Below, one piece after another: positions 1-64,000 of a stretch of DNA of 64,000 bases. The stretch comes from a virus (taxonomy: Duplodnaviria; Heunggongvirae; Uroviricota; Caudoviricetes; Straboviridae). The position numbers and the translations under genes are program-made. The number at the start of each line of letters is the position of its first letter. Positions within the stretch are counted from its first letter, which is position 1. The notes under the pieces were generated by a model. It saw only the letters and a program-made list of their open reading frames with translations, was not told where the DNA came from and made no database searches. The stretch lies in IMG/VR virus record IMGVR_UViG_3300011728_000017; one strand, 5' to 3'.

Positions 1-2
1 CC

Positions 3-413
3 CGTGGTGAAAAGGGGATCTGTATTTTTGAAACCGGACTTGATTTAGGTCGTGAATCTGGTAAAACTAAAGGTGCGTTCGATATTATTAAAAACTCGAA
101 AGGTATTCTGAATATCTATATCGGGCATAGTTATCATGCGGCTAAAGATGCAGCACGTCAAAACGCAGATACTGATTTAATTAATAAAGGTATTGAAGCG
201 TATTATCCTGAATTGATTATTTTGCCGAAAGGTACTGAGGATACATTTTTCCGTGGAAGGTCTTTCGATTACCAGGCGGTGAATATTATTCTTGATGAAT
301 GCGATTACTCTTATAAACAAAGAATGGAACTCGCAAATACCGTTTCATTATGTATGAGAAGCAATAATAAACATCCATACCCGTTCATCCATATTATTCG
401 TCTGGGTATGTAA
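3..413 (+). CDS. 3' end of an upstream gene, partial and of unknown function; frame 3 is open from the window start to the TAA at 411-413
   Basis: Continuous ORF from position 3; the ORF track only reports the 213..413 sub-ORF, which starts on TTG. Confidence 0.45.
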   Translation, partial: RGEKGICIFETGLDLGRESGKTKGAFDIIKNSKGILNIYIGHSYHAAKDAARQNADTDLINKGIEAYYPELIILPKGTEDTFFRGRSFDYQAVNIILDECDYSYKQRMELANTVSLCMRSNNKHPYPFIHIIRLGM

Positions 414-456
414 AAATTTAAGGGAACGAATTCCCGTTCCCTTCAAAGGAAATTCT

Positions 457-1830
457 ATGAAATATGTTATCGACACAAATGTTTTGATCAGTAACCCCTA
501 TTCAATTTATTCTTTCGTTGAACCCGACACAGAGATTATTATCACTGCTGCAACCCTGGGTGAATTGGACCATCTTAAAACGAAAGAAAAGACTTCCCGT
601 GAAGCTCGTTTAGTAAGCAAACTGCTTTCAAAGATTATTTTCGGGCGTAGTTATAAAGAAATTTCCACCACTGGCGTTTCGTTGCATGACACGAACCCGG
701 TGATCCCCGAATCCGTGACATTGCGTGTCGCTGATTGCAACTCTAAAGAATTCCCAATTGACCAACAGGACGCGCGTATTATCGCTACCTGTATTCAGGA
801 AAATGCTGTACTCATTACCCGCGATCTGAATATGATGCTGATTGCAATGTCACAGGGTTGCGAAACTCTGCCGTATACCGGGGATGATACAATTAAAGAT
901 TCCGATGTTCTGTATTCCGGGGTGATTGAAATCCCTGATTTCTGGAACGTGGTGAATGTTGATCGTTATGTGTATGCCGATGGCTATCACGCCGACGTTG
1001 CTGTTATTTCATACCAGACAAATGACGGACCGTGCCTTAACGAATTTGACCTGTATCCGAACCAGTATATTTTTGACGGTGATGAAGTAGTTGGTAAGGT
1101 TATCCGTGCGAATGAATACGATCTGGAAGTGCTTCCGGTTAAGAATGAACAGCTACTTAAACGCAAGCTGATGAAGTCTATCACCCCGCGTGATGGTTAT
1201 CAGGGCGCTGTTGTAGACAGCATGATGAACGACGATACAGACGTTGTGTCAATCCTGGGTAGTGCTGGATCCGGCAAAACAATGCTTGCTGTTTCTACTG
1301 CAATGCACTTGATTAACGCAGGCCATTATGCTAACTTGCTCTACGTAAAAGCTGATAGCCCGTTATCCGGTGAAATCGGATTCCTGCCCGGTACGTTAGG
1401 CGAAAAACTGCGTCCTTCCATCGAACCTTGCATGACCAGTCTGAATATCTTGTTTAAGGATAATCCAGAGTCGGAAAAATACATCGAAGGTCTGATCGAA
1501 AAAGAAGTAGTTCAGTTCCCCAGCCTTTATTATTTCCGTGGTCGTTCTATCGGACACCCTGATCCGGGTAAAGGATCCATTCTGATTGTTGATGAATGTC
1601 AAAACCTAAGTAATCATGAAATGAAATCAATCGTTTCCCGTTGCGGTGAGAATACTTTACTGGTACTATGCGGGAACATTAACCAGATTGATAACCCACG
1701 AAACACCGCCGTTAATAACGGTTTCGTTTATGCGGTTGAAAAGTTCAAAGAGTATGAACATGCCAGCCATATCATTCTGAAAACTGTTTATCGTTCTCGT
1801 CTTGCTGCTTTTGTGGAAGACAACTTTTAA
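457..1830 (+). CDS. phoH: PhoH-like ATPase with N-terminal PIN domain
   Basis: Walker A GSAGSGKT, DEcQN Walker B-like VDECQN, N-terminal PIN-like acidic residues; RBS aaggaaa upstream; T4-like phages encode PhoH. Confidence 0.85.
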   Translation: MKYVIDTNVLISNPYSIYSFVEPDTEIIITAATLGELDHLKTKEKTSREARLVSKLLSKIIFGRSYKEISTTGVSLHDTNPVIPESVTLRVADCNSKEFPIDQQDARIIATCIQENAVLITRDLNMMLIAMSQGCETLPYTGDDTIKDSDVLYSGVIEIPDFWNVVNVDRYVYADGYHADVAVISYQTNDGPCLNEFDLYPNQYIFDGDEVVGKVIRANEYDLEVLPVKNEQLLKRKLMKSITPRDGYQGAVVDSMMNDDTDVVSILGSAGSGKTMLAVSTAMHLINAGHYANLLYVKADSPLSGEIGFLPGTLGEKLRPSIEPCMTSLNILFKDNPESEKYIEGLIEKEVVQFPSLYYFRGRSIGHPDPGKGSILIVDECQNLSNHEMKSIVSRCGENTLLVLCGNINQIDNPRNTAVNNGFVYAVEKFKEYEHASHIILKTVYRSRLAAFVEDNF

Positions 1831-1833
1831 TTA

Positions 1834-1852
1834 AGGGGCTTCGGCCCCTATA
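1834..1852 (+). terminator. GC stem-loop GGGGC-UUCG-GCCCC immediately after the phoH stop
   Basis: Perfect 5-bp GC stem with UUCG tetraloop; no strong U-tract, so it could be an RNA stability element rather than a terminator. Confidence 0.4.
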
Positions 1853-2034
1853 TGGAATATATTATGGTTACTGTTGTGAGTATTACACCAAAACAAGTTA
1901 CTTGTCGATGTGGCGCTGTTTTGTCCTACACCCCTCAAGATATTCAAGAGAAAGTATCAACTGATTACACGGGTGGGCGTGAGGTATATCGCGCGATCCA
2001 TTGCCCGGTTTGTGGTAAGGATGTTTGTGTATGA
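1852..2034 (+). CDS. Small zinc-ribbon protein (CxxC...CPVCG)
   Basis: 60-aa ORF with two Cys pairs (CRCG ... CPVCG). Confidence 0.5.
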   Translation: MEYIMVTVVSITPKQVTCRCGAVLSYTPQDIQEKVSTDYTGGREVYRAIHCPVCGKDVCV

Positions 2035-2321
2035 ATTTAAAACAACCTGAACTTGCTGTATGGTATGGCGCGATGCCTGAATCCAATGGCAAATCAAACT
2101 TTACCGTTATTCTGTATCGTAAAGATGGAAAGGTATATGACGGCATTACTATCGACCGTTCGGAATATCCTGACCGGGTACGATACGAAGCGGATCGTAT
2201 GCGTTATTTGATTGGTGAGATCAGCGAAGAACCCGATATTTTGGATTATGATGCGGATAAACATAGCGGGTATCATGAAAGTGCATGGTTTAATGCGCTT
2301 ATGAGTAAGGGGAACGTGTAA
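2025..2321 (+). CDS. Hypothetical protein
   Basis: 98-aa ORF; ATGA-overlap translational coupling with both the upstream and downstream ORFs. Confidence 0.5.
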   Translation: MCMNLKQPELAVWYGAMPESNGKSNFTVILYRKDGKVYDGITIDRSEYPDRVRYEADRMRYLIGEISEEPDILDYDADKHSGYHESAWFNALMSKGNV

Positions 2322-2875
2322 TGGAAAATCGGTATATTGTTTTGAAGCAAACCGATGTTGATGCTGCTCTCGATAATAGCGAGAAACTTGAACTTTCTTC
2401 ACTAATGATGAAAGTATACAAAAAGCGCATTGAAAGTAAAAAACCTTTGGAAGCGGTTGTTGTTGAATCCGATTGGCCTGAATATGCGCCAACTTGCCGG
2501 GCGATTGAAAAACGTATTGAACGTGAAACTAAACTAAGTACAATGGAACAAATGTTTGGCAAGGGCGAATTCTTTACACATTTCTATGTAATTGAAACCC
2601 CTCGTGGTATTTTCCTGGTAAACTCGGATGCTCATAGCGTTAGCCGTCTGCGAAATTATAGTGGGTATCAGTACCGCGCAATTACGAGCGTTGATGGTTC
2701 ATACGATCCTAACGTGATTTTGAAAACTGGCTGGAGTACCGGATTTGGTATGGTTGTTAAGGTGAATAGTGTTGATATAGTCAATTGCTACGAACCTAAT
2801 CGGCTAAATGGGATAGGTGAAAAGCTGATTGCTTTCATGGAAGAACAGATTCGAGTAGCCAAAAATTATGAGTAA
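2321..2875 (+). CDS. Hypothetical protein
   Basis: 184-aa ORF; coupled start (gtaATGg overlaps the upstream stop). Confidence 0.55.
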   Translation: MENRYIVLKQTDVDAALDNSEKLELSSLMMKVYKKRIESKKPLEAVVVESDWPEYAPTCRAIEKRIERETKLSTMEQMFGKGEFFTHFYVIETPRGIFLVNSDAHSVSRLRNYSGYQYRAITSVDGSYDPNVILKTGWSTGFGMVVKVNSVDIVNCYEPNRLNGIGEKLIAFMEEQIRVAKNYE

Positions 2876-2880
2876 ATAAT

Positions 2881-2908
2881 AAGAGGGGTGATTCTGCCCC
2901 TCTTGTTT
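2881..2908 (+). terminator. Stem-loop gaggggtgattctgcccctc followed by a T-tract
   Basis: Inverted repeat plus ttgtttt after the stop at 2875. Confidence 0.5.
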
Positions 2909-2921
2909 TAAAGGTATTACA

Positions 2922-3548
2922 ATGAAGAAAATTTTATTAGCGGCTTGTATTTTCTTATGCTCTTTTGCAAGCCACGCACAAACTGATCCACTGGGCGACT
3001 TTATATCGACGTTGCCACTTCAAAAAGCGACATATCCAACCGAAATTAAAAAGAGCGCACCTGGATATCTTCGGGAATTAAACACCCTGAAACCAGAACA
3101 AAAGAAAGTTCTGGAGTATGCTTTGAAAGTCGGAAACGACTATAATATTAAAAACGCTAAACCTGCGGAATCAGAAAAAGCTAAACGTCTCGGATATCAT
3201 TTAGCGGCTATTGCATGGATCGAAACACGGGCGTGTTTGGATACCGGAAAAGGCAAACCCGGTCACAAATCATATGGGTGCTGGCAGGTCACTGTTAATA
3301 GTGCATCAGCGACAATGGATAAATCATATCCCAAACGTGTAGTAATCAAAAAGCTGGAAACTCTGAAAGGTGGATCTAAGTACGCGATCCATGCTCTTGA
3401 ATACTGGCTTGATTATCATAATGGCAACATGCAGAAAGCACTAGCCAGCTACAACGCCGGGTTCAAGTACAACAGCCAGGAGGCCAGGAAGTATGCGCGT
3501 ATGGTAGAGCGCACGGCTAAGGCACTGGAAGAACACCGGATAATTTAA
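2922..3548 (+). CDS. Secreted lytic transglycosylase-like protein (SLT domain)
   Basis: Signal peptide MKKILLAACIFLCSFASHA; SLT-like motifs IAWIETRA (catalytic E), GCWQV (GLMQ-like), ASYNAGFKY (AYNAG). Confidence 0.55.
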   Translation: MKKILLAACIFLCSFASHAQTDPLGDFISTLPLQKATYPTEIKKSAPGYLRELNTLKPEQKKVLEYALKVGNDYNIKNAKPAESEKAKRLGYHLAAIAWIETRACLDTGKGKPGHKSYGCWQVTVNSASATMDKSYPKRVVIKKLETLKGGSKYAIHALEYWLDYHNGNMQKALASYNAGFKYNSQEARKYARMVERTAKALEEHRII

Positions 3549-3552
3549 AACA

Positions 3553-3612
3553 AAGCCCTTGACTTCGGTCAGGGGCTTTTGCTATCTTACACACAGGAAA
3601 ACAAAACGGTGG
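3553..3612 (+). promoter_or_regulatory. PeSL-like cassette: stem-loop gcccTTGACttcgGTCAGGGGc with -35 TTGACT inside the stem, -10 TATCTT, then the leader box
   Basis: Same architecture as 9645, 18749 and 59945; followed by a small ORF at 3620. Confidence 0.6.
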
Positions 3613-3619
3613 ATTTATT

Positions 3620-3766
3620 ATGAGTGAACTGATTCTGAACGAAACCAAACGTATTCTGTTTAAAGCGGGTTCTTACCGTGTGGAAACTCCAAAAGGCAAT
3701 ACTTCGAAATGGAGTATGAACGACTGGATCAATTATATTGACGTAAACGGGGAGTGGGTACAATGA
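3620..3766 (+). CDS. Small hypothetical protein (48 aa)
   Basis: ATG at 3620 directly after the promoter cassette; stop overlaps the next ORF start (ATGA). Confidence 0.35.
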   Translation: MSELILNETKRILFKAGSYRVETPKGNTSKWSMNDWINYIDVNGEWVQ

Positions 3767-4200
3767 GCGATTCGCATAAGCTGTTTGTGGCCTGTGATGT
3801 ATCAAAGGCGCTGGAGATCTACGGTCATGTGATGATGCATATTAAAAAGCTTCACAGAAACCGCAAAGAAGACCTGATCATGCAGTACGGGGATTATTAC
3901 AATATCCCTGAACATATCCGCCAAAACCTGAAAGCCCCTGTCGTCATATCATATGATATGGATTCGTTTGCGCTTGTATTCGGAATGGGTATCGGGGAAG
4001 AAGAACGTAAAATTTTTATGTCTCATGTTTGCTCAACCGATTATAAAGAGTATCATGACGGTCAAAAGATTGTTTTCCATATCGGTGCTTTCGGTGAACA
4101 TGAAAATATCATGAACGTCGTAAAAGAATGCCTGATCCAATGGGGCGACGTGTGGGAATGTGACGAATCCGTTTCTTTGAAATTTAATAAGGTAAACTAA
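3763..4200 (+). CDS. Hypothetical protein
   Basis: ATG 3763 (MSDSHKLF...), 145 aa. Confidence 0.55.
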   Translation: MSDSHKLFVACDVSKALEIYGHVMMHIKKLHRNRKEDLIMQYGDYYNIPEHIRQNLKAPVVISYDMDSFALVFGMGIGEEERKIFMSHVCSTDYKEYHDGQKIVFHIGAFGEHENIMNVVKECLIQWGDVWECDESVSLKFNKVN

Positions 4201-4790
4201 TGACTCTTCAAGAACAAATTGCTGAAATCGATGTAAAGATTAATAGTCTGAATCAAAAAATGACGCCGTTGCAGCAAAAGAAATCCTCGCTTATTCGCAT
4301 GAAGGATAAGTTGAAAGATGAACTTGATAAGCAAAACGTCGAAGCTATTCGAAAAGAGTCAAAAGAAAAGCAAGCGGAATACTTTATCAATGCGGTAGGT
4401 GGCGGAATGTATACTTATGATGCATTCAAAAAATTCCTTACCGAAGAGACAGCTTTAGCGTTGGACTGCACCTATCGATCTGGCTGTAGACAGTTCCGGT
4501 TGCGTATTGCGATGCATCAGGACAAATCAAACCTGGAATCGGTGTATGAAAGTATTCTGTTCTTTATGCCGATGCTCAAGCCGAATGACGATAGTGTGAT
4601 TGAATTTGATATCATGGAAGAATCGCTTTCTTATCATCAATCGTATTATCTGAATTACGATCTTGATGATGGATACTGGGCGGTAACAAGTGGGGGTAGG
4701 TCTAAACTACACAAAAATAAAGATCTGAAATATGTCCTTTCAAAAATCTGTGAAGAGTTATATTATATCCCGGTCGGAGAAGAGGAATAA
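4200..4790 (+). CDS. Hypothetical protein with N-terminal coiled coil
   Basis: 196-aa ORF; taATG overlap with the upstream stop. Confidence 0.55.
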   Translation: MTLQEQIAEIDVKINSLNQKMTPLQQKKSSLIRMKDKLKDELDKQNVEAIRKESKEKQAEYFINAVGGGMYTYDAFKKFLTEETALALDCTYRSGCRQFRLRIAMHQDKSNLESVYESILFFMPMLKPNDDSVIEFDIMEESLSYHQSYYLNYDLDDGYWAVTSGGRSKLHKNKDLKYVLSKICEELYYIPVGEEE

Positions 4791-4791
4791 A

Positions 4792-5109
4792 ATGAAAAAG
4801 ATTATTTTGGCTTTATGTGGTTTAACAATGACTGTCCATGCTGATGATCGCATTGATGCGTTGTGCAAAGGAAAGGATATTGTAAAACCTTCTGTATGCG
4901 TCCAGGTGATTAAAGAACAGCTTGATGCTGCCTATGTATGGGGCGAAGAGAATGCGCACCTTATAAAGCGCCTCAAGCTGGCAAAACGCGAAGAATTTCT
5001 CCAGTCTGAACCTATGCTGAGATTATGCAAATCAGCGCCGGATCAGGCCAGATGTGAAATGTTTCGTTCATACCTTTTAGAAGAATATAACGCGGGGATT
5101 GGCCTGTAA
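4792..5109 (+). CDS. Secreted hypothetical protein
   Basis: ATG 4792, signal peptide MKKIILALCGLTMTVHA, 4 Cys. Confidence 0.5.
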   Translation: MKKIILALCGLTMTVHADDRIDALCKGKDIVKPSVCVQVIKEQLDAAYVWGEENAHLIKRLKLAKREEFLQSEPMLRLCKSAPDQARCEMFRSYLLEEYNAGIGL

Positions 5110-5211
5110 TGAGTATCGGGTATTTGATTTTGGCTGGTATTGTTTGTATTATTGGCCTTCTGGTGATTTGCTTCCGTTCACAAATGGATGATTACGATAA
5201 TGATTATTGAA
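5109..5211 (+). CDS. Small hydrophobic membrane peptide (33 aa)
   Basis: MSIGYLILAGIVCIIGLLVICF..., single TM; too short for the ORF track. Confidence 0.3.
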
Positions 5212-5667
5212 GAAGTAAAAGGAAATGCGGTAACGATGCATCTTGAAGGTAAAGGACATCTGATCCACGGGTGTAACTGTCATTGTGCTATGGGGAAAGG
5301 GATCGCTAAAGAAGTTAAAAGCCGGATCCCGATGGCATATCGGGTTGATCAATACACCGTCAGGGGCGACCGGAATAAACTGGGAACCTGTTCCGTGTGG
5401 AACGAAAACGGCGTATATGTATTCAATGCCTATACCCAGTATAATTTCAACAGTAAAACGCCTGATGTTGATTACGACGCTATTGCAAAGTGTTTTGAAA
5501 ATGCAGTAGAATTCTGTAAGAACAAAAACTCAACCCTTCCGATCATTACGCCTTTAATTGGTGCTGGTTTGGCTGGCGGCGACTGGGTTAAAATTCGGGC
5601 AATTATTGAAAAGGCAACTGATGATTACCCGGTAATCGTGGTTCACTTCGATCCGAATAAGGTTTGA
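5188..5667 (+). CDS. Macro-domain-like protein (putative ADP-ribose binding/hydrolase)
   Basis: N-terminal HGCNCHCAMGKGIAKEV (macro NAAN..GGG..AI-like) and ITPLIGAGLAGG (macro P-x-I-x-x-G-x-x-G loop). Confidence 0.5.
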   Translation: MITIMIIEEVKGNAVTMHLEGKGHLIHGCNCHCAMGKGIAKEVKSRIPMAYRVDQYTVRGDRNKLGTCSVWNENGVYVFNAYTQYNFNSKTPDVDYDAIAKCFENAVEFCKNKNSTLPIITPLIGAGLAGGDWVKIRAIIEKATDDYPVIVVHFDPNKV

Positions 5668-5668
5668 T

Positions 5669-5845
5669 TATGACGCCTCTACAAAAATCAAAACTGAATA
5701 ATCCGGTTGACCGATACGCCGATATGCGTCAGGAATGGTTTGACTGTCCTTTTGATAATGAAAAATCGAAAGAATGCGCATTAAAAGCAACTGCTGCATT
5801 CGATAGTATTGTTTATTATATTCAAGAATTGGTGGAGGAGTAATG
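5669..5845 (+). CDS. Small hypothetical protein (58 aa)
   Basis: ATGA-coupled to the upstream ORF; below the ORF-track threshold. Confidence 0.3.
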
Positions 5846-6052
5846 CGCCATCAAGAACTAAAATTACTAAAAGCAAAACTAAAAGACCTGGGTGAACTTC
5901 ATCAGGATTATGAAAAAGAAGATGATCCTGATTCCCGTTCAATGAATATGAGTATGATTAATGATGCTGTTGCTGATATAATCGATTTCGTTGAAAAGGA
6001 AATTGAAGACGCCGTGTATGATGCATTATTAGAGCAAGCGAAACATGATTAA
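5843..6052 (+). CDS. Hypothetical acidic protein
   Basis: 69-aa ORF, coupled start. Confidence 0.45.
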   Translation: MRHQELKLLKAKLKDLGELHQDYEKEDDPDSRSMNMSMINDAVADIIDFVEKEIEDAVYDALLEQAKHD

Positions 6053-6287
6053 CCATAATGAAAAACTAAACGAATCGATCAAACAAAGAGCATTGAAGGC
6101 TATTTCCATGTATGGGGATCTTCGCTGGTGTAATGCTAAAATCTGTGGGTGTCTGGGTTGTGTTAACCATTCAATGTCAAAAGAAGAATACAATATTGCG
6201 TTGACGATCCCGGAAGTAAAAGAAGCAATTCAAAAAAGAAAAGAAAGAAAAGGGGATCTTATCTTCCCTGCATGGATGACGGAATAG
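6045..6287 (+). CDS. Hypothetical Cys-rich protein
   Basis: 80 aa, CNAKICGCLGCVNHS. Confidence 0.45.
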   Translation: MINHNEKLNESIKQRALKAISMYGDLRWCNAKICGCLGCVNHSMSKEEYNIALTIPEVKEAIQKRKERKGDLIFPAWMTE

Positions 6288-6296
6288 GAAATCCGA

Positions 6297-6677
6297 ATGA
6301 GTAGAACTTACCGAAATAAGTATACCCCTCATATTCATGCATATGAATTTGAACTGGTGAAATTTTCCCGGTTCTATATGAAATCCGGTCATTGTCCGTT
6401 AGGGTATCGCTGGTATACGATCAACGGGGAACACAAAGCAGGGCTTGATGTAATCCGGGTTTTGAATAGCCGTGGGCGAGACGGAACCAAATCACACGGC
6501 AATACAAAACACCTCATCAATAACTCTGTTAAAAAGATTGATTCCCGTGTGCGTATCAAACTGAACCAGGAATTAAAACGTATGCGTTCCGGTAATATCG
6601 GCTGGGATGAACACTACGAAAACCACAATAAAATTAGAATGGCTGAACGTGGCTATCGATTTTATGATTTGAGTTAA
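6297..6677 (+). CDS. Hypothetical basic protein
   Basis: 126-aa ORF with RBS ggaa upstream. Confidence 0.5.
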   Translation: MSRTYRNKYTPHIHAYEFELVKFSRFYMKSGHCPLGYRWYTINGEHKAGLDVIRVLNSRGRDGTKSHGNTKHLINNSVKKIDSRVRIKLNQELKRMRSGNIGWDEHYENHNKIRMAERGYRFYDLS

Positions 6678-6700
6678 GGGGCGAAAGCCCCTTTTTAACA
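6678..6700 (+). terminator. Rho-independent terminator GGGGCGAAAGCCCC + TTTT
   Basis: GAAA-tetraloop hairpin followed by a T-tract. Confidence 0.6.
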
Positions 6701-6763
6701 TTTGTTTCTAAATATAGTCAGAAACAGGGTTATTGTATCCCTGTAGGTATTCAGAGAAAGATC

Positions 6764-7072
6764 ATGAATATTAAGCGACTATTACAAACATCCACACTTC
6801 TGTTTCTTTTGTCGCCTGTACATGCATTTGCAGATACACCGGAACGGCTAGTTCCGGTTGAATTTGATCAATATATCAACGCTGCATTACGTGTGTATAA
6901 GGCAACAATTCCCCCTAGCATCAACACCAGTGAATTGTTTTACGATTTCATGGAAAGGAAATGGCAACAGAAACAGTGTACCGCCGAAAAGGAATGTCTT
7001 AATTTAGGGATGCGGGTAGCTACAGAATTTGCCAACAACTATCATACAAGGGATAACAATGCAGACCTTTAA
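6764..7072 (+). CDS. Secreted hypothetical protein
   Basis: Signal peptide MNIKRLLQTSTLLFLLSPVHAFA. Confidence 0.5.
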   Translation: MNIKRLLQTSTLLFLLSPVHAFADTPERLVPVEFDQYINAALRVYKATIPPSINTSELFYDFMERKWQQKQCTAEKECLNLGMRVATEFANNYHTRDNNADL

Positions 7073-7439
7073 ACAACTAACAGAACGTGAATCCGTTGAT
7101 GTGGATACGTTCATTGGCCTATGTCTGATGTCGGTTACGTATATGCACAGTGCGCATTTCGCTACAAGATCCTACGCACAGCATAAAGCGTTTGAAGAGT
7201 TCTATAAAGAAATGACTGAACTTGTCGATAAATTCACCGAAACAAATATAGGCATTACCGGAACGTATAAACCTGTATTAAAAACTGAAAATAATATTGA
7301 CACTGTGGAGTATTTGCGTAGAATAGCAGTCACAGGAGAGGAAATATATAAAACCGTTGATACATCACTTCAAAGTATCATCGATGAAATAAAAGTTCTC
7401 TGCTATCAAACGATATACAAAATCACGCATTTCGCGTAA
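7059..7439 (+). CDS. Hypothetical protein (start uncertain, 7029 or 7059)
   Basis: ORF 7029..7439; internal ATG 7059 (MQTFKQL) avoids overlap with the previous ORF. Confidence 0.45.
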   Translation: MQTFKQLTERESVDVDTFIGLCLMSVTYMHSAHFATRSYAQHKAFEEFYKEMTELVDKFTETNIGITGTYKPVLKTENNIDTVEYLRRIAVTGEEIYKTVDTSLQSIIDEIKVLCYQTIYKITHFA

Positions 7440-7461
7440 CTTAATTTAATATGGATATATA

Positions 7462-8376
7462 ATGAATCTGAATTCTATCGTATCAAACCCAAAGAAAACT
7501 TCCATCATTGCTCTGGCTGTAGTTGCTGCATTGTGGTTGGTGCCAAACGCATATACCATCGTACAAGACGGCACTGTTAAAACACAGACCTTCATGGGTA
7601 AAGTTTCGCCAAACCCTGTGATGCCCGGTTTCCACCTGGTAAACCCGCTGGCTGATTTTGATACGTTCAGCACGAAAGATATTGCAATGAAATTTGATAA
7701 ATTGCAGATTCCATCCCAGGATAAATTTAAATCCACTGTGGATATGACTGTGATGTTGCAGTTCGATGGTAGCAAAGCCCCGATCAACCGTATCAACGCG
7801 GGTAGTCAGGATCAGGCGCTTGATAAGTACGTAACTGAAAAACTGCTTTCAACCGTTCGTGAGTTCGGGAAATCGGTTCCTAAAGCGCAAGATCTGTTTG
7901 ATTCAAAAGTTCAAAGCCAGTTGCAGACTGCGATCCAACAGGAAGTTGAAGATTATGCGCGTCCATACGGGTACACCGTTAAGCAAGTATTCCTGCAAGA
8001 CATTACCCTGCCGGAAGTAATCATGACTCAGGTAACGAATACAAAGATTCGTGAAGAACAGGTTAACGCCGAAAAAGCAGAACTTGCTAAGAAGAGAGAG
8101 ATTGCGCAGCAGCAAGTTGTAACTTCCATCGCGCAGAAAGAATCTCGTGCTAACGATGCACAGGCCAGTGAACGTGATGCTGATGCGCGTCTGTATGCTG
8201 CACAGAAAGAAGCAGAAGCGAACAACGCGCTGCAAAAAACAATCACTCCTGAAATGATTCGCTGGAAAGAACTTGATGTTCAAATGATCCGAGCGCAAAA
8301 ATACCAGGGCGGCGTACCGCAAACCGTAATGGGCGCGGATTACGAAGGCAAAGTGATTTTTGATTCTCGTAAATAA
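7462..8376 (+). CDS. SPFH/band-7 (prohibitin/HflC-like) membrane protein
   Basis: N-terminal TM, then an SPFH-like core (TIVQDG...GFHLVNP...), followed by a long Ala/Glu/Gln-rich coiled coil. Confidence 0.65.
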   Translation: MNLNSIVSNPKKTSIIALAVVAALWLVPNAYTIVQDGTVKTQTFMGKVSPNPVMPGFHLVNPLADFDTFSTKDIAMKFDKLQIPSQDKFKSTVDMTVMLQFDGSKAPINRINAGSQDQALDKYVTEKLLSTVREFGKSVPKAQDLFDSKVQSQLQTAIQQEVEDYARPYGYTVKQVFLQDITLPEVIMTQVTNTKIREEQVNAEKAELAKKREIAQQQVVTSIAQKESRANDAQASERDADARLYAAQKEAEANNALQKTITPEMIRWKELDVQMIRAQKYQGGVPQTVMGADYEGKVIFDSRK

Positions 8377-8383
8377 GATCACT

Positions 8384-8412
8384 AAAAGCCCCTTAACCGG
8401 GGCTTGATTTTT
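8384..8412 (+). terminator. Terminator aagcccctt-aacc-ggggctt + TTTTTTT
   Basis: Hairpin plus T7 run after the stop at 8376. Confidence 0.6.
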
Positions 8413-8430
8413 TTAACGAGAGAAAACCGA

Positions 8431-8532
8431 ATGAAACTACTAAAACAGATAGTAATGACTATTATCATTTCATTGATTTTTGGTTTTATTGGTGGTTTAA
8501 TGGGTGTTCTCATTATTGCATCTGTTTTATAA
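8431..8532 (+). CDS. Small hydrophobic membrane peptide (33 aa)
   Basis: MKLLKQIVMTIIISLIFGFIGGLMGVLIIASVL, single TM; upstream of NatV. Confidence 0.3.
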   Translation: MKLLKQIVMTIIISLIFGFIGGLMGVLIIASVL

Positions 8533-8558
8533 TTCCTTAACACAACGTGGAGTACGTT

Positions 8559-9620
8559 ATGAAGTACAAATTTGATAAAGCTGTCGTGATTGGCAGATTC
8601 CAACCTTTCCATAATGGTCATGCGAAGATGATCAGCGAAGCGCTGAAAGAATCCGAAAAGGTCTATATCCTGATCGGTTCCTCTAATGCATACCCTAATG
8701 TGATTAACCCGCTTACCGCCGCCGAACGTAAAAGAATGATCCTGCGTTGGATTGCGGTTAGCCTTAAATCCCACGAAACCGAACGAATTCAGTTCGCTGA
8801 AATTCCAGATTCGCTGTATAACGACGAAAAATGGAAATCAAATGTTCGCCTGGCGATTGATGAACAGAAAGGGGATCGGGTTGCTATCTATGGATTCTAT
8901 AAAGATAGCGATTCCTACTGGCTTAAAGCTTTCGGATGGGAACACCGCGCAGTATACCCTGTTCTGGGTAAAAAAGGCGGGTGTATCAATGCGACTGATC
9001 TTAGAAAGATTATTTTCGCACATAAAAACGGATGGGATAACGCTATCTCTGATTATGTTCCGCAAACCACTGTAGATTTCATTGATATCTGGATGCGGTC
9101 GGATAACTTCTGGCGTATCGAACATGAATCGCGGAAGTGGGAAAGCGAGTTAGAAAAATTCATGGGATATCCATACCCGGAAGCGTTGAACTGCTGTACG
9201 GCTGACAGTGTTGTGGTCTGTAATAACCATATTTTGCTGATCCGTCGTAAGTATGCCCCTGGTCAGGATGCTCTTGCTCTGCCCGGTGGACACAAAAACG
9301 CTAATGAAACGTTCCTGGACTGTGCGATTCGTGAACTGTTGGAAGAAGTGCGAATTAAAGTACCTGAAAAGGTTATTCGTGGTTCTATCCGCAATTCTAT
9401 GCTGTTCGATCATCCCCGTCGGTCTGCGTACTTCTCAAAACCGACTGTAGCGCAGTATATCAAGCTCGAACCAAACCCGGACGGTAGCCTACCCCGAATC
9501 ATGGGAGGCGCTGACGATGCGGCTGATGCGTTCTGGATGCCACTCCATGATGCTATCCGCAATCAAAACCAGTTCTTTGATGATCATTTCCAGATCATTA
9601 CTGCATTTACTGGTATCTGA
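8559..9620 (+). CDS. natV: Bifunctional nicotinamide-mononucleotide adenylyltransferase / Nudix ADP-ribose pyrophosphatase (NatV-like)
   Basis: N-terminal VIGRFQPFHNGH (HxGH NMNAT motif) and ISW-like region; C-terminal Nudix box GGHKNANETFLDCAIRELLEEV; RBS ggag upstream of ATG 8559. Confidence 0.85.
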   Translation: MKYKFDKAVVIGRFQPFHNGHAKMISEALKESEKVYILIGSSNAYPNVINPLTAAERKRMILRWIAVSLKSHETERIQFAEIPDSLYNDEKWKSNVRLAIDEQKGDRVAIYGFYKDSDSYWLKAFGWEHRAVYPVLGKKGGCINATDLRKIIFAHKNGWDNAISDYVPQTTVDFIDIWMRSDNFWRIEHESRKWESELEKFMGYPYPEALNCCTADSVVVCNNHILLIRRKYAPGQDALALPGGHKNANETFLDCAIRELLEEVRIKVPEKVIRGSIRNSMLFDHPRRSAYFSKPTVAQYIKLEPNPDGSLPRIMGGADDAADAFWMPLHDAIRNQNQFFDDHFQIITAFTGI

Positions 9621-9644
9621 TAAAAAAGTATTAGAAAACTCTTA

Positions 9645-9700
9645 AAAGCCCTTGACGAAAGTCAGGGGCTTTTGTTATTTTACCCGCATGGAAACGAACC
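9645..9700 (+). promoter_or_regulatory. PeSL-like cassette (stem-loop aagcccTTGACGaaagtcaggggctt, -10 TTATTT, GGAAACGAACC leader)
   Basis: Same architecture as the other cassettes. Confidence 0.6.
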
Positions 9701-9709
9701 GGATTGAAC

Positions 9710-10006
9710 ATGGATCCCAATCAAAAATTCCCTTATACACTCGTTAAACGTCCGTTATGGGCTGGCGGAAATCCTGTTTCACTTTGGCAGGTAATAGACG
9801 CTAATGAAGCTGTATTCGCGGATAAAGAAATATACGCAGTAGAATTAATCGATCTTGAAAACAGTATTATCGTTCTCGAAGATATTAAAACCAAAAAGAA
9901 ATATTCGTTGACTTCAAATGATGATTCCCGTAAATTCAACGTGTACTGGAAATCAAATAACGAATTCGAAAAGGAAACTGATAATGTTAATCCCATACTT
10001 TACTAA
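9710..10006 (+). CDS. Hypothetical protein
   Basis: ATG 9710 (MDPNQKF...); the ORF track starts on TTG at 9704. Confidence 0.5.
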   Translation: MDPNQKFPYTLVKRPLWAGGNPVSLWQVIDANEAVFADKEIYAVELIDLENSIIVLEDIKTKKKYSLTSNDDSRKFNVYWKSNNEFEKETDNVNPILY

Positions 10007-10508
10007 ACAACAAAAAGTCGATTCCCTTACTTTTATTAAACCTGGTGATATTGTTTCAATTCATACTGACGTTGATGTAAAAGATGGATTTCAAATTGTA
10101 TCTTTTGCATTAAGCGGTGACGCCAAAGCAATTACTTTGGTAAAAGATGATATTACTATTTTGTTCAAGATCGATAATGGCAATCGGGATTGTTTGTTGA
10201 TTAGTGACCGAATTGAACCATTTAAAATTACCGGAATGCGTAAAGGCGCTAAAGCTGTTTCGTTAGACGATTTTACATATAAGTCTTCGAAAATGAAACC
10301 GACGTTAATTCCTGTAGCACCGGGTGATATTCTGACGACCAACAATAAAAAATTCGTTGTTGAATTTATTGCCTCTGATGGTTCGATTGTTGCTAAAGTT
10401 GAAGGAAAAAGTCAGGCTAAAATGACAACTGAATGTGTCATGCTCAAGCATTCTGATGTTTCTCTCGTTAAAGCGCTGTATGAAGAAATCACCTGGAAAT
10501 GGAAATAA
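9984..10508 (+). CDS. Hypothetical protein
   Basis: ORF 9918..10508; internal ATG 9984 (MLIPYFTKQQ) minimises the overlap. Confidence 0.45.
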   Translation: MLIPYFTKQQKVDSLTFIKPGDIVSIHTDVDVKDGFQIVSFALSGDAKAITLVKDDITILFKIDNGNRDCLLISDRIEPFKITGMRKGAKAVSLDDFTYKSSKMKPTLIPVAPGDILTTNNKKFVVEFIASDGSIVAKVEGKSQAKMTTECVMLKHSDVSLVKALYEEITWKWK

Positions 10509-10513
10509 GAACA

Positions 10514-10786
10514 ATGAAAGTTAAGTCTGTATTGATGTCCGAAATTGTCAAAATTAATGGTCATGATTATTTTGTTGCAGAGATTAACACCAAAGGGAAC
10601 AGAGAGATCCTTGAACTGGATATTGTTAAACCTGCGGAAGGACAACCGCTAACGATTGAATACGTTCATAACACCAAAACAGGCGAAGTCTCGCATAACG
10701 GCGATAAAAGCATGGCTAGTAAACTAATTGATGTATTGCAGTTGTTTTTCTGTCAGAAATCATTAAAATGGAAATTATCTTACTAA
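10514..10786 (+). CDS. Hypothetical protein
   Basis: ATG 10514 (MKVKSVLMSEIV). Confidence 0.45.
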   Translation: MKVKSVLMSEIVKINGHDYFVAEINTKGNREILELDIVKPAEGQPLTIEYVHNTKTGEVSHNGDKSMASKLIDVLQLFFCQKSLKWKLSY

Positions 10787-10796
10787 GGAAAACAAA

Positions 10797-11198
10797 ATGA
10801 CTGATATTAGAGATTTAACTGATGTGAAGGCAGGCGATACCCTGTTTGATCCTGGCGAAAGTCGATATAATAACCGCAAACATGGTCAGCCTCGCCTTTT
10901 TCATGTTTTTAAAGTGGCACGTCAATATCTGTATGCTTCCACTGAGAAAGATGTTACAGACATTAAACACTGGTCGGTTGAAAAGGTTGACCGTAAAAGC
11001 GGATTGACTGCCGGATCTGGCGGTGGCTGGGGCGGGTTTTATTTGTATCGCAGTGAAGCGGTACATAGCGAAATTAAATACCGGGCGGAACTATGCGACA
11101 AGATCAGAAAAGAATTCGGTACTAATTCCGTTCGTGTTCCAGAAATTACTACCGACGAACTTCGTGGGATTGCAAAAACATTAGGGGTTGAATTTTGA
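10797..11198 (+). CDS. Hypothetical protein (Gly-rich patch SGGGWGGF)
   Basis: 133-aa ORF with RBS aaggaaa. Confidence 0.5.
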   Translation: MTDIRDLTDVKAGDTLFDPGESRYNNRKHGQPRLFHVFKVARQYLYASTEKDVTDIKHWSVEKVDRKSGLTAGSGGGWGGFYLYRSEAVHSEIKYRAELCDKIRKEFGTNSVRVPEITTDELRGIAKTLGVEF

Positions 11199-12193
11199 AA
11201 ATTGTAATGGAAACGGTATTCGGTTCCCATCTTTATGAACTGAACACACCAACAAGCGACAAGGATTATAAAGGGATCTTTCTCCCACATCCTCGCGATA
11301 TCCTGATGGGTACTGCACCGAAAACCATCGACACGTCAACGGGCAATAAAAACTCTAAAAACACCGTAGACGACGTTGATCGTCAGATGTATAGCCTGAC
11401 TAAGTTCATCAGCCTTGCGTGTGATGGTGACACCGTAGCGCTTGATATGCTTCATGCCGGGGATAACAAGCTACTGGCTAACTCTGAGATCTGGCAGTAT
11501 ATCCGCACTAACCGTAGCCGATTCTACACCACGGAATTAACTGGCCTGTTCGGTTATGTTCGTAAACAAGCCGCGAAATATGGCGTTAAAGGATCCCGAC
11601 TGGCTGCACTGCGCGAAGTGTATGACGTGTTGCAAAAAATCGACGATGCCCGCAAAATGAATCTCCCTCTTAATCTGGGGGAAGCGACTCACCGGGTTAA
11701 AGTTGGCGAAGTGTCGCATAAATTCCCAACTAACGAATTCTGCCGATTCACTCGTGACGAAACGCTGAAATCAGGTTGTCAGGACTTCTATGAAGTGCTG
11801 GGGCGTAAATTCCAATCCACGATCACAGTAGCGGAAATGAAAAAGTCCGTGTACAAGCTCTGGGATGAATACGGCGAACGCGCCCGACAAGCCGAAGCTA
11901 ACAACGGGATCGACTGGAAAGCGTTGTCTCATGCGTTGCGTGGCGGTATTCAGCTAATCCAGATCTATAAGCACGGTGATATCACATATCCTCTGCCGGG
12001 TAGCGCTTTCCTGAAACAGGTTAAAGCTGGTAATGTACCGTTTGCGACTGTACAGGAAGAACTTGAATCCGTTATGGGTGAAGTTGAACGCCTCGCGGCT
12101 GTTTCTAATTACCCGAAAGAAGTGGATCGTAAATTCTGGAATGATTTTATCGAACGTGTTTATTCTGAACACGTAGTGGGATATTACAAATGA
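11195..12193 (+). CDS. Predicted nucleotidyltransferase (minimal NTase / Pol-beta superfamily fold)
   Basis: N-terminal FGSHLYELNTPTSDKDYKG = GS-x(11)-SDxD NTase signature, with later acidic residues (DDVDRQ, DGDTVALD); the start is TTG 11195 or ATG 11207. Confidence 0.55.
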   Translation: MKIVMETVFGSHLYELNTPTSDKDYKGIFLPHPRDILMGTAPKTIDTSTGNKNSKNTVDDVDRQMYSLTKFISLACDGDTVALDMLHAGDNKLLANSEIWQYIRTNRSRFYTTELTGLFGYVRKQAAKYGVKGSRLAALREVYDVLQKIDDARKMNLPLNLGEATHRVKVGEVSHKFPTNEFCRFTRDETLKSGCQDFYEVLGRKFQSTITVAEMKKSVYKLWDEYGERARQAEANNGIDWKALSHALRGGIQLIQIYKHGDITYPLPGSAFLKQVKAGNVPFATVQEELESVMGEVERLAAVSNYPKEVDRKFWNDFIERVYSEHVVGYYK

Positions 12194-12714
12194 ATGATAT
12201 TCAAAAAACAGCGCTTACACTGATCAATGATAACGGCGGGAAATATGATTTCGGTGAACTGATCAATGGTATCAGGGCGCTGGAACATGTTAATTATAAC
12301 AAAGTAGTAGATGAATTACAGAAGTTGTTACAGCTTAAATTTATCACGGTTTATTTCCCGCAACCTTTGCAGTCTGCTAAACAATCTGTTGTTTTAACTG
12401 GTGCGGGTGCTGAACAACATCGCAAAAACATAAAAAGTCAAGAAGTGCGTACAATTGATGATATGGATCGCGCAATCGTTCTTAACCCAGGTTCATCACA
12501 TGAAATTACGTTGAGTGATTACATAGATCATAAAATCAAAGAAGCGCTGAACAATCTTCGTTTATCCGTGGATACCCATTCTAAATCAAATTACGTCGGG
12601 TGTAATGGAGAAGGCGGAATGCATCAGGATTCGACTGTAGTGAAAATCCAGTTGCTCGCTGATATTGCTGATGAAGAATACCTTATCAGCGAAACTGATT
12701 TTGAGATCGGCTAA
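12190..12714 (+). CDS. Hypothetical protein, translationally coupled to the NTase
   Basis: ATGA overlap with the upstream gene. Confidence 0.5.
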   Translation: MNDIQKTALTLINDNGGKYDFGELINGIRALEHVNYNKVVDELQKLLQLKFITVYFPQPLQSAKQSVVLTGAGAEQHRKNIKSQEVRTIDDMDRAIVLNPGSSHEITLSDYIDHKIKEALNNLRLSVDTHSKSNYVGCNGEGGMHQDSTVVKIQLLADIADEEYLISETDFEIG

Positions 12715-12947
12715 TGGCTATCCTTTTTGATGTGATGTGTGGCGTGGTCGATGCTAAATTTTATCACCTAACCGACAACCAGCGTCGATTCATTAAAAAT
12801 AAAGTATCCAATATTATTCGACGTGCTAAACACGACGTGTATCATGTTTGGATTGATAACAAACCGATGTGTTATGCGCAGTATGCAGCAAACTACGATT
12901 TTAAAGTAGGTGAACATACGGTTTACGTACATATTCAGGTAGACTAA
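12714..12947 (+). CDS. Hypothetical small protein
   Basis: taATGg coupled start; 77 aa. Confidence 0.45.
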   Translation: MAILFDVMCGVVDAKFYHLTDNQRRFIKNKVSNIIRRAKHDVYHVWIDNKPMCYAQYAANYDFKVGEHTVYVHIQVD

Positions 12948-12972
12948 GCCCCTTCGGGGGCTTTTTATTTGG
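12946..12972 (+). terminator. Terminator aagcccc-ttcg-ggggctt + TTTTATTT
   Basis: UUCG hairpin plus T-tract. Confidence 0.6.
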
Positions 12973-12980
12973 GAGAAAGA

Positions 12981-13892
12981 ATGAGAATTATCGACCTATG
13001 CGCGGGTGTAGGTGGAGTCAGATTAGGGTTTCAACAGGCGTTTGGTGAAATCGAATGTCTTTTAACATCTGAGATTGATAGCCACGCGCAAGAAACATAC
13101 CGCAAAAACTTCGGGCCGGATAATATTCAAGGTGATATTTTCGCTATCAACGAAAATGATGTACCGGATCACGATATCCTGTTAGCCGGGTTCCCTTGTC
13201 AGGCTTTCAGTAAGGCCGGGAAGAAATTAGGTTTCAGCGATCCCCGTGGTACGATCTTCTTTGAGATCATGCGAATTATCCGCGCTAAAAAGCCCTCTGT
13301 GCTGTTTTTTGAAAACGTGCCTGACCTACTTACCCATGACGACGGGAACACGTTCAGGACGATTTACGGGCTTCTGGAGGGGGAAGGGTATGATGTGTAT
13401 TACCAGGTGCTAAACACGAAGGATTTTGGATTGCCCCAGCGAAGGAAGCGAGTCTTTATTGTTGCTTTCAGGGATCCTGTTTTCTTCTCGTTCCCGGTTC
13501 CTCCATGCACCCCAACCAGGGTAGGCGATCTGCTGGAAAGTGATGTAAGTGATTCATTCACTCTTACGGATAAGCTGTGGGCTGGCTTCCAGTACCGCAA
13601 GGAACGAAATAAGGCAAACGGTAAGGGTTTTGGCTATCAGTCCGTTACAGAGGATTCTGCGTATACCGCTACCCTGCCTGCCCAATATTGGAAAGACGGG
13701 GTGCAGTGTCTTGTATTGCAGGAAAGAAAGAACCCCAGAAGATTAACGCCTCGTGAATGTTTTCGTTTGCAGGGATTTCCTGAATCCTTTATTATTCCTG
13801 ATAGTAAAAAACAAGCGTACAAACAAGCCGGGAATTCTGTTTCGGTTCCTGTTATCCGTGCTATTGCTGAACAAATTAAGAAGGTTTTATGA
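12981..13892 (+). CDS. dcm: DNA (cytosine-5)-methyltransferase
   Basis: Motif I IDLCAGVGG, motif IV GFPCQAFS, ENV motif FFENVPDL, C-terminal target-recognition region and QAGNSV; RBS gggag upstream of ATG 12981. Confidence 0.88.
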   Translation: MRIIDLCAGVGGVRLGFQQAFGEIECLLTSEIDSHAQETYRKNFGPDNIQGDIFAINENDVPDHDILLAGFPCQAFSKAGKKLGFSDPRGTIFFEIMRIIRAKKPSVLFFENVPDLLTHDDGNTFRTIYGLLEGEGYDVYYQVLNTKDFGLPQRRKRVFIVAFRDPVFFSFPVPPCTPTRVGDLLESDVSDSFTLTDKLWAGFQYRKERNKANGKGFGYQSVTEDSAYTATLPAQYWKDGVQCLVLQERKNPRRLTPRECFRLQGFPESFIIPDSKKQAYKQAGNSVSVPVIRAIAEQIKKVL

Positions 13893-14146
13893 TGAAAATT
13901 ATTAAAGACCGTCCTGCTAATTCTGATTATGATTTTAAGATCAATCCCGCGTTTTCGGCGGAGGCACATAACCCAGTGATCCGGGCTGATGCTGATAATC
14001 CGGTATTCAAATGCGAAACTCAATCAAAGATGCTTTCGCCGGAAGCATGGAAACGGCTGAAGGAAGCGATTAACGCGCCTGCTGAACCTAGCCAGCAACT
14101 CATTGATTTGATGAACAGAAAACCCCGGTACGAAAAAAGTTTTTAA
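13889..14146 (+). CDS. Hypothetical protein
   Basis: ATGA-coupled to dcm. Confidence 0.45.
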   Translation: MMKIIKDRPANSDYDFKINPAFSAEAHNPVIRADADNPVFKCETQSKMLSPEAWKRLKEAINAPAEPSQQLIDLMNRKPRYEKSF

Positions 14147-14149
14147 AAA

Positions 14150-14205
14150 GTGTTTGACCAGTCCGAAAAGTGTGGTATCTTACCCATACCGAAACGGAAC
14201 TGAGG
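14150..14205 (+). promoter_or_regulatory. Early-type promoter (-35 TTGACC, -10 TATCTT) with a CGAAACGGAAC leader box; no GC stem-loop in this copy
   Basis: Shares the -10 and leader motif with the PeSL cassettes. Confidence 0.5.
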
Positions 14206-14213
14206 ATTGAAAA

Positions 14214-14498
14214 ATGACTTATAACGAATTGCTGGCTGGTTTCCCTGGTGTTGGTGCGAAATACAATCTTCTGAAAGATTATAAAAATACCAAACCAGAA
14301 GACATTGAGTATTTGCTGGTTGAAGTTCGTTGTGGTGATTATTACTCTTGCTTCTACTGGGGCCGTTCTTTCTCTTACTGCCTGTTTGGTTCTAAGTTCA
14401 TGTCTGAAACTATGATTGAACAGAAAGAAACCCTGAAAGCGAATAACCCAGATTTCTACACTTTCGCAGAGTCAGTTAAAAACCTCTTCGGTCACTAA
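14214..14498 (+). CDS. Hypothetical protein
   Basis: 94-aa ORF with RBS gagg. Confidence 0.5.
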   Translation: MTYNELLAGFPGVGAKYNLLKDYKNTKPEDIEYLLVEVRCGDYYSCFYWGRSFSYCLFGSKFMSETMIEQKETLKANNPDFYTFAESVKNLFGH

Positions 14499-14503
14499 TT
14501 TAA

Positions 14504-14526
14504 ACCCCCGCTTCGGCGGGGTAGTT
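14504..14526 (+). terminator. Terminator cccccgc-ttcg-gcgggg
   Basis: UUCG hairpin after the stop. Confidence 0.5.
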
Positions 14527-14586
14527 ACGAAAATTTAAATGATTCAATTATCCGCCCCTCTGGGGCATTTTTGCATGGACAAAAAT

Positions 14587-14847
14587 ATGACTTTTACGGT
14601 TGAATATGGTTACGACGAAGGTAATTCACTTAAATGCGCCTCTGAGTATTTGCAGGACTGCATTGATTATGTCAACCAGGATCCATCATTTCCTACGGTT
14701 GCTAAAATCGTGGTCTTCTCTATCTGGGAAAATAAAAAGCGTACCATGGTAGCTAGTTTTGACGGATGGCGGGGCGATGGGCTGGATGGTAACAAAAAGT
14801 TTGAATTCACTGATAAAGAAATTAATAATAGCTGGGGTAAATTTTGA
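14587..14847 (+). CDS. Hypothetical protein, paralog 1 of a tandem pair
   Basis: MTFTVEYGYDEGN...; shares FTVE..D.GN...AS..LQ.CID.VN....FP.VA...F..W.N with the next ORF. Confidence 0.5.
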   Translation: MTFTVEYGYDEGNSLKCASEYLQDCIDYVNQDPSFPTVAKIVVFSIWENKKRTMVASFDGWRGDGLDGNKKFEFTDKEINNSWGKF

Positions 14848-15119
14848 TTTTTACGGTTGAGCGACAGTTTGATTACGATAAAGGGAATATGCTTTTAGCA
14901 AGCAACTCTCTTCAAAAATGCATTGATGTAGTTAACAATTATGAGTTTTTCCCGGATGTTGCTGATGAACTTTGTTTTTCGGTATGGGATAACGATACGT
15001 TAATTAGCACTTCCATTATCAATGGACATCGGCAAGAAGAATATTGGGGCGTTGAACATACTGGCCCTGTAACTTATGATGAAGTAATGAAATATATGGT
15101 GAAAAATGAAAAACTCTGA
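14844..15119 (+). CDS. Hypothetical protein, paralog 2 of a tandem pair
   Basis: IFTVERQFDYDKGN...; the start codon is probably non-ATG (TTG). Confidence 0.45.
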   Translation: MIFTVERQFDYDKGNMLLASNSLQKCIDVVNNYEFFPDVADELCFSVWDNDTLISTSIINGHRQEEYWGVEHTGPVTYDEVMKYMVKNEKL

Positions 15120-15438
15120 TGTGATTATTTGCGCATTAATGCCTAAATATGAATTAGGTGAAGGGCTTCCGTTTACTCAATATCTGGATATCCCGGTTAA
15201 TGTTTATGGTGTTCGTAAGAAACTCGAACATCTTGGACTGAACATGATTGATTTTATGTTAGTCAAAATTAACCAATCGACACCTTATTACGGACTCGCG
15301 GTAGATTTGGAGAATTCTAAATTTGAAACTGCTGATGAAGTAATGCAAGATGTATGCAGCAAATTGAATATTGAATACGACCAATATAAATTAGCAGAAA
15401 TTTTTAACGACGTAATGACAAAAAACCGAATCAAATAA
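15106..15438 (+). CDS. Hypothetical protein
   Basis: 110-aa ORF, coupled. Confidence 0.45.
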   Translation: MKNSDVIICALMPKYELGEGLPFTQYLDIPVNVYGVRKKLEHLGLNMIDFMLVKINQSTPYYGLAVDLENSKFETADEVMQDVCSKLNIEYDQYKLAEIFNDVMTKNRIK

Positions 15439-15453
15439 TTAATAGAGAAAATA

Positions 15454-17658
15454 ATGACTATTTCAAATATCGAATTTAAAAATGCTGTAGCAAAACCTAC
15501 CCCTACCAACCACGTATTTGTATGTGACGTTTCTGGTTCGATGTATAACGAACTTCCGCGTATCCGTACACATCTGAAAAATAATCTGGCTACTCTGGTA
15601 AAACCTAACGATACCGTATCGATCCTGTATTTTGCCAGCAAAGGCCAATATGGTTCTGTATTCGTCGGTGAGAAGATTAAAACGATCTCCGACCTGTCTG
15701 GTATCAATGATGCTATCGACCGCTTCCTGCGTCCTACAGGCTGTACTGGCTTTGTCGAACCGCTTAACCTTGCCGTACAGGTAGCAACCGATCTACAGGC
15801 CGACAATGGCAATCTGAACAGCCTTATTTTCCTGACCGATGGTTATGATAACTGCTGGCGTACCGACGATATTCTCAAAGCATGTTCCGCGCTTCCGCTT
15901 GCGTTTAATAATATTGCTTTCCTGGAATACGGTTATTATGTAAACCGTCCTCTTCTGGAAAAAATGGCAGAAGCAACAAACGCACTGCATAAATTCGTTG
16001 AAGGTTTCGATCAATATGAACCTGCGTTTAACGATATTATTAGCGCACAGACTTCCGCGCGAATTGAAGTAAATGTTGGTGATGCGACTCATGCAATTTA
16101 TATTGATGAAGGTCGTGTTTATGTTGTTAATGCCGCAAATGGTATTGCTCTGATCCCGGAACATATTAAAAACGTTTGGGCTATCGGTGAAAACGCTATT
16201 AACGATGTTGACTCATTTGATCCGGTAAATGACCAACAGGTATTATATGTTGTGCTTTATCATGCGCTGCAAACAATGAATCCTGATCTGGCGTGGAAGG
16301 TTCTGAAAAAAGTGGGCGACGTGCGACTGATTAAGGCGTATGATAACTGCTTTACAAAACAGGATTATTCAAACGCTAAAGATCTGATTTCAAGCTGTGT
16401 TGTTGATCCAGCGCAACGCCTGGTAGACGGTGTTGATTACAATATGGTTCCAGACGAAAACGCATTCACCCTGGTTGATGCTCTTGAACTGCTGGCAGAA
16501 TCTGACACCGAAATCGATCTGAGTTCTCCTCATTGGGCTTACAACCGTACCGGGCGTGTGCGTACCCAGAAAGACGATACCACGCTTGATGAACTGTCTG
16601 CACAGATCGCGAATGCATCGACCGCAGAAGAACGGAAAGAACTGGCGGCTAAAATGGTTGATTACGAAGTGTGGAAACCAGAATTTAACCAGACCACAAC
16701 AAAAGTTTCACTGAAACATTTAGTGGGCAACAGTTCCCGTCCGAATATTTCGATTAATACGGATCTGGCTGGGTATGTTGAAATTCCTGCTGGCTATCGT
16801 CAGAAATTTGGTTTGCCGAAACAAATCGAAACCAAACAGGTGCGAAACTTTACCATTGTCAAAGACGGTATTGTTAACGTGAAACAGTTGCCTCTGGAAA
16901 CTGATATTCAGACGCTTAAAAATCTCCGTGCTTCTGGCCTGACAATTAAGCCTCTGGAAAAAATCGGTGAAGATCGTATGTCGGTTCTGGTTGATTTTAC
17001 CAGTCTTCCGCTGATTAACCGGGCCATGACACGCGGGATCTCTGGTAAAGAGTATGTTACCGACTGTGTTCATCTGGAAGTGCTGAAAGCACGTCAGAAG
17101 GTGCTTAAATTCCTTCGTGATGGTTCTATCGGTCGTGGTAATGCTAAAGGACTCGCGGAACTGTACGGTGAAGATGCTGCTACCTGGTTATCTGAACAGG
17201 GTATTCGTGATTACGGTTTCTCTCCTAAAGTAAGCACCGGGGAATCTACCGATGTTTATATGTCGAAAGAGCTAAACGTAAAAATTAAGGGTGCTAGTTC
17301 TCTTCCGGCTGTTGCGGCAACTGTTAAAAAACGTGACGAAAATAAGAAGAAGCTTAACGCTGCTGACCAGATGATTATTTTTGCTTACGATTCTGTACAA
17401 AAGGAAATTAAAGAGCTTGACAAGGATCAACTCGTCAAGTATCTTGAAGTTGAGACACGAAATGCGATCAACTCCGTTCGTTCTCTTAATAACCGCCTTT
17501 CTCGCGTTATGTATGGTATTGTCGTTGGTCATGCGTGGTTCGCAGATCTCGACTTCGAAGAAACCGAAGTAACTGTACCCGGCAAGGAAGTGAACGAATT
17601 CTTCAAAGATGATTTTGTTTGTTCTATCGTCCTGGAAGAGAAAGAAATTAAAATTTGA
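15454..17658 (+). CDS. von Willebrand factor A (vWA) domain protein, 734 aa
   Basis: N-terminal MIDAS DVSGSM (DxSxS), T/D residues (FLTDGYDN) and Rossmann-like alternation; long C-terminal region of unknown function. Confidence 0.7.
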   Translation: MTISNIEFKNAVAKPTPTNHVFVCDVSGSMYNELPRIRTHLKNNLATLVKPNDTVSILYFASKGQYGSVFVGEKIKTISDLSGINDAIDRFLRPTGCTGFVEPLNLAVQVATDLQADNGNLNSLIFLTDGYDNCWRTDDILKACSALPLAFNNIAFLEYGYYVNRPLLEKMAEATNALHKFVEGFDQYEPAFNDIISAQTSARIEVNVGDATHAIYIDEGRVYVVNAANGIALIPEHIKNVWAIGENAINDVDSFDPVNDQQVLYVVLYHALQTMNPDLAWKVLKKVGDVRLIKAYDNCFTKQDYSNAKDLISSCVVDPAQRLVDGVDYNMVPDENAFTLVDALELLAESDTEIDLSSPHWAYNRTGRVRTQKDDTTLDELSAQIANASTAEERKELAAKMVDYEVWKPEFNQTTTKVSLKHLVGNSSRPNISINTDLAGYVEIPAGYRQKFGLPKQIETKQVRNFTIVKDGIVNVKQLPLETDIQTLKNLRASGLTIKPLEKIGEDRMSVLVDFTSLPLINRAMTRGISGKEYVTDCVHLEVLKARQKVLKFLRDGSIGRGNAKGLAELYGEDAATWLSEQGIRDYGFSPKVSTGESTDVYMSKELNVKIKGASSLPAVAATVKKRDENKKKLNAADQMIIFAYDSVQKEIKELDKDQLVKYLEVETRNAINSVRSLNNRLSRVMYGIVVGHAWFADLDFEETEVTVPGKEVNEFFKDDFVCSIVLEEKEIKI

Positions 17659-17659
17659 T

Positions 17660-17682
17660 AAAGCCCTCCGGGGCTTTTTGGA
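17660..17682 (+). terminator. Hairpin aagccc-tccg-gggctt + TTTT
   Basis: Lies after the vWA stop. Confidence 0.5.
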
Positions 17683-17689
17683 GGAACTT

Positions 17690-18277
17690 ATGGGAAACTC
17701 TGAATACACACTGACAAGCGGCGACATCCTTTATTTCATGGATCGCGAGGGTTATAGAAACTCACGTCCTGAAAATATAGGCGCTCACGCTCAATACCCA
17801 TCATACGTTGTGGTTGGTGCGCGTCACTTCTCCCCTGATGGAGATCACCACTATTCACTGTTGGGCATTAAGCGTCAGGGCGGGGCGATAAGAGAAAGCG
17901 AAGCTAAATTCTTTAACCGTGTTGGCGAACTGCATGATCTGGATTACGACCAGAAAGAAGTAAAGGCAGATCCTTATTACTTCTCCCGGTTGTATGCATC
18001 AGGTGAATTCTGCATTATCCCTGAGTTCCTTAAACGCACATTGATTTCACTGTCTACTTACTTTCCACATGTGGAAAAGAATAAAACCAGAATCGGTGAA
18101 TTGATGGGCAAAGAAACATTAACACCATCAGAAAGTATGGAAGTAAGTCTGTATATGATGCGTAATGCATACCTGGAGTTGCTACAGTCTAATAAAGGCA
18201 ATGTAACCAAAGCGACCGAAGGTATGATGAATATGATGGTTCAGACTTCCCGAAATATGACTAAGAAGGTACTCTAA
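17690..18277 (+). CDS. Hypothetical protein
   Basis: ATG 17690 (MGNSEYTL) with RBS ggagg. Confidence 0.5.
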   Translation: MGNSEYTLTSGDILYFMDREGYRNSRPENIGAHAQYPSYVVVGARHFSPDGDHHYSLLGIKRQGGAIRESEAKFFNRVGELHDLDYDQKEVKADPYYFSRLYASGEFCIIPEFLKRTLISLSTYFPHVEKNKTRIGELMGKETLTPSESMEVSLYMMRNAYLELLQSNKGNVTKATEGMMNMMVQTSRNMTKKVL

Positions 18278-18278
18278 A

Positions 18279-18302
18279 GAATAAGCCCTCTCTACAGGGC
18301 TT
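18279..18302 (+). terminator. Hairpin aagccctctctacagggctt
   Basis: Inverted repeat after the stop. Confidence 0.45.
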
Positions 18303-18456
18303 CATTTAGGTAATCTTTATGACCAAACTTGTTATTTGTTATAAATGTTTACATGTATACGACCACAACACAGCACCCAAAACAAAAACAAAAAGACTCT
18401 CAATAAAAGAAGTCGAATGTCCGAAGTGTAAGTGCAAAGTTTGTTTAGGATGAACA

Positions 18457-18741
18457 ATGATTACTATTGTGTATTACGATGAATATGAAAGTGAGTATTC
18501 AGAAAAGTCAGGTAGCTTTCAAGAAGCGATTAGCGATAGCAGTATTCTAACCGTAACCGAAAATCTGACTGATTCGATCAAAGCTGTAGAAAAACATCAA
18601 AAAGAAAACGAAGATAGTGACATTGATTACTATTTCCAGTTCTGGAATGCGGGTGAACAATGTTCCGCCGTGCGTATCGGTGGCCCCATCCAGGATCATC
18701 TTGAAGAACTGAACCAGCATCTGAAATCTTTTTTGCATTAA
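18457..18741 (+). CDS. Hypothetical acidic protein
   Basis: 94-aa ORF. Confidence 0.45.
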   Translation: MITIVYYDEYESEYSEKSGSFQEAISDSSILTVTENLTDSIKAVEKHQKENEDSDIDYYFQFWNAGEQCSAVRIGGPIQDHLEELNQHLKSFLH

Positions 18742-18748
18742 TTACATC

Positions 18749-18805
18749 AAGCCCCTTGACGAAAGTCTGGGGCTTTTGCTATATTACACACATGGAAACG
18801 AAATG
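18749..18805 (+). promoter_or_regulatory. PeSL-like cassette (aagccccTTGACGaaagtctggggctt, -10 TATATT, ACACACATGGAAACGAAATG leader)
   Basis: Archetypal copy. Confidence 0.6.
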
Positions 18806-19042
18806 ATGAACGGGGAACTGAAAATGAAAGCAAAAATGATGAAATTCGCAAAAGACTGGAACAACGGCGCGGTAATCGGTAACAGCTACATCATCGTTGA
18901 TATCAACTGCGTTGCTCTGGAAGGTGCGAATGTTCTCGAAGTTCCTCGTTATGAAATGGTTGAGGCCGCAGAACGGGCTAAAGAGTTAAACGGCTATGTC
19001 TTCCACATCATCGACGCAGTAAACAACGCTCTGGGGAAATAA
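18803..19042 (+). CDS. Hypothetical protein
   Basis: ATG 18803 (MMNGELK) directly after the leader box. Confidence 0.5.
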   Translation: MMNGELKMKAKMMKFAKDWNNGAVIGNSYIIVDINCVALEGANVLEVPRYEMVEAAERAKELNGYVFHIIDAVNNALGK

Positions 19043-19138
19043 AATGAAAAAACTTTTAATCACCAGACTCTGTATCGCACATAAAGATGCGATAATTCAG
19101 GAAATGAAAGTAAACGAATTAAGGGCAAAACAATCAAA

Positions 19139-19372
19139 ATGAACAGTGTTTATATTATCGAAGAAACGATCATCAAACCCGACGGCGGTGTATACGAAAA
19201 GAATATTGTATGTGCTGCACTGAACGAAGAAGAAGCAAAGCACAAAACGAAATACCTGAATGAAAATGTAGTAGTCAATCAGACATACGCCGGGTATCAT
19301 GTTGCTTACGACTGGAAAGCGATTAGTTTAGAAACCCGTCCATCATGGTTATTCGATCTTAAAAAGGGGTGA
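19139..19372 (+). CDS. Hypothetical protein
   Basis: 77-aa ORF. Confidence 0.45.
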   Translation: MNSVYIIEETIIKPDGGVYEKNIVCAALNEEEAKHKTKYLNENVVVNQTYAGYHVAYDWKAISLETRPSWLFDLKKG

Positions 19373-19875
19373 GTATGAAATACGTTCGCGGCGGTATCAT
19401 GGCATTGTTGCTGAAAGAAGTAGAAGAGGGTAGCGCACAGAATCGCCAGCCGGGTAAAAAACTTTGGCGTGTTAAGATCGGCGGGGAACTGATCGGATTC
19501 ATCCAAACCGGATGGTCACTCAACAAGCGTTACAAATACACCGCCACTTCTACGCGCGGTCATGAATATGACTCTTGTCAGAACTTCATGAAAGCGCTTT
19601 CTCAGTTCATCAGCCCTGCTATCGACGCGATTGATCGTCAGGGAATGAAAGAACGTGCGTATGTCGGGAAGGTAGGCGCAACCAATTATTCTGATTTCCA
19701 TTTCCTGATTGAAGAAGCGCGATATGATGGACAGGATGAAGTTTGTTCCTATGCCCTCCGGTCGGAAGAAGTGATTAAGTCATATAACGGGCCATCGGTA
19801 ACACCGAAATACCAGGTTATTACCACGTTCGAGCTTCGCTATCAGATTTTGATGGGATTGATGGTCGTAGAATGA
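19369..19875 (+). CDS. Hypothetical protein
   Basis: 168-aa ORF with RBS aagggg. Confidence 0.5.
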   Translation: MSMKYVRGGIMALLLKEVEEGSAQNRQPGKKLWRVKIGGELIGFIQTGWSLNKRYKYTATSTRGHEYDSCQNFMKALSQFISPAIDAIDRQGMKERAYVGKVGATNYSDFHFLIEEARYDGQDEVCSYALRSEEVIKSYNGPSVTPKYQVITTFELRYQILMGLMVVE

Positions 19876-19876
19876 A

Positions 19877-19899
19877 AAAAGCCCCAGAAGGGGCTTTAA
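19877..19899. terminator. Bidirectional terminator aaaaaagcccc-agaa-ggggcttt between convergent genes
   Basis: Hairpin flanked by A-run and T-run; sits between the + gene ending at 19875 and gp25 ending at 19896. Confidence 0.6.
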
Positions 19900-20288
19900 G
19901 AGGACGAAAGCTGTAGTTTAATACGTTCTACTTCTTCCGGTTCGTCAATGATGCTGTAATAGATCGTTACCTGTACACTGTTATTATCGTAATCTGGAAC
20001 AACCTCCACATTAAGATTATAAACCCTGGGTTCGTATGTCCTGATTGCCGAAACAATAGATGTACGAACTGATTCTGCTGTAAGCGGGTTCATGTTCTCA
20101 AAGATCTGATCTCCGATATCACAACCAAAACTACTATCAAAAGGCCGGGTGCCTTTCTGGGTCGTTACGATACCGATCAGGCTATTCCTGACGGCAGAAA
20201 CGCCTTTAGATGCAGCCACATCCCTGTTCCAGTCTCGTGTAAGATTTGGCTCTATATCGCTATAGAGCAACCTGATATTAATCGCCAT
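19896..20288 (-). CDS. 25: Baseplate wedge protein gp25 (GpW/lysozyme-like fold)
   Basis: 130 aa; recalled similarity to T4 gp25 (size 132 aa); sits in a baseplate gene cluster. Confidence 0.8.
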   Translation of the reverse strand: MAINIRLLYSDIEPNLTRDWNRDVAASKGVSAVRNSLIGIVTTQKGTRPFDSSFGCDIGDQIFENMNPLTAESVRTSIVSAIRTYEPRVYNLNVEVVPDYDNNSVQVTIYYSIIDEPEEVERIKLQLSSS

Positions 20289-20842
20289 TATCCAACCACC
20301 TTTAAAAACGCCTGTAAGCCACGCATAGAGACGATGGACTCATGCCCACACGAACACCTTACCGGAATGTTTGAAACCAATGCAGGCTGTTCCAGCGCCT
20401 CCAGAATCGATTTAAAAACGTGATAGTCGATGCTATCAAGCACAGCTTCTTTTTCCGATTCCTTACAGTCTTCCCATTGGATTTGTTCGCCGTCGATAAC
20501 AACGAAATCGATTAATTCAGGTATGGTTTCGTCTCCGGTAATATACGGATGCACCGAAACTTTCATATCATCACCGAAAACACTTTCTTTGAATTCTTCC
20601 ACCATCACCGCATTGCGGTTTAGTTCAAACTCAATTACCTTTTTGCATTCAGGGCAATCGATCTGTGCTTTGACACTTTCTTTATTCAGGGAATCATACA
20701 TCGCCATTAAATGAACGTATTCTTTCTGATGCTTATACAGCGTACCGGATTCAACAATAAAGTCTTTATCAGATGGATCTATTGTCAATGGTCTGTATGT
20801 CACTCCGTATTGTGGAATAAATTTTGTTTTGTGTTTACGCAT
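20288..20842 (-). CDS. 26: Baseplate hub subunit gp26
   Basis: 184 aa; position and size match T4 gp26; Cys pairs CPEC...CSCG. Confidence 0.65.
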   Translation of the reverse strand: MRKHKTKFIPQYGVTYRPLTIDPSDKDFIVESGTLYKHQKEYVHLMAMYDSLNKESVKAQIDCPECKKVIEFELNRNAVMVEEFKESVFGDDMKVSVHPYITGDETIPELIDFVVIDGEQIQWEDCKESEKEAVLDSIDYHVFKSILEALEQPALVSNIPVRCSCGHESIVSMRGLQAFLKVVG

Positions 20843-21578
20843 TCTCTTTAGCCTTTCGCTTTAATTCTTCCGCAAGCAACGCAACGTAAATTGAACGTTC
20901 CATAGGGCTTGCATCCATAATAGATCCGATATGTATATTATTCTTATTTAGCAAATAGTTGGTTTTATAGAATTCATTCAGATCGGATTTATTAAACAGA
21001 ATAGTGAACAGGGTAAGGAGACTTGAAAAATCATTATCCTTCACCACAACATGACAAGATTTGGTTATCATTTCCATAATCTTTTCTATGTCGTCGATCT
21101 CGATCATATCCATGATACTGTTTTTAGTGAATGTATCCAGCCCACTCCATTCGTACCGGGTTCCGTCGTAAATGACATAGGAAAGACATTCGAGCAAGTC
21201 AGACGCTTCCAGGTGACGTTTACGCGGGAAATTAAACCCTAATACAATATTCTCTGCGATCTGATATTCGTTCTGCAAATCATAATCCGTGATATGCATG
21301 AAACCCTCGCTGGTTCCTTTTTTGGATTTCATATAGATCTTAATTGCATTCTTACCGAACGAAGAACAGTAAACCCTGGTGAAAATATATTCCTGTTCTG
21401 TTTTGGAATATCCCGGATAAAGAATATCAAGAACTTCATCCAGCATTGCGAGTTTTTCTTTTGGTGGCTTTCCTTCCATGTCTGCGCTGGTTAAAAGAAA
21501 ACTTAAATGATCTCTTACAGTGAACATCGGAAAGCGTTTAATTCCGCTGGGTAATTTAACCCTGATTACATCTATCAT
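20835..21578 (-). CDS. 51: Baseplate hub assembly catalyst gp51
   Basis: 247 aa against 249 aa for T4 gp51; lies within the hub cluster. Confidence 0.6.
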   Translation of the reverse strand: MIDVIRVKLPSGIKRFPMFTVRDHLSFLLTSADMEGKPPKEKLAMLDEVLDILYPGYSKTEQEYIFTRVYCSSFGKNAIKIYMKSKKGTSEGFMHITDYDLQNEYQIAENIVLGFNFPRKRHLEASDLLECLSYVIYDGTRYEWSGLDTFTKNSIMDMIEIDDIEKIMEMITKSCHVVVKDNDFSSLLTLFTILFNKSDLNEFYKTNYLLNKNNIHIGSIMDASPMERSIYVALLAEELKRKAKENA

Positions 21579-21605
21579 ATTAACCTCAAAAGGGGCTTTC
21601 GCCCC

Positions 21606-22469
21606 TTACTTACCTGTTACTAATGTACGGGCCGCGATTGCAGCACCTTCGATCATTGATTGTTTGAATCCATCCCATCCTTCGAGATCTGCATCTACGA
21701 TCCATGCGGTCTTATATGCAAAATCAACCGTGAACGTCCATATTTCGTTATTGCTTTCATAGGACAACTCAGGGCTGCTCACCTTCACAGGTAGACACTT
21801 CTGGAAGACATACGTACTGTGCGGAACACCGTCACGATTATGTAAGTTAACCTGTATTGCGCTGGTTACTTCATCGATAAACGCATATTGTCCGGTAACA
21901 TCATCACGGATCGCGGAAATCCATTCGTTAAAGATTTTCAGGTTCCGGGCTTCCGAGTCAACGCGAAACGTCATTGACAATTCGCTGTTCTCCGGTCGGG
22001 TGAATCTGATCTGGGGTACACCGCTATTATAAACGTATTCATACCCGATTGTTTTACCCGGTAGCTGCACGCTCATAATACTAAGGCCCAGATTATACAT
22101 CATCTTGTCGCGGAATTCGGTCAGCAATTTACCATATACGCTATCACCAAACAATGAAGTAACAAGGCGAGGACTTAACGCCCCCATTACCTTGCTGAAT
22201 CCGGTTTTGTTTAATGACATAATCGCCTTATCAACGGTATGTGTAAGTAACTTACTCACGCCTCCGGTAATTGCATTCATGAATTCATTAGGGTTATTTG
22301 CGTTAATCGCCCCGATGGTTCCATTAACTAATGAATCCCTGACATTACCTATTGTGCTATCAAGGATCCGGGATGCGGGGCTTGTTGCAAAAACAATACT
22401 AAACAGATTGCTTCGTTGAAAGTCTCTGTTAGCCATCCCTGATAAAAATTCATCTACGCTATAAAACAT
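21606..22469 (-). CDS. 54: Baseplate tail-tube initiator gp54
   Basis: N-terminus MFYSVDEFLSGMANRDFQRSNLFSIVFATSP matches T4 gp54 MYSLEEFNNQAINADFQRNNMFSCVFATTP. Confidence 0.85.
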   Translation of the reverse strand: MFYSVDEFLSGMANRDFQRSNLFSIVFATSPASRILDSTIGNVRDSLVNGTIGAINANNPNEFMNAITGGVSKLLTHTVDKAIMSLNKTGFSKVMGALSPRLVTSLFGDSVYGKLLTEFRDKMMYNLGLSIMSVQLPGKTIGYEYVYNSGVPQIRFTRPENSELSMTFRVDSEARNLKIFNEWISAIRDDVTGQYAFIDEVTSAIQVNLHNRDGVPHSTYVFQKCLPVKVSSPELSYESNNEIWTFTVDFAYKTAWIVDADLEGWDGFKQSMIEGAAIAARTLVTGK

Positions 22470-22478
22470 ATCTTCCCC

Positions 22479-23546
22479 TTATTGGTCGAATATTGAGTTC
22501 TGTCTCATATCGATCAGTTCAACAAACTGAATTTCAATTTCAACAGCTATTGGGGTATTTGGTGATTCTCTCAGGGTATTTACAATATTATCCATTGAAC
22601 GTCCGAAACGCACAGAACTAATACCTGCTGGCCCGAAAGTAGAATGGGGAAAGCGAAGACCTTCACCAGTCTGGAAATCACGAATAAACCACACAGGAGG
22701 CGCTTTAATAACCTCTACATTAGAGAGGAAATCGACTGCATTGTTTGCTATACCTCCTTTGAATGATTCAGGGGTTGATAGTGTCGTATCAGGTGAAATA
22801 AAATTATTCAGATAAGATGCAAGTTCGTTATAGCCAGTTTTAATCAATCCAGCAACTTCTTGCGGTGTTCCTGTGGACGTTGTTCCATACCCTAATACAG
22901 TAAACAGATAATAAATCTTGATCAGTTCCAACAGATCATTCCGGTTTTCAATTACAAACGTGTTGTAATACATCTTGCTTCGTTTATCAGAACCCTGGAA
23001 CGCTGATTTAGTACCAACGTCCAGTGCTTCACGACGATCCGCGAGAAGATCCGTTGCTTTGTCTACAGCACCCCACACCATGTTAGACGCAACACGGGAA
23101 AGACCTTTTGAAAGAATCCCGTCACTTGCATCCTGATAACGGTGCGAGTTAATTTCATTGTCGTTCACAGAACGCGGCAATAGAATCTGACATATCGGGT
23201 TCAATGCTCCCATATTGCGAGTATTCAGCATCTGTTTAAACTTAACGTTCCCTGTCATTGAACTTAGGATCTGACGCGGATTCTGTGCTGCTTCTCGTAA
23301 CGATCTCAGGTTGTCTTTACTACCGGGAGTAAGACCGCCAGAAAAATCATACGCAGTAAACAGAAGGCCGTTATTATACAGGCTTGATGCGTTATATGCG
23401 TTATCGATACCCGCAGCACGTTGTGACGGGAATTCCGCCGTTACTGTAGTGTTTGATATTTTACTTGCAGCCGAAGTTCCCGCAGAGGGAACCCCAACTT
23501 TTTTATATACTAATGATGTTACTTCATCAATAACTGAAATTTTCAT
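22479..23546 (-). CDS. 48: Baseplate tail-tube cap gp48
   Basis: 355 aa (T4 364); position between gp29 and gp54. Confidence 0.75.
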   Translation of the reverse strand: MKISVIDEVTSLVYKKVGVPSAGTSAASKISNTTVTAEFPSQRAAGIDNAYNASSLYNNGLLFTAYDFSGGLTPGSKDNLRSLREAAQNPRQILSSMTGNVKFKQMLNTRNMGALNPICQILLPRSVNDNEINSHRYQDASDGILSKGLSRVASNMVWGAVDKATDLLADRREALDVGTKSAFQGSDKRSKMYYNTFVIENRNDLLELIKIYYLFTVLGYGTTSTGTPQEVAGLIKTGYNELASYLNNFISPDTTLSTPESFKGGIANNAVDFLSNVEVIKAPPVWFIRDFQTGEGLRFPHSTFGPAGISSVRFGRSMDNIVNTLRESPNTPIAVEIEIQFVELIDMRQNSIFDQ

Positions 23547-23555
23547 ATTAATTCC

Positions 23556-25319
23556 TTAACCAATCATTACCAATGGTTTAATTTCTGTTCGCTGAACCGA
23601 CTGAACTACGGTATTATTAACTGTCTTCTGGTTGACCTGGACATTACTTGCCTGTTGAGCTTGCAACTTGTTCTGTTTATTCTCAGGAGGCGTTTCAATA
23701 ACTTTACTGGTTTCTGGAACCGCGAAAGTTTTATTTTGCCAGTCTTCCAGAATTTTCCCGTAGCGATTTTTATCATCTTCCGAAAGTAGTTTCTGATTGT
23801 TTTTCTCTTCAAGAGATTCGAGGATCTTTTCCATTTTCTTCGTATCATCTTTCGAGATATCTTCTTTATCAACAAACTCTTCCGCTTCGTCCATTTCATT
23901 GCGAGCTTGACGATGTACTTTTTTCTGTGCTGCTTTTTCTGCATCGGCTTTAGCAACACGTTCCCGGTTGCGCTGGTTTTCTGCATCAGTTTCAGCTTTA
24001 AGTGCGTTTTTATCTTTCTTGATCAGATCGTTTTGCTTCTCAAGTTCTTTTGTTGCTTCCTTCTGAATATTCATTAGTTCGCGATTAGCTTCTAATCTAT
24101 CCAAGTCTGCTTGCGTCTTTTTCTTATCGTCCAGTTGTGCCATCTGGTTATATGAATTAGCACCCCGCCAGCTTTGAGAAGTATTAACAGACGTGGCAAC
24201 TTTTCGCGTTGCTTCGGCTTCTTTTTCTCTCTGTTTAGCAAGATCATCTTCACGGATCATCAACATATCATCAGTGGTGATATCCATTCCTGATTTCTGT
24301 TTATCGCGCAACGCAGAAAGTTTCATGGATCTGCCTGCATCCTTGATTGTATCCGACCCGGTGTATTCACCTAACGCCGCAATGATAGTACCGATACCTT
24401 CGGTTATCGCAACCTTAATCGTATCACCCAGTAATTTCATTGGTTCGATAAACAGATCTTTGAGAGAATTCCCCAGATCATCCATTTTAAAGTTTTTCAG
24501 ACCTTCGTCGATGGATTCAACTATATCCTGCACCTTACCGAAATAAGATCCGAATAGTTTTTTTGATGATTCTCCGCCTTTTAATATATCATTAAACCAG
24601 TTTTTAATTGCCTGCCCAATTACTTCAATACCCAGAACAAGACTACCAATTATCAATGTCCATTTTGTAAATTTAGTAATTGCTTCGATAGAATAACCGA
24701 TAAAACGAGAAAGCAATGAAGAAGTAATATCTTTGATATCGGATAATGAAGACAGCATTTTATCAGCGACAATGCTGTTTTTCTTTTCCCTGTCTTTTCG
24801 ATCTTTATCGTCTAATGATTCTTCCTGTTCTTCTACAGGACGCGGTTCTGATTCAGGAATAGGAATAGGCACTTTTTTATAGATAGCGATCATTTGGAGC
24901 ATTGATTCGGCGATGCTCTGTACACTGCTTTCAATCTTGCCTAATGATTCCGTGCCTGGGTTAACAGTAACAGAGTTATCGACCTGTGAATTACTGTTAT
25001 CAGTCAGAGAAGGTGGACGCAATGGGCCAACAAAATCTACTGTCTGTTCTGCTACTGGCCCGGTTTCCTGTTCATATTTGTCCTTGAATCCGTCGAACTT
25101 TTCTTTAAACTTCTCTTCGAAAGACTGGATCCCATCCTTGATCCCCATTGTGTTTAATGCGGTTTCAAGGGTGTTGTTATTAATGTCTTTCAGTTCGTTC
25201 ATCGATGCATTATCAAGGGATGCAACGACTTTTCTAGCTCTTGAATCTGTTATTGCCTGTTTACCCTGTGCGAGCTTCCGGCGTTGTTCTTCGTTGTAAT
25301 ATGGATTTGCCATAATCAT
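23556..25319 (-). CDS. 29: Baseplate hub / tail-length determining protein gp29
   Basis: 587 aa (T4 590) with a central Lys/Glu-rich coiled coil; synteny 28-29-48-54. Confidence 0.8.
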   Translation of the reverse strand: MIMANPYYNEEQRRKLAQGKQAITDSRARKVVASLDNASMNELKDINNNTLETALNTMGIKDGIQSFEEKFKEKFDGFKDKYEQETGPVAEQTVDFVGPLRPPSLTDNSNSQVDNSVTVNPGTESLGKIESSVQSIAESMLQMIAIYKKVPIPIPESEPRPVEEQEESLDDKDRKDREKKNSIVADKMLSSLSDIKDITSSLLSRFIGYSIEAITKFTKWTLIIGSLVLGIEVIGQAIKNWFNDILKGGESSKKLFGSYFGKVQDIVESIDEGLKNFKMDDLGNSLKDLFIEPMKLLGDTIKVAITEGIGTIIAALGEYTGSDTIKDAGRSMKLSALRDKQKSGMDITTDDMLMIREDDLAKQREKEAEATRKVATSVNTSQSWRGANSYNQMAQLDDKKKTQADLDRLEANRELMNIQKEATKELEKQNDLIKKDKNALKAETDAENQRNRERVAKADAEKAAQKKVHRQARNEMDEAEEFVDKEDISKDDTKKMEKILESLEEKNNQKLLSEDDKNRYGKILEDWQNKTFAVPETSKVIETPPENKQNKLQAQQASNVQVNQKTVNNTVVQSVQRTEIKPLVMIG

Positions 25320-25885
25320 TCACCCACGATGATATTAAGCCCTTTAACAGTTTTCCCTTTATGCATAATGTAAACTTCCGGGAGTATACCGCGTTTTACT
25401 TCGTCACGTTCATGACGGTAAAGGCTGTTGATTAGTTGTATACGTTTGTCGTCGGTCAGTTCAATTTCTTCGCCGTCAACTTTTGCAGATTCGAGCATTT
25501 CAAATAAGTTATCGCGGAACATCACAGGTTTGAATTTCAACTGGATATTATCGAAAGTGAATTCATATTTTGCTTCGCTGATCTTCATTTCATCCAGGTT
25601 AACACCCAGTTCAGCTAATTTTTTGGATGCTTTATCATTGTTGTGGTAATGAAGATGAATTAAAAGAAATTCGGTTTCCGCCGTGGTTAATTCCCGTGGT
25701 GCGATTTCACCCACGATATAATTCATGATCTCGACTGGAGTCGTTAACGTTTTTAATTTGACGAAATGACGATACGACAATTTGGGTATCGTGACTTTTT
25801 CGCCAGTAGGAAGATACACGATCTTATTTTTCTTGTTCTGGATATCCAGTCGCGTAACCATAAATTTATCAAGATTGTTTTTCAT
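25316..25885 (-). CDS. 28: Baseplate hub distal subunit gp28
   Basis: 189 aa (T4 177); directly upstream of and coupled to gp29. Confidence 0.65.
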   Translation of the reverse strand: MKNNLDKFMVTRLDIQNKKNKIVYLPTGEKVTIPKLSYRHFVKLKTLTTPVEIMNYIVGEIAPRELTTAETEFLLIHLHYHNNDKASKKLAELGVNLDEMKISEAKYEFTFDNIQLKFKPVMFRDNLFEMLESAKVDGEEIELTDDKRIQLINSLYRHERDEVKRGILPEVYIMHKGKTVKGLNIIVGE

Positions 25886-25948
25886 TTTCGCCTCAAATAG
25901 AATCCCTATATTTACTATTTAGTAAATAGAACATTAAGGGAGGATTTT

Positions 25949-27028
25949 ATGTCCAGAGTTATCAATCGGATTACATCGATTAAAATGTTTCCAACCTATG
26001 AACATTATACAGGGAATTCATATACTGAACTTCTCCCGGCGCTGGTTTCATTCAGTGAGAAAACAACAATCAACGGTTCTTCTGAAACCCTGATGCAGAT
26101 CTATGACGACCAGTTGTTATATACGTTAGCAAAGAATCCAATCATTCAGGTTTCGTTCCAGTACAATGAGACATTAGAACAGCATTACTACGGGCTGCTG
26201 TACTCGAACGTCGATACCGATGAAATGAACCGTTCTGTGTTGCGCCTGAACCTTTCTCCGGTGCATACGGTGTTCAGGCGTAAGTTTGCCCGGTCGTTCA
26301 GTAATAACGCCGCAGACACGATTACAGAGTGTATGACAGCACTATATGACAACATGAAGAAGATCATGCCTAAGCTTGATGCGTCGAACGTGCGTATTCC
26401 TCCATCATGCCTTAGTGGATATTATAAAGACGTATTCAACTTCATCCGGGATAACGGACAATGCGTGGAGTCGTCGGACTTCTGTTATCTGTGGGAAGAT
26501 GGTTCCGGGATCTACCTGAAAAGCCATACCGAGATCCTTGCACAGCAACCACTCAAAGGATATAAGTTCAACGCGGATAACCCGTTTATAGGCGATACAA
26601 TCGCGTTTACCAAAGCGGAATATATCACGTATAAAGACAACACATCGTTGCTTGCCGATTCCAGTTTTTTCAGTTTTTCAATGACTGATAAGAAACTATA
26701 TGGTGATATTCTGGCTAATACAGATCTGGAAAACTCATGGATCGTGATGAACCGGAACGCGGTATATGATACAAACTTTCAGAACCCGGATAAATCTGGA
26801 GTACCTTTCCAGGCTGCTAAATGTCTTGCTCTTTCGAGTTATGAAAAGCGGATTAAGTTTGATATCAATCAGGGCAGGATGGATGTAAAGGTAGGGGCAT
26901 TGATCGAGATACACGGGGATCAGTATTCAGGAAAATACATGATTGTTGAATGTACGAGGGATGTGTCTAAAGATTTCCACCTGCAAACAATTGAATGCGT
27001 ACAGGTGGCGGAATTGGTTGCGGCTTAG
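25949..27028 (+). CDS. 27: Baseplate hub subunit gp27
   Basis: MFPTYEHYTGNSYTELL...LMQIYDDQ...IIQVSFQ resembles T4 gp27 LFDSYDAWSNNRFVEL...MLQFYDSK...IIQISVAN; it is divergent from gp28 here. Confidence 0.7.
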   Translation: MSRVINRITSIKMFPTYEHYTGNSYTELLPALVSFSEKTTINGSSETLMQIYDDQLLYTLAKNPIIQVSFQYNETLEQHYYGLLYSNVDTDEMNRSVLRLNLSPVHTVFRRKFARSFSNNAADTITECMTALYDNMKKIMPKLDASNVRIPPSCLSGYYKDVFNFIRDNGQCVESSDFCYLWEDGSGIYLKSHTEILAQQPLKGYKFNADNPFIGDTIAFTKAEYITYKDNTSLLADSSFFSFSMTDKKLYGDILANTDLENSWIVMNRNAVYDTNFQNPDKSGVPFQAAKCLALSSYEKRIKFDINQGRMDVKVGALIEIHGDQYSGKYMIVECTRDVSKDFHLQTIECVQVAELVAA

Positions 27029-27396
27029 GCCGTCTCTTCCTGATAGCCCATGAACAAATCAAATACGTTATGATTTGGCTTTCTACGGGCTTTCAGGATG
27101 TTTTCGTAGTTCTCGCGGGGCATTTCCACCATGAAACACTTCTGACGTGCTGTAGCGCTTTCTACGAGCTTAAACAGGTCATCTTCTGTGTAGTCTTTAT
27201 CTTTTTCGAGTTCGACGATTACACATTGCCACATTTCAGGATCCGCAGTTCGCTGAATCTGGATCAGGTTGGCATTTTTCATGCCCAGATTATGCGCCAG
27301 CATTTCGTGAACGAATTCCATATCTTCCGATTCATAACGGATCTCATGGCCTTCCCAGCGAATCAAACGGATAGTTTTACTTAATTCTTTTCTCAT
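27025..27396 (-). CDS. Hypothetical protein
   Basis: 123-aa ORF, coupled to the upstream gene. Confidence 0.45.
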   Translation of the reverse strand: MRKELSKTIRLIRWEGHEIRYESEDMEFVHEMLAHNLGMKNANLIQIQRTADPEMWQCVIVELEKDKDYTEDDLFKLVESATARQKCFMVEMPRENYENILKARRKPNHNVFDLFMGYQEETA

Positions 27397-27857
27397 TCTT
27401 TGATCTCAATATCTGGGTTATCGCAGCACTTACCAACGTAAACACAACGCCCACAATTACGACACCTGATTTCCGGGAATAAATTAGCTGATGTTCTTTG
27501 TGCCATTACCGATTCGATAAATTTACGCGCAGTAGAAACAGCTTCATTTACTTCGGCTTCGATATACATCGGTTCAAAGCTACCCATCATATCAATTTCG
27601 AAAAGAATGATTTCTTCTTTGAACCTGTTTTCGCCTTTTTCCGGTTCTGGAGTTGGGAACAGTAAAGTAGACGGGATCGCGAAAACTGCTTTACCCCAAT
27701 CACACCCCGGCACTTCCTTAACTTCGGTGATCACTACACCTGCTTTGAGATATTCAAATTCTTTATCACGAATAAACCCATAATGATATTCGTACACACA
27801 TTTAGTAGCAAACGCGGGTTTAAGTCGGTAGGTCTTTCCAATACAAATCATTTCCAT
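27393..27857 (-). CDS. Hypothetical protein with C-terminal Cys cluster (CRNCGRCVYVGKCC)
   Basis: 154-aa ORF. Confidence 0.5.
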   Translation of the reverse strand: MEMICIGKTYRLKPAFATKCVYEYHYGFIRDKEFEYLKAGVVITEVKEVPGCDWGKAVFAIPSTLLFPTPEPEKGENRFKEEIILFEIDMMGSFEPMYIEAEVNEAVSTARKFIESVMAQRTSANLFPEIRCRNCGRCVYVGKCCDNPDIEIKE

Positions 27858-27870
27858 TATACCTTTAGTA

Positions 27871-28077
27871 TTAATTCAATTCCCCGACAAGTTCCATCGC
27901 CGCCTCAAGGGATTCAATTTCAAATTCAATATTGTCCATATGAAGAACTTTAATATCACCGAAGTAAACAGCAACTAAATTGCCTTCTGCATCGCGGATA
28001 ATGTAGGCACCATCAACTTCTTTAGCAATATGTTTCACTTTCATGTTCATGATGTGTTCCTTATTTGATAGGGGCAA
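27871..28077 (-). CDS. Hypothetical small protein
   Basis: 68-aa ORF. Confidence 0.4.
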   Translation of the reverse strand: MPLSNKEHIMNMKVKHIAKEVDGAYIIRDAEGNLVAVYFGDIKVLHMDNIEFEIESLEAAMELVGELN

Positions 28078-28106
28078 TATACCAGAATAAATTATTGAAT
28101 CAAGTT

Positions 28107-28343
28107 TTAAGCGTTAACTTCTTTCAGCCATTTGTTGTATCTGCATAACTGATTCTGCGCGGAATAATAACTTTCTTCACGGAAAGAAGAAGCACAGTAA
28201 ACCACGACCGGGATAGAAATACCGACTTCTGGTTTGTCGTCGAAAACGAACACCTGAATGTGTTCACGTTTTACGCGCGGTGACTTCATACCAGATACCA
28301 GCGCCAGGAAATCAGCCTTTTTCATCGCATGTGCCATTGACAT
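28107..28343 (-). CDS. Hypothetical protein (start at ATG 28343 just downstream of a PeSL cassette)
   Basis: ORF 28107..28571 is trimmed to the internal ATG (MSMAHAMKK), which has RBS ggag and sits downstream of the promoter at 28360..28420. Confidence 0.5.
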   Translation of the reverse strand: MSMAHAMKKADFLALVSGMKSPRVKREHIQVFVFDDKPEVGISIPVVVYCASSFREESYYSAQNQLCRYNKWLKEVNA

Positions 28344-28359
28344 AATTCGTTCTCCATTC

Positions 28360-28420
28360 AGTGTTTCGTTTCGATGTGTGTAAGATAACAAAAAGCCTCC
28401 TGCGATGCAAGAGGCTTGAT
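28360..28420 (-). promoter_or_regulatory. PeSL-like cassette on the - strand (stem-loop aagcctcTTGCATcgcaggaggctt, -10 TATCTT, ACACACATCGAAACGAAAC leader)
   Basis: A 54-bp segment is identical to 29773..29828. Confidence 0.6.
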
Positions 28421-28446
28421 GAAGAAAAATCGATATTTTATTAATT

Positions 28447-28755
28447 TTATTCAGCGTGGTCAAAAACCCATTTACGACGTTTTTCGTTAAGGTGGGCTTC
28501 GTTAGATGATGTTTCATCGATGTATGATCGATCCCCTTCTTTCGGGCGGTTGAAAGGAATATCCATATCAAGTCCAGCTTTCCTGAATTGGTCTTCCATT
28601 TCTTCGAGCAGTATTGAATCGATATTATGTTTTATGCACCACATCAAAAGACTGGAACATAGTCCGTTAAAACGGGAAAAGCTAGGATGCGGAAGCGCAC
28701 CATTTTTAAGCCATAAAGCATAATCCCAGTAAAAGAGTTTTAAATTTTCGCTCAT
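28447..28755 (-). CDS. Paralog A of the small-protein family ending RRKWVFDHAE
   Basis: MSENLKLFYWDYALWLKNG...EAHLNEKRRKWVFDHAE; about 60% identical to 28784..29092. Confidence 0.6.
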   Translation of the reverse strand: MSENLKLFYWDYALWLKNGALPHPSFSRFNGLCSSLLMWCIKHNIDSILLEEMEDQFRKAGLDMDIPFNRPKEGDRSYIDETSSNEAHLNEKRRKWVFDHAE

Positions 28756-28783
28756 TGTGAATTCCTAAATGTTTCAAAAATGC

Positions 28784-29092
28784 TTATTCAGCGTGGTCAA
28801 AAACCCATTTACGGCGTTTTTCGTTAAGGTGGGCTTCGTCGGATGATGTTTCTTCGGTGTATCTACGTTCCTCTGTAAATAAACTATTGAAAGGGATATC
28901 CTCATCAAGACCAGCATTTATAAACTGTTCAATCATTTCGCCAAAAATTGTTTCAGCCACGTCGTTCACCACACACCATCTTAGTAAACTGGTACATAAC
29001 CCAAAGCCACGACTGAAACAAAGATGTTCTTCGGCACCAGTTTTCAACCATAAAGCATACTCCCGGTAAAAGAGTTTTAAATCTTCGCTCAT
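28784..29092 (-). CDS. Paralog B of the small-protein family ending RRKWVFDHAE
   Basis: MSEDLKLFYREYALWLKTG...EAHLNEKRRKWVFDHAE. Confidence 0.6.
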   Translation of the reverse strand: MSEDLKLFYREYALWLKTGAEEHLCFSRGFGLCTSLLRWCVVNDVAETIFGEMIEQFINAGLDEDIPFNSLFTEERRYTEETSSDEAHLNEKRRKWVFDHAE

Positions 29093-29115
29093 TATAAATC
29101 CCTCACAAATATGTT

Positions 29116-29415
29116 TTAGAACTGCAAAGCTTTTTTATCATTGATTGCTGTTTTAAGCTTCTCGCGGTTAACTGTTACAGTTTCACAATCAGCACCGAAA
29201 CCAGTTTTCCAGCTAACCAGGACTTCGCCTGATGATTTAACCTGGAATTCTTTTTTGCCGAACAGAGCAACACCGAACAACTTACGCTGGTCATCAGCAC
29301 TCATACGAACCCACTGGTTTTCAATATTCAGCAACGCCATTACTTCGAAGAAGTTAATGAAGTCGTAATTACCTTTGTGGTCGATCCATGCTGGTACAGT
29401 GAATAAGTTTTTCAT
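29116..29415 (-). CDS. Hypothetical protein
   Basis: 99-aa ORF downstream of the PeSL at 29428..29482. Confidence 0.5.
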   Translation of the reverse strand: MKNLFTVPAWIDHKGNYDFINFFEVMALLNIENQWVRMSADDQRKLFGVALFGKKEFQVKSSGEVLVSWKTGFGADCETVTVNREKLKTAINDKKALQF

Positions 29416-29427
29416 GGCAATTCCTCC

Positions 29428-29482
29428 GGTTCGCTTGATGTGTGTATCCTATCAAAACCCCTTGCACTTGGCAAGGGGTTCA
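29428..29482 (-). promoter_or_regulatory. PeSL-like cassette (stem-loop aaccccTTGCCAagtgcaaggggtt, -10 GATAGGATA region, ACACACATCAAGCGAACCGG leader)
   Basis: Variant copy. Confidence 0.5.
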
Positions 29483-29487
29483 ATCAA

Positions 29488-29754
29488 TTATTCTTCTTTG
29501 AAGCAAAGTTCTACTTCAACGTTAACTAAGCAGATTGCGATATCCCATGAATCGGCAACCGGATCGTATACTGCTTTATCTTCATCTGCGACCGGGAGAG
29601 CAACAACCCAGCCATCAACAACACGTTTAACCCGAAGTCTTTCAAATAATGCAACCGCGTTGCCCAGTGATTCACCACCGTTAGCCAGCTTTTCAAAACG
29701 CGCTACATCTACCAGGTTGATTACTTTACCTTCCAGATCTTTATTGACGTTCAT
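29488..29754 (-). CDS. Hypothetical protein (start ATG 29754, MNVNKDLEG)
   Basis: ORF 29488..29802 is trimmed to the ATG with RBS aaggaac, which lies after the PeSL leader. Confidence 0.5.
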   Translation of the reverse strand: MNVNKDLEGKVINLVDVARFEKLANGGESLGNAVALFERLRVKRVVDGWVVALPVADEDKAVYDPVADSWDIAICLVNVEVELCFKEE

Positions 29755-29769
29755 AGTGATGTTCCTTTT

Positions 29770-29830
29770 TGCTGTTTCGTTTCGATGTGTGTAAGATAAC
29801 AAAAAGCCTCCTGCGATGCAAGAGGCTGTT
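29770..29830 (-). promoter_or_regulatory. PeSL-like cassette, a near-identical copy of 28360..28420
   Basis: 54-bp perfect direct repeat. Confidence 0.6.
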
Positions 29831-29846
29831 TTAGCAAAAAGTGCTA

Positions 29847-30197
29847 TTATTCTGCGTGGTCAAAAACCCATTGGCGACGTTTTTTGTTCAGATATGATGT
29901 GTGTCGCATAACTTCGGAAGAATAAGAATTCATACGATCATTTCTGTCAGCACTATTGAATGGGAAATCCTCACTTAGTCCGGCGTTAACAAATTGGCGG
30001 CTCATTTCGTAGGTTATAGTTGAGATTTTTTTATTTTCGCTCAACCACCTAATCAGGCATATACAAAGCCCGTCAAATCTCCTGAATGAAGTATGTTCAG
30101 GAGCGCCGTCATTAAGCCAGTTTGCATATTCCCGATAAAATTGTTTCAGTTCTTCACTCATTTCCATAATATATTCACCTTTCAAATTATAGTTCAA
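29847..30197 (-). CDS. Paralog C of the small-protein family (ends RRQWVFDHAE)
   Basis: ...LKQFYREYANWLNDGAPEHTSF...SYLNKKRRQWVFDHAE. Confidence 0.55.
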   Translation of the reverse strand: MNYNLKGEYIMEMSEELKQFYREYANWLNDGAPEHTSFRRFDGLCICLIRWLSENKKISTITYEMSRQFVNAGLSEDFPFNSADRNDRMNSYSSEVMRHTSYLNKKRRQWVFDHAE

Positions 30198-30223
30198 TGA
30201 AATGCCCCCGAAGGGGCATTTTC

Positions 30224-30478
30224 TTATCTCATTCTTAATTTAGTGACAGTTACCAGGTTTTTCGCGTGGGCTTTACAGGCTTCCGGGAGGCTGCTTTTCT
30301 CTGCGCTGTGCTGACGGAGCAACCACTTGAACATCCCTTCCAGGCTACCGTTGCTGTAGTGGACAACGTTTTCAACAATCAGGGTGATATCGTCGCCGTC
30401 TTTAACCAGCACCATACGACCGTTCATTACATGAGAGATAATCTGGTCGTTGTGGAAGTCATTGATTGTTCTAGCCAT
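30224..30478 (-). CDS. Hypothetical protein (start ATG 30478, MARTINDF)
   Basis: ORF 30224..30559 is trimmed to the ATG with RBS aggaacg after the PeSL leader. Confidence 0.5.
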   Translation of the reverse strand: MARTINDFHNDQIISHVMNGRMVLVKDGDDITLIVENVVHYSNGSLEGMFKWLLRQHSAEKSSLPEACKAHAKNLVTVTKLRMR

Positions 30479-30489
30479 TTTCGCGTTCC

Positions 30490-30550
30490 TTTCTCGTTTC
30501 GTCTTGATGTGTGTAATATAACAAAACCCCTCACCATAGGCAAGGGGTTT
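30490..30550 (-). promoter_or_regulatory. PeSL-like cassette (stem-loop aaccccTTGCCTatggtgaggggtt, -10 TATATT, ACACACATCAAGACGAAACGAG leader)
   Basis: Lies immediately downstream of the ligase gene. Confidence 0.55.
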
Positions 30551-30568
30551 CTTTAACAAAAAGTGCTA

Positions 30569-32164
30569 TTAAAACAGATCAGCAAAAACATCATGGATAT
30601 CATTGGGTTGTGACTTATCCCAACGAATCTTTTTGATGATTGGAAGGAAGAAACTGTATTCCGGTTCACCGGGTTTGCGGGTTTTTGAAGTCTGCAAACC
30701 ATCAACTTCCATTTCGACGATTGCCCCGATGTACATATCTTTGCTTCCCATGATGAATTCACGATCTAACCACCCGCGTTCAGTCAGCGGAATATATTCA
30801 CGGGTAACGCCATCATTAGCATAACGGTAATCAGTATCAGTCAGGCCGGATCCGGTATTCGTCCTTGCTTCCCCTGACAAATCCTCTACCACAAATCCGC
30901 CGATTTTATTAGGATCTTTGGTATGCGGATAAACATCAACGATTCGCAGATCGATTGGTGTTTTATTTTTTAGTTTAACCTGGTCGGCTACACGCGAATC
31001 TTTCCAGAAGAAATGCGTATTTTTCAGAATAGAACCTTCTTTACCTTCATTCCGGTAATCGTTGTAATCCTTTTTGGCTTCCGCAAAATTGTACACCAGT
31101 TTAGAAGGAATCAACTGAATATTCGTTACGCCGATTGCAGCAAGCGCACCTTCCAGAATACTAAATCGGTCGCAGTATGGAGCGGTAGAAACTTTATCGA
31201 CATAATACTGATCGTACTGAATAAGATCCCATACCTGGAATACAATATTTTTCTGTTCTTCTTCGGAAATAGTTCCTTTCAGGGATTTGTTTACAATCCC
31301 ATTACCTTCTTCACGTTTCGCCTCTGCTTTATCTTCTTCCGGCGTCGAAGGACGGATGATACCGGAGCCAGAATCAGCCAGTTCAGGAAGTACATCATCA
31401 TCCATAAAGCTATCAAGGCTAAACGGGATAGTTTTGATATCTGTGAATAAAGCAATGGCTTCTTCATCGGTCATGCGTCCTGTTGACATCAGTCGTTGGT
31501 CAGATTCAACTGCCACAACAGGCCCGTTGATATAAATTAGTTCACCATCCAGCACATAATCACAGCCCAGATAATCACGCAGTTTACGCAGCGATGTATC
31601 AAGATCGGTAAGTCCGGTATATTCATTACCTGCGCGGGATACTTTGCGAATGTAGCTTTCTACCAGATCCGCCATACAACGCGCCCCATCAGCCTTTAAT
31701 TGAGAGTAAGCCGGGTAAACGATACGTTTTAAGGCTTTCTCACTAAACGCCGTAGCGAGGCATTGAGGCTGTTCTGGGATAAGGTTTTTCCATACCCGAT
31801 TTGGTATGGTTGTACCCGCACCGCATTCCAGATCGCGGTTAATGATGCGGCGCAATACTTCCCGATCACGTTCATTAACCAGTGACGCAACTTTGCGCAA
31901 ATGATCGCGAGCATCATTACCCGTTAACTGACGAGTAGAAAGCTTGTTGATTATTTGCGATATTGCCCATGAAAGGGAATGAGTTTCATCGGGATATTGA
32001 TCAAACTCAGTAGGAAACTTTTTAACATGGAACATAATCTGTTTATTGTAAGTGATACAAAAGATATGTTTCAGTAAATCATTATCCTTGTGCTTATGCA
32101 GAATCGATTCTTTTTGTTTTGTTTTGAGTGTTGATGCTAGTTCATCAAGAATTGCTAAAATCAT
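30569..32164 (-). CDS. 30: ATP-dependent DNA ligase gp30
   Basis: Adenylation motif I KADGARC (T4 ligase has KADGAR); 531 aa against 487 for T4. Confidence 0.88.
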   Translation of the reverse strand: MILAILDELASTLKTKQKESILHKHKDNDLLKHIFCITYNKQIMFHVKKFPTEFDQYPDETHSLSWAISQIINKLSTRQLTGNDARDHLRKVASLVNERDREVLRRIINRDLECGAGTTIPNRVWKNLIPEQPQCLATAFSEKALKRIVYPAYSQLKADGARCMADLVESYIRKVSRAGNEYTGLTDLDTSLRKLRDYLGCDYVLDGELIYINGPVVAVESDQRLMSTGRMTDEEAIALFTDIKTIPFSLDSFMDDDVLPELADSGSGIIRPSTPEEDKAEAKREEGNGIVNKSLKGTISEEEQKNIVFQVWDLIQYDQYYVDKVSTAPYCDRFSILEGALAAIGVTNIQLIPSKLVYNFAEAKKDYNDYRNEGKEGSILKNTHFFWKDSRVADQVKLKNKTPIDLRIVDVYPHTKDPNKIGGFVVEDLSGEARTNTGSGLTDTDYRYANDGVTREYIPLTERGWLDREFIMGSKDMYIGAIVEMEVDGLQTSKTRKPGEPEYSFFLPIIKKIRWDKSQPNDIHDVFADLF

Positions 32165-32759
32165 TTAATTTCTCTTCAATATCAAACCATGTTTTTACCA
32201 CATGATGCGGGGCTTTAGGTTTATCACGTTCACCACGGATCATATGGAATAAAGGCAACTGACTCATGACATTATGACAATCATCTAAATTCACAGCGAG
32301 ATCATCAATAAAGCAAACAAGACGATCCCCGTATTTCGCTTTTGCGTCAAGATAGCGATGTGTCTTTGATTCATTATGATTAACAACACAGACTTCTTTA
32401 AACGCAGAAGGGAAAAGCGTATTCAGGTTAGCAATACGGTTTAAACTTGCGGCGGGAGTCGTACCCAGGGCCGTTACAGCCACGAAATCATATTTTATTT
32501 TCAGACGGTTGATTACCTGCAATGCATCGTCATACGCGCTTAGATAGCGAATAAACGAGCTATTGTTATATTCTTCCATCAGGATTTTGGCTAATTGATC
32601 GTTACAGCCGAAGATATCAGTCAGGGATCGGAATCGTTCATCAGAAATCATTTCAAGCGCAACATCAGTAGGCATATTATGCTTCGAAAGGAAGAAAGCA
32701 AGCCCGGACTGCCATTTAATCGAAACACCATCAATATCGGTAAGGATTACAGGTTTCAA
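32145..32759 (-). CDS. HAD-superfamily phosphatase, possibly 5'(3')-deoxyribonucleotidase-like
   Basis: N-terminal ILTDIDGVSIKW (DxDG[VT] HAD motif I). Confidence 0.5.
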   Translation of the reverse strand: MKPVILTDIDGVSIKWQSGLAFFLSKHNMPTDVALEMISDERFRSLTDIFGCNDQLAKILMEEYNNSSFIRYLSAYDDALQVINRLKIKYDFVAVTALGTTPAASLNRIANLNTLFPSAFKEVCVVNHNESKTHRYLDAKAKYGDRLVCFIDDLAVNLDDCHNVMSQLPLFHMIRGERDKPKAPHHVVKTWFDIEEKLNDFSNS

Positions 32760-32977
32760 GATAAAACCTCATACCGATCAAAGAACAGTTTACTTTTAAA
32801 CGCATTCAATTCTGCGAGGAAATACTCACGTTCAAATTCACGATAATACTCAAACTCAATACACAGCATATCATCGTTAGTTACGCCAATACCCACGATA
32901 TCCTGATGATATCTTTTAGCGCGTTCCAGAACAAAAGGATCGAGATCCGAACAATCGAAATAAATTACATAACTCAT
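32756..32977 (-). CDS. Hypothetical small protein
   Basis: 73 aa, coupled. Confidence 0.4.
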   Translation of the reverse strand: MSYVIYFDCSDLDPFVLERAKRYHQDIVGIGVTNDDMLCIEFEYYREFEREYFLAELNAFKSKLFFDRYEVLS

Positions 32978-33186
32978 ATATACTCAATATTATCTAAATT
33001 AATCTCTTCTGATGCATTTTCCATCATCATTACAAAACAGTCTTCAACGGATTCATCTTCGGCACGTACAACGACAACCATATAAGGCCCATGTGCTTCA
33101 ATTTCCACAATAGTCATGTGACATTGTTTGATTCTTTCCAGCACAATAGGATGTACTGCGAGAATATCAAAAGTGAGTCTGATCAT
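32974..33186 (-). CDS. Hypothetical small protein
   Basis: 70 aa, coupled. Confidence 0.4.
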   Translation of the reverse strand: MIRLTFDILAVHPIVLERIKQCHMTIVEIEAHGPYMVVVVRAEDESVEDCFVMMMENASEEINLDNIEYI

Positions 33187-33449
33187 TACTTACCTTTATA
33201 CATATAACATGCTGCGAACGAAGGATTATCGATATCAAGTTTTTCAAAAACAATATCACCGGATGCGCATTTTCTGACGTAGCTCTCAATAACATTCATG
33301 CTACTCGCGCCAATTGTGACGTAATAAACGCCTGCTTTATAAATAACACCCATAATCAGGGTTGAACTTAATGTACCCTGCGCATAAAGCAACGCAAGAG
33401 GGTTAACGTTGCCTTTAAAAAGAAAAGCGCACTCTACTCTTTCACTCAT
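33186..33449 (-). CDS. Hypothetical small protein
   Basis: 87 aa, coupled. Confidence 0.4.
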   Translation of the reverse strand: MSERVECAFLFKGNVNPLALLYAQGTLSSTLIMGVIYKAGVYYVTIGASSMNVIESYVRKCASGDIVFEKLDIDNPSFAACYMYKGK

Positions 33450-33952
33450 AATAATTCCCTTAACCGGGTTAACTGACCAACAAATTCACGTTCAGTCAGT
33501 ACCGTTTCATTAGTTTTATTTTTGCCCATTGAATGTGTCAATGTTGCCTTTCCAGTCGCTTTTAATGCACGTCTGAAACCGTCATTAAGGATTATCGCAT
33601 TATACGCATTCGTAATCAAATTTTGATACGCTTCCGAATCGCGATGAACGGGAACACCTTTCCAGTAAAGGGTTTGATCCCTCCACCAGTTTTTCTTTTT
33701 ACCTTTGAACTTCGCGGCCTTGCCTACCAGAGTACAGACATACGCCTGCATATCAGGATTGCTAAATTTGAGGCTTTGTAAAAAGCCCTCCATCGATGCG
33801 CATTGCACCCCGTCGAACGTAAACGGATGCGGGGAGAAGTTGCTTAATGCATTTGAAGGGTAAGAGTTACCGGATCCGATGTCCATTATGACAACATCCC
33901 CATTACCATTAACCCGCCTGCGACACATCCCAGGAGGAAATAGGCGATACAC
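33446..33952 (-). CDS. NADAR (YbiA-like) domain protein
   Basis: LSNFSPHPFTFDGVQCASMEGFLQSLKF (YbiA FSNWYPAPFELDGVTY..SEQY..AQK), KATGKATLTH (TGDATLVE) and a C-terminal ...QLTRLRELL. Confidence 0.7.
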   Translation of the reverse strand: MYRLFPPGMCRRRVNGNGDVVIMDIGSGNSYPSNALSNFSPHPFTFDGVQCASMEGFLQSLKFSNPDMQAYVCTLVGKAAKFKGKKKNWWRDQTLYWKGVPVHRDSEAYQNLITNAYNAIILNDGFRRALKATGKATLTHSMGKNKTNETVLTEREFVGQLTRLRELL

Positions 33953-33973
33953 AAGAAAATTGATTCACTCGCT

Positions 33974-34129
33974 TTCATTACGGGATTCCTTCTTTCCTTG
34001 TTGACGTGCGTGTTTACGACCAGCACGTACCAGTGAATCATAGTACGGACGTTTACGATCAATATTGTCAGTGCGGTAAGCTTTACCGAAATGACTTGTT
34101 TTGAATCCGTAATATTTCATGATGTCACC
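33974..34129 (-). CDS. Small basic hypothetical protein (51 aa)
   Basis: MKYYGFKTSHFGKAYRTDNIDRKRPYYDSLVRAGRKHARQQGKK...; below the ORF-track threshold. Confidence 0.3.
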
Positions 34130-34344
34130 CAGCATACTAATGCAATAGATACGAGGATTGTTACCACATCTACTGTTTCGATATTAATCACTCTTCGACC
34201 TCATAAGGTTTATGAAGGCCACGCGCCGGATCATAACGGTCGTAAGTCGTACCGTTGGTGGATGCTTTGATCGAAATACTGTCACGACAACGCCAGTGAA
34301 CCCGTGCCGCCCGTATTTCGTTAATTTTGCCAGCAATAAACTTT

Positions 34345-34719
34345 TTAATGAATTTCAATTGTAACCCCTAATGATAAAAGTAAGGCAGAAAGAAGCAGGA
34401 TAGTTAGAATTAAAGCCAGAGTCAATTTATAGCTGGATAAAATACTCGACTTTTCTTCAACAGGAGTTTCTTTAAACTCATATCTAGAATAACCAATCTC
34501 ATATCCATTTCCAGAAGGATCAGCCATTAAATCGGCGGCTAGTTTATCATAATCATCGCATTTGATGATAAGACAAGTAATCAATGGATACGGAGAATCT
34601 GGTGGCCCCGGCCATGCATTTTGATGAACAATTTTGGCATCGTTCGTTAATATAGTCTTGTAATCTTCGGTAGTGATTTCTCTGTAGAATGTAAAAGCAG
34701 TGCCGAATGGACTATTCAT
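34345..34719 (-). CDS. Hypothetical protein with C-terminal TM helix
   Basis: 124-aa ORF. Confidence 0.45.
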   Translation of the reverse strand: MNSPFGTAFTFYREITTEDYKTILTNDAKIVHQNAWPGPPDSPYPLITCLIIKCDDYDKLAADLMADPSGNGYEIGYSRYEFKETPVEEKSSILSSYKLTLALILTILLLSALLLSLGVTIEIH

Positions 34720-34950
34720 TTAATCACCAACCTTAAAAATATTTCCGTATGAATCATAATAAGCGCCGATTTTCTTCAAGAAATCATCAGCCCTTTCAGG
34801 GGAACGGGAAAAGATAGCAATCCGATATCCTACAAACTCACGATAAACCGTTACAGGAGAAATACTGGATATACTCTGTTTGAATTCCCGTATACGTGCC
34901 ATGAATTCAAGTGGCAATTCTTGTTCATTATATTCCAGAATATATCTCAT
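34720..34950 (-). CDS. Hypothetical small protein
   Basis: 76 aa, coupled. Confidence 0.4.
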   Translation of the reverse strand: MRYILEYNEQELPLEFMARIREFKQSISSISPVTVYREFVGYRIAIFSRSPERADDFLKKIGAYYDSYGNIFKVGD

Positions 34951-35168
34951 TAATCACATCTCTCATAATTAACGGTTACTGTACGCTCGTATACACGCGC
35001 GAAAAATCGGATATCAGGATGTGTTGCGGTGTTCTTCGCAATATAAGCATCTTCTTCACTATCCCAACCAGCAGCATTAAAATCACTATTGGAAAGAAAG
35101 AGAGTACCGAAGAAATCACGTTTAACAAACTGATCCCCGACCATCATAATATAATCTTTAGTTGTCAT
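34950..35168 (-). CDS. Hypothetical small protein
   Basis: 72 aa, coupled. Confidence 0.4.
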   Translation of the reverse strand: MTTKDYIMMVGDQFVKRDFFGTLFLSNSDFNAAGWDSEEDAYIAKNTATHPDIRFFARVYERTVTVNYERCD

Positions 35169-35359
35169 CGAATCACCTTAAACGGAGCACCGAAATTAGG
35201 ATCCAGATTGAATTCATCAATGATATCGCCGTCTTTTGTTTTAACGGTCGCTTCCATTTGAATATCTGTGTATTCAATAATTACCATACCATCCCAATGA
35301 GGAAATTCTTTCAACCAATCAGATTCAACCGGAGTAATCTTATCACCTACTTTAAACAT
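35165..35359 (-). CDS. Hypothetical small protein
   Basis: 64 aa, coupled. Confidence 0.4.
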   Translation of the reverse strand: MFKVGDKITPVESDWLKEFPHWDGMVIIEYTDIQMEATVKTKDGDIIDEFNLDPNFGAPFKVIR

Positions 35360-35361
35360 AA

Positions 35362-35652
35362 TTAAGCCCTCACTTCCACAACACGGCGTTTTCTTACGAC
35401 TAATACATCATGAATGCCTTTATTATTGCAACGGCTGGTTTTCAGGGTTTCAGTACGACGACCGAGAACCAAAGTTTTAACTTCAACCGGAGCAACAGCG
35501 ATAACCACAACAGCAGCCCAACGAGAGCCAACGGCTTTATCAGTACCCAGATCGATTACAGCAGCGGTATTTTTACCAGCGGCTTTAACGTAAGCACGAG
35601 CTTCACGACGGGTATTGAAACAAACCAGGTCTTTCATGTTGTATGCTTTCAT
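35362..35652 (-). CDS. Hypothetical protein
   Basis: 96-aa ORF downstream of the promoter at 35680..35730. Confidence 0.4.
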   Translation of the reverse strand: MKAYNMKDLVCFNTRREARAYVKAAGKNTAAVIDLGTDKAVGSRWAAVVVIAVAPVEVKTLVLGRRTETLKTSRCNNKGIHDVLVVRKRRVVEVRA

Positions 35653-35679
35653 GATGTATTTCCTTTTAAAAATTAGTCA

Positions 35680-35730
35680 TTTCGTTTCTGTGTGGGTACA
35701 GTAACAATAAACCAATTTCCTGTCAATAAG
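35680..35730 (-). promoter_or_regulatory. Early-type promoter (-35 TTGACA, ACACAGAAACGAAATG leader) on the - strand
   Basis: Shares the leader box with the PeSL cassettes; the stem-loop terminator is separate, at 35756..35792. Confidence 0.45.
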
Positions 35731-35755
35731 ACTTTTCTACTATTTTCAAAAAAGA

Positions 35756-35792
35756 AAAAGCCGTTACCCCTGAAAGAGATAACGGCTTGATT
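35756..35792 (-). terminator. Rho-independent terminator (aagccgttatctctttcaggggtaacggctt + TTTTTCTTTTTT on the - strand)
   Basis: Long hairpin plus U-tract after the gene at 35793..36065. Confidence 0.65.
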
Positions 35793-36065
35793 TTAATACT
35801 TTTCTTCTGGCTGGAACACAGCACGACACGCCCACATCGACGCTTCTTTTAACTTGTCTTTGGCAACGCGGATCTGATGAACACGTTCAAACAGGTTATC
35901 CAATTCATCAGAGGGCAAATCGGCACCAGTAACATACGCATGATTAAACTTTTCATCAAGATCATTCAGGATTGCACCCAGCGCATTTTCTGCATCTTTA
36001 ATGAGATTTACTGTTGACACTTTTTCTACGGTGTGTGGCTTATAGCCTTTGATATCTTCGATCAT
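35793..36065 (-). CDS. Hypothetical protein
   Basis: 90-aa ORF. Confidence 0.45.
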   Translation of the reverse strand: MIEDIKGYKPHTVEKVSTVNLIKDAENALGAILNDLDEKFNHAYVTGADLPSDELDNLFERVHQIRVAKDKLKEASMWACRAVFQPEEKY

Positions 36066-36067
36066 AA

Positions 36068-36634
36068 TTAACCTTTAATATAATAACGGAACGGGTTGAT
36101 ATGGAATGAAAGCATTGCACGATCCAGACCTTTCGGATCGGTTACTTCCTGTTTCAGTTTCCACCCGAAATAAACACGTAAACAGAACTGCACTTTGCCG
36201 ATCTTCAACCACGGCTTATAGACGAACAATCCCCAGGCCGAATCATTCCACATCAACAAATAACCGTGTCGTGTGGTATCTGAACCGCCTTCTGTTTTTG
36301 GGTTGCCTTTCCAGTAGAAAGCACTGGTTGCTTCACGTCCTAAAACGTTGTATGCGAAGTTATAAGCCTTGTTACGCCATAACCAACCCACACGCTGCAT
36401 GTACTCCCCGAAAGCCCCGAAATGGTATCTGATATCGTTCCAGCGCCTTATATGACCACCATCACCATCAATCGGGTTATCAAAGGTTTCCATCCATCTG
36501 AAACCAACTGGAAGATGTTTAGTTTTATCGCTGTAGAATGGCACCACAAACGGAGCCAGCAGGATAGCCAGAACACCAGTGATAATATCCAGGGGAACCA
36601 ATAACAGCCAACTAGCATATTTTAAATAACGCAT
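36068..36634 (-). CDS. Hypothetical membrane protein
   Basis: N-terminal TM (LLLVPLDIITGVLAILLAPFVVPF), Trp-rich; 188 aa. Confidence 0.5.
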   Translation of the reverse strand: MRYLKYASWLLLVPLDIITGVLAILLAPFVVPFYSDKTKHLPVGFRWMETFDNPIDGDGGHIRRWNDIRYHFGAFGEYMQRVGWLWRNKAYNFAYNVLGREATSAFYWKGNPKTEGGSDTTRHGYLLMWNDSAWGLFVYKPWLKIGKVQFCLRVYFGWKLKQEVTDPKGLDRAMLSFHINPFRYYIKG

Positions 36635-36644
36635 TCCCTACCCT

Positions 36645-36675
36645 TATAAAAAAGGCTATCCGAAGATAGCCTGAT
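36645..36675 (-). terminator. Terminator for the tRNA/small-RNA transcript (aggctatcttcggatagcct + TTTTTT on the - strand)
   Basis: UUCG hairpin plus U6. Confidence 0.6.
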
Positions 36676-36690
36676 GTTTAATCGAATTGA

Positions 36691-36819
36691 TGGGCTGGAA
36701 GTTTCTTTACTTCACCCCGCATTCCGGGGAACCTATTACCGGATACCAACAGAGCCTATCCCTTGAGATATGGTTGCATATTCCGAACCATTTAACCGCG
36801 TTGCGCTAGAACCCTAATT
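36691..36819 (-). ncRNA. Candidate structured stable RNA at the 3' end of the tRNA cluster (not foldable as a tRNA)
   Basis: On the - strand there are four or five consecutive stem-loops (ATGGTT/AACCAT, GGATA/TATCC, CCCCG/CGGGG, GAAGT/ACTTC) and no ORF; the T4 tRNA cluster likewise carries stable RNAs C and D. Confidence 0.35.
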
Positions 36820-36895
36820 TGGAGCAAGTGAAGAGACTCGAACTCTCAACAATCTGGATGGAAACCAGATATTCTACCAATTGAACTACACTTGC
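36820..36895 (-). tRNA. tRNA-Gly (anticodon UCC)
   Basis: Cloverleaf: acceptor GCAAGTG/CACTTGC, anticodon arm TCTGG-TTTCCAT-CCAGA, T-arm GAGAG-TTCGAGT-CTCTT, 3' CCA encoded. Confidence 0.75.
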
Positions 36896-36900
36896 GCATT

Positions 36901-36978
36901 TGGTGGCCCTTCCCGTGATTCGAACCGGGAACCTAACAATTATGAGTCGTTTGCTCTAACCAGTTGAGCTAAAGGGCC
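36901..36978 (-). tRNA. tRNA with CAU anticodon (Met or Ile-lysidine type)
   Basis: Acceptor GGCCCTT/AAGGGCC, D-arm GCTC..GAGC, anticodon loop CTCATAA, GGTTCGAATC T-loop (one bulge), 3' CCA encoded. Confidence 0.65.
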
Positions 36979-36984
36979 GAATTT

Positions 36985-37233
36985 TTAGAACTTGCTGCGA
37001 TAGAATTTAGCAACAACTTCGGGAACTGGTTTTGCGTATTTACATACGTCTTCATACTCGACAACGTATTTTGTCACTTCATCATTACGCGAGTCAAGTT
37101 TATTTTTAGTGGAATCGATGATCATTGCAGCCATCACATCAATACGCGCCGGGGCTTCGTCGATATCACCGGAGTTGAACAGTTCAGCGCCAAATTTAAC
37201 GGTTTCGGCAATAATAGATTGAATAGTTTTCAT
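36985..37233 (-). CDS. Hypothetical protein
   Basis: 82-aa ORF. Confidence 0.45.
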   Translation of the reverse strand: MKTIQSIIAETVKFGAELFNSGDIDEAPARIDVMAAMIIDSTKNKLDSRNDEVTKYVVEYEDVCKYAKPVPEVVAKFYRSKF

Positions 37234-37241
37234 AGTTTTTC

Positions 37242-37583
37242 TCAGATATTATAAATTGCTTGTACAGATTTGTAATGCGCAGTCACATATTTAGTATGTT
37301 TTTGCTTTGCTTCATCTTCGGTGATTACACCAGTAACCAGATCAGGATCAGGAACGTTAGCCATATGCGCATGAGGCAAAGGAACTTTCTTACCCAGCAG
37401 AAGTTTAGCCATATCTTCCGGCACTTCACTACCTACCGAAACCACCGTACCAAAACTAGGCTGTTCGCCCGTCTGACGATACCCAACCACAATACCACTT
37501 TCAGAAACGATTTCTGAACCTTGAGGACGTGCGGTCACTTCAATAACTACATATTCAAAGGATGCTTGTACTTTGAGAGACAT
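37242..37583 (-). CDS. 31: Head-assembly co-chaperonin gp31 (GroES analogue)
   Basis: 113 aa (T4 gp31 111); EYVVIEV...SESGIVVG...VVSVGSEVPE parallels T4 GEYVILVSEP..ESGLIIGK..VHSVGPDVPE. Confidence 0.75.
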   Translation of the reverse strand: MSLKVQASFEYVVIEVTARPQGSEIVSESGIVVGYRQTGEQPSFGTVVSVGSEVPEDMAKLLLGKKVPLPHAHMANVPDPDLVTGVITEDEAKQKHTKYVTAHYKSVQAIYNI

Positions 37584-37586
37584 ATA

Positions 37587-38159
37587 TTACTCATTGTTGC
37601 TTGTTATAATTTTGCTGAAATCGATATTCAATTCACAGCGTTCCATTTTATCAATCGTGATATGTCTGCCGATGTTTTTAATCCATTCGTCATTACCACG
37701 ATCATATTTATCCAGATAAACTATACGACCTAATGCGCTATGTGCTGCGTAAAGTTCAAGATGCTTTGCACAGTTAGGGCAAGGACTGGCAGTAGTATAA
37801 AGAGTTGCGTTTCTTAATTCAACTCCATCTAAATGAGCATTCATAATTACCCGCATTTCTGCGTGAATCTCATTATCGTTCGACCATGCAGAGTGAGCAG
37901 GGCGATGAACTGCTTTTAATTTCCCTTCTTCATTCAACATATGTGAACACACATGAGAACATACATTCTTGCGTTTATTATGAAATTCATTGTCGCGCAT
38001 AGAAGGAATATCGTTATAGGCCATCGCGACGATCTCACCATTCATTTCCAACAGAGCGCCAACTCTCGTAGAAATACAAGGAGATTCTTGTGAAAACTGA
38101 ACCGCGTATGACATAAGAGTTTTATCTTTATTAGTAATCATTTCGGAATCCAGAAGCAA
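37587..38159 (-). CDS. cd: dCMP deaminase
   Basis: Zinc-binding HAEMRVI ... PCPNCAK motifs; 190 aa (T4 Cd 193). Confidence 0.85.
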   Translation of the reverse strand: MLLDSEMITNKDKTLMSYAVQFSQESPCISTRVGALLEMNGEIVAMAYNDIPSMRDNEFHNKRKNVCSHVCSHMLNEEGKLKAVHRPAHSAWSNDNEIHAEMRVIMNAHLDGVELRNATLYTTASPCPNCAKHLELYAAHSALGRIVYLDKYDRGNDEWIKNIGRHITIDKMERCELNIDFSKIITSNNE

Positions 38160-38413
38160 TCGATAGAGAAAACGATCTCAAACATCTTTTTATCGTCGTT
38201 CCATTCTGTTCTTACGTCAATTCCACCAAAATTTAATTTATGCGTCAATCTTTTATCAAAAGATTCTGCGATAATAGTTCGAATCATTTTGTTGATATCG
38301 GTAAACGAAACACGGTAATCAGAAGGAATATCGGAATAATAACATTCGATGTTACTATCCTTCATAATTTGCATGAATACTATGTTCAGTGGATTTTGAT
38401 CCAGTGTAATCAT
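38138..38413 (-). CDS. Hypothetical small protein
   Basis: 91 aa. Confidence 0.4.
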   Translation of the reverse strand: MITLDQNPLNIVFMQIMKDSNIECYYSDIPSDYRVSFTDINKMIRTIIAESFDKRLTHKLNFGGIDVRTEWNDDKKMFEIVFSIDCFWIPK

Positions 38414-38763
38414 TTGTCGCCCATCTTACGCAATAAAGCACGAACGAATTCAGGGTTAGCCATAACTTTGTAATTTGAACCGGATTTAGTTGTTACCATT
38501 ACAACGCTTTGATCTTCGCTGATATCATATTCTACTACAGGACTGGTCATGATATCAATTTTAGTTCCTTCAAGAAATCCAAATACGCCGCCATCATAAC
38601 GCCCGTAATCTTCATCCATTAAAACAGGATCAACGATAGTATGTTTAATTCTCAAAACAGGTTCAACAATAGTATGTTTAATTGTCATAATAAGGACGCC
38701 AATTAACTTGATTAAATAAATCCCATTCGATGTGGAATTCTTGTTCGGTTTTAAATCCGTCAA
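38410..38763 (-). CDS. Hypothetical protein
   Basis: 117 aa, with internal tandem repeat HTIVEPVLRIKHTIVDPVL. Confidence 0.4.
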   Translation of the reverse strand: MTDLKPNKNSTSNGIYLIKLIGVLIMTIKHTIVEPVLRIKHTIVDPVLMDEDYGRYDGGVFGFLEGTKIDIMTSPVVEYDISEDQSVVMVTTKSGSNYKVMANPEFVRALLRKMGDK

Positions 38764-38959
38764 TTAGATTACCGCTAATAATCCGGCAATTAAATGATCT
38801 GCCCCCATTGGGTTGAAGATTAACGCCATATGCGGCGGGTAATCTATTCACCAGTTCATCGCAAAATTTTTGCAGATATTCGCGCAATTCGTGAGGGGTA
38901 TTGATTACAACTTTATCGTATGCAGGCCCGTTATACGGAATCCTTTCAAATCCAATCAT
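38678..38959 (-). CDS. Hypothetical small protein
   Basis: 93 aa; overlaps the previous ORF, so the start is uncertain. Confidence 0.35.
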   Translation of the reverse strand: MIGFERIPYNGPAYDKVVINTPHELREYLQKFCDELVNRLPAAYGVNLQPNGGRSFNCRIISGNLIDGFKTEQEFHIEWDLFNQVNWRPYYDN

Positions 38960-39015
38960 AATTTCTCCTTGTTGCGGGTAATTTACATCACCCGCATATT
39001 CAAGTCAAATCTATT

Positions 39016-39891
39016 TTAAAAATCACCGTAGTTAACTTGCAGACACGGGATTCCATTCATTCGCCACATACCAACAACACTATCGCGATCATCAACCGCC
39101 AGAACTGGACGATATTTAGCCATAATCTTTTCGGTCAAAATTTGTTCTTTGATTTCGATATCGTGTCGATGATCACCTTCTGGACGCATAAAGAAATCAT
39201 CCCATTCAAGACCAAACCGTTTGAGACTAGCAATAGTATCGTGACGACATTGCTGGGTATCTTCCCGGCCTGTAGCAATAACGATTTTCTTACCCTCATT
39301 GCGGTACATCTGCAAAAGTTCCTGGATATGGTAGTTTGCAGGATCGTCGATTACTTTCGTGAAATCATACGGGCTGCGATCACCGATAATCGTTAATGTT
39401 CCATCCACGTCAAAGATCACACATTCAGGCAGGTCAGGATCCATGAAATCTACAGCCGGAATCCACCCTCTACGCAGTCGATATAGTTTATACATATCCC
39501 AGAGACGACTAACAGGCAACGCCTCTATACCGCGCTTATGGTTGCGTCTTAGCAGTTCGACAATAGACACATCAAAGAACTGTTTATGGAAACTCGCTTT
39601 GTACAGTTCTGCGATCTGCTTCCATTTGATTAAATCTTTTTCATGCAGGTTGGTATCATGAACAATGACGTTTTTACCGCTTGTCAGGGCAACTACAACC
39701 GCTTCCTGTTGAATCCTGTTCATGATCTCTTCTTTTTCTTTAGTGAACTTGTAATTCTCAAGACCACCATAAAGAGTTGCGCGAATATCATCGCGGGAAA
39801 CCAGTAAAGTGTTTCCTGATTGTTTGGCTTCTTCTTTCGCCCATGTAGATTTCCCGCTACCCGCCACGCCAATAGTAATAGTCAACTTCAT
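39016..39891 (-). CDS. pseT: Polynucleotide 5'-kinase / 3'-phosphatase
   Basis: N-terminal kinase P-loop GVAGSGKST; C-terminal HAD phosphatase motif VIFDVDGTL; 291 aa (T4 301). Confidence 0.88.
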   Translation of the reverse strand: MKLTITIGVAGSGKSTWAKEEAKQSGNTLLVSRDDIRATLYGGLENYKFTKEKEEIMNRIQQEAVVVALTSGKNVIVHDTNLHEKDLIKWKQIAELYKASFHKQFFDVSIVELLRRNHKRGIEALPVSRLWDMYKLYRLRRGWIPAVDFMDPDLPECVIFDVDGTLTIIGDRSPYDFTKVIDDPANYHIQELLQMYRNEGKKIVIATGREDTQQCRHDTIASLKRFGLEWDDFFMRPEGDHRHDIEIKEQILTEKIMAKYRPVLAVDDRDSVVGMWRMNGIPCLQVNYGDF

Positions 39892-40082
39892 TTCACAATC
39901 TCGTATTCAACAACATAATTTTCGTTATTGTATTTTCCAATAAGATTAAATTCATGATCGTGTTCAGTAACAATCCACAACCCCGGTTTATCTAATACTT
40001 TATAAGTTTTACCAGGGATAATATCATAGAAAAATGAATCGATTATTTTGACTTGCATTTTTCCGCATACCCCAGAGTACAT
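39888..40082 (-). CDS. Hypothetical small protein
   Basis: 64 aa. Confidence 0.4.
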   Translation of the reverse strand: MYSGVCGKMQVKIIDSFFYDIIPGKTYKVLDKPGLWIVTEHDHEFNLIGKYNNENYVVEYEIVK

Positions 40083-40357
40083 AGAACATTATCCGTCTGA
40101 TCATTTTTCCGTTTAACGTCATTCAGCCAGCTACGGAAGATCAGAGAATCATTGTATGACAGAGCAACGTAAGGATTGCCATCATAAGGCATCACCAGAT
40201 ATTGCTTACCGTCGATCTCCCGGAGATCTGCAACCACCTTCCACTTCACCTGAACAGGATTGACCTTAGCAGGCAGAACAGGCAAGACCTTTTCCGGTAC
40301 TTTTTCAGCACAACCAGCCAGAAGCAATCCAACGACAAAAGCCATAGCAATTCTCAT
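40043..40357 (-). CDS. Outer-membrane lipoprotein, o-spanin candidate
   Basis: Lipobox LLLAGC after the signal peptide; overlaps the upstream i-spanin-like gene; position is analogous to T4 pseT.2. Confidence 0.55.
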   Translation of the reverse strand: MRIAMAFVVGLLLAGCAEKVPEKVLPVLPAKVNPVQVKWKVVADLREIDGKQYLVMPYDGNPYVALSYNDSLIFRSWLNDVKRKNDQTDNVLCTLGYAEKCKSK

Positions 40358-40677
40358 TTATCGAATTCCTTCATATACTCGTCGAACGATTTATTGATTT
40401 TGATTTCAACCAGACCGGGTTTCTCGAATAGAAGATGTTTCCGGCCTGCATCTTTCAGCAATTGCTGATCCGCTGCTTTGGCTTCGACATAATAAATCGT
40501 GTTTCCGGTATTGGTTTCTTTTACTGCTTTGATATCCTGATTCAGTTTCGTGATATCTTGTTTCAACTGATTGTTTTCTATCTTCGCGGAGACGGTCATA
40601 TAAAAGAGCGCCGCCAAAGACGACGCAACAATCAAAGGCCATACCAAAGAAGATAGCTTTGGAAAGGCTATATTCAT
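40354..40677 (-). CDS. Type-II inner-membrane protein with coiled coil, i-spanin candidate
   Basis: N-terminal TM, then a coiled coil (NNQLKQDITKLNQDIKAVKE); analogous to T4 pseT.3. Confidence 0.55.
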   Translation of the reverse strand: MNIAFPKLSSLVWPLIVASSLAALFYMTVSAKIENNQLKQDITKLNQDIKAVKETNTGNTIYYVEAKAADQQLLKDAGRKHLLFEKPGLVEIKINKSFDEYMKEFDK

Positions 40678-41822
40678 TTATATTCTTCCGGGTAATATTG
40701 ATCGCAATTTTTAACCATCGTTTCAATGATATCATCAACCAACTGTTGTTTGTCGGTATTAACGAAATAACGCATCATCGGCCCGAAAATGATTTTACCG
40801 TCTTGAGATAAATCAGAACTCAGAGCAACCGCGAAATCCTTACGAGATTTACCTTTGAGGGTTTCAATCGCAGTAAATGCTTTACTGGTAAGACGATTCA
40901 ATGAATCAAGGAACAGGTTTTCGAATGCATCAATTTTCTTTAAAGCAACGATATCATCAATGAATAACTGTTTCAAATCATCAACAGTATTTTCTGCGAT
41001 ATTCATGAACAGATCTTTATTGTTATTGATACTGTCTTTTGTGCGATGAAGATTCACATACCAGTTAGTTTTGATTTTGAAGAAACCAGTATCAGTTTTG
41101 ACTACATATCCTTCAAACCCAGTCATTTCATACACATCAGACACGAATTCTTCGAGACTGTCAAATATAACTGCTTCTTTCTTCACCAGATAACGACGCA
41201 GAATCGGATCATTAAACAGATCTTTATCACTGACGTATTCGCCTGTATCGTTATCACGAACGTTAAGGATCACAACACCCGGCTGTTCGTAGCCAATCAC
41301 TATACGGTTGCTTGGCGAAACATATTCCATGTTCACGGTATAACCATCTTTCACTAGCTCATACAGACGCGCCGCAAACTCAGGATCCTGATGAATCACC
41401 GACATTGCACACATAGCCTGGTCAGAGTTAACAGAGGCTTTTGATTTTGCGCCCAGATAACCGGAATCGTCGAACGTGGAGATCAGGGAACCATCTTCCT
41501 TGATCATAACACTCTCAATGCGCCCAATCTCAGCAGGAGCCTTTTCCAGTGCTTCCCATGCCTTTACTTCGGCATAGTTGAAAAACTTCGCCATAGGGCG
41601 ACTCAGGAGTTTTACAGGGGTATCGTTGTCCATCTGGAACATAATACCACGACATTCTAAAGCACCCGGTTTCAGCCAGTCCGAATATCCAGCCATCCGA
41701 TAAGAGAAAATGCGTACCGGGGTTTGCATCGGGGTTTTCTGGTCAACGAAAAAGAAAGAGTCGTTTTCAGCGCACAGATCAATTAACTGGTTATAAAGTT
41801 CTTCTTGTTTTTCACTCAACAT
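40674..41822 (-). CDS. rnlA: RNA ligase 1
   Basis: Alignable by recall to T4 Rnl1 (gp63): RIFSY..YSDWL.P.ALECRGIMF, KEDGSL (lysine-adenylation motif), EGYV; 382 aa against 374. Confidence 0.88.
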   Translation of the reverse strand: MLSEKQEELYNQLIDLCAENDSFFFVDQKTPMQTPVRIFSYRMAGYSDWLKPGALECRGIMFQMDNDTPVKLLSRPMAKFFNYAEVKAWEALEKAPAEIGRIESVMIKEDGSLISTFDDSGYLGAKSKASVNSDQAMCAMSVIHQDPEFAARLYELVKDGYTVNMEYVSPSNRIVIGYEQPGVVILNVRDNDTGEYVSDKDLFNDPILRRYLVKKEAVIFDSLEEFVSDVYEMTGFEGYVVKTDTGFFKIKTNWYVNLHRTKDSINNNKDLFMNIAENTVDDLKQLFIDDIVALKKIDAFENLFLDSLNRLTSKAFTAIETLKGKSRKDFAVALSSDLSQDGKIIFGPMMRYFVNTDKQQLVDDIIETMVKNCDQYYPEEYK

Positions 41823-42174
41823 GCATTTTATTCCATTCAGGATTATATTTCTTTATCATTTGAATTTCGAATTCATGATAAAATTCTTCGTTATGAGTAG
41901 TCACCCATAACATAACGTTTTTCTGTTTACGGATCGCGGTTTCGAGACGACAGGTCTTGAGAATATTGCTGGGGTTGGCAACTTTCCAGTATTTTGAATT
42001 GCGGTAAGTATCCATCCGTCGCCATAAATCACGACATTTCCCAATATAAACTATTTCATTATCGATTTCGATGAAGTAGACGCAATTTGTATAATCGCCT
42101 CCCTTCACGAAATTTCGGTCAATTCTTTTATCCTTTCCCAGCGATAAAGGAAAACCAACTGCGTGTATCATCAT
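41812..42174 (-). CDS. denA: GIY-YIG endonuclease, endonuclease II-like
   Basis: CVYFIE...EIVYIGKCRDLWRRMDTYRN (GIY-YIG with conserved Arg); position between rnlA and nrdB as in T4. Confidence 0.6.
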   Translation of the reverse strand: MMIHAVGFPLSLGKDKRIDRNFVKGGDYTNCVYFIEIDNEIVYIGKCRDLWRRMDTYRNSKYWKVANPSNILKTCRLETAIRKQKNVMLWVTTHNEEFYHEFEIQMIKKYNPEWNKMHVE

Positions 42175-42231
42175 ATATCCAGCTTATTTACCCAGAAGAA
42201 GGGGTTAATACCCCTTCGATATCATATTTTA

Positions 42232-43422
42232 TTAACTACGACGCATGTATTTTGATTGCCATTTTGAATATGCTTCATCGCTGATTTCCGTATTCAGGTT
42301 CCCTACCAGATAAGAACTCACTTCTACTTCTTGCGGAGCAACCTGGAGATTATCGCTACTCAGGTATTTTTTCATCCACGGATACGGGTTTTCAGTAATA
42401 CCGTAAGGAGAGATTAACCCTACTGATCGCATTCTCTGATCGGCAAGATGTTTAATATAAGCGGTCGTTGATTTCAGAGAAACGTTATCAACTTCACCCA
42501 CATCAAAAAGATGTTCCGCCCATTCGATTTCCTGATCAACTACTTCCACGAAAATCTTAATGGCTTCATCTTGATATTCTTTTGCGATCTGTTCCATTTC
42601 TGGATCGTCTTTACCCATCTGCATTAAACGAATAATACTTTGGGTTGACTTCTGGTGTAATGCTTCGTCACGGGCAATCAGGCGCATGATCTTAGCGTTA
42701 CCTTCCATAATTCCCAGTTCAGCGAAATTGAAGGTGAAACTAAACGACACGTAAAAACGAATTGCTTCGAGAGCGTTCACTGCATGTAAGCAGAGATACA
42801 GAGCGATTTTACATTTAGTCATTTGCTCTTTGTGTTCAGCTTTAAAACTAACCACAGCTTCATGCGTATCAGAATAACCGTGTTCTTTCAGACGTTCAAT
42901 TTTCAGCGAAATATTTTTCAGTTCATGACATTTTGCAATCAGGTCATCATAATAATGAGTGATTGATGCAGCACGTTTCATGATAGCCGGGTTATTCACG
43001 ATCCGGTCGAATTCTTTAGCCGGGTCAATATGCAGGTTTCGCTGAATATGGGTATAGCTGCGACTATGGATTGTTTCGCTGAATGCCCATGTAGTGATCC
43101 AGTTTTCTAGCGACACATCAGAACAGATATCAAGAAACGCCTTAATTGGTGCGCGTCCTTGTACAGTATCAAGCAATGTCTGATATTGCAAATTAGAATC
43201 GAAAATAATTTTCCATTCAGGAGACAATTTATCATATTGCATCCGATCAATCGCCAGTGGGATTTCTTCTGGACGCCAGAAAAATGATAATTGTTTTTCG
43301 GTCAGACTTTCAAATACAGAGTGTTTCTGTGATTCATATCGTGCAACCCCTAATTCTTCACCAAAAAACATAGGTTGTTCAAGGTGATTTAAATCCGGGC
43401 TAGTGTTCATTACTGTAGACAT
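42232..43422 (-). CDS. nrdB: Ribonucleotide reductase beta subunit
   Basis: Di-iron/tyrosyl radical motifs (WAFSETIHSRSYTHI, EALH); 396 aa, no intron interruption. Confidence 0.9.
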   Translation of the reverse strand: MSTVMNTSPDLNHLEQPMFFGEELGVARYESQKHSVFESLTEKQLSFFWRPEEIPLAIDRMQYDKLSPEWKIIFDSNLQYQTLLDTVQGRAPIKAFLDICSDVSLENWITTWAFSETIHSRSYTHIQRNLHIDPAKEFDRIVNNPAIMKRAASITHYYDDLIAKCHELKNISLKIERLKEHGYSDTHEAVVSFKAEHKEQMTKCKIALYLCLHAVNALEAIRFYVSFSFTFNFAELGIMEGNAKIMRLIARDEALHQKSTQSIIRLMQMGKDDPEMEQIAKEYQDEAIKIFVEVVDQEIEWAEHLFDVGEVDNVSLKSTTAYIKHLADQRMRSVGLISPYGITENPYPWMKKYLSSDNLQVAPQEVEVSSYLVGNLNTEISDEAYSKWQSKYMRRS

Positions 43423-43424
43423 AT

Positions 43425-43452
43425 TTTACCTATAAAAAGCCCCCAAACAGGG
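43425..43452 (-). terminator. Intercistronic hairpin aatgccccctgtttgggggcttt + TTT between nrdA and nrdB
   Basis: Inverted repeat plus U-run on the - strand; probably an attenuator rather than a full stop. Confidence 0.4.
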
Positions 43453-43465
43453 GGCATTAAATTAA

Positions 43466-45709
43466 TCAAATCTTACAACCGACACAATCATCTTCGGCTT
43501 CTTCTGTACCTTCACCGGAACCATCACGGGTATTATGGTAATACAGAGTTTTGACGCCGAAATAGTTAGCAAACAAAAGATCATCCAAACATTCTTCAAT
43601 CGCTACTTTTTTGTCAGGGAAATTCAGAGGATCGTAGTTGGTATTTGCTGAAATAGACTGATCAGTAAATTTCTGCATCACTGCAACGTGTGACAGATAT
43701 CCCTTATTTCCACGTTTTGCAATATCCCACAACAGATCATAAAAATCAAGTTGGTCATTCTGGTTAGGAACAACCTGGTTATACGTACCATCTTTAGAAG
43801 ATTTAACGCTTACCAGACCGCGAGGCGGTTCAATACCGTTGGTTGAGTTGCTAACCTGCGAACTACTTTCACACGGCATCAGAGCGGTAAGGGTTGAGTT
43901 GCGCAGACCATATTTTTTGATCTCACCACGCAGCCATTCCCAGTCACATTTATATGAAGGTGCAGCCAGTTCATCGACATTTTTGTTATACCAGTCGATA
44001 GGCAACAGACCTTTAGCATATTTTGTTTCGTGATACAGACCACATGCGCCGCGTTCTTTCGCCAACTCATTAGAAGCAACCAGAAGGTTAAATTGCAGTG
44101 CTTCCATCAGGCCGTGAACATCATCGCAGTATTTTTCCGAGTAATCAAGGTAATTACTGGCTAACCATGATGCATAGTTAGTAATGCCCACACCCAGAGA
44201 TCGACGTAATTTAGCCTTTAACGCGGCCTCTACGGGGTAATCCTGGTAATCCAGCAGATTATCAAGGGCGCGAACTGCAACGCGCGACAGGTGCGGAAAT
44301 TCGCTTATATCAGCGTTATCCAGCACGATAGCCATCAGCGTACACAGGCCAATTTCCCCGGCTAACTTATCTTTATCATCAAGCGGATCCGTTGGTAGCG
44401 TAATTTCCAGACACAGGTTCGACATTCGAACAGGAACAGCAAAACTACCTTGCTGGTTCACTTCGTCAACGTTGTAGATATAGATACGTCCTGTCTGTGC
44501 GCGTTCCTGCATCATCAGGCTGAACAATTCACGGGCTTTAATACGCTTTTTACGAATAGCCGGATCTTTTTCCAGTTGTGTATACAGTTTTTCAAATGCA
44601 TCAGCATCACGGAAATACAGATCGTATAATTCACCGTTGGCAACTTCTGGACTGAATAAAGTGATATAATCGTTATTCATCAAACGACGATACATTAAAT
44701 CGCTAATCTGAACACCGTAATCAAGGTGACGAATGCGGTTATCATCAACCCCTTTATTATTTTTCAGAACCAGTAAGGATTCAACTTCCAGATGCCAGAT
44801 CGGATAATAAGCAGTCGCAGCACCGCCACGAACACCACCCTGTGAACAGGATTTAACCGCCGTCTGAATATGTTTCCAGAATGGAATTACCCCGGTATGT
44901 ACAGCTTCACCACCACGAATTTTAGAACCCATTGCCCGGATCCGGCCTGCATTAACACCGATACCAGCACGTTGTGAAATGTATTTCACGATTGCCGACG
45001 TAACCGCGTTAATAGAATCAAGGCTATCACCGGATTCCATCACGACGCAACTACTAAACTGACGGGTTGGGGTACGAACACCGGACATAATCGGAGTTGG
45101 TAAAGACAGTTTACGATCAGAGATTGCGTTATAGAAATCCACGACGTGATTAAAGGCCATTAGTGTACGCGGTTCATCCTGGTGCAGACACATCGCAATA
45201 AGCATAAAGGCATATTGAGGAGTTTCGAAAATATCACCACTGGTACGATCCTGAACCAGATATTTCCCCATCAATTGCTGAACACCCGCATACGAGAATT
45301 CAAAATCTTTATCGTGGTTAATTTTCTCTTCGAAAAACTTAATATCATCAGGAGTCCATTTCGTAAGGATCTCTTTGTCGTATTTTCCTGACTCAACCAT
45401 TTTCACAATATGATCATAAAACGGAATTGGTTCAAACTGACCATATACATGTTTACGCAGTGCGAACATTTCGAGATTTGCTGATACATATTGCCAGTCT
45501 GGTTCATTGACAGAAATACGATCCGCTGCATACTTAATAGCGAGTCGTTGAACCTGGTTAGTTGTCATTCCATCGCGGATCAGATCAATAACATCATCAA
45601 CAAACTTATCTACATTAATATTGCGGCCTTCCGATGCCCAATTTAATACTTTATACAGCTTTTCTTTATAAAACGCCTGACTTACGCCAGAAGACTTAAT
45701 TAAATTCAT
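43466..45709 (-). CDS. nrdA: Ribonucleotide reductase alpha subunit
   Basis: 747 aa; ATP-cone N-terminus, catalytic Cys motifs, C-terminal CVGCKI-type tail. Confidence 0.9.
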   Translation of the reverse strand: MNLIKSSGVSQAFYKEKLYKVLNWASEGRNINVDKFVDDVIDLIRDGMTTNQVQRLAIKYAADRISVNEPDWQYVSANLEMFALRKHVYGQFEPIPFYDHIVKMVESGKYDKEILTKWTPDDIKFFEEKINHDKDFEFSYAGVQQLMGKYLVQDRTSGDIFETPQYAFMLIAMCLHQDEPRTLMAFNHVVDFYNAISDRKLSLPTPIMSGVRTPTRQFSSCVVMESGDSLDSINAVTSAIVKYISQRAGIGVNAGRIRAMGSKIRGGEAVHTGVIPFWKHIQTAVKSCSQGGVRGGAATAYYPIWHLEVESLLVLKNNKGVDDNRIRHLDYGVQISDLMYRRLMNNDYITLFSPEVANGELYDLYFRDADAFEKLYTQLEKDPAIRKKRIKARELFSLMMQERAQTGRIYIYNVDEVNQQGSFAVPVRMSNLCLEITLPTDPLDDKDKLAGEIGLCTLMAIVLDNADISEFPHLSRVAVRALDNLLDYQDYPVEAALKAKLRRSLGVGITNYASWLASNYLDYSEKYCDDVHGLMEALQFNLLVASNELAKERGACGLYHETKYAKGLLPIDWYNKNVDELAAPSYKCDWEWLRGEIKKYGLRNSTLTALMPCESSSQVSNSTNGIEPPRGLVSVKSSKDGTYNQVVPNQNDQLDFYDLLWDIAKRGNKGYLSHVAVMQKFTDQSISANTNYDPLNFPDKKVAIEECLDDLLFANYFGVKTLYYHNTRDGSGEGTEEAEDDCVGCKI

Positions 45710-45734
45710 ATTATACCTATTAAAAAAGGCGGTA

Positions 45735-46595
45735 TTACACCGCCATTTTCGCCGTTAACTTACCATGATGATTATAATCTTTTAGTTTAATCGAATCAAA
45801 GAAACTTTGATCCAAATCAAGTAAGCTATTTACCTTCGGCATTTCGAGAGTTGGAAGCGGTAGCGGGGCGCGTTCAGGTTTCAGCAATTCTTTTGCCTGT
45901 TCAAGTGCATTGTTATAGATATGCACATCGCCACCCGTCCAAACCAGATCACCGACTTCAAGATCGCAAATTGAAGCAATGATGTGCGTCAACAGAGCGT
46001 ATGAAGCGATATTAAACGGTAAACCCAGGAACACATCAACGCTTCGTTGATACCACTGGAGAGACAGTTTCCCGTCGATTACAACGAACTGGAAGAAACA
46101 GTGACACGGACGCAAGGCCATTCGATCCAGGTCAACAGGGTTCCATGCGGAAACGATAATACCGCGATCATCTGGAGTCTGTTTCAGTTGGTCAATGACT
46201 CTTTGGATCTGGTCTACGCCTCCAACATCACTATAGAAACTAGAACCAAACGAGCGCCATTGATGCCCGTAAACTGGCCCCAGATAACCGCTATTGTAAC
46301 CCAGTGCCTTAGCCTGATTCTCGTAGTTATCATCCCAGATAGTGCGCTTATCGCTATCATTGCCCCATGTCATTTCGCGCAGTTTTTCGACGTTAGTTGA
46401 ACCCGACAGGAACCATTGCAACTCATGCTTACATGGTTTGAAAAATAGCTGTTTGCTGGTTGTTGCCGGGAAACCTTCTTGCAGGTTCCATCGGGCTTGC
46501 ATACCGAATGCGCGTAAAGTACCTACACCAGTACGATCCGTTGATGGTTTGCCATAACATAATACATTTTCAATAATTTCTAAATACTGCTTCAT
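45735..46595 (-). CDS. td: Thymidylate synthase
   Basis: MKQYLEIIENV start; active-site region LPPCH-like (ALRPCHCFFQF); contiguous, no intron. Confidence 0.88.
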   Translation of the reverse strand: MKQYLEIIENVLCYGKPSTDRTGVGTLRAFGMQARWNLQEGFPATTSKQLFFKPCKHELQWFLSGSTNVEKLREMTWGNDSDKRTIWDDNYENQAKALGYNSGYLGPVYGHQWRSFGSSFYSDVGGVDQIQRVIDQLKQTPDDRGIIVSAWNPVDLDRMALRPCHCFFQFVVIDGKLSLQWYQRSVDVFLGLPFNIASYALLTHIIASICDLEVGDLVWTGGDVHIYNNALEQAKELLKPERAPLPLPTLEMPKVNSLLDLDQSFFDSIKLKDYNHHGKLTAKMAV

Positions 46596-47164
46596 TTCTT
46601 TTTCCAACGTTCTACGTAATATTCTGACACTGTTTCATTTTCCACCTTAATACGATTATCTTTCATACTGGTACATTCATAAACATCCGAATCTATTTCA
46701 AGCATTCTGAATTCAATCTTTATATCCGATTCAAATTCACGACCGAATTTAGGAAAGATAAACGACATAACCAGTTCGTCAGCAATATTATACTTAATTG
46801 CTTCCTCAATCAAACTTTTCCCGCCGATAATTGAAATATCCTGATCGGGGTAAGAGTTTCGTACAGCATCCAGTGTAGTCGCCAGATTTCCACCGGAAAG
46901 CACCATATCAGCCGTTTTCCCGTCTTTCGTGCGAATATGTTCACCTTTGGAAGACAACACGACGTGAGGCCGTCCAGGAAGTTTACCGGGCAATGAAAGG
47001 AAAGTTGCGGATCCCATCACCAGAACTGTATCTTTTGTTTCTGCTTTGAAGTGTTTCAGTTCTTCTGGAACATTCCAGGGTAACGAGCCTTTATTGCCGA
47101 AATGGTAATCATCGGAACAATACTTAGGAATACCAATTGCAAAAACTAATTTAACTTTAGACAT
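46592..47164 (-). CDS. frd: Dihydrofolate reductase
   Basis: KLVFAIG...GSLPW...F...T start with GG motifs, 190 aa; coupled to td as in the T4 frd-td operon. Confidence 0.8.
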   Translation of the reverse strand: MSKVKLVFAIGIPKYCSDDYHFGNKGSLPWNVPEELKHFKAETKDTVLVMGSATFLSLPGKLPGRPHVVLSSKGEHIRTKDGKTADMVLSGGNLATTLDAVRNSYPDQDISIIGGKSLIEEAIKYNIADELVMSFIFPKFGREFESDIKIEFRMLEIDSDVYECTSMKDNRIKVENETVSEYYVERWKKK

Positions 47165-47397
47165 TATACACCGTATAAAAAATTTTCAATATTAGGGATT
47201 TCGTTTTCTACACAAACGAATGCGCGGGATTCGATAATAACACCATCTTTCCAAATATCAACTTCAATTAGATCGCTGATATTATCACTGGGGAATTCTT
47301 TAATGAACTGACTGCATGTTGCTAATGCTAAATTGGTTTCGTGTAACCCAACCACAATTAACGTATCGTATCCATTCGAAATTTGAATTGTTTTCAT
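47164..47397 (-). CDS. Hypothetical small protein
   Basis: 77 aa, coupled to frd. Confidence 0.4.
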   Translation of the reverse strand: MKTIQISNGYDTLIVVGLHETNLALATCSQFIKEFPSDNISDLIEVDIWKDGVIIESRAFVCVENEIPNIENFLYGV

Positions 47398-47404
47398 ATT
47401 TTAC

Positions 47405-47440
47405 TCAATAAAAAAGGACTGCCCTAAGACAGTCCTATTA
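47405..47440 (-). terminator. Hairpin aggactgtcttagggcagtcct plus T-run (read on the - strand)
   Basis: Sits between the J-domain gene and the downstream ORF. Confidence 0.45.
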
Positions 47441-47452
47441 TTACATTTTAAA

Positions 47453-49168
47453 TTAGTAAGTCAACTTCCAGAGCTTAATTGCTTCGTCTACACCTTCTTT
47501 AATTTCGTTCGGTGTTTTGCCCCGGCCTGCTTTAACCAACATCCCCAGCATTTTACGGATCGTGTTGTTCATTGCTGCTGCTTCACGATCCATTTCCGCC
47601 TGGTGAGCTTTATCAACGGCTGGTTCTTCTTTCTTCGCCGTAGTCGGTTTGGTAGGTTGTGCGCCTAATTCATCCTTACGGGCTTCTGGGGTTTTCTTCT
47701 GTTCCGCTTGTTTCTTGACGTGCGGTGCTGAATACTTCCCGGCTTTATAGTTGGCTTCCATTTGTTTCAACGTCTGACCGAAGATGTACCAGTCAGCAAT
47801 ACCGCGCAGTGCTTTAAGGGTATCAGCCATCAACGCAATGGTAGATCCGTCTGTCTTCTCGTCTACTTCAAATTTTAACCATTCGTTATGACGAATCCCG
47901 TCATGCTTGAATTCATAACTGCTGAATGTCCATACACCTTTACGGTTCACAACGTTACGCTGCATGTGGAGGGTAATTCCAGCACCGTTATCAAAGTGCC
48001 AGTAACGATCTGAACCACTCGCGCCCACTGCTTTCAGTGCGGAGAAATAATCTTCTTTACCGATACGGTTTACAGTGCGCTTTGGTTTCTCTTCCGGTTT
48101 CGGTGCTGCTTCATGAGCCGCCATACGTTTCACGAAAGAGGCGCTACGGTGTCCAGCGCTAAACTCTGCATACATCTTTTCAACCACGTTAACGATGGTC
48201 TGCGCGTCGTTTGGTTGCGCTTTTTGCAGTTCCTTGAAGGTGTCGATAATCATATCCAGACATGCACCTTCTTCATCTTCCAGCATCCATCCTTTCAGAC
48301 GTGCAACCGGGCGATATTTGTTCACCGCTGGTTCGATGATGTAGTTGAACACGTAAGATCCTTGACGCATCATAACCTGACGACCGAAATGCACCGTAAA
48401 TTTACCAACCGGAATAGAGATATTATCATCGCCGTTGCGGGTTGCGTTCAGGTGCTTGATAAACGCCAGCATATAATCCGCGCGTTTGTATTTCTGGTTT
48501 TTCTGTTCAGGACTGAAAATCTTTTTCAGTTTGATAGCCGGGAACAGGCTTTCAGGGGTGATCTTATCCGGGTTTTTACCCCACTGATATTCCCGACGTG
48601 CCATTTTGTGTTTTTTGGTTCCGACCAGAACATCAGTATCAACTGATACGTTACCCAGCGCAGATGCATCAGGAGACACTAAACCGCCGTTGCTTGATGG
48701 AGGCTGGCAGATAAAGTTAAAGTCAAACATCGCATCACCAGAACGGAATTTAAAGATCGCCTGTACGGTATGAGCGCCTTTAACCAGGTTATAAGTGAAA
48801 GTGGTTGGCTGGCCTGTGTGACTGGTGAAGTATTCCGCGAATTCCTGAGCGTTAAACTTAGTGCTGAAATAGTTCTTAGCGGTCACATGATACGCTTCTA
48901 ACTTTTCTTCCCATTCTTTTTTCTGCTGTGCATAACGTGCGCGAATATCACCTTGAGTTTCAGATCTGGCACCAGATGGGCCAGTTTTGGTCACTACGTC
49001 ATAAGCCTGGTTGATCTTCTGCATTAATTCAGTGCTACCACCGCGATCCGGGTGATTACGCAGAGAAGCGCGTTTAAAGAGTTTAGACATTTCAGCACTG
49101 GTTTCATTACCAGTTGCGCCTAAAACCTTCAACGCTTCCTGATATGTCATTTTGGATTCTGTAATCAT
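47453..49168 (-). CDS. J-domain (DnaJ-like) protein with a large C-terminal region of unknown function
   Basis: N-terminal J-domain: YQEALKVLG...LFKRASLRNHPDRGGS...MQKINQAYDVV (HPD motif); 571 aa. Confidence 0.7.
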   Translation of the reverse strand: MITESKMTYQEALKVLGATGNETSAEMSKLFKRASLRNHPDRGGSTELMQKINQAYDVVTKTGPSGARSETQGDIRARYAQQKKEWEEKLEAYHVTAKNYFSTKFNAQEFAEYFTSHTGQPTTFTYNLVKGAHTVQAIFKFRSGDAMFDFNFICQPPSSNGGLVSPDASALGNVSVDTDVLVGTKKHKMARREYQWGKNPDKITPESLFPAIKLKKIFSPEQKNQKYKRADYMLAFIKHLNATRNGDDNISIPVGKFTVHFGRQVMMRQGSYVFNYIIEPAVNKYRPVARLKGWMLEDEEGACLDMIIDTFKELQKAQPNDAQTIVNVVEKMYAEFSAGHRSASFVKRMAAHEAAPKPEEKPKRTVNRIGKEDYFSALKAVGASGSDRYWHFDNGAGITLHMQRNVVNRKGVWTFSSYEFKHDGIRHNEWLKFEVDEKTDGSTIALMADTLKALRGIADWYIFGQTLKQMEANYKAGKYSAPHVKKQAEQKKTPEARKDELGAQPTKPTTAKKEEPAVDKAHQAEMDREAAAMNNTIRKMLGMLVKAGRGKTPNEIKEGVDEAIKLWKLTY

Positions 49169-49238
49169 TTCCGTTCCTCAAATAAGAAAACCCACAACTC
49201 ATGTTATGGGTGTAATTTATCTTATTTAGCATTTGGAG

Positions 49239-49430
49239 TCAATAGATTTTTTCCAAAAACCAGTTAACGCTTTTGTTATTTTTGATCCTAATCAATTCAA
49301 CTGGATCATCTTTAAAGGCTTCTTCTATATCCTTCATCGTAACTATATGTTTTTGCTCATTATAATTACAATGAAGGTAAAAGCGTTCTATTTCCGGGGT
49401 TGTTTCAAGTTCAAACTGTCGTTCTAGCAT
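49239..49430 (-). CDS. Hypothetical small protein
   Basis: 63 aa, coupled to gp46. Confidence 0.4.
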   Translation of the reverse strand: MLERQFELETTPEIERFYLHCNYNEQKHIVTMKDIEEAFKDDPVELIRIKNNKSVNWFLEKIY

Positions 49431-51117
49431 TTTCTGTAATCGTACATTTTGTGAACCGTCCGACTTTCTGCATGATAATATGGCGGTCGAAATCTTGCGG
49501 ATCCAAGTCCTGGTGACTGATCACAATAAGATTCCCGTCAACACCATCAAGAAGAGTTTTAATTGCGTAGCTACCGTCTTTATCGAGTGGCCCATCAAAA
49601 ACTTCATCCAGTACCAGCAACGATAAATCAACTCCCGATACTTTACTTGTCACATCGCGCCACGTAAAGAGAATCGAAAGATTAATCCTTGCACGTTCTC
49701 CCTGACTAAAAGAAGTATATGTGAAATCATCCCGGCCTAACGATTTGATAGTTTCGTTAAATTCATCATCAAGCGTAAACTGATAATCCGCGCCTAACAG
49801 ATCAAGGTAATATGCGATCTGCTTGTTGAAGTAAGGAATATACCGTTTTACGATACTGGCCTTAACCCCGGAATCTTTCAACATATCCGAAACAATACCA
49901 CGATAATATTTTTCTTTAATATATCCGGCACGGTTTCCATCTAATTCATTTTCTTTTTGTTGCAGTTCAAGCACAGGACTTTCATCAATAACAACTTCCT
50001 GCTTTGCTGCTTCCATGATCGACTGAACACGTTTAGCATTATTAACTTCGTTTTGCAGGGTAGATTTCAGACCTTCATATTTTGATTTTAACCCGCGTAG
50101 CTTTTGCTGTTGCTGGATAATATCATTCATGATGTTCTGTAGTTCATCCTGTTTGGTTTTAATCAGGGTTAATCGTTGAGTACCATTTTTAATGTTCTCT
50201 GCGATTTCCTGCATACGCTCAGGAGTGGGGCTAATTGCTTGTTTACAGGCCGGACACTCACCACCGCGCTGATACATCACCTCAAGCTTTTTAAGCTGTT
50301 CCACGGTCATAGAAAGCCTGCTGAACCCATCACGTAGCTTGTTCAGGTTTTCGGTCTGGTCTTCGCCTGAAATGACGATTTCCGTGATCTCTCCCTGCAA
50401 CTGGGTTAGCTGTTCCTTGATCGTTTTAGCCGTCGCAACGTGGCTATCATAGATATCCTGGTATTGCTGAACGTTCTGGTTCGCTTTGGCTTTCTGTTCT
50501 GCGATGAATTTTTGATGTGTCTGGATCTGCTGCTGAACGTGACTGACCTGCATCGAAAGCGTATCAAGTTGCTGATTCACTCCACGCAGATAAGATTTAT
50601 TCAGTTTATCCATACTACTGATCACGGATAACGAAAGCAAATCCTCAACCAGTTTCCGGCGTTCAGGGGTTTTCAGTTCCATGAACGGAACATAACCAGC
50701 CGTACCCAAAACGATAACCTGTTTAAAGCCAACCAGGTTAAGATTCAGCATGTTTTCAAGTTGAGTCTGATAATCCCCGGCGCTTGCATCTTCTGCTAAT
50801 TTCTCGCCGTTCTTCCAGATCTCGAAAACTTTCGGTTTCTGTCCACGGACGATTTTGATTTCGTCTTTCCCGTATTCAAGAACCAGTTCCACAAGGCATT
50901 TCTTTTTGTTGGTGCTGTTTACCAGTTGACCAACTTTTAAATCACGGAATGACTTACCAAATAGGGCATAGGTCAGGGCTTCGATCATAGTGGATTTTCC
51001 TCCACCATTACGACCAGTGATTAATGTTTTCTTCGCCGTATCAAATTCAATTTCAATAGGTACATTACCCACTGAAAGAATATTTTGATACGTCAATTTC
51101 TTAAAATTTAGTTTCAT
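49411..51117 (-). CDS. 46: Recombination endonuclease subunit gp46 (SbcC/Rad50-like ATPase)
   Basis: Walker A GRNGGGKST; long coiled coil with CxxC zinc hook (CPACKQ); C-terminal signature and D-loop; 568 aa (T4 560). Confidence 0.88.
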   Translation of the reverse strand: MKLNFKKLTYQNILSVGNVPIEIEFDTAKKTLITGRNGGGKSTMIEALTYALFGKSFRDLKVGQLVNSTNKKKCLVELVLEYGKDEIKIVRGQKPKVFEIWKNGEKLAEDASAGDYQTQLENMLNLNLVGFKQVIVLGTAGYVPFMELKTPERRKLVEDLLSLSVISSMDKLNKSYLRGVNQQLDTLSMQVSHVQQQIQTHQKFIAEQKAKANQNVQQYQDIYDSHVATAKTIKEQLTQLQGEITEIVISGEDQTENLNKLRDGFSRLSMTVEQLKKLEVMYQRGGECPACKQAISPTPERMQEIAENIKNGTQRLTLIKTKQDELQNIMNDIIQQQQKLRGLKSKYEGLKSTLQNEVNNAKRVQSIMEAAKQEVVIDESPVLELQQKENELDGNRAGYIKEKYYRGIVSDMLKDSGVKASIVKRYIPYFNKQIAYYLDLLGADYQFTLDDEFNETIKSLGRDDFTYTSFSQGERARINLSILFTWRDVTSKVSGVDLSLLVLDEVFDGPLDKDGSYAIKTLLDGVDGNLIVISHQDLDPQDFDRHIIMQKVGRFTKCTITENARTTV

Positions 51118-51397
51118 TTAAAATCCGTTCACAAATTTTGGTAATCAAGTCCATGATCTGTAAATCAACCATCGCCCGGATCGTATCATCATCCATATAT
51201 TCCATCATAGCGAAAGACCATGTATGTGATGAATGCCAGTTATTTTTCGTTAAGGTAATACATACAGATTCAGGATTTGATTTTGCTTCGGGGAAAGAGT
51301 TCCCCGAAAACGCAATAATATATTCAAATCCCAGAATCTTTAATAAGGTAGCATAACGAAAATTTTCACCGAATAACTCAGTATAAATTTTACGCAT
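51101..51397 (-). CDS. Hypothetical protein between gp47 and gp46
   Basis: 98 aa, overlaps both neighbours by a few nt. Confidence 0.45.
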   Translation of the reverse strand: MRKIYTELFGENFRYATLLKILGFEYIIAFSGNSFPEAKSNPESVCITLTKNNWHSSHTWSFAMMEYMDDDTIRAMVDLQIMDLITKICERILNETKF

Positions 51398-52421
51398 TTA
51401 CCGCCTCTGTATGAAGTGACTGGATAAGTTTTTTGATCTCTGCTTTATCTTCGTCACTATGGTTCATGTTATCGACATATTTTATCATCAATGAATAAGA
51501 TGATTCAATTTCAAAATCCGTATCAATATCCGATTCAGATTTAAGATTGTCGATAACACTCAGTTCATGGACGACTTTTTCAAGTTCAGTCTGGAACTTC
51601 GGAAGATCGTTATCAATGGAGTTAATGATCAACCTGACTGACGTATTTTTATACTGTGAGAGATCTACATCTTTTTGAGCCGGATAAACGATTCGACGAT
51701 GGCTAATATCCGGGTTAGCAATAAACGTTAACTCTGATTTAGCATTGAACTGATAAAAACCCCTGGTTTCCTCTTCATCGTTTGCACTCATTGTCAGAGG
51801 CGTACCGATGTAGAATACGTTATCACCTTCGTTAGCATGGTGATAATGACCGGAAAATACACGCTGATATTTTTTGAGGAAATCAGGTTCCAGACCATGA
51901 TCCGATTTACTGTTTTTGTAGAAATAATACCCGGACAGTTCGAAGTGACCTAAACAGAATTCAGATTTACTGCTTTTGATATAATCAAAGACTCTTTGCG
52001 CGTTCTCTTCACAAATCCACGGAATCAGGTCAATCCATCGTTGATTATCGTTTTCATCCCAGATTTCCACGGTTTCCGGTTCATCAACGACACGAAACCA
52101 TTCGTACTGTGAGAGGAGTTCACGCGGGGCATTAGGCCGGATCTTGTTTTTAAACTGCGTATCGTGATTGCCGACCAGAACATACATGGTTATCCTTGCT
52201 TCTGCAAGCAACGGAACCAGTTTTTCACGAACGAAATTCATCGTGGTCTGCGTGGTAGCTTTTCGAACGTCGAAAAAATCACCTGACTGAAAAACAGTAT
52301 CAATCTTGTTGGCCTTACAATATTCAACCATCTGTTTGAAGACGCGATAAAGATTGTCTTCGTTCCACTGATTGTCATTGCGCAACCCGGCGTGTAAATC
52401 GCCAACTAAAACGTAACTCAT
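51390..52421 (-). CDS. 47: Recombination endonuclease subunit gp47 (SbcD/Mre11-like phosphoesterase)
   Basis: Calcineurin-like motifs (LVGDLHAG, GDFFD, GNHD, GHYH); 343 aa (T4 339). Confidence 0.88.
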   Translation of the reverse strand: MSYVLVGDLHAGLRNDNQWNEDNLYRVFKQMVEYCKANKIDTVFQSGDFFDVRKATTQTTMNFVREKLVPLLAEARITMYVLVGNHDTQFKNKIRPNAPRELLSQYEWFRVVDEPETVEIWDENDNQRWIDLIPWICEENAQRVFDYIKSSKSEFCLGHFELSGYYFYKNSKSDHGLEPDFLKKYQRVFSGHYHHANEGDNVFYIGTPLTMSANDEEETRGFYQFNAKSELTFIANPDISHRRIVYPAQKDVDLSQYKNTSVRLIINSIDNDLPKFQTELEKVVHELSVIDNLKSESDIDTDFEIESSYSLMIKYVDNMNHSDEDKAEIKKLIQSLHTEAVNA

Positions 52422-52423
52422 AA

Positions 52424-52450
52424 TATCCCTTTAAAGCCCCGGAAGAGGGG
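52424..52450 (-). terminator. Hairpin aagcccctcttccggggcttt
   Basis: Inverted repeat between the upstream ORF and gp47. Confidence 0.4.
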
Positions 52451-52451
52451 C

Positions 52452-52802
52452 TTATTTCTGCTGATGTCGTGCGGTGGCCTGTGCGTAAACTTCACGCAAT
52501 GCGTTTACAGATGATTTCCACATTTCATCAATCAGTTCTTCGGTATATGGCTGTTTGAGGATATCGCGCATTTTCTTGATCGCATAACAGTATTGCTCTT
52601 TGTTATTATCAAATAACGCTTCCTGTGCATGATTATGAAGTCGTTTCCATTCGCGACGATTCTTTTTCAGGAATTTTTCTGCTTGTCGCATTGCCTGGTT
52701 GTAGACTGGGGTATTGGAAAGTTCTTCGATCTGTTCATTCCGGTCAGAAACCACCATCTTTTGATGTTCTTCATTTTTCAGTTTTTCAATTTCATCGTGC
52801 AT
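52452..52802 (-). CDS. Hypothetical protein
   Basis: 116 aa. Confidence 0.45.
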   Translation of the reverse strand: MHDEIEKLKNEEHQKMVVSDRNEQIEELSNTPVYNQAMRQAEKFLKKNRREWKRLHNHAQEALFDNNKEQYCYAIKKMRDILKQPYTEELIDEMWKSSVNALREVYAQATARHQQK

Positions 52803-53013
52803 TGTATGTAATCTCCATGATCATACTGTCAACATTAATCTGGTATTCTGCTGTTCCATCTTCCAGAACAATATCAGGATCCCGAATATTCAGAGGATCG
52901 ATTATTACCGGAAGACCTAGCTCTTTCATTTTTAATTTTACGAAGTAAGGGAGTAATTCAATTTCTTCGTCTGCTTCTTTATACAGGGTTGACAGATCAA
53001 TTTCAAGTTTCAT
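52792..53013 (-). CDS. Hypothetical small protein
   Basis: 73 aa. Confidence 0.4.
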   Translation of the reverse strand: MKLEIDLSTLYKEADEEIELLPYFVKLKMKELGLPVIIDPLNIRDPDIVLEDGTAEYQINVDSMIMEITYNAR

Positions 53014-53540
53014 AAGAACATTTCCAAAGTTGGGTAAGCAATCTCTTCTGGTTTCTCTTTTACCTTAAAGGCGGTTGCTTCATACTGGTTTAATTTATCG
53101 TGGATGTCCTGAATAAATGTTTGATCTGCAATAAGGTTTAAATCTTCATCTTCACTATCATACAAATGTTCAAGAAAGTATTTGTGTTTCTTAGCGTTTT
53201 CTTTCTTTTCGTACAGGATACGGGTTACGTATGCCCTCCAACACGCCTGGTTGATGTAGCCGTACACGTTGGTGTATTTGGTTTCATCGAAGTTGTGTAA
53301 CCCGGCGATAGTAGCGCAAATTCCATCGTCAATCATATCGAGCTTCCAGTCTTCGGAATAACGATTGAAGTTGTAACGACGGGCTAACCCGTGGGCAATA
53401 TTCATGATCGCGATACCTAATTCATCAGGCATTTTTCGATCATCGGTTTCACGAATCTGTTTCTTCCATTCACAAAGGATAGGATACAGTTTTTCATTAT
53501 CTGCATAAATGTTAGTAGACATTGTTATTATAATCTCCAA
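53010..53540 (-). CDS. 55: Late-transcription sigma factor gp55
   Basis: 176 aa (T4 gp55 185); recalled similarity; RBS ggag. Confidence 0.7.
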   Translation of the reverse strand: MEIIITMSTNIYADNEKLYPILCEWKKQIRETDDRKMPDELGIAIMNIAHGLARRYNFNRYSEDWKLDMIDDGICATIAGLHNFDETKYTNVYGYINQACWRAYVTRILYEKKENAKKHKYFLEHLYDSEDEDLNLIADQTFIQDIHDKLNQYEATAFKVKEKPEEIAYPTLEMFL

Positions 53541-53851
53541 GTTGATAAAACCATTATATAGAATCTAAAACATGAATTCAAATTAACATCCAATATTATT
53601 TAAAAGATTATTCTTAATGAAAACAACGCGAAGCGTTTCCGTGAGCGAAGCGAAACGGATAGTTTAAATATCTTTATTTGATTAAATTTTAATCCAAAAT
53701 GTCCACTTTTCTCTATATATAGATATATATTAATAAAAATAGACATCCCTAATCCTGTTCACTCACTTCGTTCGTGAATTTCGCTTCGCTCAAAGATTTG
53801 ACTTTCATTTTTCTATCAATATAATCGATTCAAAATTAACGAGGATAAACT

Positions 53852-54790
53852 ATGAGTTCAATGACCAGTCTATTTTCTAACCTGAATTCACTGATGCAGG
53901 ATGAAGATAGCGTTGATGATGTGATGGTAGTAGACATTTCAAACCTTTCTATTGCTACTATTATGAACAATTTCACCCCGAAAACTCAGAATGAGATTAA
54001 TATTTCGACGATTCGCCATATCGTTCTTGATACGATCCGTCATAACGTTCAAAAGTTTAAAGGTGAATACCCTGATGTTGTTTTAGCTTTCGATGATAAT
54101 AAGTATTGGCGACGTGATCGGGCGTGGTATTACAAGAAAAAACGTAAAATCGAACACGAAACGAGCGATTGGGATTGGGATCGCTTGAATAGTTTCCTTC
54201 ACCCTGTGTATGATGAACTCCGCCAAATCCTTCCGTATCGCTCTCTCCGTGTTGATTACGCAGAGGCAGATGATATCATTGGTGTTGTGACGAAAACTGC
54301 TGTAGCCGCCGGAAAACGTGTTCTAATCGTGGCTGCTGATGGTGACTTTATCCAGCTACAGAAATACAGTGGCGTGGTTCAGTGGTCGCCTACCCAGAAG
54401 AAGTACGTTAAACCGAAATTCGGTTCCCCGCGTAACGATCTGCGTATGAAAATCATCAAGGGTGATGCAAAAGACAGTATCGCCTGTATTAAAATGCGTA
54501 ACGATTATATTGTGACTAAAGTTGCTGGCGAACGTGCGCCACAAATTCGGGCCAATGAATTAGAAAAATGGCTTGAACTTGACGACCCCACTACAGATAT
54601 GAATAATGAATGGGCGTTACGATATAAAGAAAATGAAATTATGCGTGACCTTGATTTTATTCCGCAAGACATTGCAAATAATATTAACGATGCGTATAAT
54701 GCACCGAAACAAGGCAATAAAGCCAAAATGGAAAAATATTTCATGGAAATGAAATTGATCCGTATGTTTGATAAAATGAGTGATTTTTAA
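53852..54790 (+). CDS. rnh: RNase H (FEN-1 family 5'-3' exonuclease)
   Basis: Motifs YWRRD..YKKKR, EADDIIGV, DGDFIQL, KGD.KD match T4 RNase H; 312 aa (T4 305). Confidence 0.88.
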   Translation: MSSMTSLFSNLNSLMQDEDSVDDVMVVDISNLSIATIMNNFTPKTQNEINISTIRHIVLDTIRHNVQKFKGEYPDVVLAFDDNKYWRRDRAWYYKKKRKIEHETSDWDWDRLNSFLHPVYDELRQILPYRSLRVDYAEADDIIGVVTKTAVAAGKRVLIVAADGDFIQLQKYSGVVQWSPTQKKYVKPKFGSPRNDLRMKIIKGDAKDSIACIKMRNDYIVTKVAGERAPQIRANELEKWLELDDPTTDMNNEWALRYKENEIMRDLDFIPQDIANNINDAYNAPKQGNKAKMEKYFMEMKLIRMFDKMSDF

Positions 54791-54799
54791 AGGTAAAAT

Positions 54800-55067
54800 T
54801 ATGAGCAAAGAATTTTTAGAATTAAACCCTGACGTTGCTAAACAAGTTATGGATCTGATCAAAGATACCAGCAATATTACTACCATGCTGGAAGGTGAGA
54901 AGGCCAAAATTAAAGACAATAAAACCCGCGCCAAAACTGAATTTGGTATCGACGGTAAAACCTTCGGTAAACTGTTTAAGCTGTACCACAACCAGGCGCG
55001 TGAACAGTACGAAGAAGAGAATACAGAACTTCTCGAAATGTACGACGTGATCGTTAAGGCTAAATGA
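54800..55067 (+). CDS. dsbA: dsDNA-binding late-transcription enhancer, DsbA-like
   Basis: Position after rnh as in T4; FGIDGKTFGKLFKLYHN...ELLEMYD recalled as similar to the T4 DsbA C-terminus. Confidence 0.5.
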
Positions 55068-55315
55068 TGTCTATTGGTAATAAGACCGAAGTAGGGCTGT
55101 ATATCGAGAATCTTGCAGTCTCTGAAAATATTACCTATATGGAAGCAACAATTCAGTGGATGGATGAAAATAATATCGAATACACGATGTTGAATAAAGT
55201 AATCCCCCGTGCTATCATCGACAAAATAAGTAATGAAGCTATCGACGGTAATATGTTGCGTCCTTCTGTTGCACTTAACCATAAGTCAACCCAAACCCTG
55301 GACGATTTCATGTGA
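55064..55315 (+). CDS. 33: Late-promoter transcription accessory protein, gp33-like
   Basis: IDKISNEAIDGNMLRPSV resembles the T4 gp33 C-terminal region; syntenic position rnh-dsbA-33-59-32. Confidence 0.5.
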   Translation: MMSIGNKTEVGLYIENLAVSENITYMEATIQWMDENNIEYTMLNKVIPRAIIDKISNEAIDGNMLRPSVALNHKSTQTLDDFM

Positions 55316-55983
55316 GATTTAAAACCCCGTTTGTAGGTGATGAAGGGAATTCCCATCTTAAACCAATCGCGGTGTATAAGCTGTATCTGGTGATGAAAAA
55401 CCATTTTTCCGGCAGATATGACGCAATAAAATACAGATGGGAGATCAAGATCACTGATGCCGCATTTGAAAAACGTAAAGACAGATATTTTTTCGCTAAA
55501 TTATCTGAACGCTTTACTTTTAAGGAAATATACTTTATATTCCTTTCAAATATGATTGCCAACCCGGATTTCTGGGTTGGTGATATAAACGAAGATAGTA
55601 TTGTGTTTTATCGTCAATATATTGGAAAATTGAGACGAATTGATAATATTTTCGTGGATGATGTAAAAAGCCTGTATGAATTTTCACGGATGAAAGATTT
55701 ACCCCTTTCCCAGATATTCCAATATAGCCTCAAATCCTCCACCTCGTATATCAGTAAACTCGTACAGTCAGGAGTTATTTCTTACGAAACTCTCTTGATT
55801 CTGGATTCGTTTTTATCCATCATAAATAAGCATGATGAAATCGCGAATGATTTCGTTTGGCATGAATTTAGTAAAAAACTGAACGCATACAAAAAAATAG
55901 TAGAAATCAGTCAAGAAGAAATCAGCAAATACAAAACTTTAATGAAACAAACCTTAATTAAATTAAACGAGATAAATAAATGA
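55312..55983 (+). CDS. 59: Helicase loader gp59
   Basis: VYKLYLVMKNHFSGRYDAIKYRWEIKITDAAFEKRKDRYFFAKLSE closely parallels T4 gp59. Confidence 0.9.
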   Translation: MRFKTPFVGDEGNSHLKPIAVYKLYLVMKNHFSGRYDAIKYRWEIKITDAAFEKRKDRYFFAKLSERFTFKEIYFIFLSNMIANPDFWVGDINEDSIVFYRQYIGKLRRIDNIFVDDVKSLYEFSRMKDLPLSQIFQYSLKSSTSYISKLVQSGVISYETLLILDSFLSIINKHDEIANDFVWHEFSKKLNAYKKIVEISQEEISKYKTLMKQTLIKLNEINK

Positions 55984-56954
55984 GTATTTTTAAACGTCAA
56001 GACCCAACCAAATTACAAGAACAAGTTGCAGCGCTGAAAGGTTCCGGCGGCTATCAGAAAGACGAGAAAGAATGGCGTCTGAATACCGATAGTAATAAAA
56101 ATGGATCTGCTGTAATTCGTTTCCTCCCTCCACGTTCCGATGATGAACTGGCCTTTGTTAAACTGATTAGCCACTCATTCAAGAAAAATAACAAATGGTA
56201 TATCAACAACTGTACCGCTACTCATGGCGATTACGACAGTTGCCCGGTATGTCAGTATATTTCTGAAAACGATCTGTATGAAAAAGCTAAAGCCAATAAA
56301 GGCGGCGAAGCTGATAAACTGAATGCACTGCTGGCACGTAAAACAAGCTACTGGGCGAATATTCTGGTTGTACGCGATCCTTCTAATCCAGATAATAACG
56401 GCAAAGTCTTTAAATTCCGTTTCGGTAAATCCATCATGGATAAAATCACCGCGAAACTGAAAGGCGATGAAGAACTGGGTATTGCTGGCGTTAACGTTAC
56501 CTGTCCGTTTGGCGGCATGAACCTGACCCTGAAATGCAAAGACAAAGGCGGTTGGGCTAACTACGACGATAGCGCATTTGATAGCGTTTCTGAAATCAAA
56601 GATATCAACGAAGAAGCTACACAGAAAGCAATCTTTGAAGGTATGAGCGATCTTCGTCCGATTAATGCACCAGACCAGTTCAAACCTAAAGCCGACCTCC
56701 TGAAAGTGTTTAACGGCGTTATGGGCGGGGCTTTACTGGGTGGCGCGGCGGCTAGTGCTTCTGCTGACCTGGATAAAGAACTTAGCGGTTTCGATCAGGA
56801 ACTGGCTGAATTCAACCAGACCAAAGACACTAAGGTATCCGGCGGCGTTTCCAACGTGAGCACAAGTTCTGTACCAGACGACAAAGACGATGTTCCGTTT
56901 GATGTTGGTTCCGGTTCCGGTGATGAAGATCTTGATGCACTGCTGAACTTCTAA
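55980..56954 (+). CDS. 32: Single-stranded DNA-binding protein gp32
   Basis: AVIRFLP, HGDYDSCPVCQYIS (zinc site), KTSYWANILVV, KVFKFRFGK match T4 gp32; acidic C-terminal tail. Confidence 0.92.
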   Translation: MSIFKRQDPTKLQEQVAALKGSGGYQKDEKEWRLNTDSNKNGSAVIRFLPPRSDDELAFVKLISHSFKKNNKWYINNCTATHGDYDSCPVCQYISENDLYEKAKANKGGEADKLNALLARKTSYWANILVVRDPSNPDNNGKVFKFRFGKSIMDKITAKLKGDEELGIAGVNVTCPFGGMNLTLKCKDKGGWANYDDSAFDSVSEIKDINEEATQKAIFEGMSDLRPINAPDQFKPKADLLKVFNGVMGGALLGGAAASASADLDKELSGFDQELAEFNQTKDTKVSGGVSNVSTSSVPDDKDDVPFDVGSGSGDEDLDALLNF

Positions 56955-56972
56955 GTTATTTGTGGGGCTTCG
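56952..56972 (+). terminator. GGGGC-UUCG-GCCCC hairpin + ATTTT after gp32
   Basis: Same hairpin sequence as at 1834 and 63038. Confidence 0.5.
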
Positions 56973-56994
56973 GCCCCATTTTAAAGAGTATATT

Positions 56995-57261
56995 ATGTCC
57001 GACGAACAGAACTCCTATGTAGCCCATTTGAATAAGATCCGTAAACTTTGGGTTGCTGCTATTCCAGAAGAAAAGAAAGCGGAATTGAAAACCTTCACCA
57101 AAGAAGAACGTTTAATTAAATATCAGAAAATCGACCAAGATATTTTTGACTTGAATATTAAACTTCTCCATAATGAACGTCAGAAACAAGGCAAGGTAAA
57201 TACCGACGCTGTTTTGAATGATGCGGTAAATTTAGTAATTACAAACTTAGAAATTAATTGA
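56995..57261 (+). CDS. Hypothetical protein upstream of gp45
   Basis: ATG 56995 (MSDEQNSY); 89 aa. Confidence 0.45.
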   Translation: MSDEQNSYVAHLNKIRKLWVAAIPEEKKAELKTFTKEERLIKYQKIDQDIFDLNIKLLHNERQKQGKVNTDAVLNDAVNLVITNLEIN

Positions 57262-57277
57262 AATATATAGGCTGAAT

Positions 57278-57943
57278 ATGAAATTCTCGAAACAAACTAT
57301 TGATATCCTGAAAAACTTCTCCCAGATCAACTCTTCCATCATGCTAACCAAAGGTTCGTTTATTATGACGAAAACCCTGAATAGCGTGGTATATGCAGAA
57401 GCACAAATTCCTGATGTGATTGATGAAGATGTCGGGATTTATGATCTGAACTCCTTCCTGAATATGCTGAACGTCGTGGGCGTGGATTCTGAAATCCAGC
57501 ATGATATTACCACTGGTGAAATTATCATTCGTGGCGATAAAATGAAAATCGTCGAACGTTCCGCAGATCCAACCACGATTGTGAAACCGAAAAAACGTCT
57601 GGAAATGCCTGTTGCTGATCTGATTTTCCAAATCACTTCAAACGATTTTGAGAAACTGATCAAAGCATCACGAATGATGAAACTCACTAATCTGTCAGTG
57701 AGTCCAATCAACGGCAAACTGGTAATGACTGCCAACAGTAAAGAAAGTGCTTCTACATTCTCTGTTGAAGTTGGCGACTATGAAGGCGATAATGTTTTCA
57801 ACTTCGATATGAAAATTGATAACCTGCTTTTCATCAACAGCGATTACAAAGTAGAAATTTCCTCGAAAGGTGCTGCTAAGTTTTCCTCTGATAACGGCGT
57901 TTCATACGTAGTAGTTCTGGAATCAACCAGTAAGTTTCAATAA
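57278..57943 (+). CDS. 45: Sliding clamp gp45
   Basis: MKFSKQTIDILKNFSQINSSIMLTKGSFIMTK against T4 MKLSKDTTALLKNFATINSGIMLKSGQFIMTR. Confidence 0.92.
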   Translation: MKFSKQTIDILKNFSQINSSIMLTKGSFIMTKTLNSVVYAEAQIPDVIDEDVGIYDLNSFLNMLNVVGVDSEIQHDITTGEIIIRGDKMKIVERSADPTTIVKPKKRLEMPVADLIFQITSNDFEKLIKASRMMKLTNLSVSPINGKLVMTANSKESASTFSVEVGDYEGDNVFNFDMKIDNLLFINSDYKVEISSKGAAKFSSDNGVSYVVVLESTSKFQ

Positions 57944-57995
57944 TTAATTTATGAACAAGGAGGCTAATAGCCTCCTTTATTTTGAAGGTAATATT

Positions 57996-58994
57996 ATGCA
58001 AATTAGCGACAATGTAGAACTGATCGAAACCAAATACGGTAAAATTTCCCGCTCTCCTGATGAATTCATGTGGGATCAGCGTTATCGTCCTACCATCCTG
58101 GAAGAATGTATTATCCCGGCTTCTGATAAGAAAATCATGGAAGGGATCATTAAGAACGGTCGTATCGATAATATGACTCTGGTTTCTGATTCTCCGGGTA
58201 CTGGTAAAACCACACTCGCACTGGTGCTGGCTAAAGCGGTTGATGCGGAAGTGCTGTTTGTGAACGGTTCTGATTGTAAAGTCGATTTTATCCGCAACAC
58301 TCTCGATCCGTTTGCCTCAAGCATGACCATGAAGAAAGGCGGGAAAATCATCCTGATCGATGAATTCGACCGACCTGGACTAGCAGAAGCACAGAAGCAC
58401 ATGCGTAGCTTTATTGAAGCGTACAGCAAGACCTGCTCAGTTGTCGTGACCGCTAACAACATCAACGGTATCCACGAAGCGCTGTTGTCGCGTTGCCCTC
58501 CGATTAAGTTCGGTAGCCCTTCACAGGAAGAACGTGTTGCCCTGATGAAGCAGATGATTATGCGTTGTTTTGGTATCCTTGATATCGAGCAAATCGAGTA
58601 TGATCGCAAGGTTGTTGCTGCTTTCGTTCAGAATCATTACCCGGACGCGCGATCCATTGTCAAGGCTATTGGTCGTTACGCTAAACAAGGTAAAATTGAT
58701 GCCGGGATCCTGACCGAAATTATCGGTAGCGATCTGGCCGGGGTTATTGAAATGCTCAAAGCGAAAAACTTTAAAGGTCTTCGCACGGAAGCAATCAAGT
58801 ATGCGCCGGAATACGAAACTTTCGTTGGTCGTCTGACTGAATCAATTTACCCAAAAGTCACTAATGAATCCAAAGTTTCTCTGATCCAGACCATCGGTGA
58901 AAATAACGCACAGTACGGACTTGCAGCAAATAAAGAAGTTCATCTTCAATATCTTCTGATGAATCTGATGTTTGGCCTTGCCTGGGAGGAATAA
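57996..58994 (+). CDS. 44: Clamp-loader large subunit gp44 (AAA+)
   Basis: Walker A SPGTGKTT, DEFD, SRC motif (LSRCPPIKF); ATG 57996 after an RBS-containing hairpin (aaggaggctaatagcctcctt), which is a possible RegA operator. Confidence 0.88.
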   Translation: MQISDNVELIETKYGKISRSPDEFMWDQRYRPTILEECIIPASDKKIMEGIIKNGRIDNMTLVSDSPGTGKTTLALVLAKAVDAEVLFVNGSDCKVDFIRNTLDPFASSMTMKKGGKIILIDEFDRPGLAEAQKHMRSFIEAYSKTCSVVVTANNINGIHEALLSRCPPIKFGSPSQEERVALMKQMIMRCFGILDIEQIEYDRKVVAAFVQNHYPDARSIVKAIGRYAKQGKIDAGILTEIIGSDLAGVIEMLKAKNFKGLRTEAIKYAPEYETFVGRLTESIYPKVTNESKVSLIQTIGENNAQYGLAANKEVHLQYLLMNLMFGLAWEE

Positions 58995-59566
58995 TGAGCT
59001 TATCCGCTTTCCTTGACGAAGAAGAATTATCCCCGCATGAAATGGCATGGCGGTCTAAAGACTGGGATGCGGTGGAAGAACTGACGAAGGAATACACCAA
59101 GAGTAAAGAGAATACTTTGTTTATGGTTCTGGATCAGTTGAATGATGGTAAGAAACGCCTGAACATTTCCGGGCTTGATACCTATGATAAGTTCTTTATT
59201 GACAATGCAATGAGTCAGCACGTTGACACGATGATCCCTGCTTATGTCATGAATCTGATTGGTTCGGGGTTATCTGACCAGGCGCATTTTGATTATTATC
59301 TCCATTCCGTGCGCAAGGGTAGACGCTCAGGCGCATGGGCAAAACTTTCTTACGACTGGGAAGAAAAGATTATTCTTCGTATCCTCGAAAGCAAGTACGG
59401 TATAAATACAAGAAATGCAATGGAGTATTACGAAGAACTCAAAGAGATTAATAAACTCGAAGAGTGGAAACGTAAAAACGTCAAAGTTGCGTTGTCTGTA
59501 TTGGGTGATGTTGTCAAAAATAAAACCGATCAGAAAAAGGTTGAGAAAATTATACAAAAATGGTAG
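58994..59566 (+). CDS. 62: Clamp-loader small subunit gp62
   Basis: MSLSAFLDEEELSPHEMAWRSKDW against T4 MSLFKDDIQLNEHQVAWYSKDW. Confidence 0.88.
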   Translation: MSLSAFLDEEELSPHEMAWRSKDWDAVEELTKEYTKSKENTLFMVLDQLNDGKKRLNISGLDTYDKFFIDNAMSQHVDTMIPAYVMNLIGSGLSDQAHFDYYLHSVRKGRRSGAWAKLSYDWEEKIILRILESKYGINTRNAMEYYEELKEINKLEEWKRKNVKVALSVLGDVVKNKTDQKKVEKIIQKW

Positions 59567-59572
59567 ATACTT

Positions 59573-59941
59573 ATGAATATGTTAGAGATTCAACTTAGTG
59601 ACGATGATAGCTTTCTGAAAATCCGCGAGACGCTTACCCGGATCGGCATCGCCAATAATAAAACTAAAACCCTGTGGCAAAGCGCACACATTCTGCAAAA
59701 ACAAGGCAAATACTTCATTGTCCACTTCAAAGAACTCCTCCGCCTGGACGGTCGTCATACGGATATGGACAAGGATGATGAATTGCGCCGTAATAACATC
59801 GCCCGGTTGCTCGAAGAGTGGGGGATGTTAAAGATTTTAACCCCGGTAGAGTTTGCCGAAGAAAATACTTTCAGAGTATTGACACACGCGCAAAAGTCTG
59901 ATTGGAAATTGCAGTACAAATATAAAATCGGTAATAAATGA
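59573..59941 (+). CDS. regA: Translational repressor RegA
   Basis: FLKIRETLTRIGIANNK...FIVHFKELLRLDGR against T4 FLKVKETLTRMGIANNK...YIVHFKEMLRMDGR. Confidence 0.9.
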   Translation: MNMLEIQLSDDDSFLKIRETLTRIGIANNKTKTLWQSAHILQKQGKYFIVHFKELLRLDGRHTDMDKDDELRRNNIARLLEEWGMLKILTPVEFAEENTFRVLTHAQKSDWKLQYKYKIGNK

Positions 59942-59944
59942 TCC

Positions 59945-60005
59945 TAAACCCTTGACTTTGGTCAGGGGTTTTTTGTATATTAGGGGTGTTGAAACGAAAC
60001 GGGAT
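59945..60005 (+). promoter_or_regulatory. PeSL-like cassette (aaacccTTGACTttggtcaggggttt + TTTT, -10 TATATT, GTTGAAACGAAACGGG leader)
   Basis: Same architecture as the other cassettes. Confidence 0.55.
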
Positions 60006-60021
60006 TAATGAGGAATATATT

Positions 60022-60339
60022 ATGAAAATCAAAGATATTTTGAATGAACTGAATAACCCGAATGTGTTTGAAAATTATTTCATCACCAGACGCGAAGTCG
60101 AAGAAATGATTCTGTCTTTGACCTGCAATCTGACCGATAGCCGCACTGTTAATTATGCGCGTGAAAACTTCCCTAAGTTTTATGAAGAAATGATTCCCGA
60201 ATATAAAAAGTTTCGTGATGCGATTAAGGATTGTGATATGCCGATTCATTTGACACTGACCGAGAAAACCATTGTAATGATGGGAAACGCATACGATGCG
60301 TTTAAAGAAAGAATGGAGAACATGGAATTTAATGAATGA
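60022..60339 (+). CDS. Hypothetical protein between regA and gp43
   Basis: ATG 60022 (MKIKDILNEL); 105 aa; overlaps the gp43 start. Confidence 0.5.
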   Translation: MKIKDILNELNNPNVFENYFITRREVEEMILSLTCNLTDSRTVNYARENFPKFYEEMIPEYKKFRDAIKDCDMPIHLTLTEKTIVMMGNAYDAFKERMENMEFNE

Positions 60340-63031
60340 GTTTTATCTAGCAGTCGAACAAAACAGAAACTTGATTTTTGAACGTTTCATTGATTCCAAC
60401 GGAAACGAACAAATAAGAAAAACCGAGTATAAGCCGACGATGTTTCAACACGCTATGGCAGGTGTTGAAACTCCTTACAAGGATATCTACGGTAAAAACT
60501 GCATTAAGAAAGAATTTGATACGATAAAGGATGCGCGAAACTGGATGCAGCGCATGAAAGATGTTGGCATGGAAGCTTTAGGGATGGACGATTTCCGCCT
60601 GGCTTACATTTCTGATAATTATCGTGGTGAGATTGATTATAACCGCGATAAAATCCGCATTGCTTCCCTTGATATCGAAGTTACCGCGCCTGAATTCCCG
60701 GATCCCCGTGACGCAAAATATGAAATCGATGCAATCACTCATTATGATAGCGTCGAAGATATTTTTTATGTTTACGACCTACTGGGCGAAGGGATGGACG
60801 AATGGAAAAAATCAAAAGTCGATACAGATGATATTCCGGCTGAATATCTGGACAAGATTGAATATCGTTCTTTCCTTTCTGAAAAATCATTACTGTCTGC
60901 GTATATTAAAGACTGGCGACAACGTACCCCTGTTATTGTTACAGGCTGGAACTCAGACCGATTCGATATCGCTTATATCATTACGCGCTATCTGAAAGTA
61001 TTCGGTGAAAACGTCGTTAAGTTCTTTAGCCCGTTTGGGCGCGTCACAGCCCGTACATCGACCGATAACTACGGTAACGAGCAATTGGGTTACGATATCG
61101 CTGGCGTTGCTCAGATGGACGGCATGGCGCTTTATAAGAAGTTTGCTTTTACTCCGCAACCATCTTATTCTCTGGGTGCTATTGCAGAATATGAAACCGG
61201 GAAAACAAAAGTTGATTATGAAGGTTCCCTGTCTGAATTAAGACAAATGGATCACCAGAAATATATCACGTATAACATCGTTGACGTTCTGCGTGTACTT
61301 GATATCGATGGTAAACGAAACTTTATTGAACTGGTTCTGTCTGTTGCTTATTACGCCAAGATTAACTTCCCTGGGGTAATGAGTCCGTTAAAAACATGGG
61401 ATGCGATCATTTATAATTCTCTCAGAGAAGAGAAAAAAGTAATCCCGGAAAACAAGAATCATATTAAGACACCGTATGAAGGTGCATATGTTAAAGAACC
61501 TGTTATTAGCGCATACCGCTATATTATTAGTTTCGACTTAACAAGCCTGTATCCTTCTATTATTCGCCAGGTAAATATCAGTCCTGAAACTATTGTTGCT
61601 TCTTTCGCGGTTCGCCCACTGGAAGAGTACATTAATAAAACCGCACCACGTCCGAGCGATGAATATAGCTGTTCACCTAACGGATGGATGTTCAAACGTG
61701 ACGTTAAAGGCGTGATTCCAGTCGAGATCAAGAAAGTATTTGATCAGCGTAAGATGTGGAAGAAGCGCATGATGGCGGCGGAACGTAACCTTGAACTGAT
61801 TAAACACGAACTTGAACATCTGACAGATTCACACAGTCAAATGATCAACCCTGATTTCGAGTTTTATGATGATTTCAGCGATGAATCAAAAGCTGTACTG
61901 AAAACACTTACTAAGCAAATGCTTAAAGCTGTTAAGAAAGTTTGTGAGAAGAAAATAGCACAGGCGAACACTGCACAGCTTAACCGTAAGATCAGTATCA
62001 ACAGCCTTTATGGTGCCCTGGGTAACGAACACTTCCGTTACTTTGATATTCGAAACGCTTCTGCAATCACGATGTTTGGTCAGTTGGCTATTCAGTGGAT
62101 CGAGCGAAAAGTAAATGAATATCTGAACCGCACCTGTAAAACCGAAGATGTTGAATACGTCCGATATTGTGATACTGACTCCATCTATGTCTGTGTGGAT
62201 AACGTGTTTAATATGGTCGGCGGTGAATCCAGATTCAGGGATAATAACCATTGGGTTGACTTCATGGATAAATTCGCAAGGGAACGTATGGAGCCTGCAA
62301 TCGACGAGGCTTATCGCGAACTGTGTGAATACATGAACAACGTCGAACACCTGATGTTTATGGATCGTGAAATTATCTCCGGGCCTCCTCTGGGTTCGAA
62401 AGGTATGGGTAGCTTCTGGACGGCTAAAAAACGATACGCGGCTAACGTGTGGGATTCAGAAGGAACCCGCTTCGAGAAACCGAAGATCAAAATCATGGGC
62501 ATGGAAACCCAGCGATCCAGTACCCCAACAGCGGTTAAAACGTTCCTGAAAGAAGGTGTGCGGCGAATTCTCCAGGAAGGCGAAGAATCCCTACAGGAAC
62601 AGTTTAAAGCCTTCGAGGTGGAATATAAGGCGATGGACTACCGGGAAATTGCGGGTGTTTCGTCTGCGAATAATATTTCAAAGTATAACGATGGTAATGG
62701 GTATCCGATTAAAGGAACTCCGAACCATATCAAAGGTGTTTTATTCTTCAACAGGTTTACCCGTGGTATTGATGGCGTAACGCCTATCATGGAAGGTGAA
62801 AAAGTTATGATCCTTCCGTTGAAAGATAAAAACCCGTGGATGTCTGATTGTATTTCATGGCAGTCAGGAACACGTCTACCGCAGGCAATTGAATCAGATA
62901 TTCTTAAATGGGTTGATTATTCAGGAATGTTTGAAAAACATGTTGTGAGTCCATTGAAAACGATGACCGACGCCTGTAAAATAGATTACGAAAAACGAGC
63001 ATCACTAAATGATTTATTTGGTGACTGGTAA
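60332..63031 (+). CDS. 43: DNA polymerase gp43 (family B, with 3'-5' exonuclease)
   Basis: Start MNEFYLAVEQ against T4 MKEFYISIET; exo motifs, SLYPSIIRQVNISPET, YGDTDS-like YCDTDS and KKRY are all conserved. Confidence 0.95.
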   Translation: MNEFYLAVEQNRNLIFERFIDSNGNEQIRKTEYKPTMFQHAMAGVETPYKDIYGKNCIKKEFDTIKDARNWMQRMKDVGMEALGMDDFRLAYISDNYRGEIDYNRDKIRIASLDIEVTAPEFPDPRDAKYEIDAITHYDSVEDIFYVYDLLGEGMDEWKKSKVDTDDIPAEYLDKIEYRSFLSEKSLLSAYIKDWRQRTPVIVTGWNSDRFDIAYIITRYLKVFGENVVKFFSPFGRVTARTSTDNYGNEQLGYDIAGVAQMDGMALYKKFAFTPQPSYSLGAIAEYETGKTKVDYEGSLSELRQMDHQKYITYNIVDVLRVLDIDGKRNFIELVLSVAYYAKINFPGVMSPLKTWDAIIYNSLREEKKVIPENKNHIKTPYEGAYVKEPVISAYRYIISFDLTSLYPSIIRQVNISPETIVASFAVRPLEEYINKTAPRPSDEYSCSPNGWMFKRDVKGVIPVEIKKVFDQRKMWKKRMMAAERNLELIKHELEHLTDSHSQMINPDFEFYDDFSDESKAVLKTLTKQMLKAVKKVCEKKIAQANTAQLNRKISINSLYGALGNEHFRYFDIRNASAITMFGQLAIQWIERKVNEYLNRTCKTEDVEYVRYCDTDSIYVCVDNVFNMVGGESRFRDNNHWVDFMDKFARERMEPAIDEAYRELCEYMNNVEHLMFMDREIISGPPLGSKGMGSFWTAKKRYAANVWDSEGTRFEKPKIKIMGMETQRSSTPTAVKTFLKEGVRRILQEGEESLQEQFKAFEVEYKAMDYREIAGVSSANNISKYNDGNGYPIKGTPNHIKGVLFFNRFTRGIDGVTPIMEGEKVMILPLKDKNPWMSDCISWQSGTRLPQAIESDILKWVDYSGMFEKHVVSPLKTMTDACKIDYEKRASLNDLFGDW

Positions 63032-63037
63032 ATGATC

Positions 63038-63058
63038 GGGGGCTTCGGCCCCTTTAAT
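63038..63058 (+). terminator. GGGGC-UUCG-GCCCC hairpin + TTTAATTT after gp43
   Basis: Third copy of this hairpin. Confidence 0.5.
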
Positions 63059-63102
63059 TTGAGAGAAATATATTATGAGAAAATACAAACCGGAAAAATT
63101 AA

Positions 63103-64000
63103 ATGTCAAAAGCACTACTGAAAAAATTAATCAAAAACTCGAATAACGACTCAACTGCTGTATTATCTGAAAGTACCGTTTTTAATAACATCACCAAAAC
63201 CCGAACCCGTGTACCGATCCTGAACTTTGTTCTGTCTGGTTCCTTTGATGGTGGTTTGACTTCTGGCCTGACGTTGTTTGCTGGCCCGTCAAAACACTTT
63301 AAATCGAATCTGGGGCTGCTGACTGTTGCTGCATACCTGAAATCGGATCCTGACGCTGTATGCCTGTTCTACGATTCAGAAAAAGGCGTTACTAAGTCTT
63401 ATCTGAAATCAATGGGCGTTGATCCTGATCGTGTGGTGTATACCCGTATCACGACCGTTGAACAGCTTCGTAACGATGTTGTTTCGCAGTTGGATAGTCT
63501 GGAACGTGGTGACAAAGTGATCGTGTTCGTTGATTCCGTGGGCAACACTGCAAGTAAAAAAGAACTGAAAGATGCTCTGGAAGATAACGACAAGCAGGAT
63601 ATGACCCGCGCTAAGGCGCTAAAAGGTATGTTCCGTATGGTAACACCTTACCTGTCTGATCTTGATATTCCGATGGTCTGTATTTGTCATACCTACGAAA
63701 CTCAGGAAATGTACAGCAAATCGGTTATTTCCGGCGGTACTGGTCTGATTTATTCCGCAGACACCGCGATCATTATCGGTAAACGTCAGGTGAAAGAAGG
63801 AACCGAAGTTACTGGTTATGATTTTATTCTGAACGTGGAGAAATCCCGTTTCATCAGAGAAAAATCCAAATTCCCTCTTCATGTAACTTATGAGGGCGGT
63901 ATCAGTATGTACTCCGGGTTGCTGGATCTTGCTCAGGAAGTCGGTTTTGTTGTTAAACCTAAAAATGGTTGGTATGCTCGCGCATTCCTGGATGAAGAAA
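63103..64000 (+). CDS. uvsX: RecA-like recombinase UvsX (partial, runs off the window end)
   Basis: MGVDPDRVVYTRITTVEQLRNDVVSQLD...CICHTYETQEMYSK...FVVKPKNGWYARAFLDEE aligns with T4 UvsX; Walker A region GPSKHFKS. Confidence 0.9.
   Translation, partial: MSKALLKKLIKNSNNDSTAVLSESTVFNNITKTRTRVPILNFVLSGSFDGGLTSGLTLFAGPSKHFKSNLGLLTVAAYLKSDPDAVCLFYDSEKGVTKSYLKSMGVDPDRVVYTRITTVEQLRNDVVSQLDSLERGDKVIVFVDSVGNTASKKELKDALEDNDKQDMTRAKALKGMFRMVTPYLSDLDIPMVCICHTYETQEMYSKSVISGGTGLIYSADTAIIIGKRQVKEGTEVTGYDFILNVEKSRFIREKSKFPLHVTYEGGISMYSGLLDLAQEVGFVVKPKNGWYARAFLDEE

What the first reader, a model, noticed from the sequence alone, without database searches (positions are those of the whole stretch)
8559..9620. 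NatV-like bifunctional NMN adenylyltransferase–Nudix: candidate NAD+ reconstitution (anti-NAD-depletion) gene
The N-terminal (H/T)xGH nucleotidyltransferase (GRFQPFHNGH) is fused to a canonical Nudix box (GGHKNANETFLDCAIRELLEEV). This is the architecture of KVP40 NatV, which together with a NadV (Nampt) forms the NARP2 pathway reported to rebuild NAD+ from ADPR and nicotinamide and to overcome Thoeris-, DSR- and SIR2-type NAD+-depleting immunity. No nadV is visible in this window, so a partner may lie elsewhere in the genome. The small hydrophobic peptide immediately upstream (8431..8532) may be co-transcribed.
Basis: partly seen in the sequence, partly recalled or inferred. Interest (0 to 1): 0.55.

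Follow-up and report, generated by a model that had tools for sequence, protein, structure and literature searches.

The report
Phage NatV NAD+ salvage enzyme gene
This gene of a T4-like phage encodes a two-domain enzyme that makes NAD+ from nicotinamide mononucleotide and breaks down ADP-ribose; it is a clear ortholog of the known KVP40 NatV half of the phage NAD+-rebuilding pathway NARP2, and the sister phage is already catalogued as carrying that pathway, so it is real but ordinary.

Summary
Window 8559..9620 (+) is a 353-aa ORF with an intact HxGH nucleotidyltransferase domain and a Nudix domain. It aligns over its full length with solved NadM-Nudix enzymes (2QJO, E 2.5e-53) and is 42% identical to KVP40 NatV.

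The window holds no Nampt, but a partner exists.
- The closest phage, Yersinia phage JC221 (NatV 88% identical), encodes a Nampt 74.6 kb from natV.
- All five RB43-like IMG/VR contigs with NatV also carry Nampt.
- KVP40's own natV and nadV lie 43 kb apart.
- The window's exact NatV and a Nampt 89% identical to JC221's are each recorded on a JGI contig of 175,246 bp, almost certainly the same genome.

Osterman et al. already list the JC221 and KP15 Nampts as "Nmnat-associated", meaning NARP2. The gene is therefore the Nmnat/ADPR-pyrophosphatase half of a known, already catalogued pathway.

The upstream 33-aa hydrophobic ORF is a conserved, unannotated micropeptide gene under purifying selection. 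Two intrinsic terminators bracket it together with natV.

The counter-defence role is inferred from heterologous KVP40 experiments and has not been shown for this clade. Interest is low.

The parts
8559..9620 (+). natV-like CDS, 353 aa: bifunctional NMN adenylyltransferase / Nudix (ADP-ribose pyrophosphatase-type) protein
   Evidence: ORF and sequence. Pfam, NCBIfam and PHROG matches. Full-length alignment to PDB 2QJO and 2QJT. 41.8% identity to KVP40 NatV and 88.4% to JC221_077.
8565..9119 (+). N-terminal NMNAT (HIGH-superfamily nucleotidyltransferase) domain, about aa 3-187
   Evidence: NCBIfam PRK13793 nicotinate/nicotinamide nucleotide adenylyltransferase, aa 3-187, 2e-26. Pfam CTP_transf_like, aa 10-68.
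8592..8621 (+). GRFQPFHNGH, the (H/T)xGH ATP-binding motif (H18, G20, H21)
   Evidence: G12, R13, F14, F17, H18, G20 and H21 are invariant in 9 phage homologues including KVP40 NatV. Numbering.
8985..9005 (+). INATDLR, the second NMNAT signature (ISxTxxR type), aa 143-149
   Evidence: It aligns with FSSTAIR of Synechocystis and FNATEFR of Francisella NadM-Nudix and with ISATDFR of KVP40 NatV.
9195..9590 (+). C-terminal Nudix domain, about aa 213-344
   Evidence: Pfam NUDIX, aa 216-344, 1.5e-14. PHROG 1198.
9285..9356 (+). Nudix box G244-x5-E250-x7-R258-E259-L-x-E262-E263-x-R265-I266
   Evidence: G243, G244, E250, R258, E259, L260, E262 and E263 are invariant in 9 homologues.
8549..8552 (+). 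Shine-Dalgarno GGAG, 6 nt before the ATG
   Evidence: Read from the sequence. 'cgtggag(t/c)acgttatg' is conserved in JC221, the RB43-like contigs and Miro.
8431..8532 (+). Conserved, unannotated 33-aa single-pass hydrophobic micropeptide ORF, 26 nt upstream of natV
   Evidence: It is present at the same place in JC221, four RB43-like contigs and Klebsiella phage Miro, with a conserved FGFIGG..GVLIIASVL tail. pN/pS is 0.23-0.38. A degenerate DNA pattern for it hits only the six RB43-like IMG/VR contigs. It has no PHROG or Pfam family.
8386..8414 (+). Intrinsic terminator after the SPFH gene and before the micropeptide ORF
   Evidence: Pattern scan. Hairpin of -12.9 kcal/mol, z -3.4. In relatives the stem is conserved while the loop varies.
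9643..9684 (+). Intrinsic terminator after natV
   Evidence: Pattern scan, 14-bp stem followed by a T-run. -22 kcal/mol, z -5.7. The Miro record annotates terminators at the same place.
7297..7324 (+). Sigma-70-like promoter candidate (TTGACA-16-TAGAAT, 11 of 12) inside the DUF5856 gene; a possible source of the SPFH, micropeptide and natV transcript. Tentative.
   Evidence: Pattern scan. The number of promoter-like sites in the region is no higher than in shuffles. The same site is conserved in JC221, the RB43-like contigs and Miro.

Best explanation
The gene encodes a NadM/NatV-type bifunctional enzyme. Its N-terminal domain adenylylates nicotinamide mononucleotide with ATP to give NAD+. Its C-terminal Nudix domain hydrolyses ADP-ribose, and probably NAD(H), to AMP plus ribose-5-phosphate. 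It works with an unlinked nicotinamide phosphoribosyltransferase (Nampt/NadV) encoded about 74 kb away, outside the window. The route is nicotinamide + PRPP -> NMN (Nampt), then NMN + ATP -> NAD+ (NatV). This is the KVP40-type salvage pathway named NARP2, which refills the NAD+ pool during infection and so blunts NAD+-depleting host defences. What is shown here: the domain architecture and catalytic motifs, orthology to the characterised proteins, and the presence of the partner in the closest relatives and, indirectly, in this genome. What is inferred: the enzyme activities, the use of host Prs to turn ribose-5-P into PRPP, early expression by read-through from an upstream promoter, and the counter-defence benefit.
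For: Architecture and motifs. Full-length match to solved NadM-Nudix enzymes 2QJO (E 2.5e-53) and 2QJT (2.1e-43). 41.8% identity over 349 aa (E 8e-87) to KVP40 NatV. Ref. 24 of the Osterman preprint reports that KVP40 NatV has NMNAT activity. Partner: JC221_194 Nampt lies 74.6 kb from natV in the closest phage and is 51% identical to KVP40 NadV. All 5 RB43-like IMG/VR contigs with NatV also hold Nampt. KVP40 natV and nadV are themselves 42.7 kb apart. The window's exact NatV and Nampt P0122 (89% identical to JC221's, 48% to KVP40 NadV) are each on a JGI/IMG contig of 175,246 bp. Literature: JC221 and KP15 Nampts are listed as 'Nmnat-associated' in Table S2 of the NARP paper. [quoted passage not shown] KVP40 NARP2 cancels type I Thoeris, DSR2 and aRES.
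Against: No Nampt lies in the 64-kb window, and the 175,246-bp contig could not be fetched to prove linkage. The NCBIfam score of 254 bits is below the curated equivalog cut-off of 397. No activity or phenotype data exist for this clade; all counter-defence tests used the KVP40 genes in heterologous hosts. NARP2 raises NAD+ even without a defence system, so the selective benefit could be general metabolism. No convincing promoter lies directly upstream of natV in this phage.
Confidence: 0.82

Rival explanations
1. Same biochemistry, different purpose. The NatV/Nampt pair is a general auxiliary metabolic module that keeps NAD+ high for phage nucleotide metabolism, redox reactions and NAD+-consuming phage enzymes, rather than a dedicated counter-defence.
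For: NARP2 over-produces NAD+ even in cells without a defence system. The gene sits in an early accessory block and not in an anti-defence island. Earlier genome papers interpret nadV/natV as pyridine nucleotide scavenging for deoxynucleotide synthesis.
Against: The KVP40 genes abolish Thoeris, DSR2 and aRES defence. The two roles are not mutually exclusive.
Confidence: 0.3
2. NatV acts without a phage Nampt. It would recycle host-derived NMN (for example from NAD-dependent ligase turnover) and clear ADP-ribose.
For: No Nampt in the window.
Against: Nampt is present in JC221, in all RB43-like contigs examined and, by contig-length identity, in this genome. A survey of 21,191 viral proteomes reports that every NadM phage has NadV.
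Confidence: 0.04
3. The Nudix domain is the main actor. It would destroy ADPR-derived immune signals or remove NAD caps from RNA, and the NMNAT domain would be secondary.
For: Nudix enzymes act on many ADPR-containing compounds. A Macro-domain protein that handles ADPR derivatives lies 3 kb upstream.
Against: All NMNAT motifs are intact and invariant across homologues. The Nampt always co-occurs. No evidence for such substrates was found in the family literature read here.
Confidence: 0.04

Closest known systems
Vibrio phage KVP40 NatV (KVP40.0162), the Nmnat of NARP2
   Same: Same two-domain architecture, collinear over 349 aa at 41.8% identity. Same invariant HxGH and Nudix-box residues. Also in a T4-like (Straboviridae) phage, and also tens of kb away from its Nampt partner.
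   Different: About 58% of residues differ. This protein has a longer N-terminus and small insertions. Its host range is Enterobacteriaceae rather than Vibrio. KVP40 natV has its own consensus early promoter directly upstream and no micropeptide ORF.
Yersinia phage JC221 JC221_077 (with Nampt JC221_194), and the orthologues in RB43 / Pseudotevenvirus, Slopekvirus (KP15, Miro) and related genera
   Same: 88% (JC221) and 68-72% (the others) amino-acid identity. Identical neighbourhood: rI antiholin, DUF5856, SPFH, terminator, micropeptide, natV, terminator. The JC221 and KP15 Nampts are already listed as Nmnat-associated.
   Different: Only sequence divergence. In Miro and RB43 a consensus TTGACA-17-TATAAT overlaps the start of the micropeptide ORF; it is degenerate in the window and in JC221.
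Bacterial NadM-Nudix (Synechocystis slr0787, PDB 2QJO; Francisella tularensis, PDB 2QJT/2R5W)
   Same: Full-length alignment at E 2.5e-53 and 2.1e-43. Shared motifs, including the non-canonical residue in place of the last Nudix-box glycine and the N of (I/F)NAT in Francisella.
   Different: These are cellular housekeeping or salvage enzymes. The window protein scores below NCBI's equivalog cut-offs for those bacterial subfamilies.
NadR-like Bas30_86 of NARP3 (with a PnuC transporter)
   Same: Also a phage NMN adenylyltransferase that rebuilds NAD+ against SIR2-HerA-type depletion.
   Different: NadR fuses the NMNAT domain to a ribosylnicotinamide kinase and pairs with PnuC. Here the fusion partner is a Nudix domain, the NadR models match only weakly and only over the NMNAT part, and no PnuC was found among the scanned ORFs.

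Membership tests
NadM/NatV-type bifunctional NMNAT-Nudix (PRK05379; PDB 2QJO, 2QJT; KVP40 NatV) | N-terminal HIGH-superfamily nucleotidyltransferase with the GxFxPxH(x)GH motif | tested here: met
   GRFQPFHNGH at aa 12-21. G12, R13, F14, F17, H18, G20 and H21 are invariant in 9 homologues.
NadM/NatV-type bifunctional NMNAT-Nudix (PRK05379; PDB 2QJO, 2QJT; KVP40 NatV) | Second NMNAT signature (ISxTxxR type) | tested here: met
   INATDLR at aa 143-149 aligns with FSSTAIR (2QJO), FNATEFR (2QJT) and ISATDFR (KVP40). The S-to-N change is shared with the Francisella enzyme.
NadM/NatV-type bifunctional NMNAT-Nudix (PRK05379; PDB 2QJO, 2QJT; KVP40 NatV) | C-terminal Nudix fold with the catalytic box GX5EX7REUXEEXGU | tested here: met
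   G244..E250..R258 E259 L260 x E262 E263 x R265 I266. Only the last G differs, and it is R or N in the characterised family members too. Pfam NUDIX 1.5e-14.
NadM/NatV-type bifunctional NMNAT-Nudix (PRK05379; PDB 2QJO, 2QJT; KVP40 NatV) | Collinear full-length similarity to characterised members | tested here: met
   2QJO aa 4-338 against query aa 2-351, E 2.5e-53. KVP40 NatV 41.8% over 349 aa, E 8e-87.
NadM/NatV-type bifunctional NMNAT-Nudix (PRK05379; PDB 2QJO, 2QJT; KVP40 NatV) | Score above NCBIfam's curated equivalog cut-off (an annotation threshold for the bacterial subfamilies, not a biochemical feature) | tested here: not met
   Best model NF003786 scores 254 bits against a cut-off of 397, although the match spans model positions 11-354 of 354.
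NadM/NatV-type bifunctional NMNAT-Nudix (PRK05379; PDB 2QJO, 2QJT; KVP40 NatV) | NMN adenylyltransferase and ADP-ribose pyrophosphatase activities | not testable with these tools
   Needs purified protein and enzyme assays.
NARP2 (Nampt + Nmnat NAD+ reconstitution pathway) | Nmnat homologous to KVP40 NatV | tested here: met
NARP2 (Nampt + Nmnat NAD+ reconstitution pathway) | KVP40-clade Nampt encoded in the genomes of the closest relatives | tested here: met
   JC221_194 is 51% identical to KVP40 NadV. All 5 RB43-like IMG/VR contigs with NatV hold Nampt. Miller and Slopekvirus records are hit. JC221 and KP15 are listed as Nmnat-associated.
NARP2 (Nampt + Nmnat NAD+ reconstitution pathway) | Nampt encoded in this very genome | tested here: inconclusive
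   Not in the window. The strong indirect evidence is that the exact NatV protein and Nampt P0122 are each recorded on a JGI/IMG contig of 175,246 bp, and P0122 is 89% identical to JC221's Nampt, matching the 88% seen for NatV. The contig DNA could not be retrieved.
NARP2 (Nampt + Nmnat NAD+ reconstitution pathway) | Restores NAD+ and overcomes NAD+-depleting defence | not testable with these tools
   Shown only for the KVP40 genes expressed heterologously.
NARP1 (Adps + Namat) | Adjacent Prs-like Adps and Namat genes | tested here: not met
   No Nampt/Namat-family sequence in the window and no Prs-like domain among the scanned ORFs. The relatives' Nampt is classed as Nmnat-associated, not Adps-associated.
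NARP3 (PnuC + NadR) | NadR with a ribosylnicotinamide kinase domain, plus a PnuC transporter | tested here: not met
   The NadR models match only the NMNAT part, at 30-32 bits against cut-offs of 201-341. The C-terminal domain is Nudix. No PnuC was found among the scanned ORFs.

The most novel reading that the evidence does not exclude
Two nearby genes may extend the known two-gene NARP2 in this enterobacterial T4-like clade. One is the conserved, unannotated 32-33-aa transmembrane micropeptide that always sits 26 nt upstream of natV and inside the same terminator-bracketed unit. It could be a functional partner, for example a membrane tether or an uptake helper. The other is the Adpp-like Macro-domain protein 3 kb upstream. 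It could feed ADPR-1''-phosphate into the NatV Nudix domain so that ribose-phosphate is recovered.
Probability: 0.08. Interest if true: 0.5.

Novelty: already known. Interest (0 to 1): 0.15.

Why it matters
The gene marks this phage as a carrier of NARP2, a broad-spectrum way to escape NAD+-depleting defences (Thoeris, DSR, SIR2-HerA, aRES). That is useful for predicting host range or choosing therapeutic phages against Enterobacteriaceae. It adds no new mechanism, because the family, the pathway and its presence in the sister phage JC221 and in KP15 are already published. The only fresh items are side observations: a conserved unannotated micropeptide gene coupled to natV, and the lack of any native-phage test of NARP2 in this clade.

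Tried and rejected
1. I read the first 50 kb of KVP40 and 24 kb around natV of Vibrio phage R11Z looking for an adjacent nadV. None was there. The Nampt query came instead from Stenotrophomonas phage Ps15, where the two genes are adjacent.
2. The DOI look-up of the 2017 KVP40 NAD+ salvage paper failed because the paper is not held. Its results are cited only through the Osterman preprint or from memory.
3. The exact-protein look-up of NatV returned only a 3.5-kb Logan contig. The look-up of Nampt P0122 found nothing on record. The single metagenome scan did not contain the 175,246-bp contig.
4. The best Logan Nampt, P0001, came from a different run (SRR7685276) than the Logan NatV contig (SRR1749670), so the same-sample test failed.
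5. tblastn of the micropeptide against the phage collection gave nothing, probably because of low-complexity masking. A degenerate DNA pattern replaced it.
6. I looked for a promoter between the upstream terminator and natV. The scan found none, and the consensus promoter seen in Miro and RB43 is degenerate here. By eye I saw no MotA-box-like TGCTT element in 8300-8560.
7. I did not run structure prediction or a further large protein search. Solved homologues align over the full length, so a model would not change the verdict.
8. I rejected the NARP1 and NARP3 readings (see the membership test).

Full report
**Observation.**
The ORF is exactly as described. ATG is at 8559, six bases after a GGAG, and TGA is at 9618-9620, giving 353 aa. 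The quoted motifs are present:
- GRFQPFHNGH at aa 12-21
- the Nudix box GGHKNANETFLDCAIRELLEEVRI at aa 243-266
- a second NMNAT signature, INATDLR, at aa 143-149

Domain searches give these matches:
- Pfam CTP_transf_like (2.9e-10) and NUDIX (1.5e-14)
- NCBIfam PRK05379 'bifunctional nicotinamide-nucleotide adenylyltransferase/Nudix hydrolase', 2e-75 over aa 2-353, although the 254 bits fall below the curated equivalog cut-off of 397
- PHROG 395 at 6e-93

This is far beyond chance.

**What it is.**
The protein aligns end to end with two solved bacterial NadM-Nudix enzymes: Synechocystis 2QJO (E 2.5e-53) and Francisella 2QJT/2R5W (E 2.1e-43). Its one departure from the textbook Nudix box is R265 in place of the last glycine. 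That position is R in Synechocystis and N in Francisella and KVP40, so it is a family trait. The N of INATDLR is likewise shared with Francisella's FNATEFR.

Against KVP40 NatV, fetched from AY283928, the protein is 41.8% identical over 349 aa (E 8e-87). In an alignment of nine phage homologues, the HxGH residues (H18, G20, H21) and the metal-binding Nudix residues (E250, R258, E259, E262, E263) are invariant. natV is under purifying selection, with pN/pS of 0.11 against JC221.

**The phage.**
The window comes from a T4-like Straboviridae genome. Its closest sequenced relative is Yersinia phage JC221, at about 86% nucleotide identity over syntenic blocks and 88.4% for NatV. More distant relatives include RB43/Pseudotevenvirus and Slopekvirus (KP15, Miro), plus unclassified Enterobacter, Cronobacter and Citrobacter phages, at 68-72% for NatV. 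tblastn finds NatV homologues in 469 phage records.

**The partner.**
tblastn of three phage Nampts (Ps15, KVP40 and JC221) against the window finds nothing better than E 0.69. Pfam scans of 35 of the larger ORFs (one larger ORF, 47453-49168, was left unscanned) show no Nampt, Prs/Adps, NadR or PnuC.

The partner does exist outside the window:
- JC221 encodes JC221_194, a 474-aa Nampt that is 51% identical to KVP40 NadV and lies 74.6 kb from its natV. Extrapolated to this genome, that is about 65 kb beyond the window's left end.
- All five RB43-like IMG/VR contigs that carry NatV also carry Nampt.
- Citrobacter phage Miller and many Klebsiella Slopekvirus records are hit by the Nampt query.
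- In KVP40 itself, natV (94,507-95,532) and nadV (138,214-139,707) are 42.7 kb apart. An unlinked partner is therefore normal in T4-like phages.

For this very genome the evidence is indirect. The window's exact NatV sequence is recorded on a JGI/IMG contig of 175,246 bp. A Nampt, P0122, is recorded on a JGI/IMG contig of the same length. P0122 is 89% identical to JC221's Nampt, which matches the 88% seen for NatV, and 48% identical to KVP40 NadV, with the PAREHSTT stretch conserved between the two. That contig could not be retrieved, so physical linkage is a strong inference and not a proof.

**What is already known.**
- Table S2 of 'Phages reconstitute NAD+ to counter bacterial immunity' lists MN508817_00194 (the JC221 Nampt) and the KP15 Nampt as 'Nmnat-associated', meaning NARP2.
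- That preprint shows that the KVP40 Nampt and Nmnat genes abolish type I Thoeris and DSR2 defence and raise NAD+. It also reports that 94% of phages with a KVP40-type Nampt have an Nmnat, and that NARP2 occurs in about 1.1% of phages.
- A 2026 preprint from the same group shows that NARP2 also cancels the aRES system, because it starts from PRPP rather than ADPR.
- NARP3 is a different pair, PnuC plus NadR.

The finding is thus a correct identification of a known component in a clade where it has already been catalogued.

**Mechanism.**
- Shown here: an intact NMNAT domain, an intact Nudix domain and a co-occurring Nampt.
- Inferred from the characterised homologues: Nampt converts nicotinamide and PRPP to NMN, and the NatV N-domain converts NMN and ATP to NAD+. 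The NatV Nudix domain hydrolyses ADPR (and NAD(H)) to AMP and ribose-5-P, which host Prs can turn back into PRPP.
- Caveat: the Nudix substrate preferences of KVP40 NatV are recalled from the 2017 J. Bacteriol. paper, which is not held in the library.

**Local anatomy.**
The gene order is:
1. rI antiholin (6764-7072)
2. DUF5856 (7029-7439)
3. SPFH/Band-7 (7462-8376)
4. terminator (8386-8405 plus T-run; -12.9 kcal/mol, z -3.4)
5. 33-aa hydrophobic ORF (8431-8532)
6. natV
7. terminator (9643-9674 plus T-run; -22 kcal/mol, z -5.7)

This comes, and the same order holds in JC221 and Miro.

The small ORF is not annotated in JC221 or Miro. It is conserved in JC221, four RB43-like contigs and Miro, with a constant FGFIGG..GVLIIASVL tail, many synonymous changes and pN/pS of 0.23-0.38. 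A degenerate DNA pattern for it hits only the six RB43-like contigs in IMG/VR. It looks like a real, clade-specific micropeptide gene. Co-transcription with natV is plausible but untested.

No promoter is detectable between the first terminator and natV in this phage. Miro and RB43 have a consensus TTGACA-17-TATAAT overlapping the micropeptide start codon, and it is degenerate here and in JC221. A conserved TTGACA-16-TAGAAT at 7297-7324 is the nearest candidate promoter.

**Rivals.**
- The main alternative concerns purpose and not biochemistry. The module may be a general NAD+ booster, since NARP2 over-produces NAD+ even without a defence system.
- A stand-alone role without Nampt is made unlikely.
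- A signal-degrading or decapping role for the Nudix domain has no support.

**Verdict.**
Novelty is 'already known', and the interest is low. The micropeptide, and the Adpp-like Macro-domain gene 3 kb upstream, are the only items that might repay further work.

Noticed in passing
window 8431-8532 (+): Unannotated 33-aa single-pass hydrophobic micropeptide ORF. It is conserved (pN/pS 0.23-0.38) directly upstream of natV in JC221, the RB43-like contigs and Klebsiella phage Miro. A DNA pattern for it hits only the six RB43-like IMG/VR contigs. It has no PHROG or Pfam family. It could equally belong functionally with the upstream SPFH protein.
   Followed up: yes
window 5188-5667 (+): Macro-domain protein of 159 aa (Pfam Macro and ThsA_Macro; PHROG 335 'phosphatase'; PDB hits include yeast Poa1p, an ADPR-1''-phosphate phosphatase). 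It sits in the T4 tk.4 position next to vs and is found in about 2,970 phage records. It is 38% identical to the 'phosphatase' adjacent to the Prs-like gene of Vibrio phage Chester, so it is a homologue of the Adpp enzyme recently shown to counter aRES defence with NARP1. Its role in a NARP2 phage is unknown.
   Followed up: partly
L030 (Klebsiella phage Miro) 2351-2378 and L007 (RB43) 2851-2878; equivalent to window about 8401-8432: In Miro a perfect TTGACA-17-TATAAT overlaps the end of the terminator and the ATG of the micropeptide ORF. A transcript from it would start inside that ORF and serve natV only. RB43 has a near-consensus version of the same site, TTGACT-17-TACAAT. The site is degenerate in the window and in JC221.
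   Followed up: partly
L007 (RB43, IMGVR_UViG_638276010) NatV, alignment columns about 150-165: The RB43 NatV reads KIYLRPIYDQPSF where its relatives read KDLSATDLRPTIF. This is a short frame excursion across the ISATxxR motif, either a pair of compensating indels or a sequencing error in the old record.
   Followed up: no
L011 (Aeromonas phage 44RR2.8t) around 2754-3056: The 44RR NatV has a one-residue insertion in the nucleotidyltransferase motif (GRFSSFFHRGH). It is preceded by an 80-aa ORF with hydrophobic, glycine-rich stretches that look membrane-spanning (possibly a TM2-type domain, judged by eye and not scanned), instead of the micropeptide.
   Followed up: no
window 457-1830 (+): A 457-aa fusion of a PIN nuclease domain and a PhoH-like ATPase, annotated only as 'PhoH family' in JC221.
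   Followed up: no
window 10797-12193 (+); 39016-39891 (-); 40674-41822 (-): RNA-repair-type genes: a ProQ C-terminal-like protein, an RlaP-like (RNA repair pathway) nucleotidyltransferase, polynucleotide kinase-phosphatase and RNA ligase 1.
   Followed up: no
window 15454-17658 (+): A 734-aa protein with an N-terminal von Willebrand factor A domain. The rest has no family match, and it is annotated 'hypothetical' in JC221.
   Followed up: no
window 12969-13892 (+): A C-5 cytosine DNA methyltransferase (Pfam 2.5e-95) 3.3 kb downstream of natV.
   Followed up: no
window 47453-49168 (-): A 571-aa ORF next to gp46 (49411-51117) that I did not scan against any family library. It has no similarity to Nampt.
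   Followed up: no

Follow-up and report, generated by a model that had tools for sequence, protein, structure and literature searches.

In the window, which is the whole 64,000-nucleotide stretch of DNA that was analysed, the locus consists of a run of tightly packed ORFs, all on the plus strand. The largest (11195..12193, +) starts with TTG and encodes a predicted nucleotidyltransferase (NTase) of 332 aa, of the NrdC.11 type within the RlaP family. It is followed by a 174-aa ORF (12190..12714, +) and a 77-aa ORF (12714..12947, +), and is preceded by a 133-aa ORF (10797..11198, +) carrying a phage ProQ C-terminal-like domain (PF24203, E 3.8e-14). An earlier note had placed the NTase, its GS…SDKD motif and the two downstream ORFs correctly, and had described the three ORFs as joined by ATGA overlaps. 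Such an overlap is present at the NTase/174-aa junction, but the 174-aa/77-aa junction is TAATG, with an overlap of one nucleotide. On its 5' side, the TTG start of the NTase overlaps the TGA stop of the ProQ_C-like ORF (TTGA). As this arrangement is kept in JC221 and GAP161, the translational coupling of the NTase probably extends upstream too.

A dcm methyltransferase gene (PF00145, E 2.5e-95) lies 3' of the three ORFs. Between the 77-aa ORF and dcm, a hairpin resembling an intrinsic terminator can be recognized (AAGCCCC-UUCG-GGGGCUU; 12946..12970, +), in which the loop is UUCG and the stem is followed by a U-run; JC221 has the same element after its last small ORF. This hairpin is predicted to end the transcription unit before dcm, the start of which is most likely the ATG at 12981. 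The methyltransferase gene is thus a neighbour of the NTase unit, outside of it.

The NTase is, by sequence comparison, an ortholog of T4 NrdC.11 (NP_049709, itself annotated as "nucleotidyltransferase"), with which it shares 51% identity over 332/336 residues (E 5e-118). The statement that T4 proper has no counterpart was therefore mistaken. The protein is assigned to a divergent branch of the RlaP family (PF10127), which comprises template-independent RNA 3'-end nucleotidyltransferases. Its PF10127 match scores 37.6 bits against a gathering cut-off of 23 (E 2.7e-9) and spans positions 19-143 of the 249 in the profile. T4 NrdC.11 likewise exceeds the gathering score with an N-terminal match and has the same conserved motifs. 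The 332-aa protein also matches phrog_388, annotated as "nucleotidyltransferase", with an E value of 1.5e-118, and both matches go well past anything expected from random similarity. Relatives are present in 1,584 phage records, and 3,365 representatives match in a 50%-identity cluster library (E ≤ 1e-3). Sequence searches with the single protein or with the family profile found no solved relative in the PDB.

The global location is also alike in T4, where nrdC.11 lies between rI and nrdC, in the variable early region. The immediate neighbours differ. In T4, the gene upstream is mobD, which codes for a homing endonuclease, and the one downstream is the AAA-type nrdC.10, whereas here the ProQ_C-like ORF lies upstream and the two small ORFs and dcm downstream. 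In POP12, a ProQ_C-like ORF is found 400 bp upstream of the NTase; none lies beside the NTase in T4 or in Aeromonas, Acinetobacter, Vibrio and Karamvirus phages. The ProQ_C-like ORF was consequently rejected as a universal NTase partner, its association being restricted to the Pseudotevenvirus-like lineage and POP12.

The signature motif FGSHLYELNTPTSDKDYKG corresponds to residues 9-27 of the protein. It contains the NTase hG[GS] motif, G10-S11 (11222..11227, +), and the putative metal-binding DxD pair D22-K-D24 (11258..11266, +); these four motif residues are invariant in alignments of 35 close and 51 diverse homologs. D60, D62 and D84 are conserved in at least 90% of the diverse set. D62 (11378..11380, +), on predicted strand 61-67, aligns in the HMM comparison with the third Asp of canonical RlaP, the conserved Asp of "LD..GWD", and is probably the third catalytic carboxylate. 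Together with the PF10127 and phrog_388 matches, this bears out the assignment to the Pol-beta/minimal NTases made in the note, with an apparently complete catalytic set of G10 S11, D22, D24 and D62.

The AlphaFold (AF2) model of the protein (pLDDT 85.5) displays a minimal NTase connected to a helical domain. Residues ~1-110 are predicted to form the NTase core; helices follow at 116-148, and ~150-210 make up an insert that is variable and rich in beta structure. The remainder (212-331) is a C-terminal helical bundle, closed by a long last helix at 312-331. The top fold matches are minimal NTases, the closest solved folds being HalB, 3c18 and kanamycin nucleotidyltransferase (KNTase). The note had considered the protein compatible with a CD-NTase/OAS-like or an RNA-tailing enzyme. 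No cGAS, DncV or OAS structure appears among the top 50-60 matches, and membership in the CD-NTase/cGAS/OAS group was rejected, neither a cGAS/DncV-like fold nor a match to the family HMM having been obtained. A tailing enzyme of the Cid1/poly(A) polymerase type was discarded as well: the catalytic-plus-central domain fold was not recovered by Foldseek, in which PAP, Cid1 and TUTases reach a probability of at most 0.2 and a TM of at most 0.15 against the model.

The bacterial RlaPs of cluster 1a, PfRlaP and PaRlaP, resemble the phage protein in their PF10127 domain, GS/DxD/D set, predicted NTase-plus-helical architecture and association with RNA-repair genes. In the crystal structure of PfRlaP, an N-terminal NTase domain is followed by a C-terminal helical domain, the final helix of which packs back on the NTase domain; in the PDB copies used, neither sequence nor fold searches picked up a PfRlaP chain. 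Compared with these enzymes, the 332-aa protein is ~80 aa longer, carries the beta-rich insert and diverges in its C-terminal half. Biochemical data come from an unreviewed 2025 preprint (Carruthers, Fatma & Huang, PMC12776372), which places T4 NrdC.11 in RlaP cluster 5. PfRlaP and PaRlaP extend RNA at its 3'-OH ends by one or two NMPs, use neither DNA nor protein as substrate, and prefer Mn2+ and nicked-tRNA mimics (PMC12776372). Pre-treatment with RlaP rescued the aminoacylation of a tRNA from which one nucleotide was missing, and the bacterial enzymes label a large number of cellular RNAs and discriminate little between NTPs, while proteins remain unlabelled (PMC12776372). This biochemistry belongs to cluster 1a, which at the profile level shares with the NrdC.11 type the N-terminal ~125 residues only.

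Gene neighbourhoods were counted within 6 kb in 79 cellular loci encoding full-length NrdC.11-type proteins. A canonical RlaP gene occurs in 27 of them, in 25 cases directly 3' on the same strand. RtcB is present in ten loci, Hen1 in five, T4-type Pnkp in four and RtcA in two; the Nitrosospira locus L039 has the order RtcB-RtcA-NrdC.11-type-RlaP-Hen1. Bacterial members of the subfamily are located in RNA-repair operons. The side-by-side position of the two paralogs suggests that they are non-redundant and may differ in function. Apparent NrdC.11-type/RlaP fusions in three loci (L070, L078 and L090) proved to be long stop-to-stop ORFs in a different frame.

The proximity of HalB in the fold search raises the question of a nucleotide- or oligonucleotide-signal enzyme, either CD-NTase/OAS-like or a HalB-like maker of oligo-dA, which could for instance act as an anti-defence decoy by keeping HalA closed. 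HalB of the Hailong system (PDB 9dbh/9dbj) is a tyrosine-primed, dATP-specific enzyme of 217 aa that is paired with the HalA channel. Neither this size nor tyrosine priming, dATP specificity or a HalA partner is evident for the 332-aa protein, and the match, at 11-16% identity, covers the generic NTase core alone. The lack of cGAS, DncV and OAS among the top 50-60 structures points in the same direction. PADLOC gave no hit, and the genes around the NTase (the ProQ_C-like ORF, the two small ORFs and dcm) include no effector, Cap or HalA-like gene, while the subfamily as a whole is surrounded by RNA-repair genes. Such a signalling role is considered very improbable.

The two small downstream ORFs had been proposed to form a functional operon, possibly a toxin-neutralising pair, with the NTase. 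Comparison with relatives indicates that the 174-aa ORF is an in-frame fusion, the first ~120 aa being derived from a 132-aa ORF and the last ~54 aa from an 88-aa ORF (phrog_7342). Its residues 1-127 are 81% identical to JC221_069 and its C-terminus aligns to JC221_068, with a 137-bp deletion relative to JC221. Both ORFs are still separate in the relatives L007-L010, and there is a second copy of 174 aa (P0273; 94% identity). The 77-aa ORF is an insertion relative to JC221, the closest relative, from which it is absent. It belongs to a rare family of small phage proteins with only about five members; its homologs are P0122 (74% identity), POP12_159 of POP12 (57%) and proteins of the jumbo phages Psa21 and Phabio (44-47%).

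POP12_159 also lies directly 3' of the NTase, but the Psa21 and Phabio copies have tRNA genes and a radical-SAM-like gene as neighbours, the RlaP of these phages lying far away. With the absence from JC221 and so few members, this is too thin to tie the 77-aa ORF functionally to the NTase. Weak, sub-threshold matches of the 77-aa ORF to ToxN (E 0.008) and AbiQ (E 0.0012) are attributed to chance, since the five-member family profile recovered neither of them and the fold search did not recover ToxN; its AF2 model (pLDDT 75) has no significant fold match. The ORFs at this position vary between phages, and the proposed pairing is not upheld. The 174-aa and 77-aa ORFs are better described as lineage-specific small genes, predicted to be co-transcribed with the NTase, and not as its conserved partners.

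These observations also bear on a KNTase/ANT-like activity, in which the enzyme would nucleotidylate small molecules or proteins, for example as an antitoxin of the MNT type, which would AMPylate a toxin and have the downstream ORFs for partners. KNTase and the 3c18 NTase-like protein, both close in fold, act on small-molecule substrates and have no sequence similarity to the 332-aa protein. Conservation of the downstream ORFs does not follow that of the NTase, and they carry no HEPN or toxin signature. In addition, NTase and C-terminal bundle form a single polypeptide, and no R-x4-6-H motif was seen in the bundle when the alignments were read by eye. An MNT-HEPN toxin-antitoxin was rejected on this architecture: the protein is a 332-aa NTase with a fused helical domain, and not a small stand-alone MNT beside a HEPN toxin. 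As the genomic context is that of RNA repair and bacterial RlaPs do not label proteins (PMC12776372), this activity is regarded as extremely unlikely.

Among the roles listed in the earlier note, RNA repair alongside pseT and rnlA is favoured, in view of the RNA-repair neighbourhoods and of the presence of both genes in the same window. The T4-type polynucleotide kinase-phosphatase PseT/Pnkp is encoded at 39016..39891 on the minus strand (PF25109, E 3.5e-45; AAA_33, E 1.4e-18), and the T4-type RNA ligase 1 RnlA (Rnl1) at 40674..41822, also on the minus strand (PF20819, E 5.4e-37; PF09511, E 2.8e-22). The tRNA repair that T4 carries out with Pnkp and Rnl1 is the classic example of a phage countering host anticodon nucleases. 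"Smart" nucleases of the RloC type not only cut the tRNA but also remove a nucleotide.

It is fairly likely that the NrdC.11-type NTase adds back nucleotides during tRNA repair, between healing of the ends by Pnkp and sealing by Rnl1. A host anticodon nuclease or other ribotoxin would cut the tRNA and trim at least one nucleotide from it, as RloC-type enzymes do. The phage Pnkp would then convert the ends to 3'-OH and 5'-P, after which the NTase, through its two-metal site (GS / D22-x-D24 / D62), would extend the 5' fragment at its 3'-OH by one or two NMPs. Rnl1 would finally seal the break, by which a fraction of functional tRNA would be restored. The product of an RlaP fits Rnl1, because this ligase needs 3'-OH/5'-P ends. 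We infer that Pnkp, as end-healing enzyme, and Rnl1, as sealing enzyme, are the pathway partners of the NTase. A distance of 27 kb separates the NTase gene from pseT and rnlA, which are encoded on the opposite strand, so the three have no operon link. The enzyme's substrate, how many nucleotides it adds and what its biological target is are extrapolated from the biochemistry of the two bacterial RlaPs. Since the C-terminal half and the ~60-aa beta-rich insert are unmatched by the Pfam model, the substrate specificity may differ from theirs. In the laboratory, T4 nrdC.11 is dispensable (PMC9825161).

The family and fold evidence would apply equally to an RNA 3'-end NTase with another job, such as CCA-like repair of tRNA 3' ends or the tailing of host or phage RNAs to alter their stability, canonical RlaP then being the true "missing-nucleotide" enzyme in cells. 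The pairing with canonical RlaP in 25 of the 79 cellular loci implies a division of labour that would suit this explanation, as would the distinct C-terminal half and insert of the NrdC.11 type and the many RNAs labelled by bacterial RlaPs with little NTP specificity. However, among phages canonical RlaP is nearly confined to jumbo phages, and it is in T4-like phages that the NrdC.11 type occurs. Because T4-like phages have no canonical RlaP, any RlaP function that they may need alongside Pnkp and Rnl1 must be supplied by the NrdC.11-type protein. A job away from the anticodon break is considered unlikely, and nucleotide addition within tRNA repair is retained as the preferred role.

A distinctly unlikely reading is that the NrdC.11 type, with its own C-terminal half and insert, constitutes a functionally distinct second class of RlaP, working in cells as an obligate pair with the canonical enzyme and co-opted in T4-like phages as a dedicated solo counter to nucleotide-excising anticodon nucleases such as RloC. 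The cellular pair may in that case divide the work by acting on the other broken end, or by adding a different nucleotide or a different number of them. In a less likely variant, the enzyme would interfere with host immunity by making an oligonucleotide like that of HalB.

For this window, the analysis chiefly corrects the earlier picture: the three genes make up no conserved functional module, and the NTase gene is a well-conserved T4-family gene and no new signalling enzyme. For the family, NrdC.11 orthologs are present in ~1,600 sequenced phages, and gene context now connects the type with operons of RtcB, Hen1 and Pnkp. This makes them the obvious candidate for the missing step in the response of phages to nucleotide-removing nucleases of the RloC type.

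The 332-aa nucleotidyltransferase (NTase) encoded at 11195-12193 on the plus strand almost certainly belongs to the PF10127/RlaP family. It scores 37.6 bits against the Pfam profile "RlaP, RNA repair pathway DNA polymerase beta family" (PF10127; gathering score 23), in a match spanning profile positions 19-143 of 249, and PHROG 388, "nucleotidyltransferase", is matched along the entire protein (E 1.5e-118). With tblastn, relatives were identified in 1,584 of the 50,697 phage records searched, predominantly Straboviridae, with identities of 97.9% in phage JC221, ~81% in Pseudotevenvirus (RB16/RB43/GAP161) and ~51% in T4. In T4 the gene in question is nrdC.11 (NP_049709, annotated "nucleotidyltransferase"), so the earlier note erred in denying T4 a counterpart. 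Already in 2006, nrdC.11 was recognised as encoding an NTase (COG3541; PMC1524935), and its region can go missing from viable genome-reduced T4 (PMC9825161). HMMER, run over the full set of 1.84 billion cluster representatives, detected 3,365 relatives with E ≤ 1e-3, of which 796 reach E ≤ 1e-30; no solved relative was detectable by sequence search. Judged from its sequence, this is an intact enzyme gene, but the local ortholog of a known, widespread T4-family gene in a named family.

The motif FGSHLYELNTPTSDKDYKG occupies NTase residues 9-27. In an alignment of 51 diverse homologs (32-51% identity), G10, S11, S21, D22, D24, N56, Y129, R229, H246, R249 and P266 are invariant, and conservation is 90% or higher at D60, D62 and D84. 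Because D22 and D24 are invariant and D62 aligns, in the HMM alignment, with the conserved Asp of "LD..GWD" in canonical RlaP (full-length family matches), the acidic triad, which the earlier note had singled out for checking, is complete. The AlphaFold2 model (pLDDT 85.5, pTM 0.70; 35-sequence alignment) consists of an N-terminal alpha/beta NTase core, helices at 116-148, a beta-rich, indel-prone insert at ~150-210 and a helical C-terminal half whose last element is a long helix (312-331). Foldseek against the PDB returned only weak matches to HalB (E 2e-3), 3c18 and KNTase. A CD-NTase/OAS-like enzyme, as initially considered, is unsupported: no cGAS, DncV or OAS structure is among the top 50-60 fold matches, and PADLOC gave no match for the NTase. 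The same applies to tailing of the Cid1 type, as poly(A) polymerases, Cid1 and TUTases reach a Foldseek probability of at most 0.2.

The NTase is followed on the plus strand by ORFs of 174 aa (12190-12714) and 77 aa (12714-12947), which bears out the three consecutive ORFs described previously. Their proposed coupling by ATGA overlaps holds for the NTase/174-aa junction but not for the 174-aa/77-aa junction, which reads TAATG. The TTG start of the NTase is supported by the N-terminus MK.V…, kept in all homologs including T4. It overlaps the TGA stop (TTGA) of the ORF before it, which encodes 133 aa and has a phage ProQ C-terminal-like domain (10797-11198; PF24203); Yersinia phage JC221 and Cronobacter phage GAP161 share both this overlap and the preceding GGGG. 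ProQ itself acts as an RNA chaperone. Coupling of the ProQ_C-like ORF to the NTase is confined to the Pseudotevenvirus-like lineage and phage POP12, and the ORF does not adjoin nrdC.11 in T4 or more distant T4-like phages. The 77-aa ORF is directly followed by a terminator-like hairpin (UUCG loop, U-run; 12946-12970), ahead of dcm (PF00145, E 2.5e-95), whose most likely ATG start is at 12981. Together with a terminator/promoter-like element at 9643-9681, this layout suggests a single early transcription unit from ~9704 to 12947.

Relative to JC221, the 174-aa ORF joins in frame residues 1-120 of a 132-aa ORF to the last ~54 residues of an 88-aa ORF (phrog_7342), through a 137-bp deletion. This fusion is not an assembly artefact, since there is a second fused copy (P0273, 94% identity); separate ORFs of 132, 88 and 78 aa are retained in metagenomic relatives (L007-L010). 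The 77-aa ORF is missing in JC221, where a terminator lies directly 3' of the 88-aa ORF. Its few homologs include a metagenomic protein (74% identity) and POP12_159 (57%), which directly follows the POP12 NTase. At this position GAP161 carries two unrelated ORFs (80 and 86 aa), and T4 has nrdC.10, an AAA-type protein. On sequence grounds, neither the 174-aa nor the 77-aa ORF qualifies as a conserved NTase partner. A toxin-antitoxin pair is likewise unsupported: the downstream ORFs vary between phages, and weak ToxN/AbiQ-like matches of the 77-aa ORF were lost in family-profile and fold searches.

The 77-aa family is very small (12714-12947 in the window; L003:3986-4225, L004:2989-3219 and L006:3956-4189), with members in T4-like phages as well as in Psa21 and Phabio, two jumbo phages of Pseudomonas. 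In these two, the homolog precedes an adjoining radical-SAM-like "Fe-S cluster" gene, with tRNA genes nearby; in Psa21 an RtcB ligase is encoded 2 kb away from it. Elsewhere in the window, 8547-9620 encodes a bifunctional NMN adenylyltransferase/Nudix hydrolase (NCBIfam PRK05379-type, E 9.5e-76); phage NAD-salvage genes of this kind are linked to countering NAD-depleting defences. An 85-aa ORF (13889-14146), its ATG overlapping the dcm stop, has a weak TacA1-antitoxin-like match below cut-off (E 7.5e-4) and is replaced in JC221 by a small "putative homing endonuclease" ORF. A 734-aa ORF (15454-17658), kept in JC221 and GAP161, has an N-terminal DVSGS motif resembling a vWA MIDAS site.

The biochemistry of the family is known from a preprint on two Pseudomonas RlaPs, with genes between rtcB and rtcA (Carruthers, Fatma & Huang, December 2025; PMC12776372). 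These enzymes prefer Mn2+ or Co2+ and extend an RNA 3'-OH by one or two NMPs (or dNMPs), with a preference for the nick 3' end in a mimic of cleaved tRNA; DNA and proteins are not substrates. When a tRNA lacking one nucleotide is repaired, RlaP pre-treatment partly restores aminoacylation. The crystal structure contains an NTase domain with three conserved Asp and a helical domain. In the authors' PF10127 network, T4 NrdC.11 falls into cluster 5, and they propose RlaP as the antidote to nucleotide-excising "smart" ribotoxins (RloC, PaOrf2), a prediction also made in a jumbo-phage survey (PMC7824862). Unlike these characterised RlaPs, the NrdC.11-type enzyme has a different C-terminal half.

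When one genome per species was scanned, full-length NrdC.11-type proteins turned up at 80 loci. Of these, L013, with an 81%-identical NTase and a ProQ_C-like ORF, was set aside; this 178,077-bp contig of a Flagellimonas marina assembly (NZ_JBHSCL010000010.1) is as large as a Pseudotevenvirus genome and is probably a phage genome, either contaminant or carried. The remaining 79 proteins (L014-L092; 29-47% identity) come from Desulfobacterales, Nitrospirota, Alphaproteobacteria, other bacteria and a few archaea. Within 6 kb, 27 of the 79 loci also encode a canonical full-length RlaP (PF10127, E down to 1e-81, Pfam), which in 25 of them sits directly 3' on the same strand. RtcB is found in ten loci, Hen1 in five, T4-type Pnkp in four, RtcA in two and an Rnl1-like ligase in one, with TROVE/Ro60 occurring twice (Pfam). 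A Nitrosospira contig has the order RtcB-RtcA-NrdC.11-type-RlaP-Hen1-AAA (L039:3709-9155). These neighbours place the NrdC.11 subfamily itself, beyond PF10127 at large, inside RNA-repair operons. Its usual pairing with canonical RlaP in cells hints at a distinct sub-function, and the two paralogs of this recurrent two-NTase module may have different jobs.

Canonical RlaP was found in 86 phage records, nearly all of jumbo phages and none of Straboviridae; T4-like phages carry the NrdC.11 type only. The window also encodes, on the minus strand, a T4-type Pnkp (39016-39891) and Rnl1 (40674-41822), whose 3'-OH/5'-P chemistry is compatible with the RlaP product. With these two genes and the RNA-repair neighbourhoods in cells, RNA repair is the best supported of the roles suggested in the earlier note. 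The mechanism favoured by our analysis, which we regard as more likely than not, is that the NTase would add nucleotides at the 3' end of damaged RNA, with Rnl1 ligating afterwards.

Follow-up and report, generated by a model that had tools for sequence, protein, structure and literature searches.

A widespread phage vWA protein with an ArnB-like core and a C-terminal module without known structural relatives

What does a large protein built on a vWA domain do for a T4-type phage, and does it act alone, with its neighbour, or as part of the virion? The question arises from a 64,000-nucleotide stretch of straboviral DNA (IMG/VR record IMGVR_UViG_3300011728_000017; this whole stretch is the window, and all positions refer to it), in which the first-pass annotation had described a 734-aa vWA protein. 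Its ORF, at 15454-17658 on the + strand, is exactly as described. With 734 codons and hundreds of full-length homologues, it is by sequence comparison a real gene, far beyond what chance would produce. The phrog_2426 HMM matches it end-to-end with a score of 1069 bits, aligning residues 1-734 with positions 1-736 of its 736 positions, and carries the PHROG label 'unknown function'. The gene has been on record ever since the RB43 genome, and it has its own PHROG family, of which the present protein is another member; our contribution is thus not the discovery of a gene but a sharper definition of a catalogued phage family, for which literature searches returned no functional study. The gene and the parts of its product are as follows.

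15454..17658, + strand: vWA-family gene, 734 aa, from the ORF list with an ATG start; orthologue of RB43ORF119c, KP15_100 and Maynard_87; phrog_2426
15454..16053, + strand: vWA (Rossmann-like alpha/beta) domain, residues ~1-200
15526..15540, + strand: codons of the MIDAS DxSxS, D25-V-S27-G-S29; the remaining MIDAS residues are T98 and D129
16054..16188, + strand: beta-sandwich after the vWA domain, residues ~201-245
16189..16413, + strand: four-helix bundle, residues ~246-320, equivalent of the ArnB 'regulatory helical bundle'
16414..17655, + strand: family-specific alpha/beta domain(s), residues ~321-734, without known structural or sequence relative

The N-terminal assignment is secure. Pfam VWA_2 matches residues 21-130 at 27.7 bits (cut-off 27), VWA falls just under its own cut-off (23.2 bits, cut-off 23.8), and VWA_2 is matched by 54 of the 58 family members. 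The motif strings VCDVSGSM and LIFLTDGYDN occupy residues 23-30 and 124-133, and the alignment of 58 sequences shows no variation at D25, S27, S29, T98 and D129, which are kept even in Rhizobium and Bacillus phage homologues that are only 23% identical. Both hallmarks of the vWA superfamily, a Rossmann-like alpha/beta fold and a complete DxSxS...T...D MIDAS, are present, and the domain first recognised from DVSGSM and FLTDGYDN is therefore genuine, its motif complete and invariant across the aligned homologues. Metal binding is predicted from the MIDAS motif, and the vWA module would be expected to bind protein in a metal-dependent manner.

The AF2 model of the whole protein (pLDDT 88) places this domain in a familiar setting: within residues 1 to ~320 it is followed by a beta-sandwich and then by a four-helix bundle, an arrangement also seen in archaeal ArnB, in 4fx5 and in the Sec23/24 core. 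The same three elements define the ArnB type (ArnB, ArnE, 4fx5, YfbK), and are shared with ArnB of Sulfolobus acidocaldarius (PDB 8s05, paralogue 5a8j) and Catenulispora 4fx5, although sequence identity to these is only ~15%. However, ArnB stops after the helical bundle (~380 aa), whereas the phage protein continues with a further domain of ~410 residues. ArnB also works together with ArnA, a ZnF-FHA protein, in a setting of Ser/Thr phosphorylation, and phospho-threonine regulation of the helical bundle is a mark of the Arn type. The phage locus has no ArnA-like gene nearby, and because the neighbours scanned include neither an FHA nor a ZnF gene, we do not file the protein as an Arn system in spite of its architecture. 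The Sec23/Sec24 COPII proteins (PDB 1m2v, 3eh2, 2nup) share the trunk/sandwich/helical core with the phage protein, which has neither their N-terminal zinc finger nor their C-terminal gelsolin-like domain. Ku70/Ku80 and INTS13/14 likewise carry an N-terminal vWA domain in a large nucleic-acid-associated protein, there followed by a beta-barrel, and a beta-barrel ring domain of the Ku70/80 type is absent here.

The remainder of the protein has no such counterpart. The C-terminal ~410 residues are modelled as a compact, confidently predicted module (pLDDT 92), and no similar fold was found for residues ~321-734 in the PDB or among the BFVD viral models. Beyond the vWA domain the protein is not covered by any model of Pfam, NCBIfam or PADLOC; at relaxed E-values, Pfam and PHROG searches with residues 321-734 gave only noise, as did a PDB profile search (the best noise-level matches were the Fervidolysin prodomain, E 0.13, and phrog_4008, E 0.0067), and Pfam assigned no domain to the C-terminus of any of the 58 members. 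The stretch initially left unassigned thus belongs to no family that a domain search can name. The best 150 profile hits show a fixed architecture, in which one half is hardly ever present without the other. The combination of an intact metal site in an ArnB/Sec23-24 core with a C-terminal domain that has no relative in solved structures or BFVD makes the protein an attractive target for study.

Homologues were found in 504 phage records, and the family comprises ~1,380 clusters at 50% identity. The orthologue of Yersinia phage JC221 (JC221_061) is 94.7% identical, those of KP15 and RB43 are 80% and 77% identical, and the 'vWFA protein' of Ackermannviridae is 48% identical. RB43 ORF119c, KP15 gp100 and the Kuttervirus 'vWFA domain containing protein' (Maynard_87) are full-length orthologues of equal length with the same two-part architecture and no substantive difference. 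The carriers are large virulent myoviruses of unrelated lineages that infect Proteobacteria and Firmicutes, many of them phages of Klebsiella, Salmonella, Enterobacter and E. coli such as are under study for use in therapy. The initial impression that such proteins are unusual in T4-type genomes does not hold, given how many of the matched records are RB43-like (Pseudotevenvirus) or KP15-like (Slopekvirus), and given the spread through Ackermannviridae and other large myoviruses. As far as tested, the family is apparently restricted to phages: a search for cellular homologues, a GTDB scan with a single peptide pattern, returned four loci, all apparently on phage contigs. The 763-aa ORF upstream (L012), considered as a possible paralogue, is unrelated. 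The vWA protein is as conserved as the baseplate protein gp25 (77-80% identity to RB43/KP15), and this constraint, about that of a core baseplate protein, contrasts with the rapid evolution of the accessory genes around it.

The protein is soluble, with neither a signal peptide nor a membrane segment predicted, and apparently not part of the virion. The reading we favour, at a probability of roughly 0.5, is that it is a stand-alone, cytoplasmic, MIDAS-dependent adaptor that brings along an effector domain of its own and is probably made early. By analogy with characterised vWA domains, a bound Mg2+ would clamp the acidic side chain of one particular protein, from the host or from the phage, and the C-terminal domain would then act on the captured target or scaffold it; host takeover, nucleotide/DNA metabolism and counter-defence are candidate settings. 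Capture of host factors by the putative vWA binding module is plausible. A narrower and still tentative proposal is that the family represents a class of phage effectors not recognised before and serving host takeover or counter-defence, in which the ArnB/Sec23-24-type MIDAS clamp would capture a conserved host protein and the new-fold domain would inactivate, relocalise or modify it. This would explain both the conservation at the level of a core gene inside a hyperplastic region and the spread over unrelated large virulent myoviruses. A search for homology to known defence systems gave no support, as no PADLOC-DB defence HMM matched the 734-aa protein or the 195-aa product of the next gene at E<=0.1. 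Identification of the ligand would probably show which host process or defence these phages need to keep in check, and the new fold would thereby gain a function.

The C-terminal half might instead be a catalytic domain of new fold that is targeted or regulated by the vWA core; its substrate could for instance be nucleotides, DNA or some macromolecule of the host. Its many invariant polar residues (K302, Q303, Y363, R429, N431, S433, D471, K549, D600, Y602, S615), the compactness and confident prediction of the module, and the abundance of nucleotide-metabolism genes in the family's neighbourhoods all speak for such an enzyme. However, the module resembles no enzyme searched in either fold or sequence, and the invariant residues could equally form an active site, play a structural role or line a binding surface, and we consider this explanation unlikely.

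We hold a second possibility to be similarly improbable, that the protein assists a MoxR-type AAA+ chaperone as its cofactor, in the manner of ViaA/RavA, NorD/NorQ or CbbO/CbbQ. It would then remodel an enzyme complex of the phage or the host, or load it with metal, and ribonucleotide reductase (RNR) is a possible substrate. Partnering with an AAA+/MoxR chaperone had been suggested for the gene from the start, and RNR does adjoin it in some jumbo-phage contigs, but these contigs may stem from a small number of related lineages, and in the present window RNR is encoded on the opposite strand at a distance of ~26 kb. No AAA+/MoxR Pfam model matched the flanking ORFs or the 10 larger window ORFs scanned, among which the only P-loop hit is PhoH, and no MoxR gene is annotated next to the vWA gene at the JC221, KP15, RB43, Maynard, N34, Slickus01 or BpSp loci. 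PADLOC gave no match, and outside the vWA domain the MoxR-associated proteins (ViaA, NorD, CbbO) are unrelated to the phage protein. More generally, no neighbouring gene is conserved throughout the six loci compared.

The gene immediately downstream had been taken for a coupled partner of 196 aa, with terminator hairpins after each of the two genes. The features concerned are these.

17660..17677, + strand: intergenic hairpin AAAGCCC-TCCG-GGGCTTT with a short U-run after it; -12 kcal/mol, z -1.5
17690..18277, + strand: 195-aa ORF, phrog_7309 (function unassigned in PHROG); ATG at 17690, own GGAGG at 17680-17684
18283..18302, + strand: hairpin AAGCCCT-CTCTAC-AGGGCTT after the 195-aa ORF; -11.1 kcal/mol, no + strand U-tract

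The ORF exists, but counted from its ATG it encodes 195 aa. The hairpins also exist, but the 5-U run of the first sits partly inside the stem, the second has none, and a terminator scan called neither on the + strand; they are probably better regarded as stem-loops or attenuators than as canonical terminators. An obligate functional pair of the two proteins seems quite unlikely. In its favour, gene order is retained in JC221, KP15 and RB43, with gaps of 32-71 nt, and the downstream family occurs in 129 records, all of them RB43/KP15-like Straboviridae. Against it, the vWA protein is present in 504 records, about 375 of which lack the supposed partner. Unrelated genes follow the vWA gene in Maynard (ACP), RHph_N34, Slickus01 and BpSp, a hairpin and a separate ribosome-binding site divide the two genes here, and the 195-aa protein is only 28% and 25% identical to its KP15 and RB43 counterparts, evolving far faster than the vWA protein. 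It has no match in Pfam, NCBIfam, PADLOC or PDB sequences. Judged from these sequence comparisons, it is a fast-evolving, lineage-specific neighbour in a hyperplastic region and not a required subunit.

That the protein is a virion-associated adhesion or 'minor tail' protein is very improbable, even though two GenBank records name orthologues 'minor tail protein', pilus-tip adhesins contain vWA domains and a single spectrum of the Kuttervirus orthologue was seen in purified Sajous1 virions: a signal peptide is absent, the gene belongs to an accessory block of early type and the late baseplate genes run on the other strand, and PDB and BFVD searches related the protein to no tail, baseplate or capsid structure, the kind of match that the first-pass annotation had named as refuting its reading. 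The count of one in Sajous1 compares with 924 for the capsid protein and equals those of thymidylate synthase, dUTPase and the clamp loader (one each), although low counts are also reported there for some true virion proteins, and one spectrum may likewise be compatible with a protein that is injected or present in few copies per virion. In the paper on the BpSp virion proteome the vWA protein is not mentioned.

The proposed early expression of the adaptor rests on promoter consensus matches and on a repeat family of PeSL type (definition from PMC2839356). As described, a PeSL-flanked cassette of the hyperplastic regions combines an early sigma70 promoter with GC stem-loops flanking the gene or genes (Arbiol et al. 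2010); we searched for a hairpin carrying TTGAC followed by TATNTT. The elements around the gene are the following.

9648..9674, + strand: PeSL-type cassette, -35 TTGAC element within the hairpin; upstream of the block
14154..14181, + strand: sigma70-type promoter-like site, TTGACC, 16 nt, TG-n-TATCTT; consensus match only
15106..15438, + strand: upstream 110-aa ORF, phrog_7677, separated from the vWA start by 16 nt
18752..18785, + strand: PeSL-type cassette, TTGACG, 18 nt, TATATT; hairpin -16.2 kcal/mol, z -3.7; downstream

We infer that the 110-aa ORF and the vWA gene share one transcription unit. The nearest candidate early promoter upstream is the site at 14154..14181, a class of match found 16 times where 15.9 are expected in shuffled sequence. 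The vWA gene lies within an accessory block with putative sigma70/PeSL-type promoters, and is probably expressed early. PeSL cassettes are indeed present, but to call the region bounded by them is loose: the nearest on the + strand, at 9648 and 18752, are ~9 kb apart and enclose more than a dozen ORFs besides the vWA gene, which is not a single-gene cassette. The repeats themselves occur at 3555, 9648, 18752 and 59948, against an expectation of zero by chance.

The vWA gene and the ORF directly downstream of it are laid out in the window as follows:

15454-17658, + strand, vWA ORF, 734 aa (N-terminus MTISNIEFKN...)
17660-17677, + strand, hairpin after the vWA gene, -12 kcal/mol, short U-run
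17690, + strand, ATG of the downstream 195-aa ORF, with a GGAGG ribosome-binding site at 17680-17684, six bases before
18283-18302, + strand, hairpin after the 195-aa ORF, -11.1 kcal/mol, without a U-run

The first-pass annotation's assignment of a vWA domain with a MIDAS is sound: the VCDVSGSM (residues 23-30) and LIFLTDGYDN (residues 124-133) motifs are present, residues 21-130 score 27.7 bits with Pfam VWA_2 (cut-off 27), and the MIDAS residues D25, S27, S29, T98, and D129 are invariant both in a 58-sequence alignment and in a six-way alignment with 23%-identical Rhizobium and Bacillus phage proteins. VWA_2 also matches 54 of 58 diverse homologues; the Pfam VWA model scores 23.2 bits on the window's protein, under its cut-off of 23.8. 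No Pfam, NCBIfam, or PADLOC model spans the remaining ~500 residues, and phrog_2426 ('unknown function') matches end to end at 1069 bits.

The window is that of an RB43-type T4-like phage; the record nearest to it, Yersinia phage JC221 (Straboviridae), has a vWA gene 87% identical in nucleotides and 94.7% in protein. Orthologues include RB43ORF119c, KP15_100, and Ackermannviridae proteins annotated 'vWFA domain containing protein', such as Maynard_87. By tblastn, 504 phage records match the protein, with these identities:

RB43-like and KP15-like phages, 76-80%
Serratia phage Kevin, 52%
Ackermannviridae, ~48%
Alishewanella phage Slickus01, 35%
Bacillus jumbo phage BpSp, ~25-26%
Rhizobium phages (RHph_N34 is in Pootjesviridae), ~23%

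With the C-terminal part as sole query, an exhaustive profile search matched 1,381 cluster representatives (50% identity), of which 894 reached E<=1e-30. The gene's family is widespread in phages and uncharacterised, but was already on record. The proposal that T4-type genomes seldom encode large vWA proteins holds by half at most: Escherichia phages account for just 39 of the matching records, those listed apparently being RB43-like or Ackermannviridae, but many RB43-like and KP15-like records are among the matches. When ~185,000 species genomes were scanned with one peptide pattern, of limited sensitivity, only four loci matched the family, and these look like phage contigs. One of the four is a 178-kb contig in the Flagellimonas marina assembly (Flavobacteriia; NZ_JBHSCL010000010.1); its size and the 74% identity of its homologue suggest a contaminating RB43-like enterobacterial phage genome.

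The identity of the vWA protein to its RB43 and KP15 counterparts (77% and 80%) is comparable to that of baseplate gp25 (85% and 81%) and the C5-methylase (78% and 79%), whereas the 195-aa ORF reaches only 25% and 28%, an upstream 110-aa ORF 30% to KP15, and other small neighbours 39-52%. Because its identity is core-like and that of its small neighbours low, the vWA gene is a strongly constrained island within a fast-evolving region; this contrast with plastic surroundings is one of three points new here. The C-5 cytosine DNA methyltransferase itself (12969-13892; Pfam 320 bits; 78-79% identical to the RB43/KP15 versions) begins with TTG as listed, but more likely starts at 12981, where there is an ATG in frame.

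The second of these points is that the N-terminal 320 residues are predicted to have an ArnB/Sec23-24-type architecture. Structural alignments to such proteins exceed a ~180-residue vWA and therefore cover the beta-sandwich (residues ~201-245) too, whereas those to Ku70 and INTS14 are limited to the vWA domain. The C-terminal part (residues ~321-734) is modelled with long beta-strands at 411-514, terminal strands, and long helices at 531-581 and 636-691. No structural relative of it was found in the PDB, a profile search of PDB sequences gave zero matches at E<=10, and only four BFVD models were significant, all of which we read as members of the phage family:

751-aa model, 21% identity
model named VWFA protein
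245-aa uncharacterised protein, 27% identity
A0A127AX08, Bacillus phage SP-15, 361 aa, E 9.7e-12, TM 0.61 normalised to target, 14% identity

These results are evidence for the third new point, that the C-terminal ~410 residues form a family-specific fold unrelated to solved structures or BFVD viral models. A0A127AX08, which could represent a vWA-less version or a split gene, would be the sole sign here of the C-terminal module standing alone. A two-helix hairpin in the C-terminal domain (residues ~377-408; 16582-16677) is a lineage-specific insertion, since the homologues of the window, RB43, and Maynard have it and those of Alishewanella, Rhizobium, and Bacillus phages lack it.

The best-supported reading is that the vWA protein is a stand-alone cytoplasmic adaptor/effector. 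It lacks a signal peptide and membrane segments (the highest 19-residue hydropathy is 1.19), and its overall pI is 5.2, with every segment acidic. vWA domains generally capture an acidic residue on a protein ligand through Mg2+, and because the MIDAS is strictly conserved we infer that it would do likewise with a specific host or phage protein. We infer equally that the C-terminal module, since its fusion as a compact, invariant-rich domain is fixed, may provide a second activity or binding surface acting on the captured target. That phages from different families and with different hosts keep the protein at a core-like level of conservation suggests a target in some conserved process of the cell or the phage. 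Invariant residues are also numerous in the C-terminal half, among them N431, S433, D471/G472, K549, D600/Y602, and S615/P618. An enzyme of new fold is an unlikely alternative.

A role as MoxR cofactor, possibly RNR-related, is about equally doubtful. In several distant jumbo-phage and metagenomic contigs an RNR large-subunit gene stands 0.1-5 kb upstream of the family gene, and a ~93-aa CarbopepD_reg_2-like ORF usually comes after the family gene:

L008, 4053-10274
L010, 5039-10301
L013, 672-10226
L014, 3048-9354

However, no MoxR/AAA+ gene, a partner proposed earlier, is adjacent in the loci examined or present among the ten larger window ORFs scanned, and the RNR association is not general, because NrdA/NrdB in the window lie ~26 kb from the vWA gene on the other strand. 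Some of the nearby RNR large-subunit genes carry inteins, and in L014/L015 a second, small (235-aa) VWA_2 protein is encoded upstream of the RNR gene.

Less likely still is obligate pairing with the 195-aa protein (phrog_7309, unknown function; first counted as 196 aa, one more than here and in JC221_060). Its gene comes next in JC221, KP15, and RB43, but just 129 records, all RB43/KP15-like, have a detectable version of the protein, and unrelated genes follow elsewhere (ACP in Maynard, a metallo-beta-lactamase-fold protein in BpSp, hypothetical proteins in N34 and Slickus01); with its 25-28% identity, the "coupled partner" proposal is unsupported. An all-against-all comparison gave no neighbour common to lineages beyond Straboviridae.

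A virion adhesin is very improbable: in CsCl-purified Sajous1 (Kuttervirus) virions gp185, taken as the orthologue because an ACP gene adjoins it as Maynard_88 adjoins Maynard_87, gave 1 spectrum, as did thymidylate synthase, dUTPase, and clamp loader, versus 924 for the major capsid protein, and BpSp gp143 is absent from the main text of a 23-protein virion proteome paper. The 'minor tail protein' label in two GenBank records is without support in anything found here.

The + strand block of the vWA gene is convergent with the late baseplate genes of the - strand (homologues of gp25, gp26, and gp51); besides the C5-methylase gene it carries other accessory genes and a sigma70-like site:

457-1830, + strand, PIN-PhoH fusion
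7462-8376, + strand, SPFH/Band 7 protein
8547-9620, + strand, nucleotidyltransferase-Nudix fusion (NMNAT-Nudix type)
11195-12193, + strand, RlaP-family nucleotidyltransferase
14154-14181, + strand, sigma70-like site with extended -10 (promoter scan)

Promoter-like sites would be consistent with early expression, consensus matches around the gene being no more frequent than in shuffled sequence; no TATAAATA late-promoter motif lies near it. Repeats with the PeSL layout (GC hairpin bearing TTGAC, then TATNTT), in agreement with the published definition (PMC2839356), occur at 3555, 9648, 18752, and 59948 (+ strand; 0 expected by chance). The vWA gene is only loosely PeSL-bounded: it shares the ~9-kb stretch between the repeats at 9648 and 18752 with more than a dozen other ORFs. 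The reported terminator hairpins both exist, but a short U-run accompanies only the first, and the + strand terminator scan called neither.

The T4 late motif TATAAATA has two copies in the 64-kb window versus 4.8 expected from shuffles, both off the - strand, where the late baseplate genes lie. Phages of this group may have a late-promoter consensus unlike that of T4. The adjacent ORFs at 14539-14847 (102 aa) and 14844-15119 (91 aa), which lie just upstream of the vWA operon, are a tandem duplication of an unknown-function gene, because both match phrog_5421. The 174-aa ORF at 12190-12714 is either fused in the window or split in JC221, since it spans the separately annotated JC221_069 (81% identity) and JC221_068 (75%).
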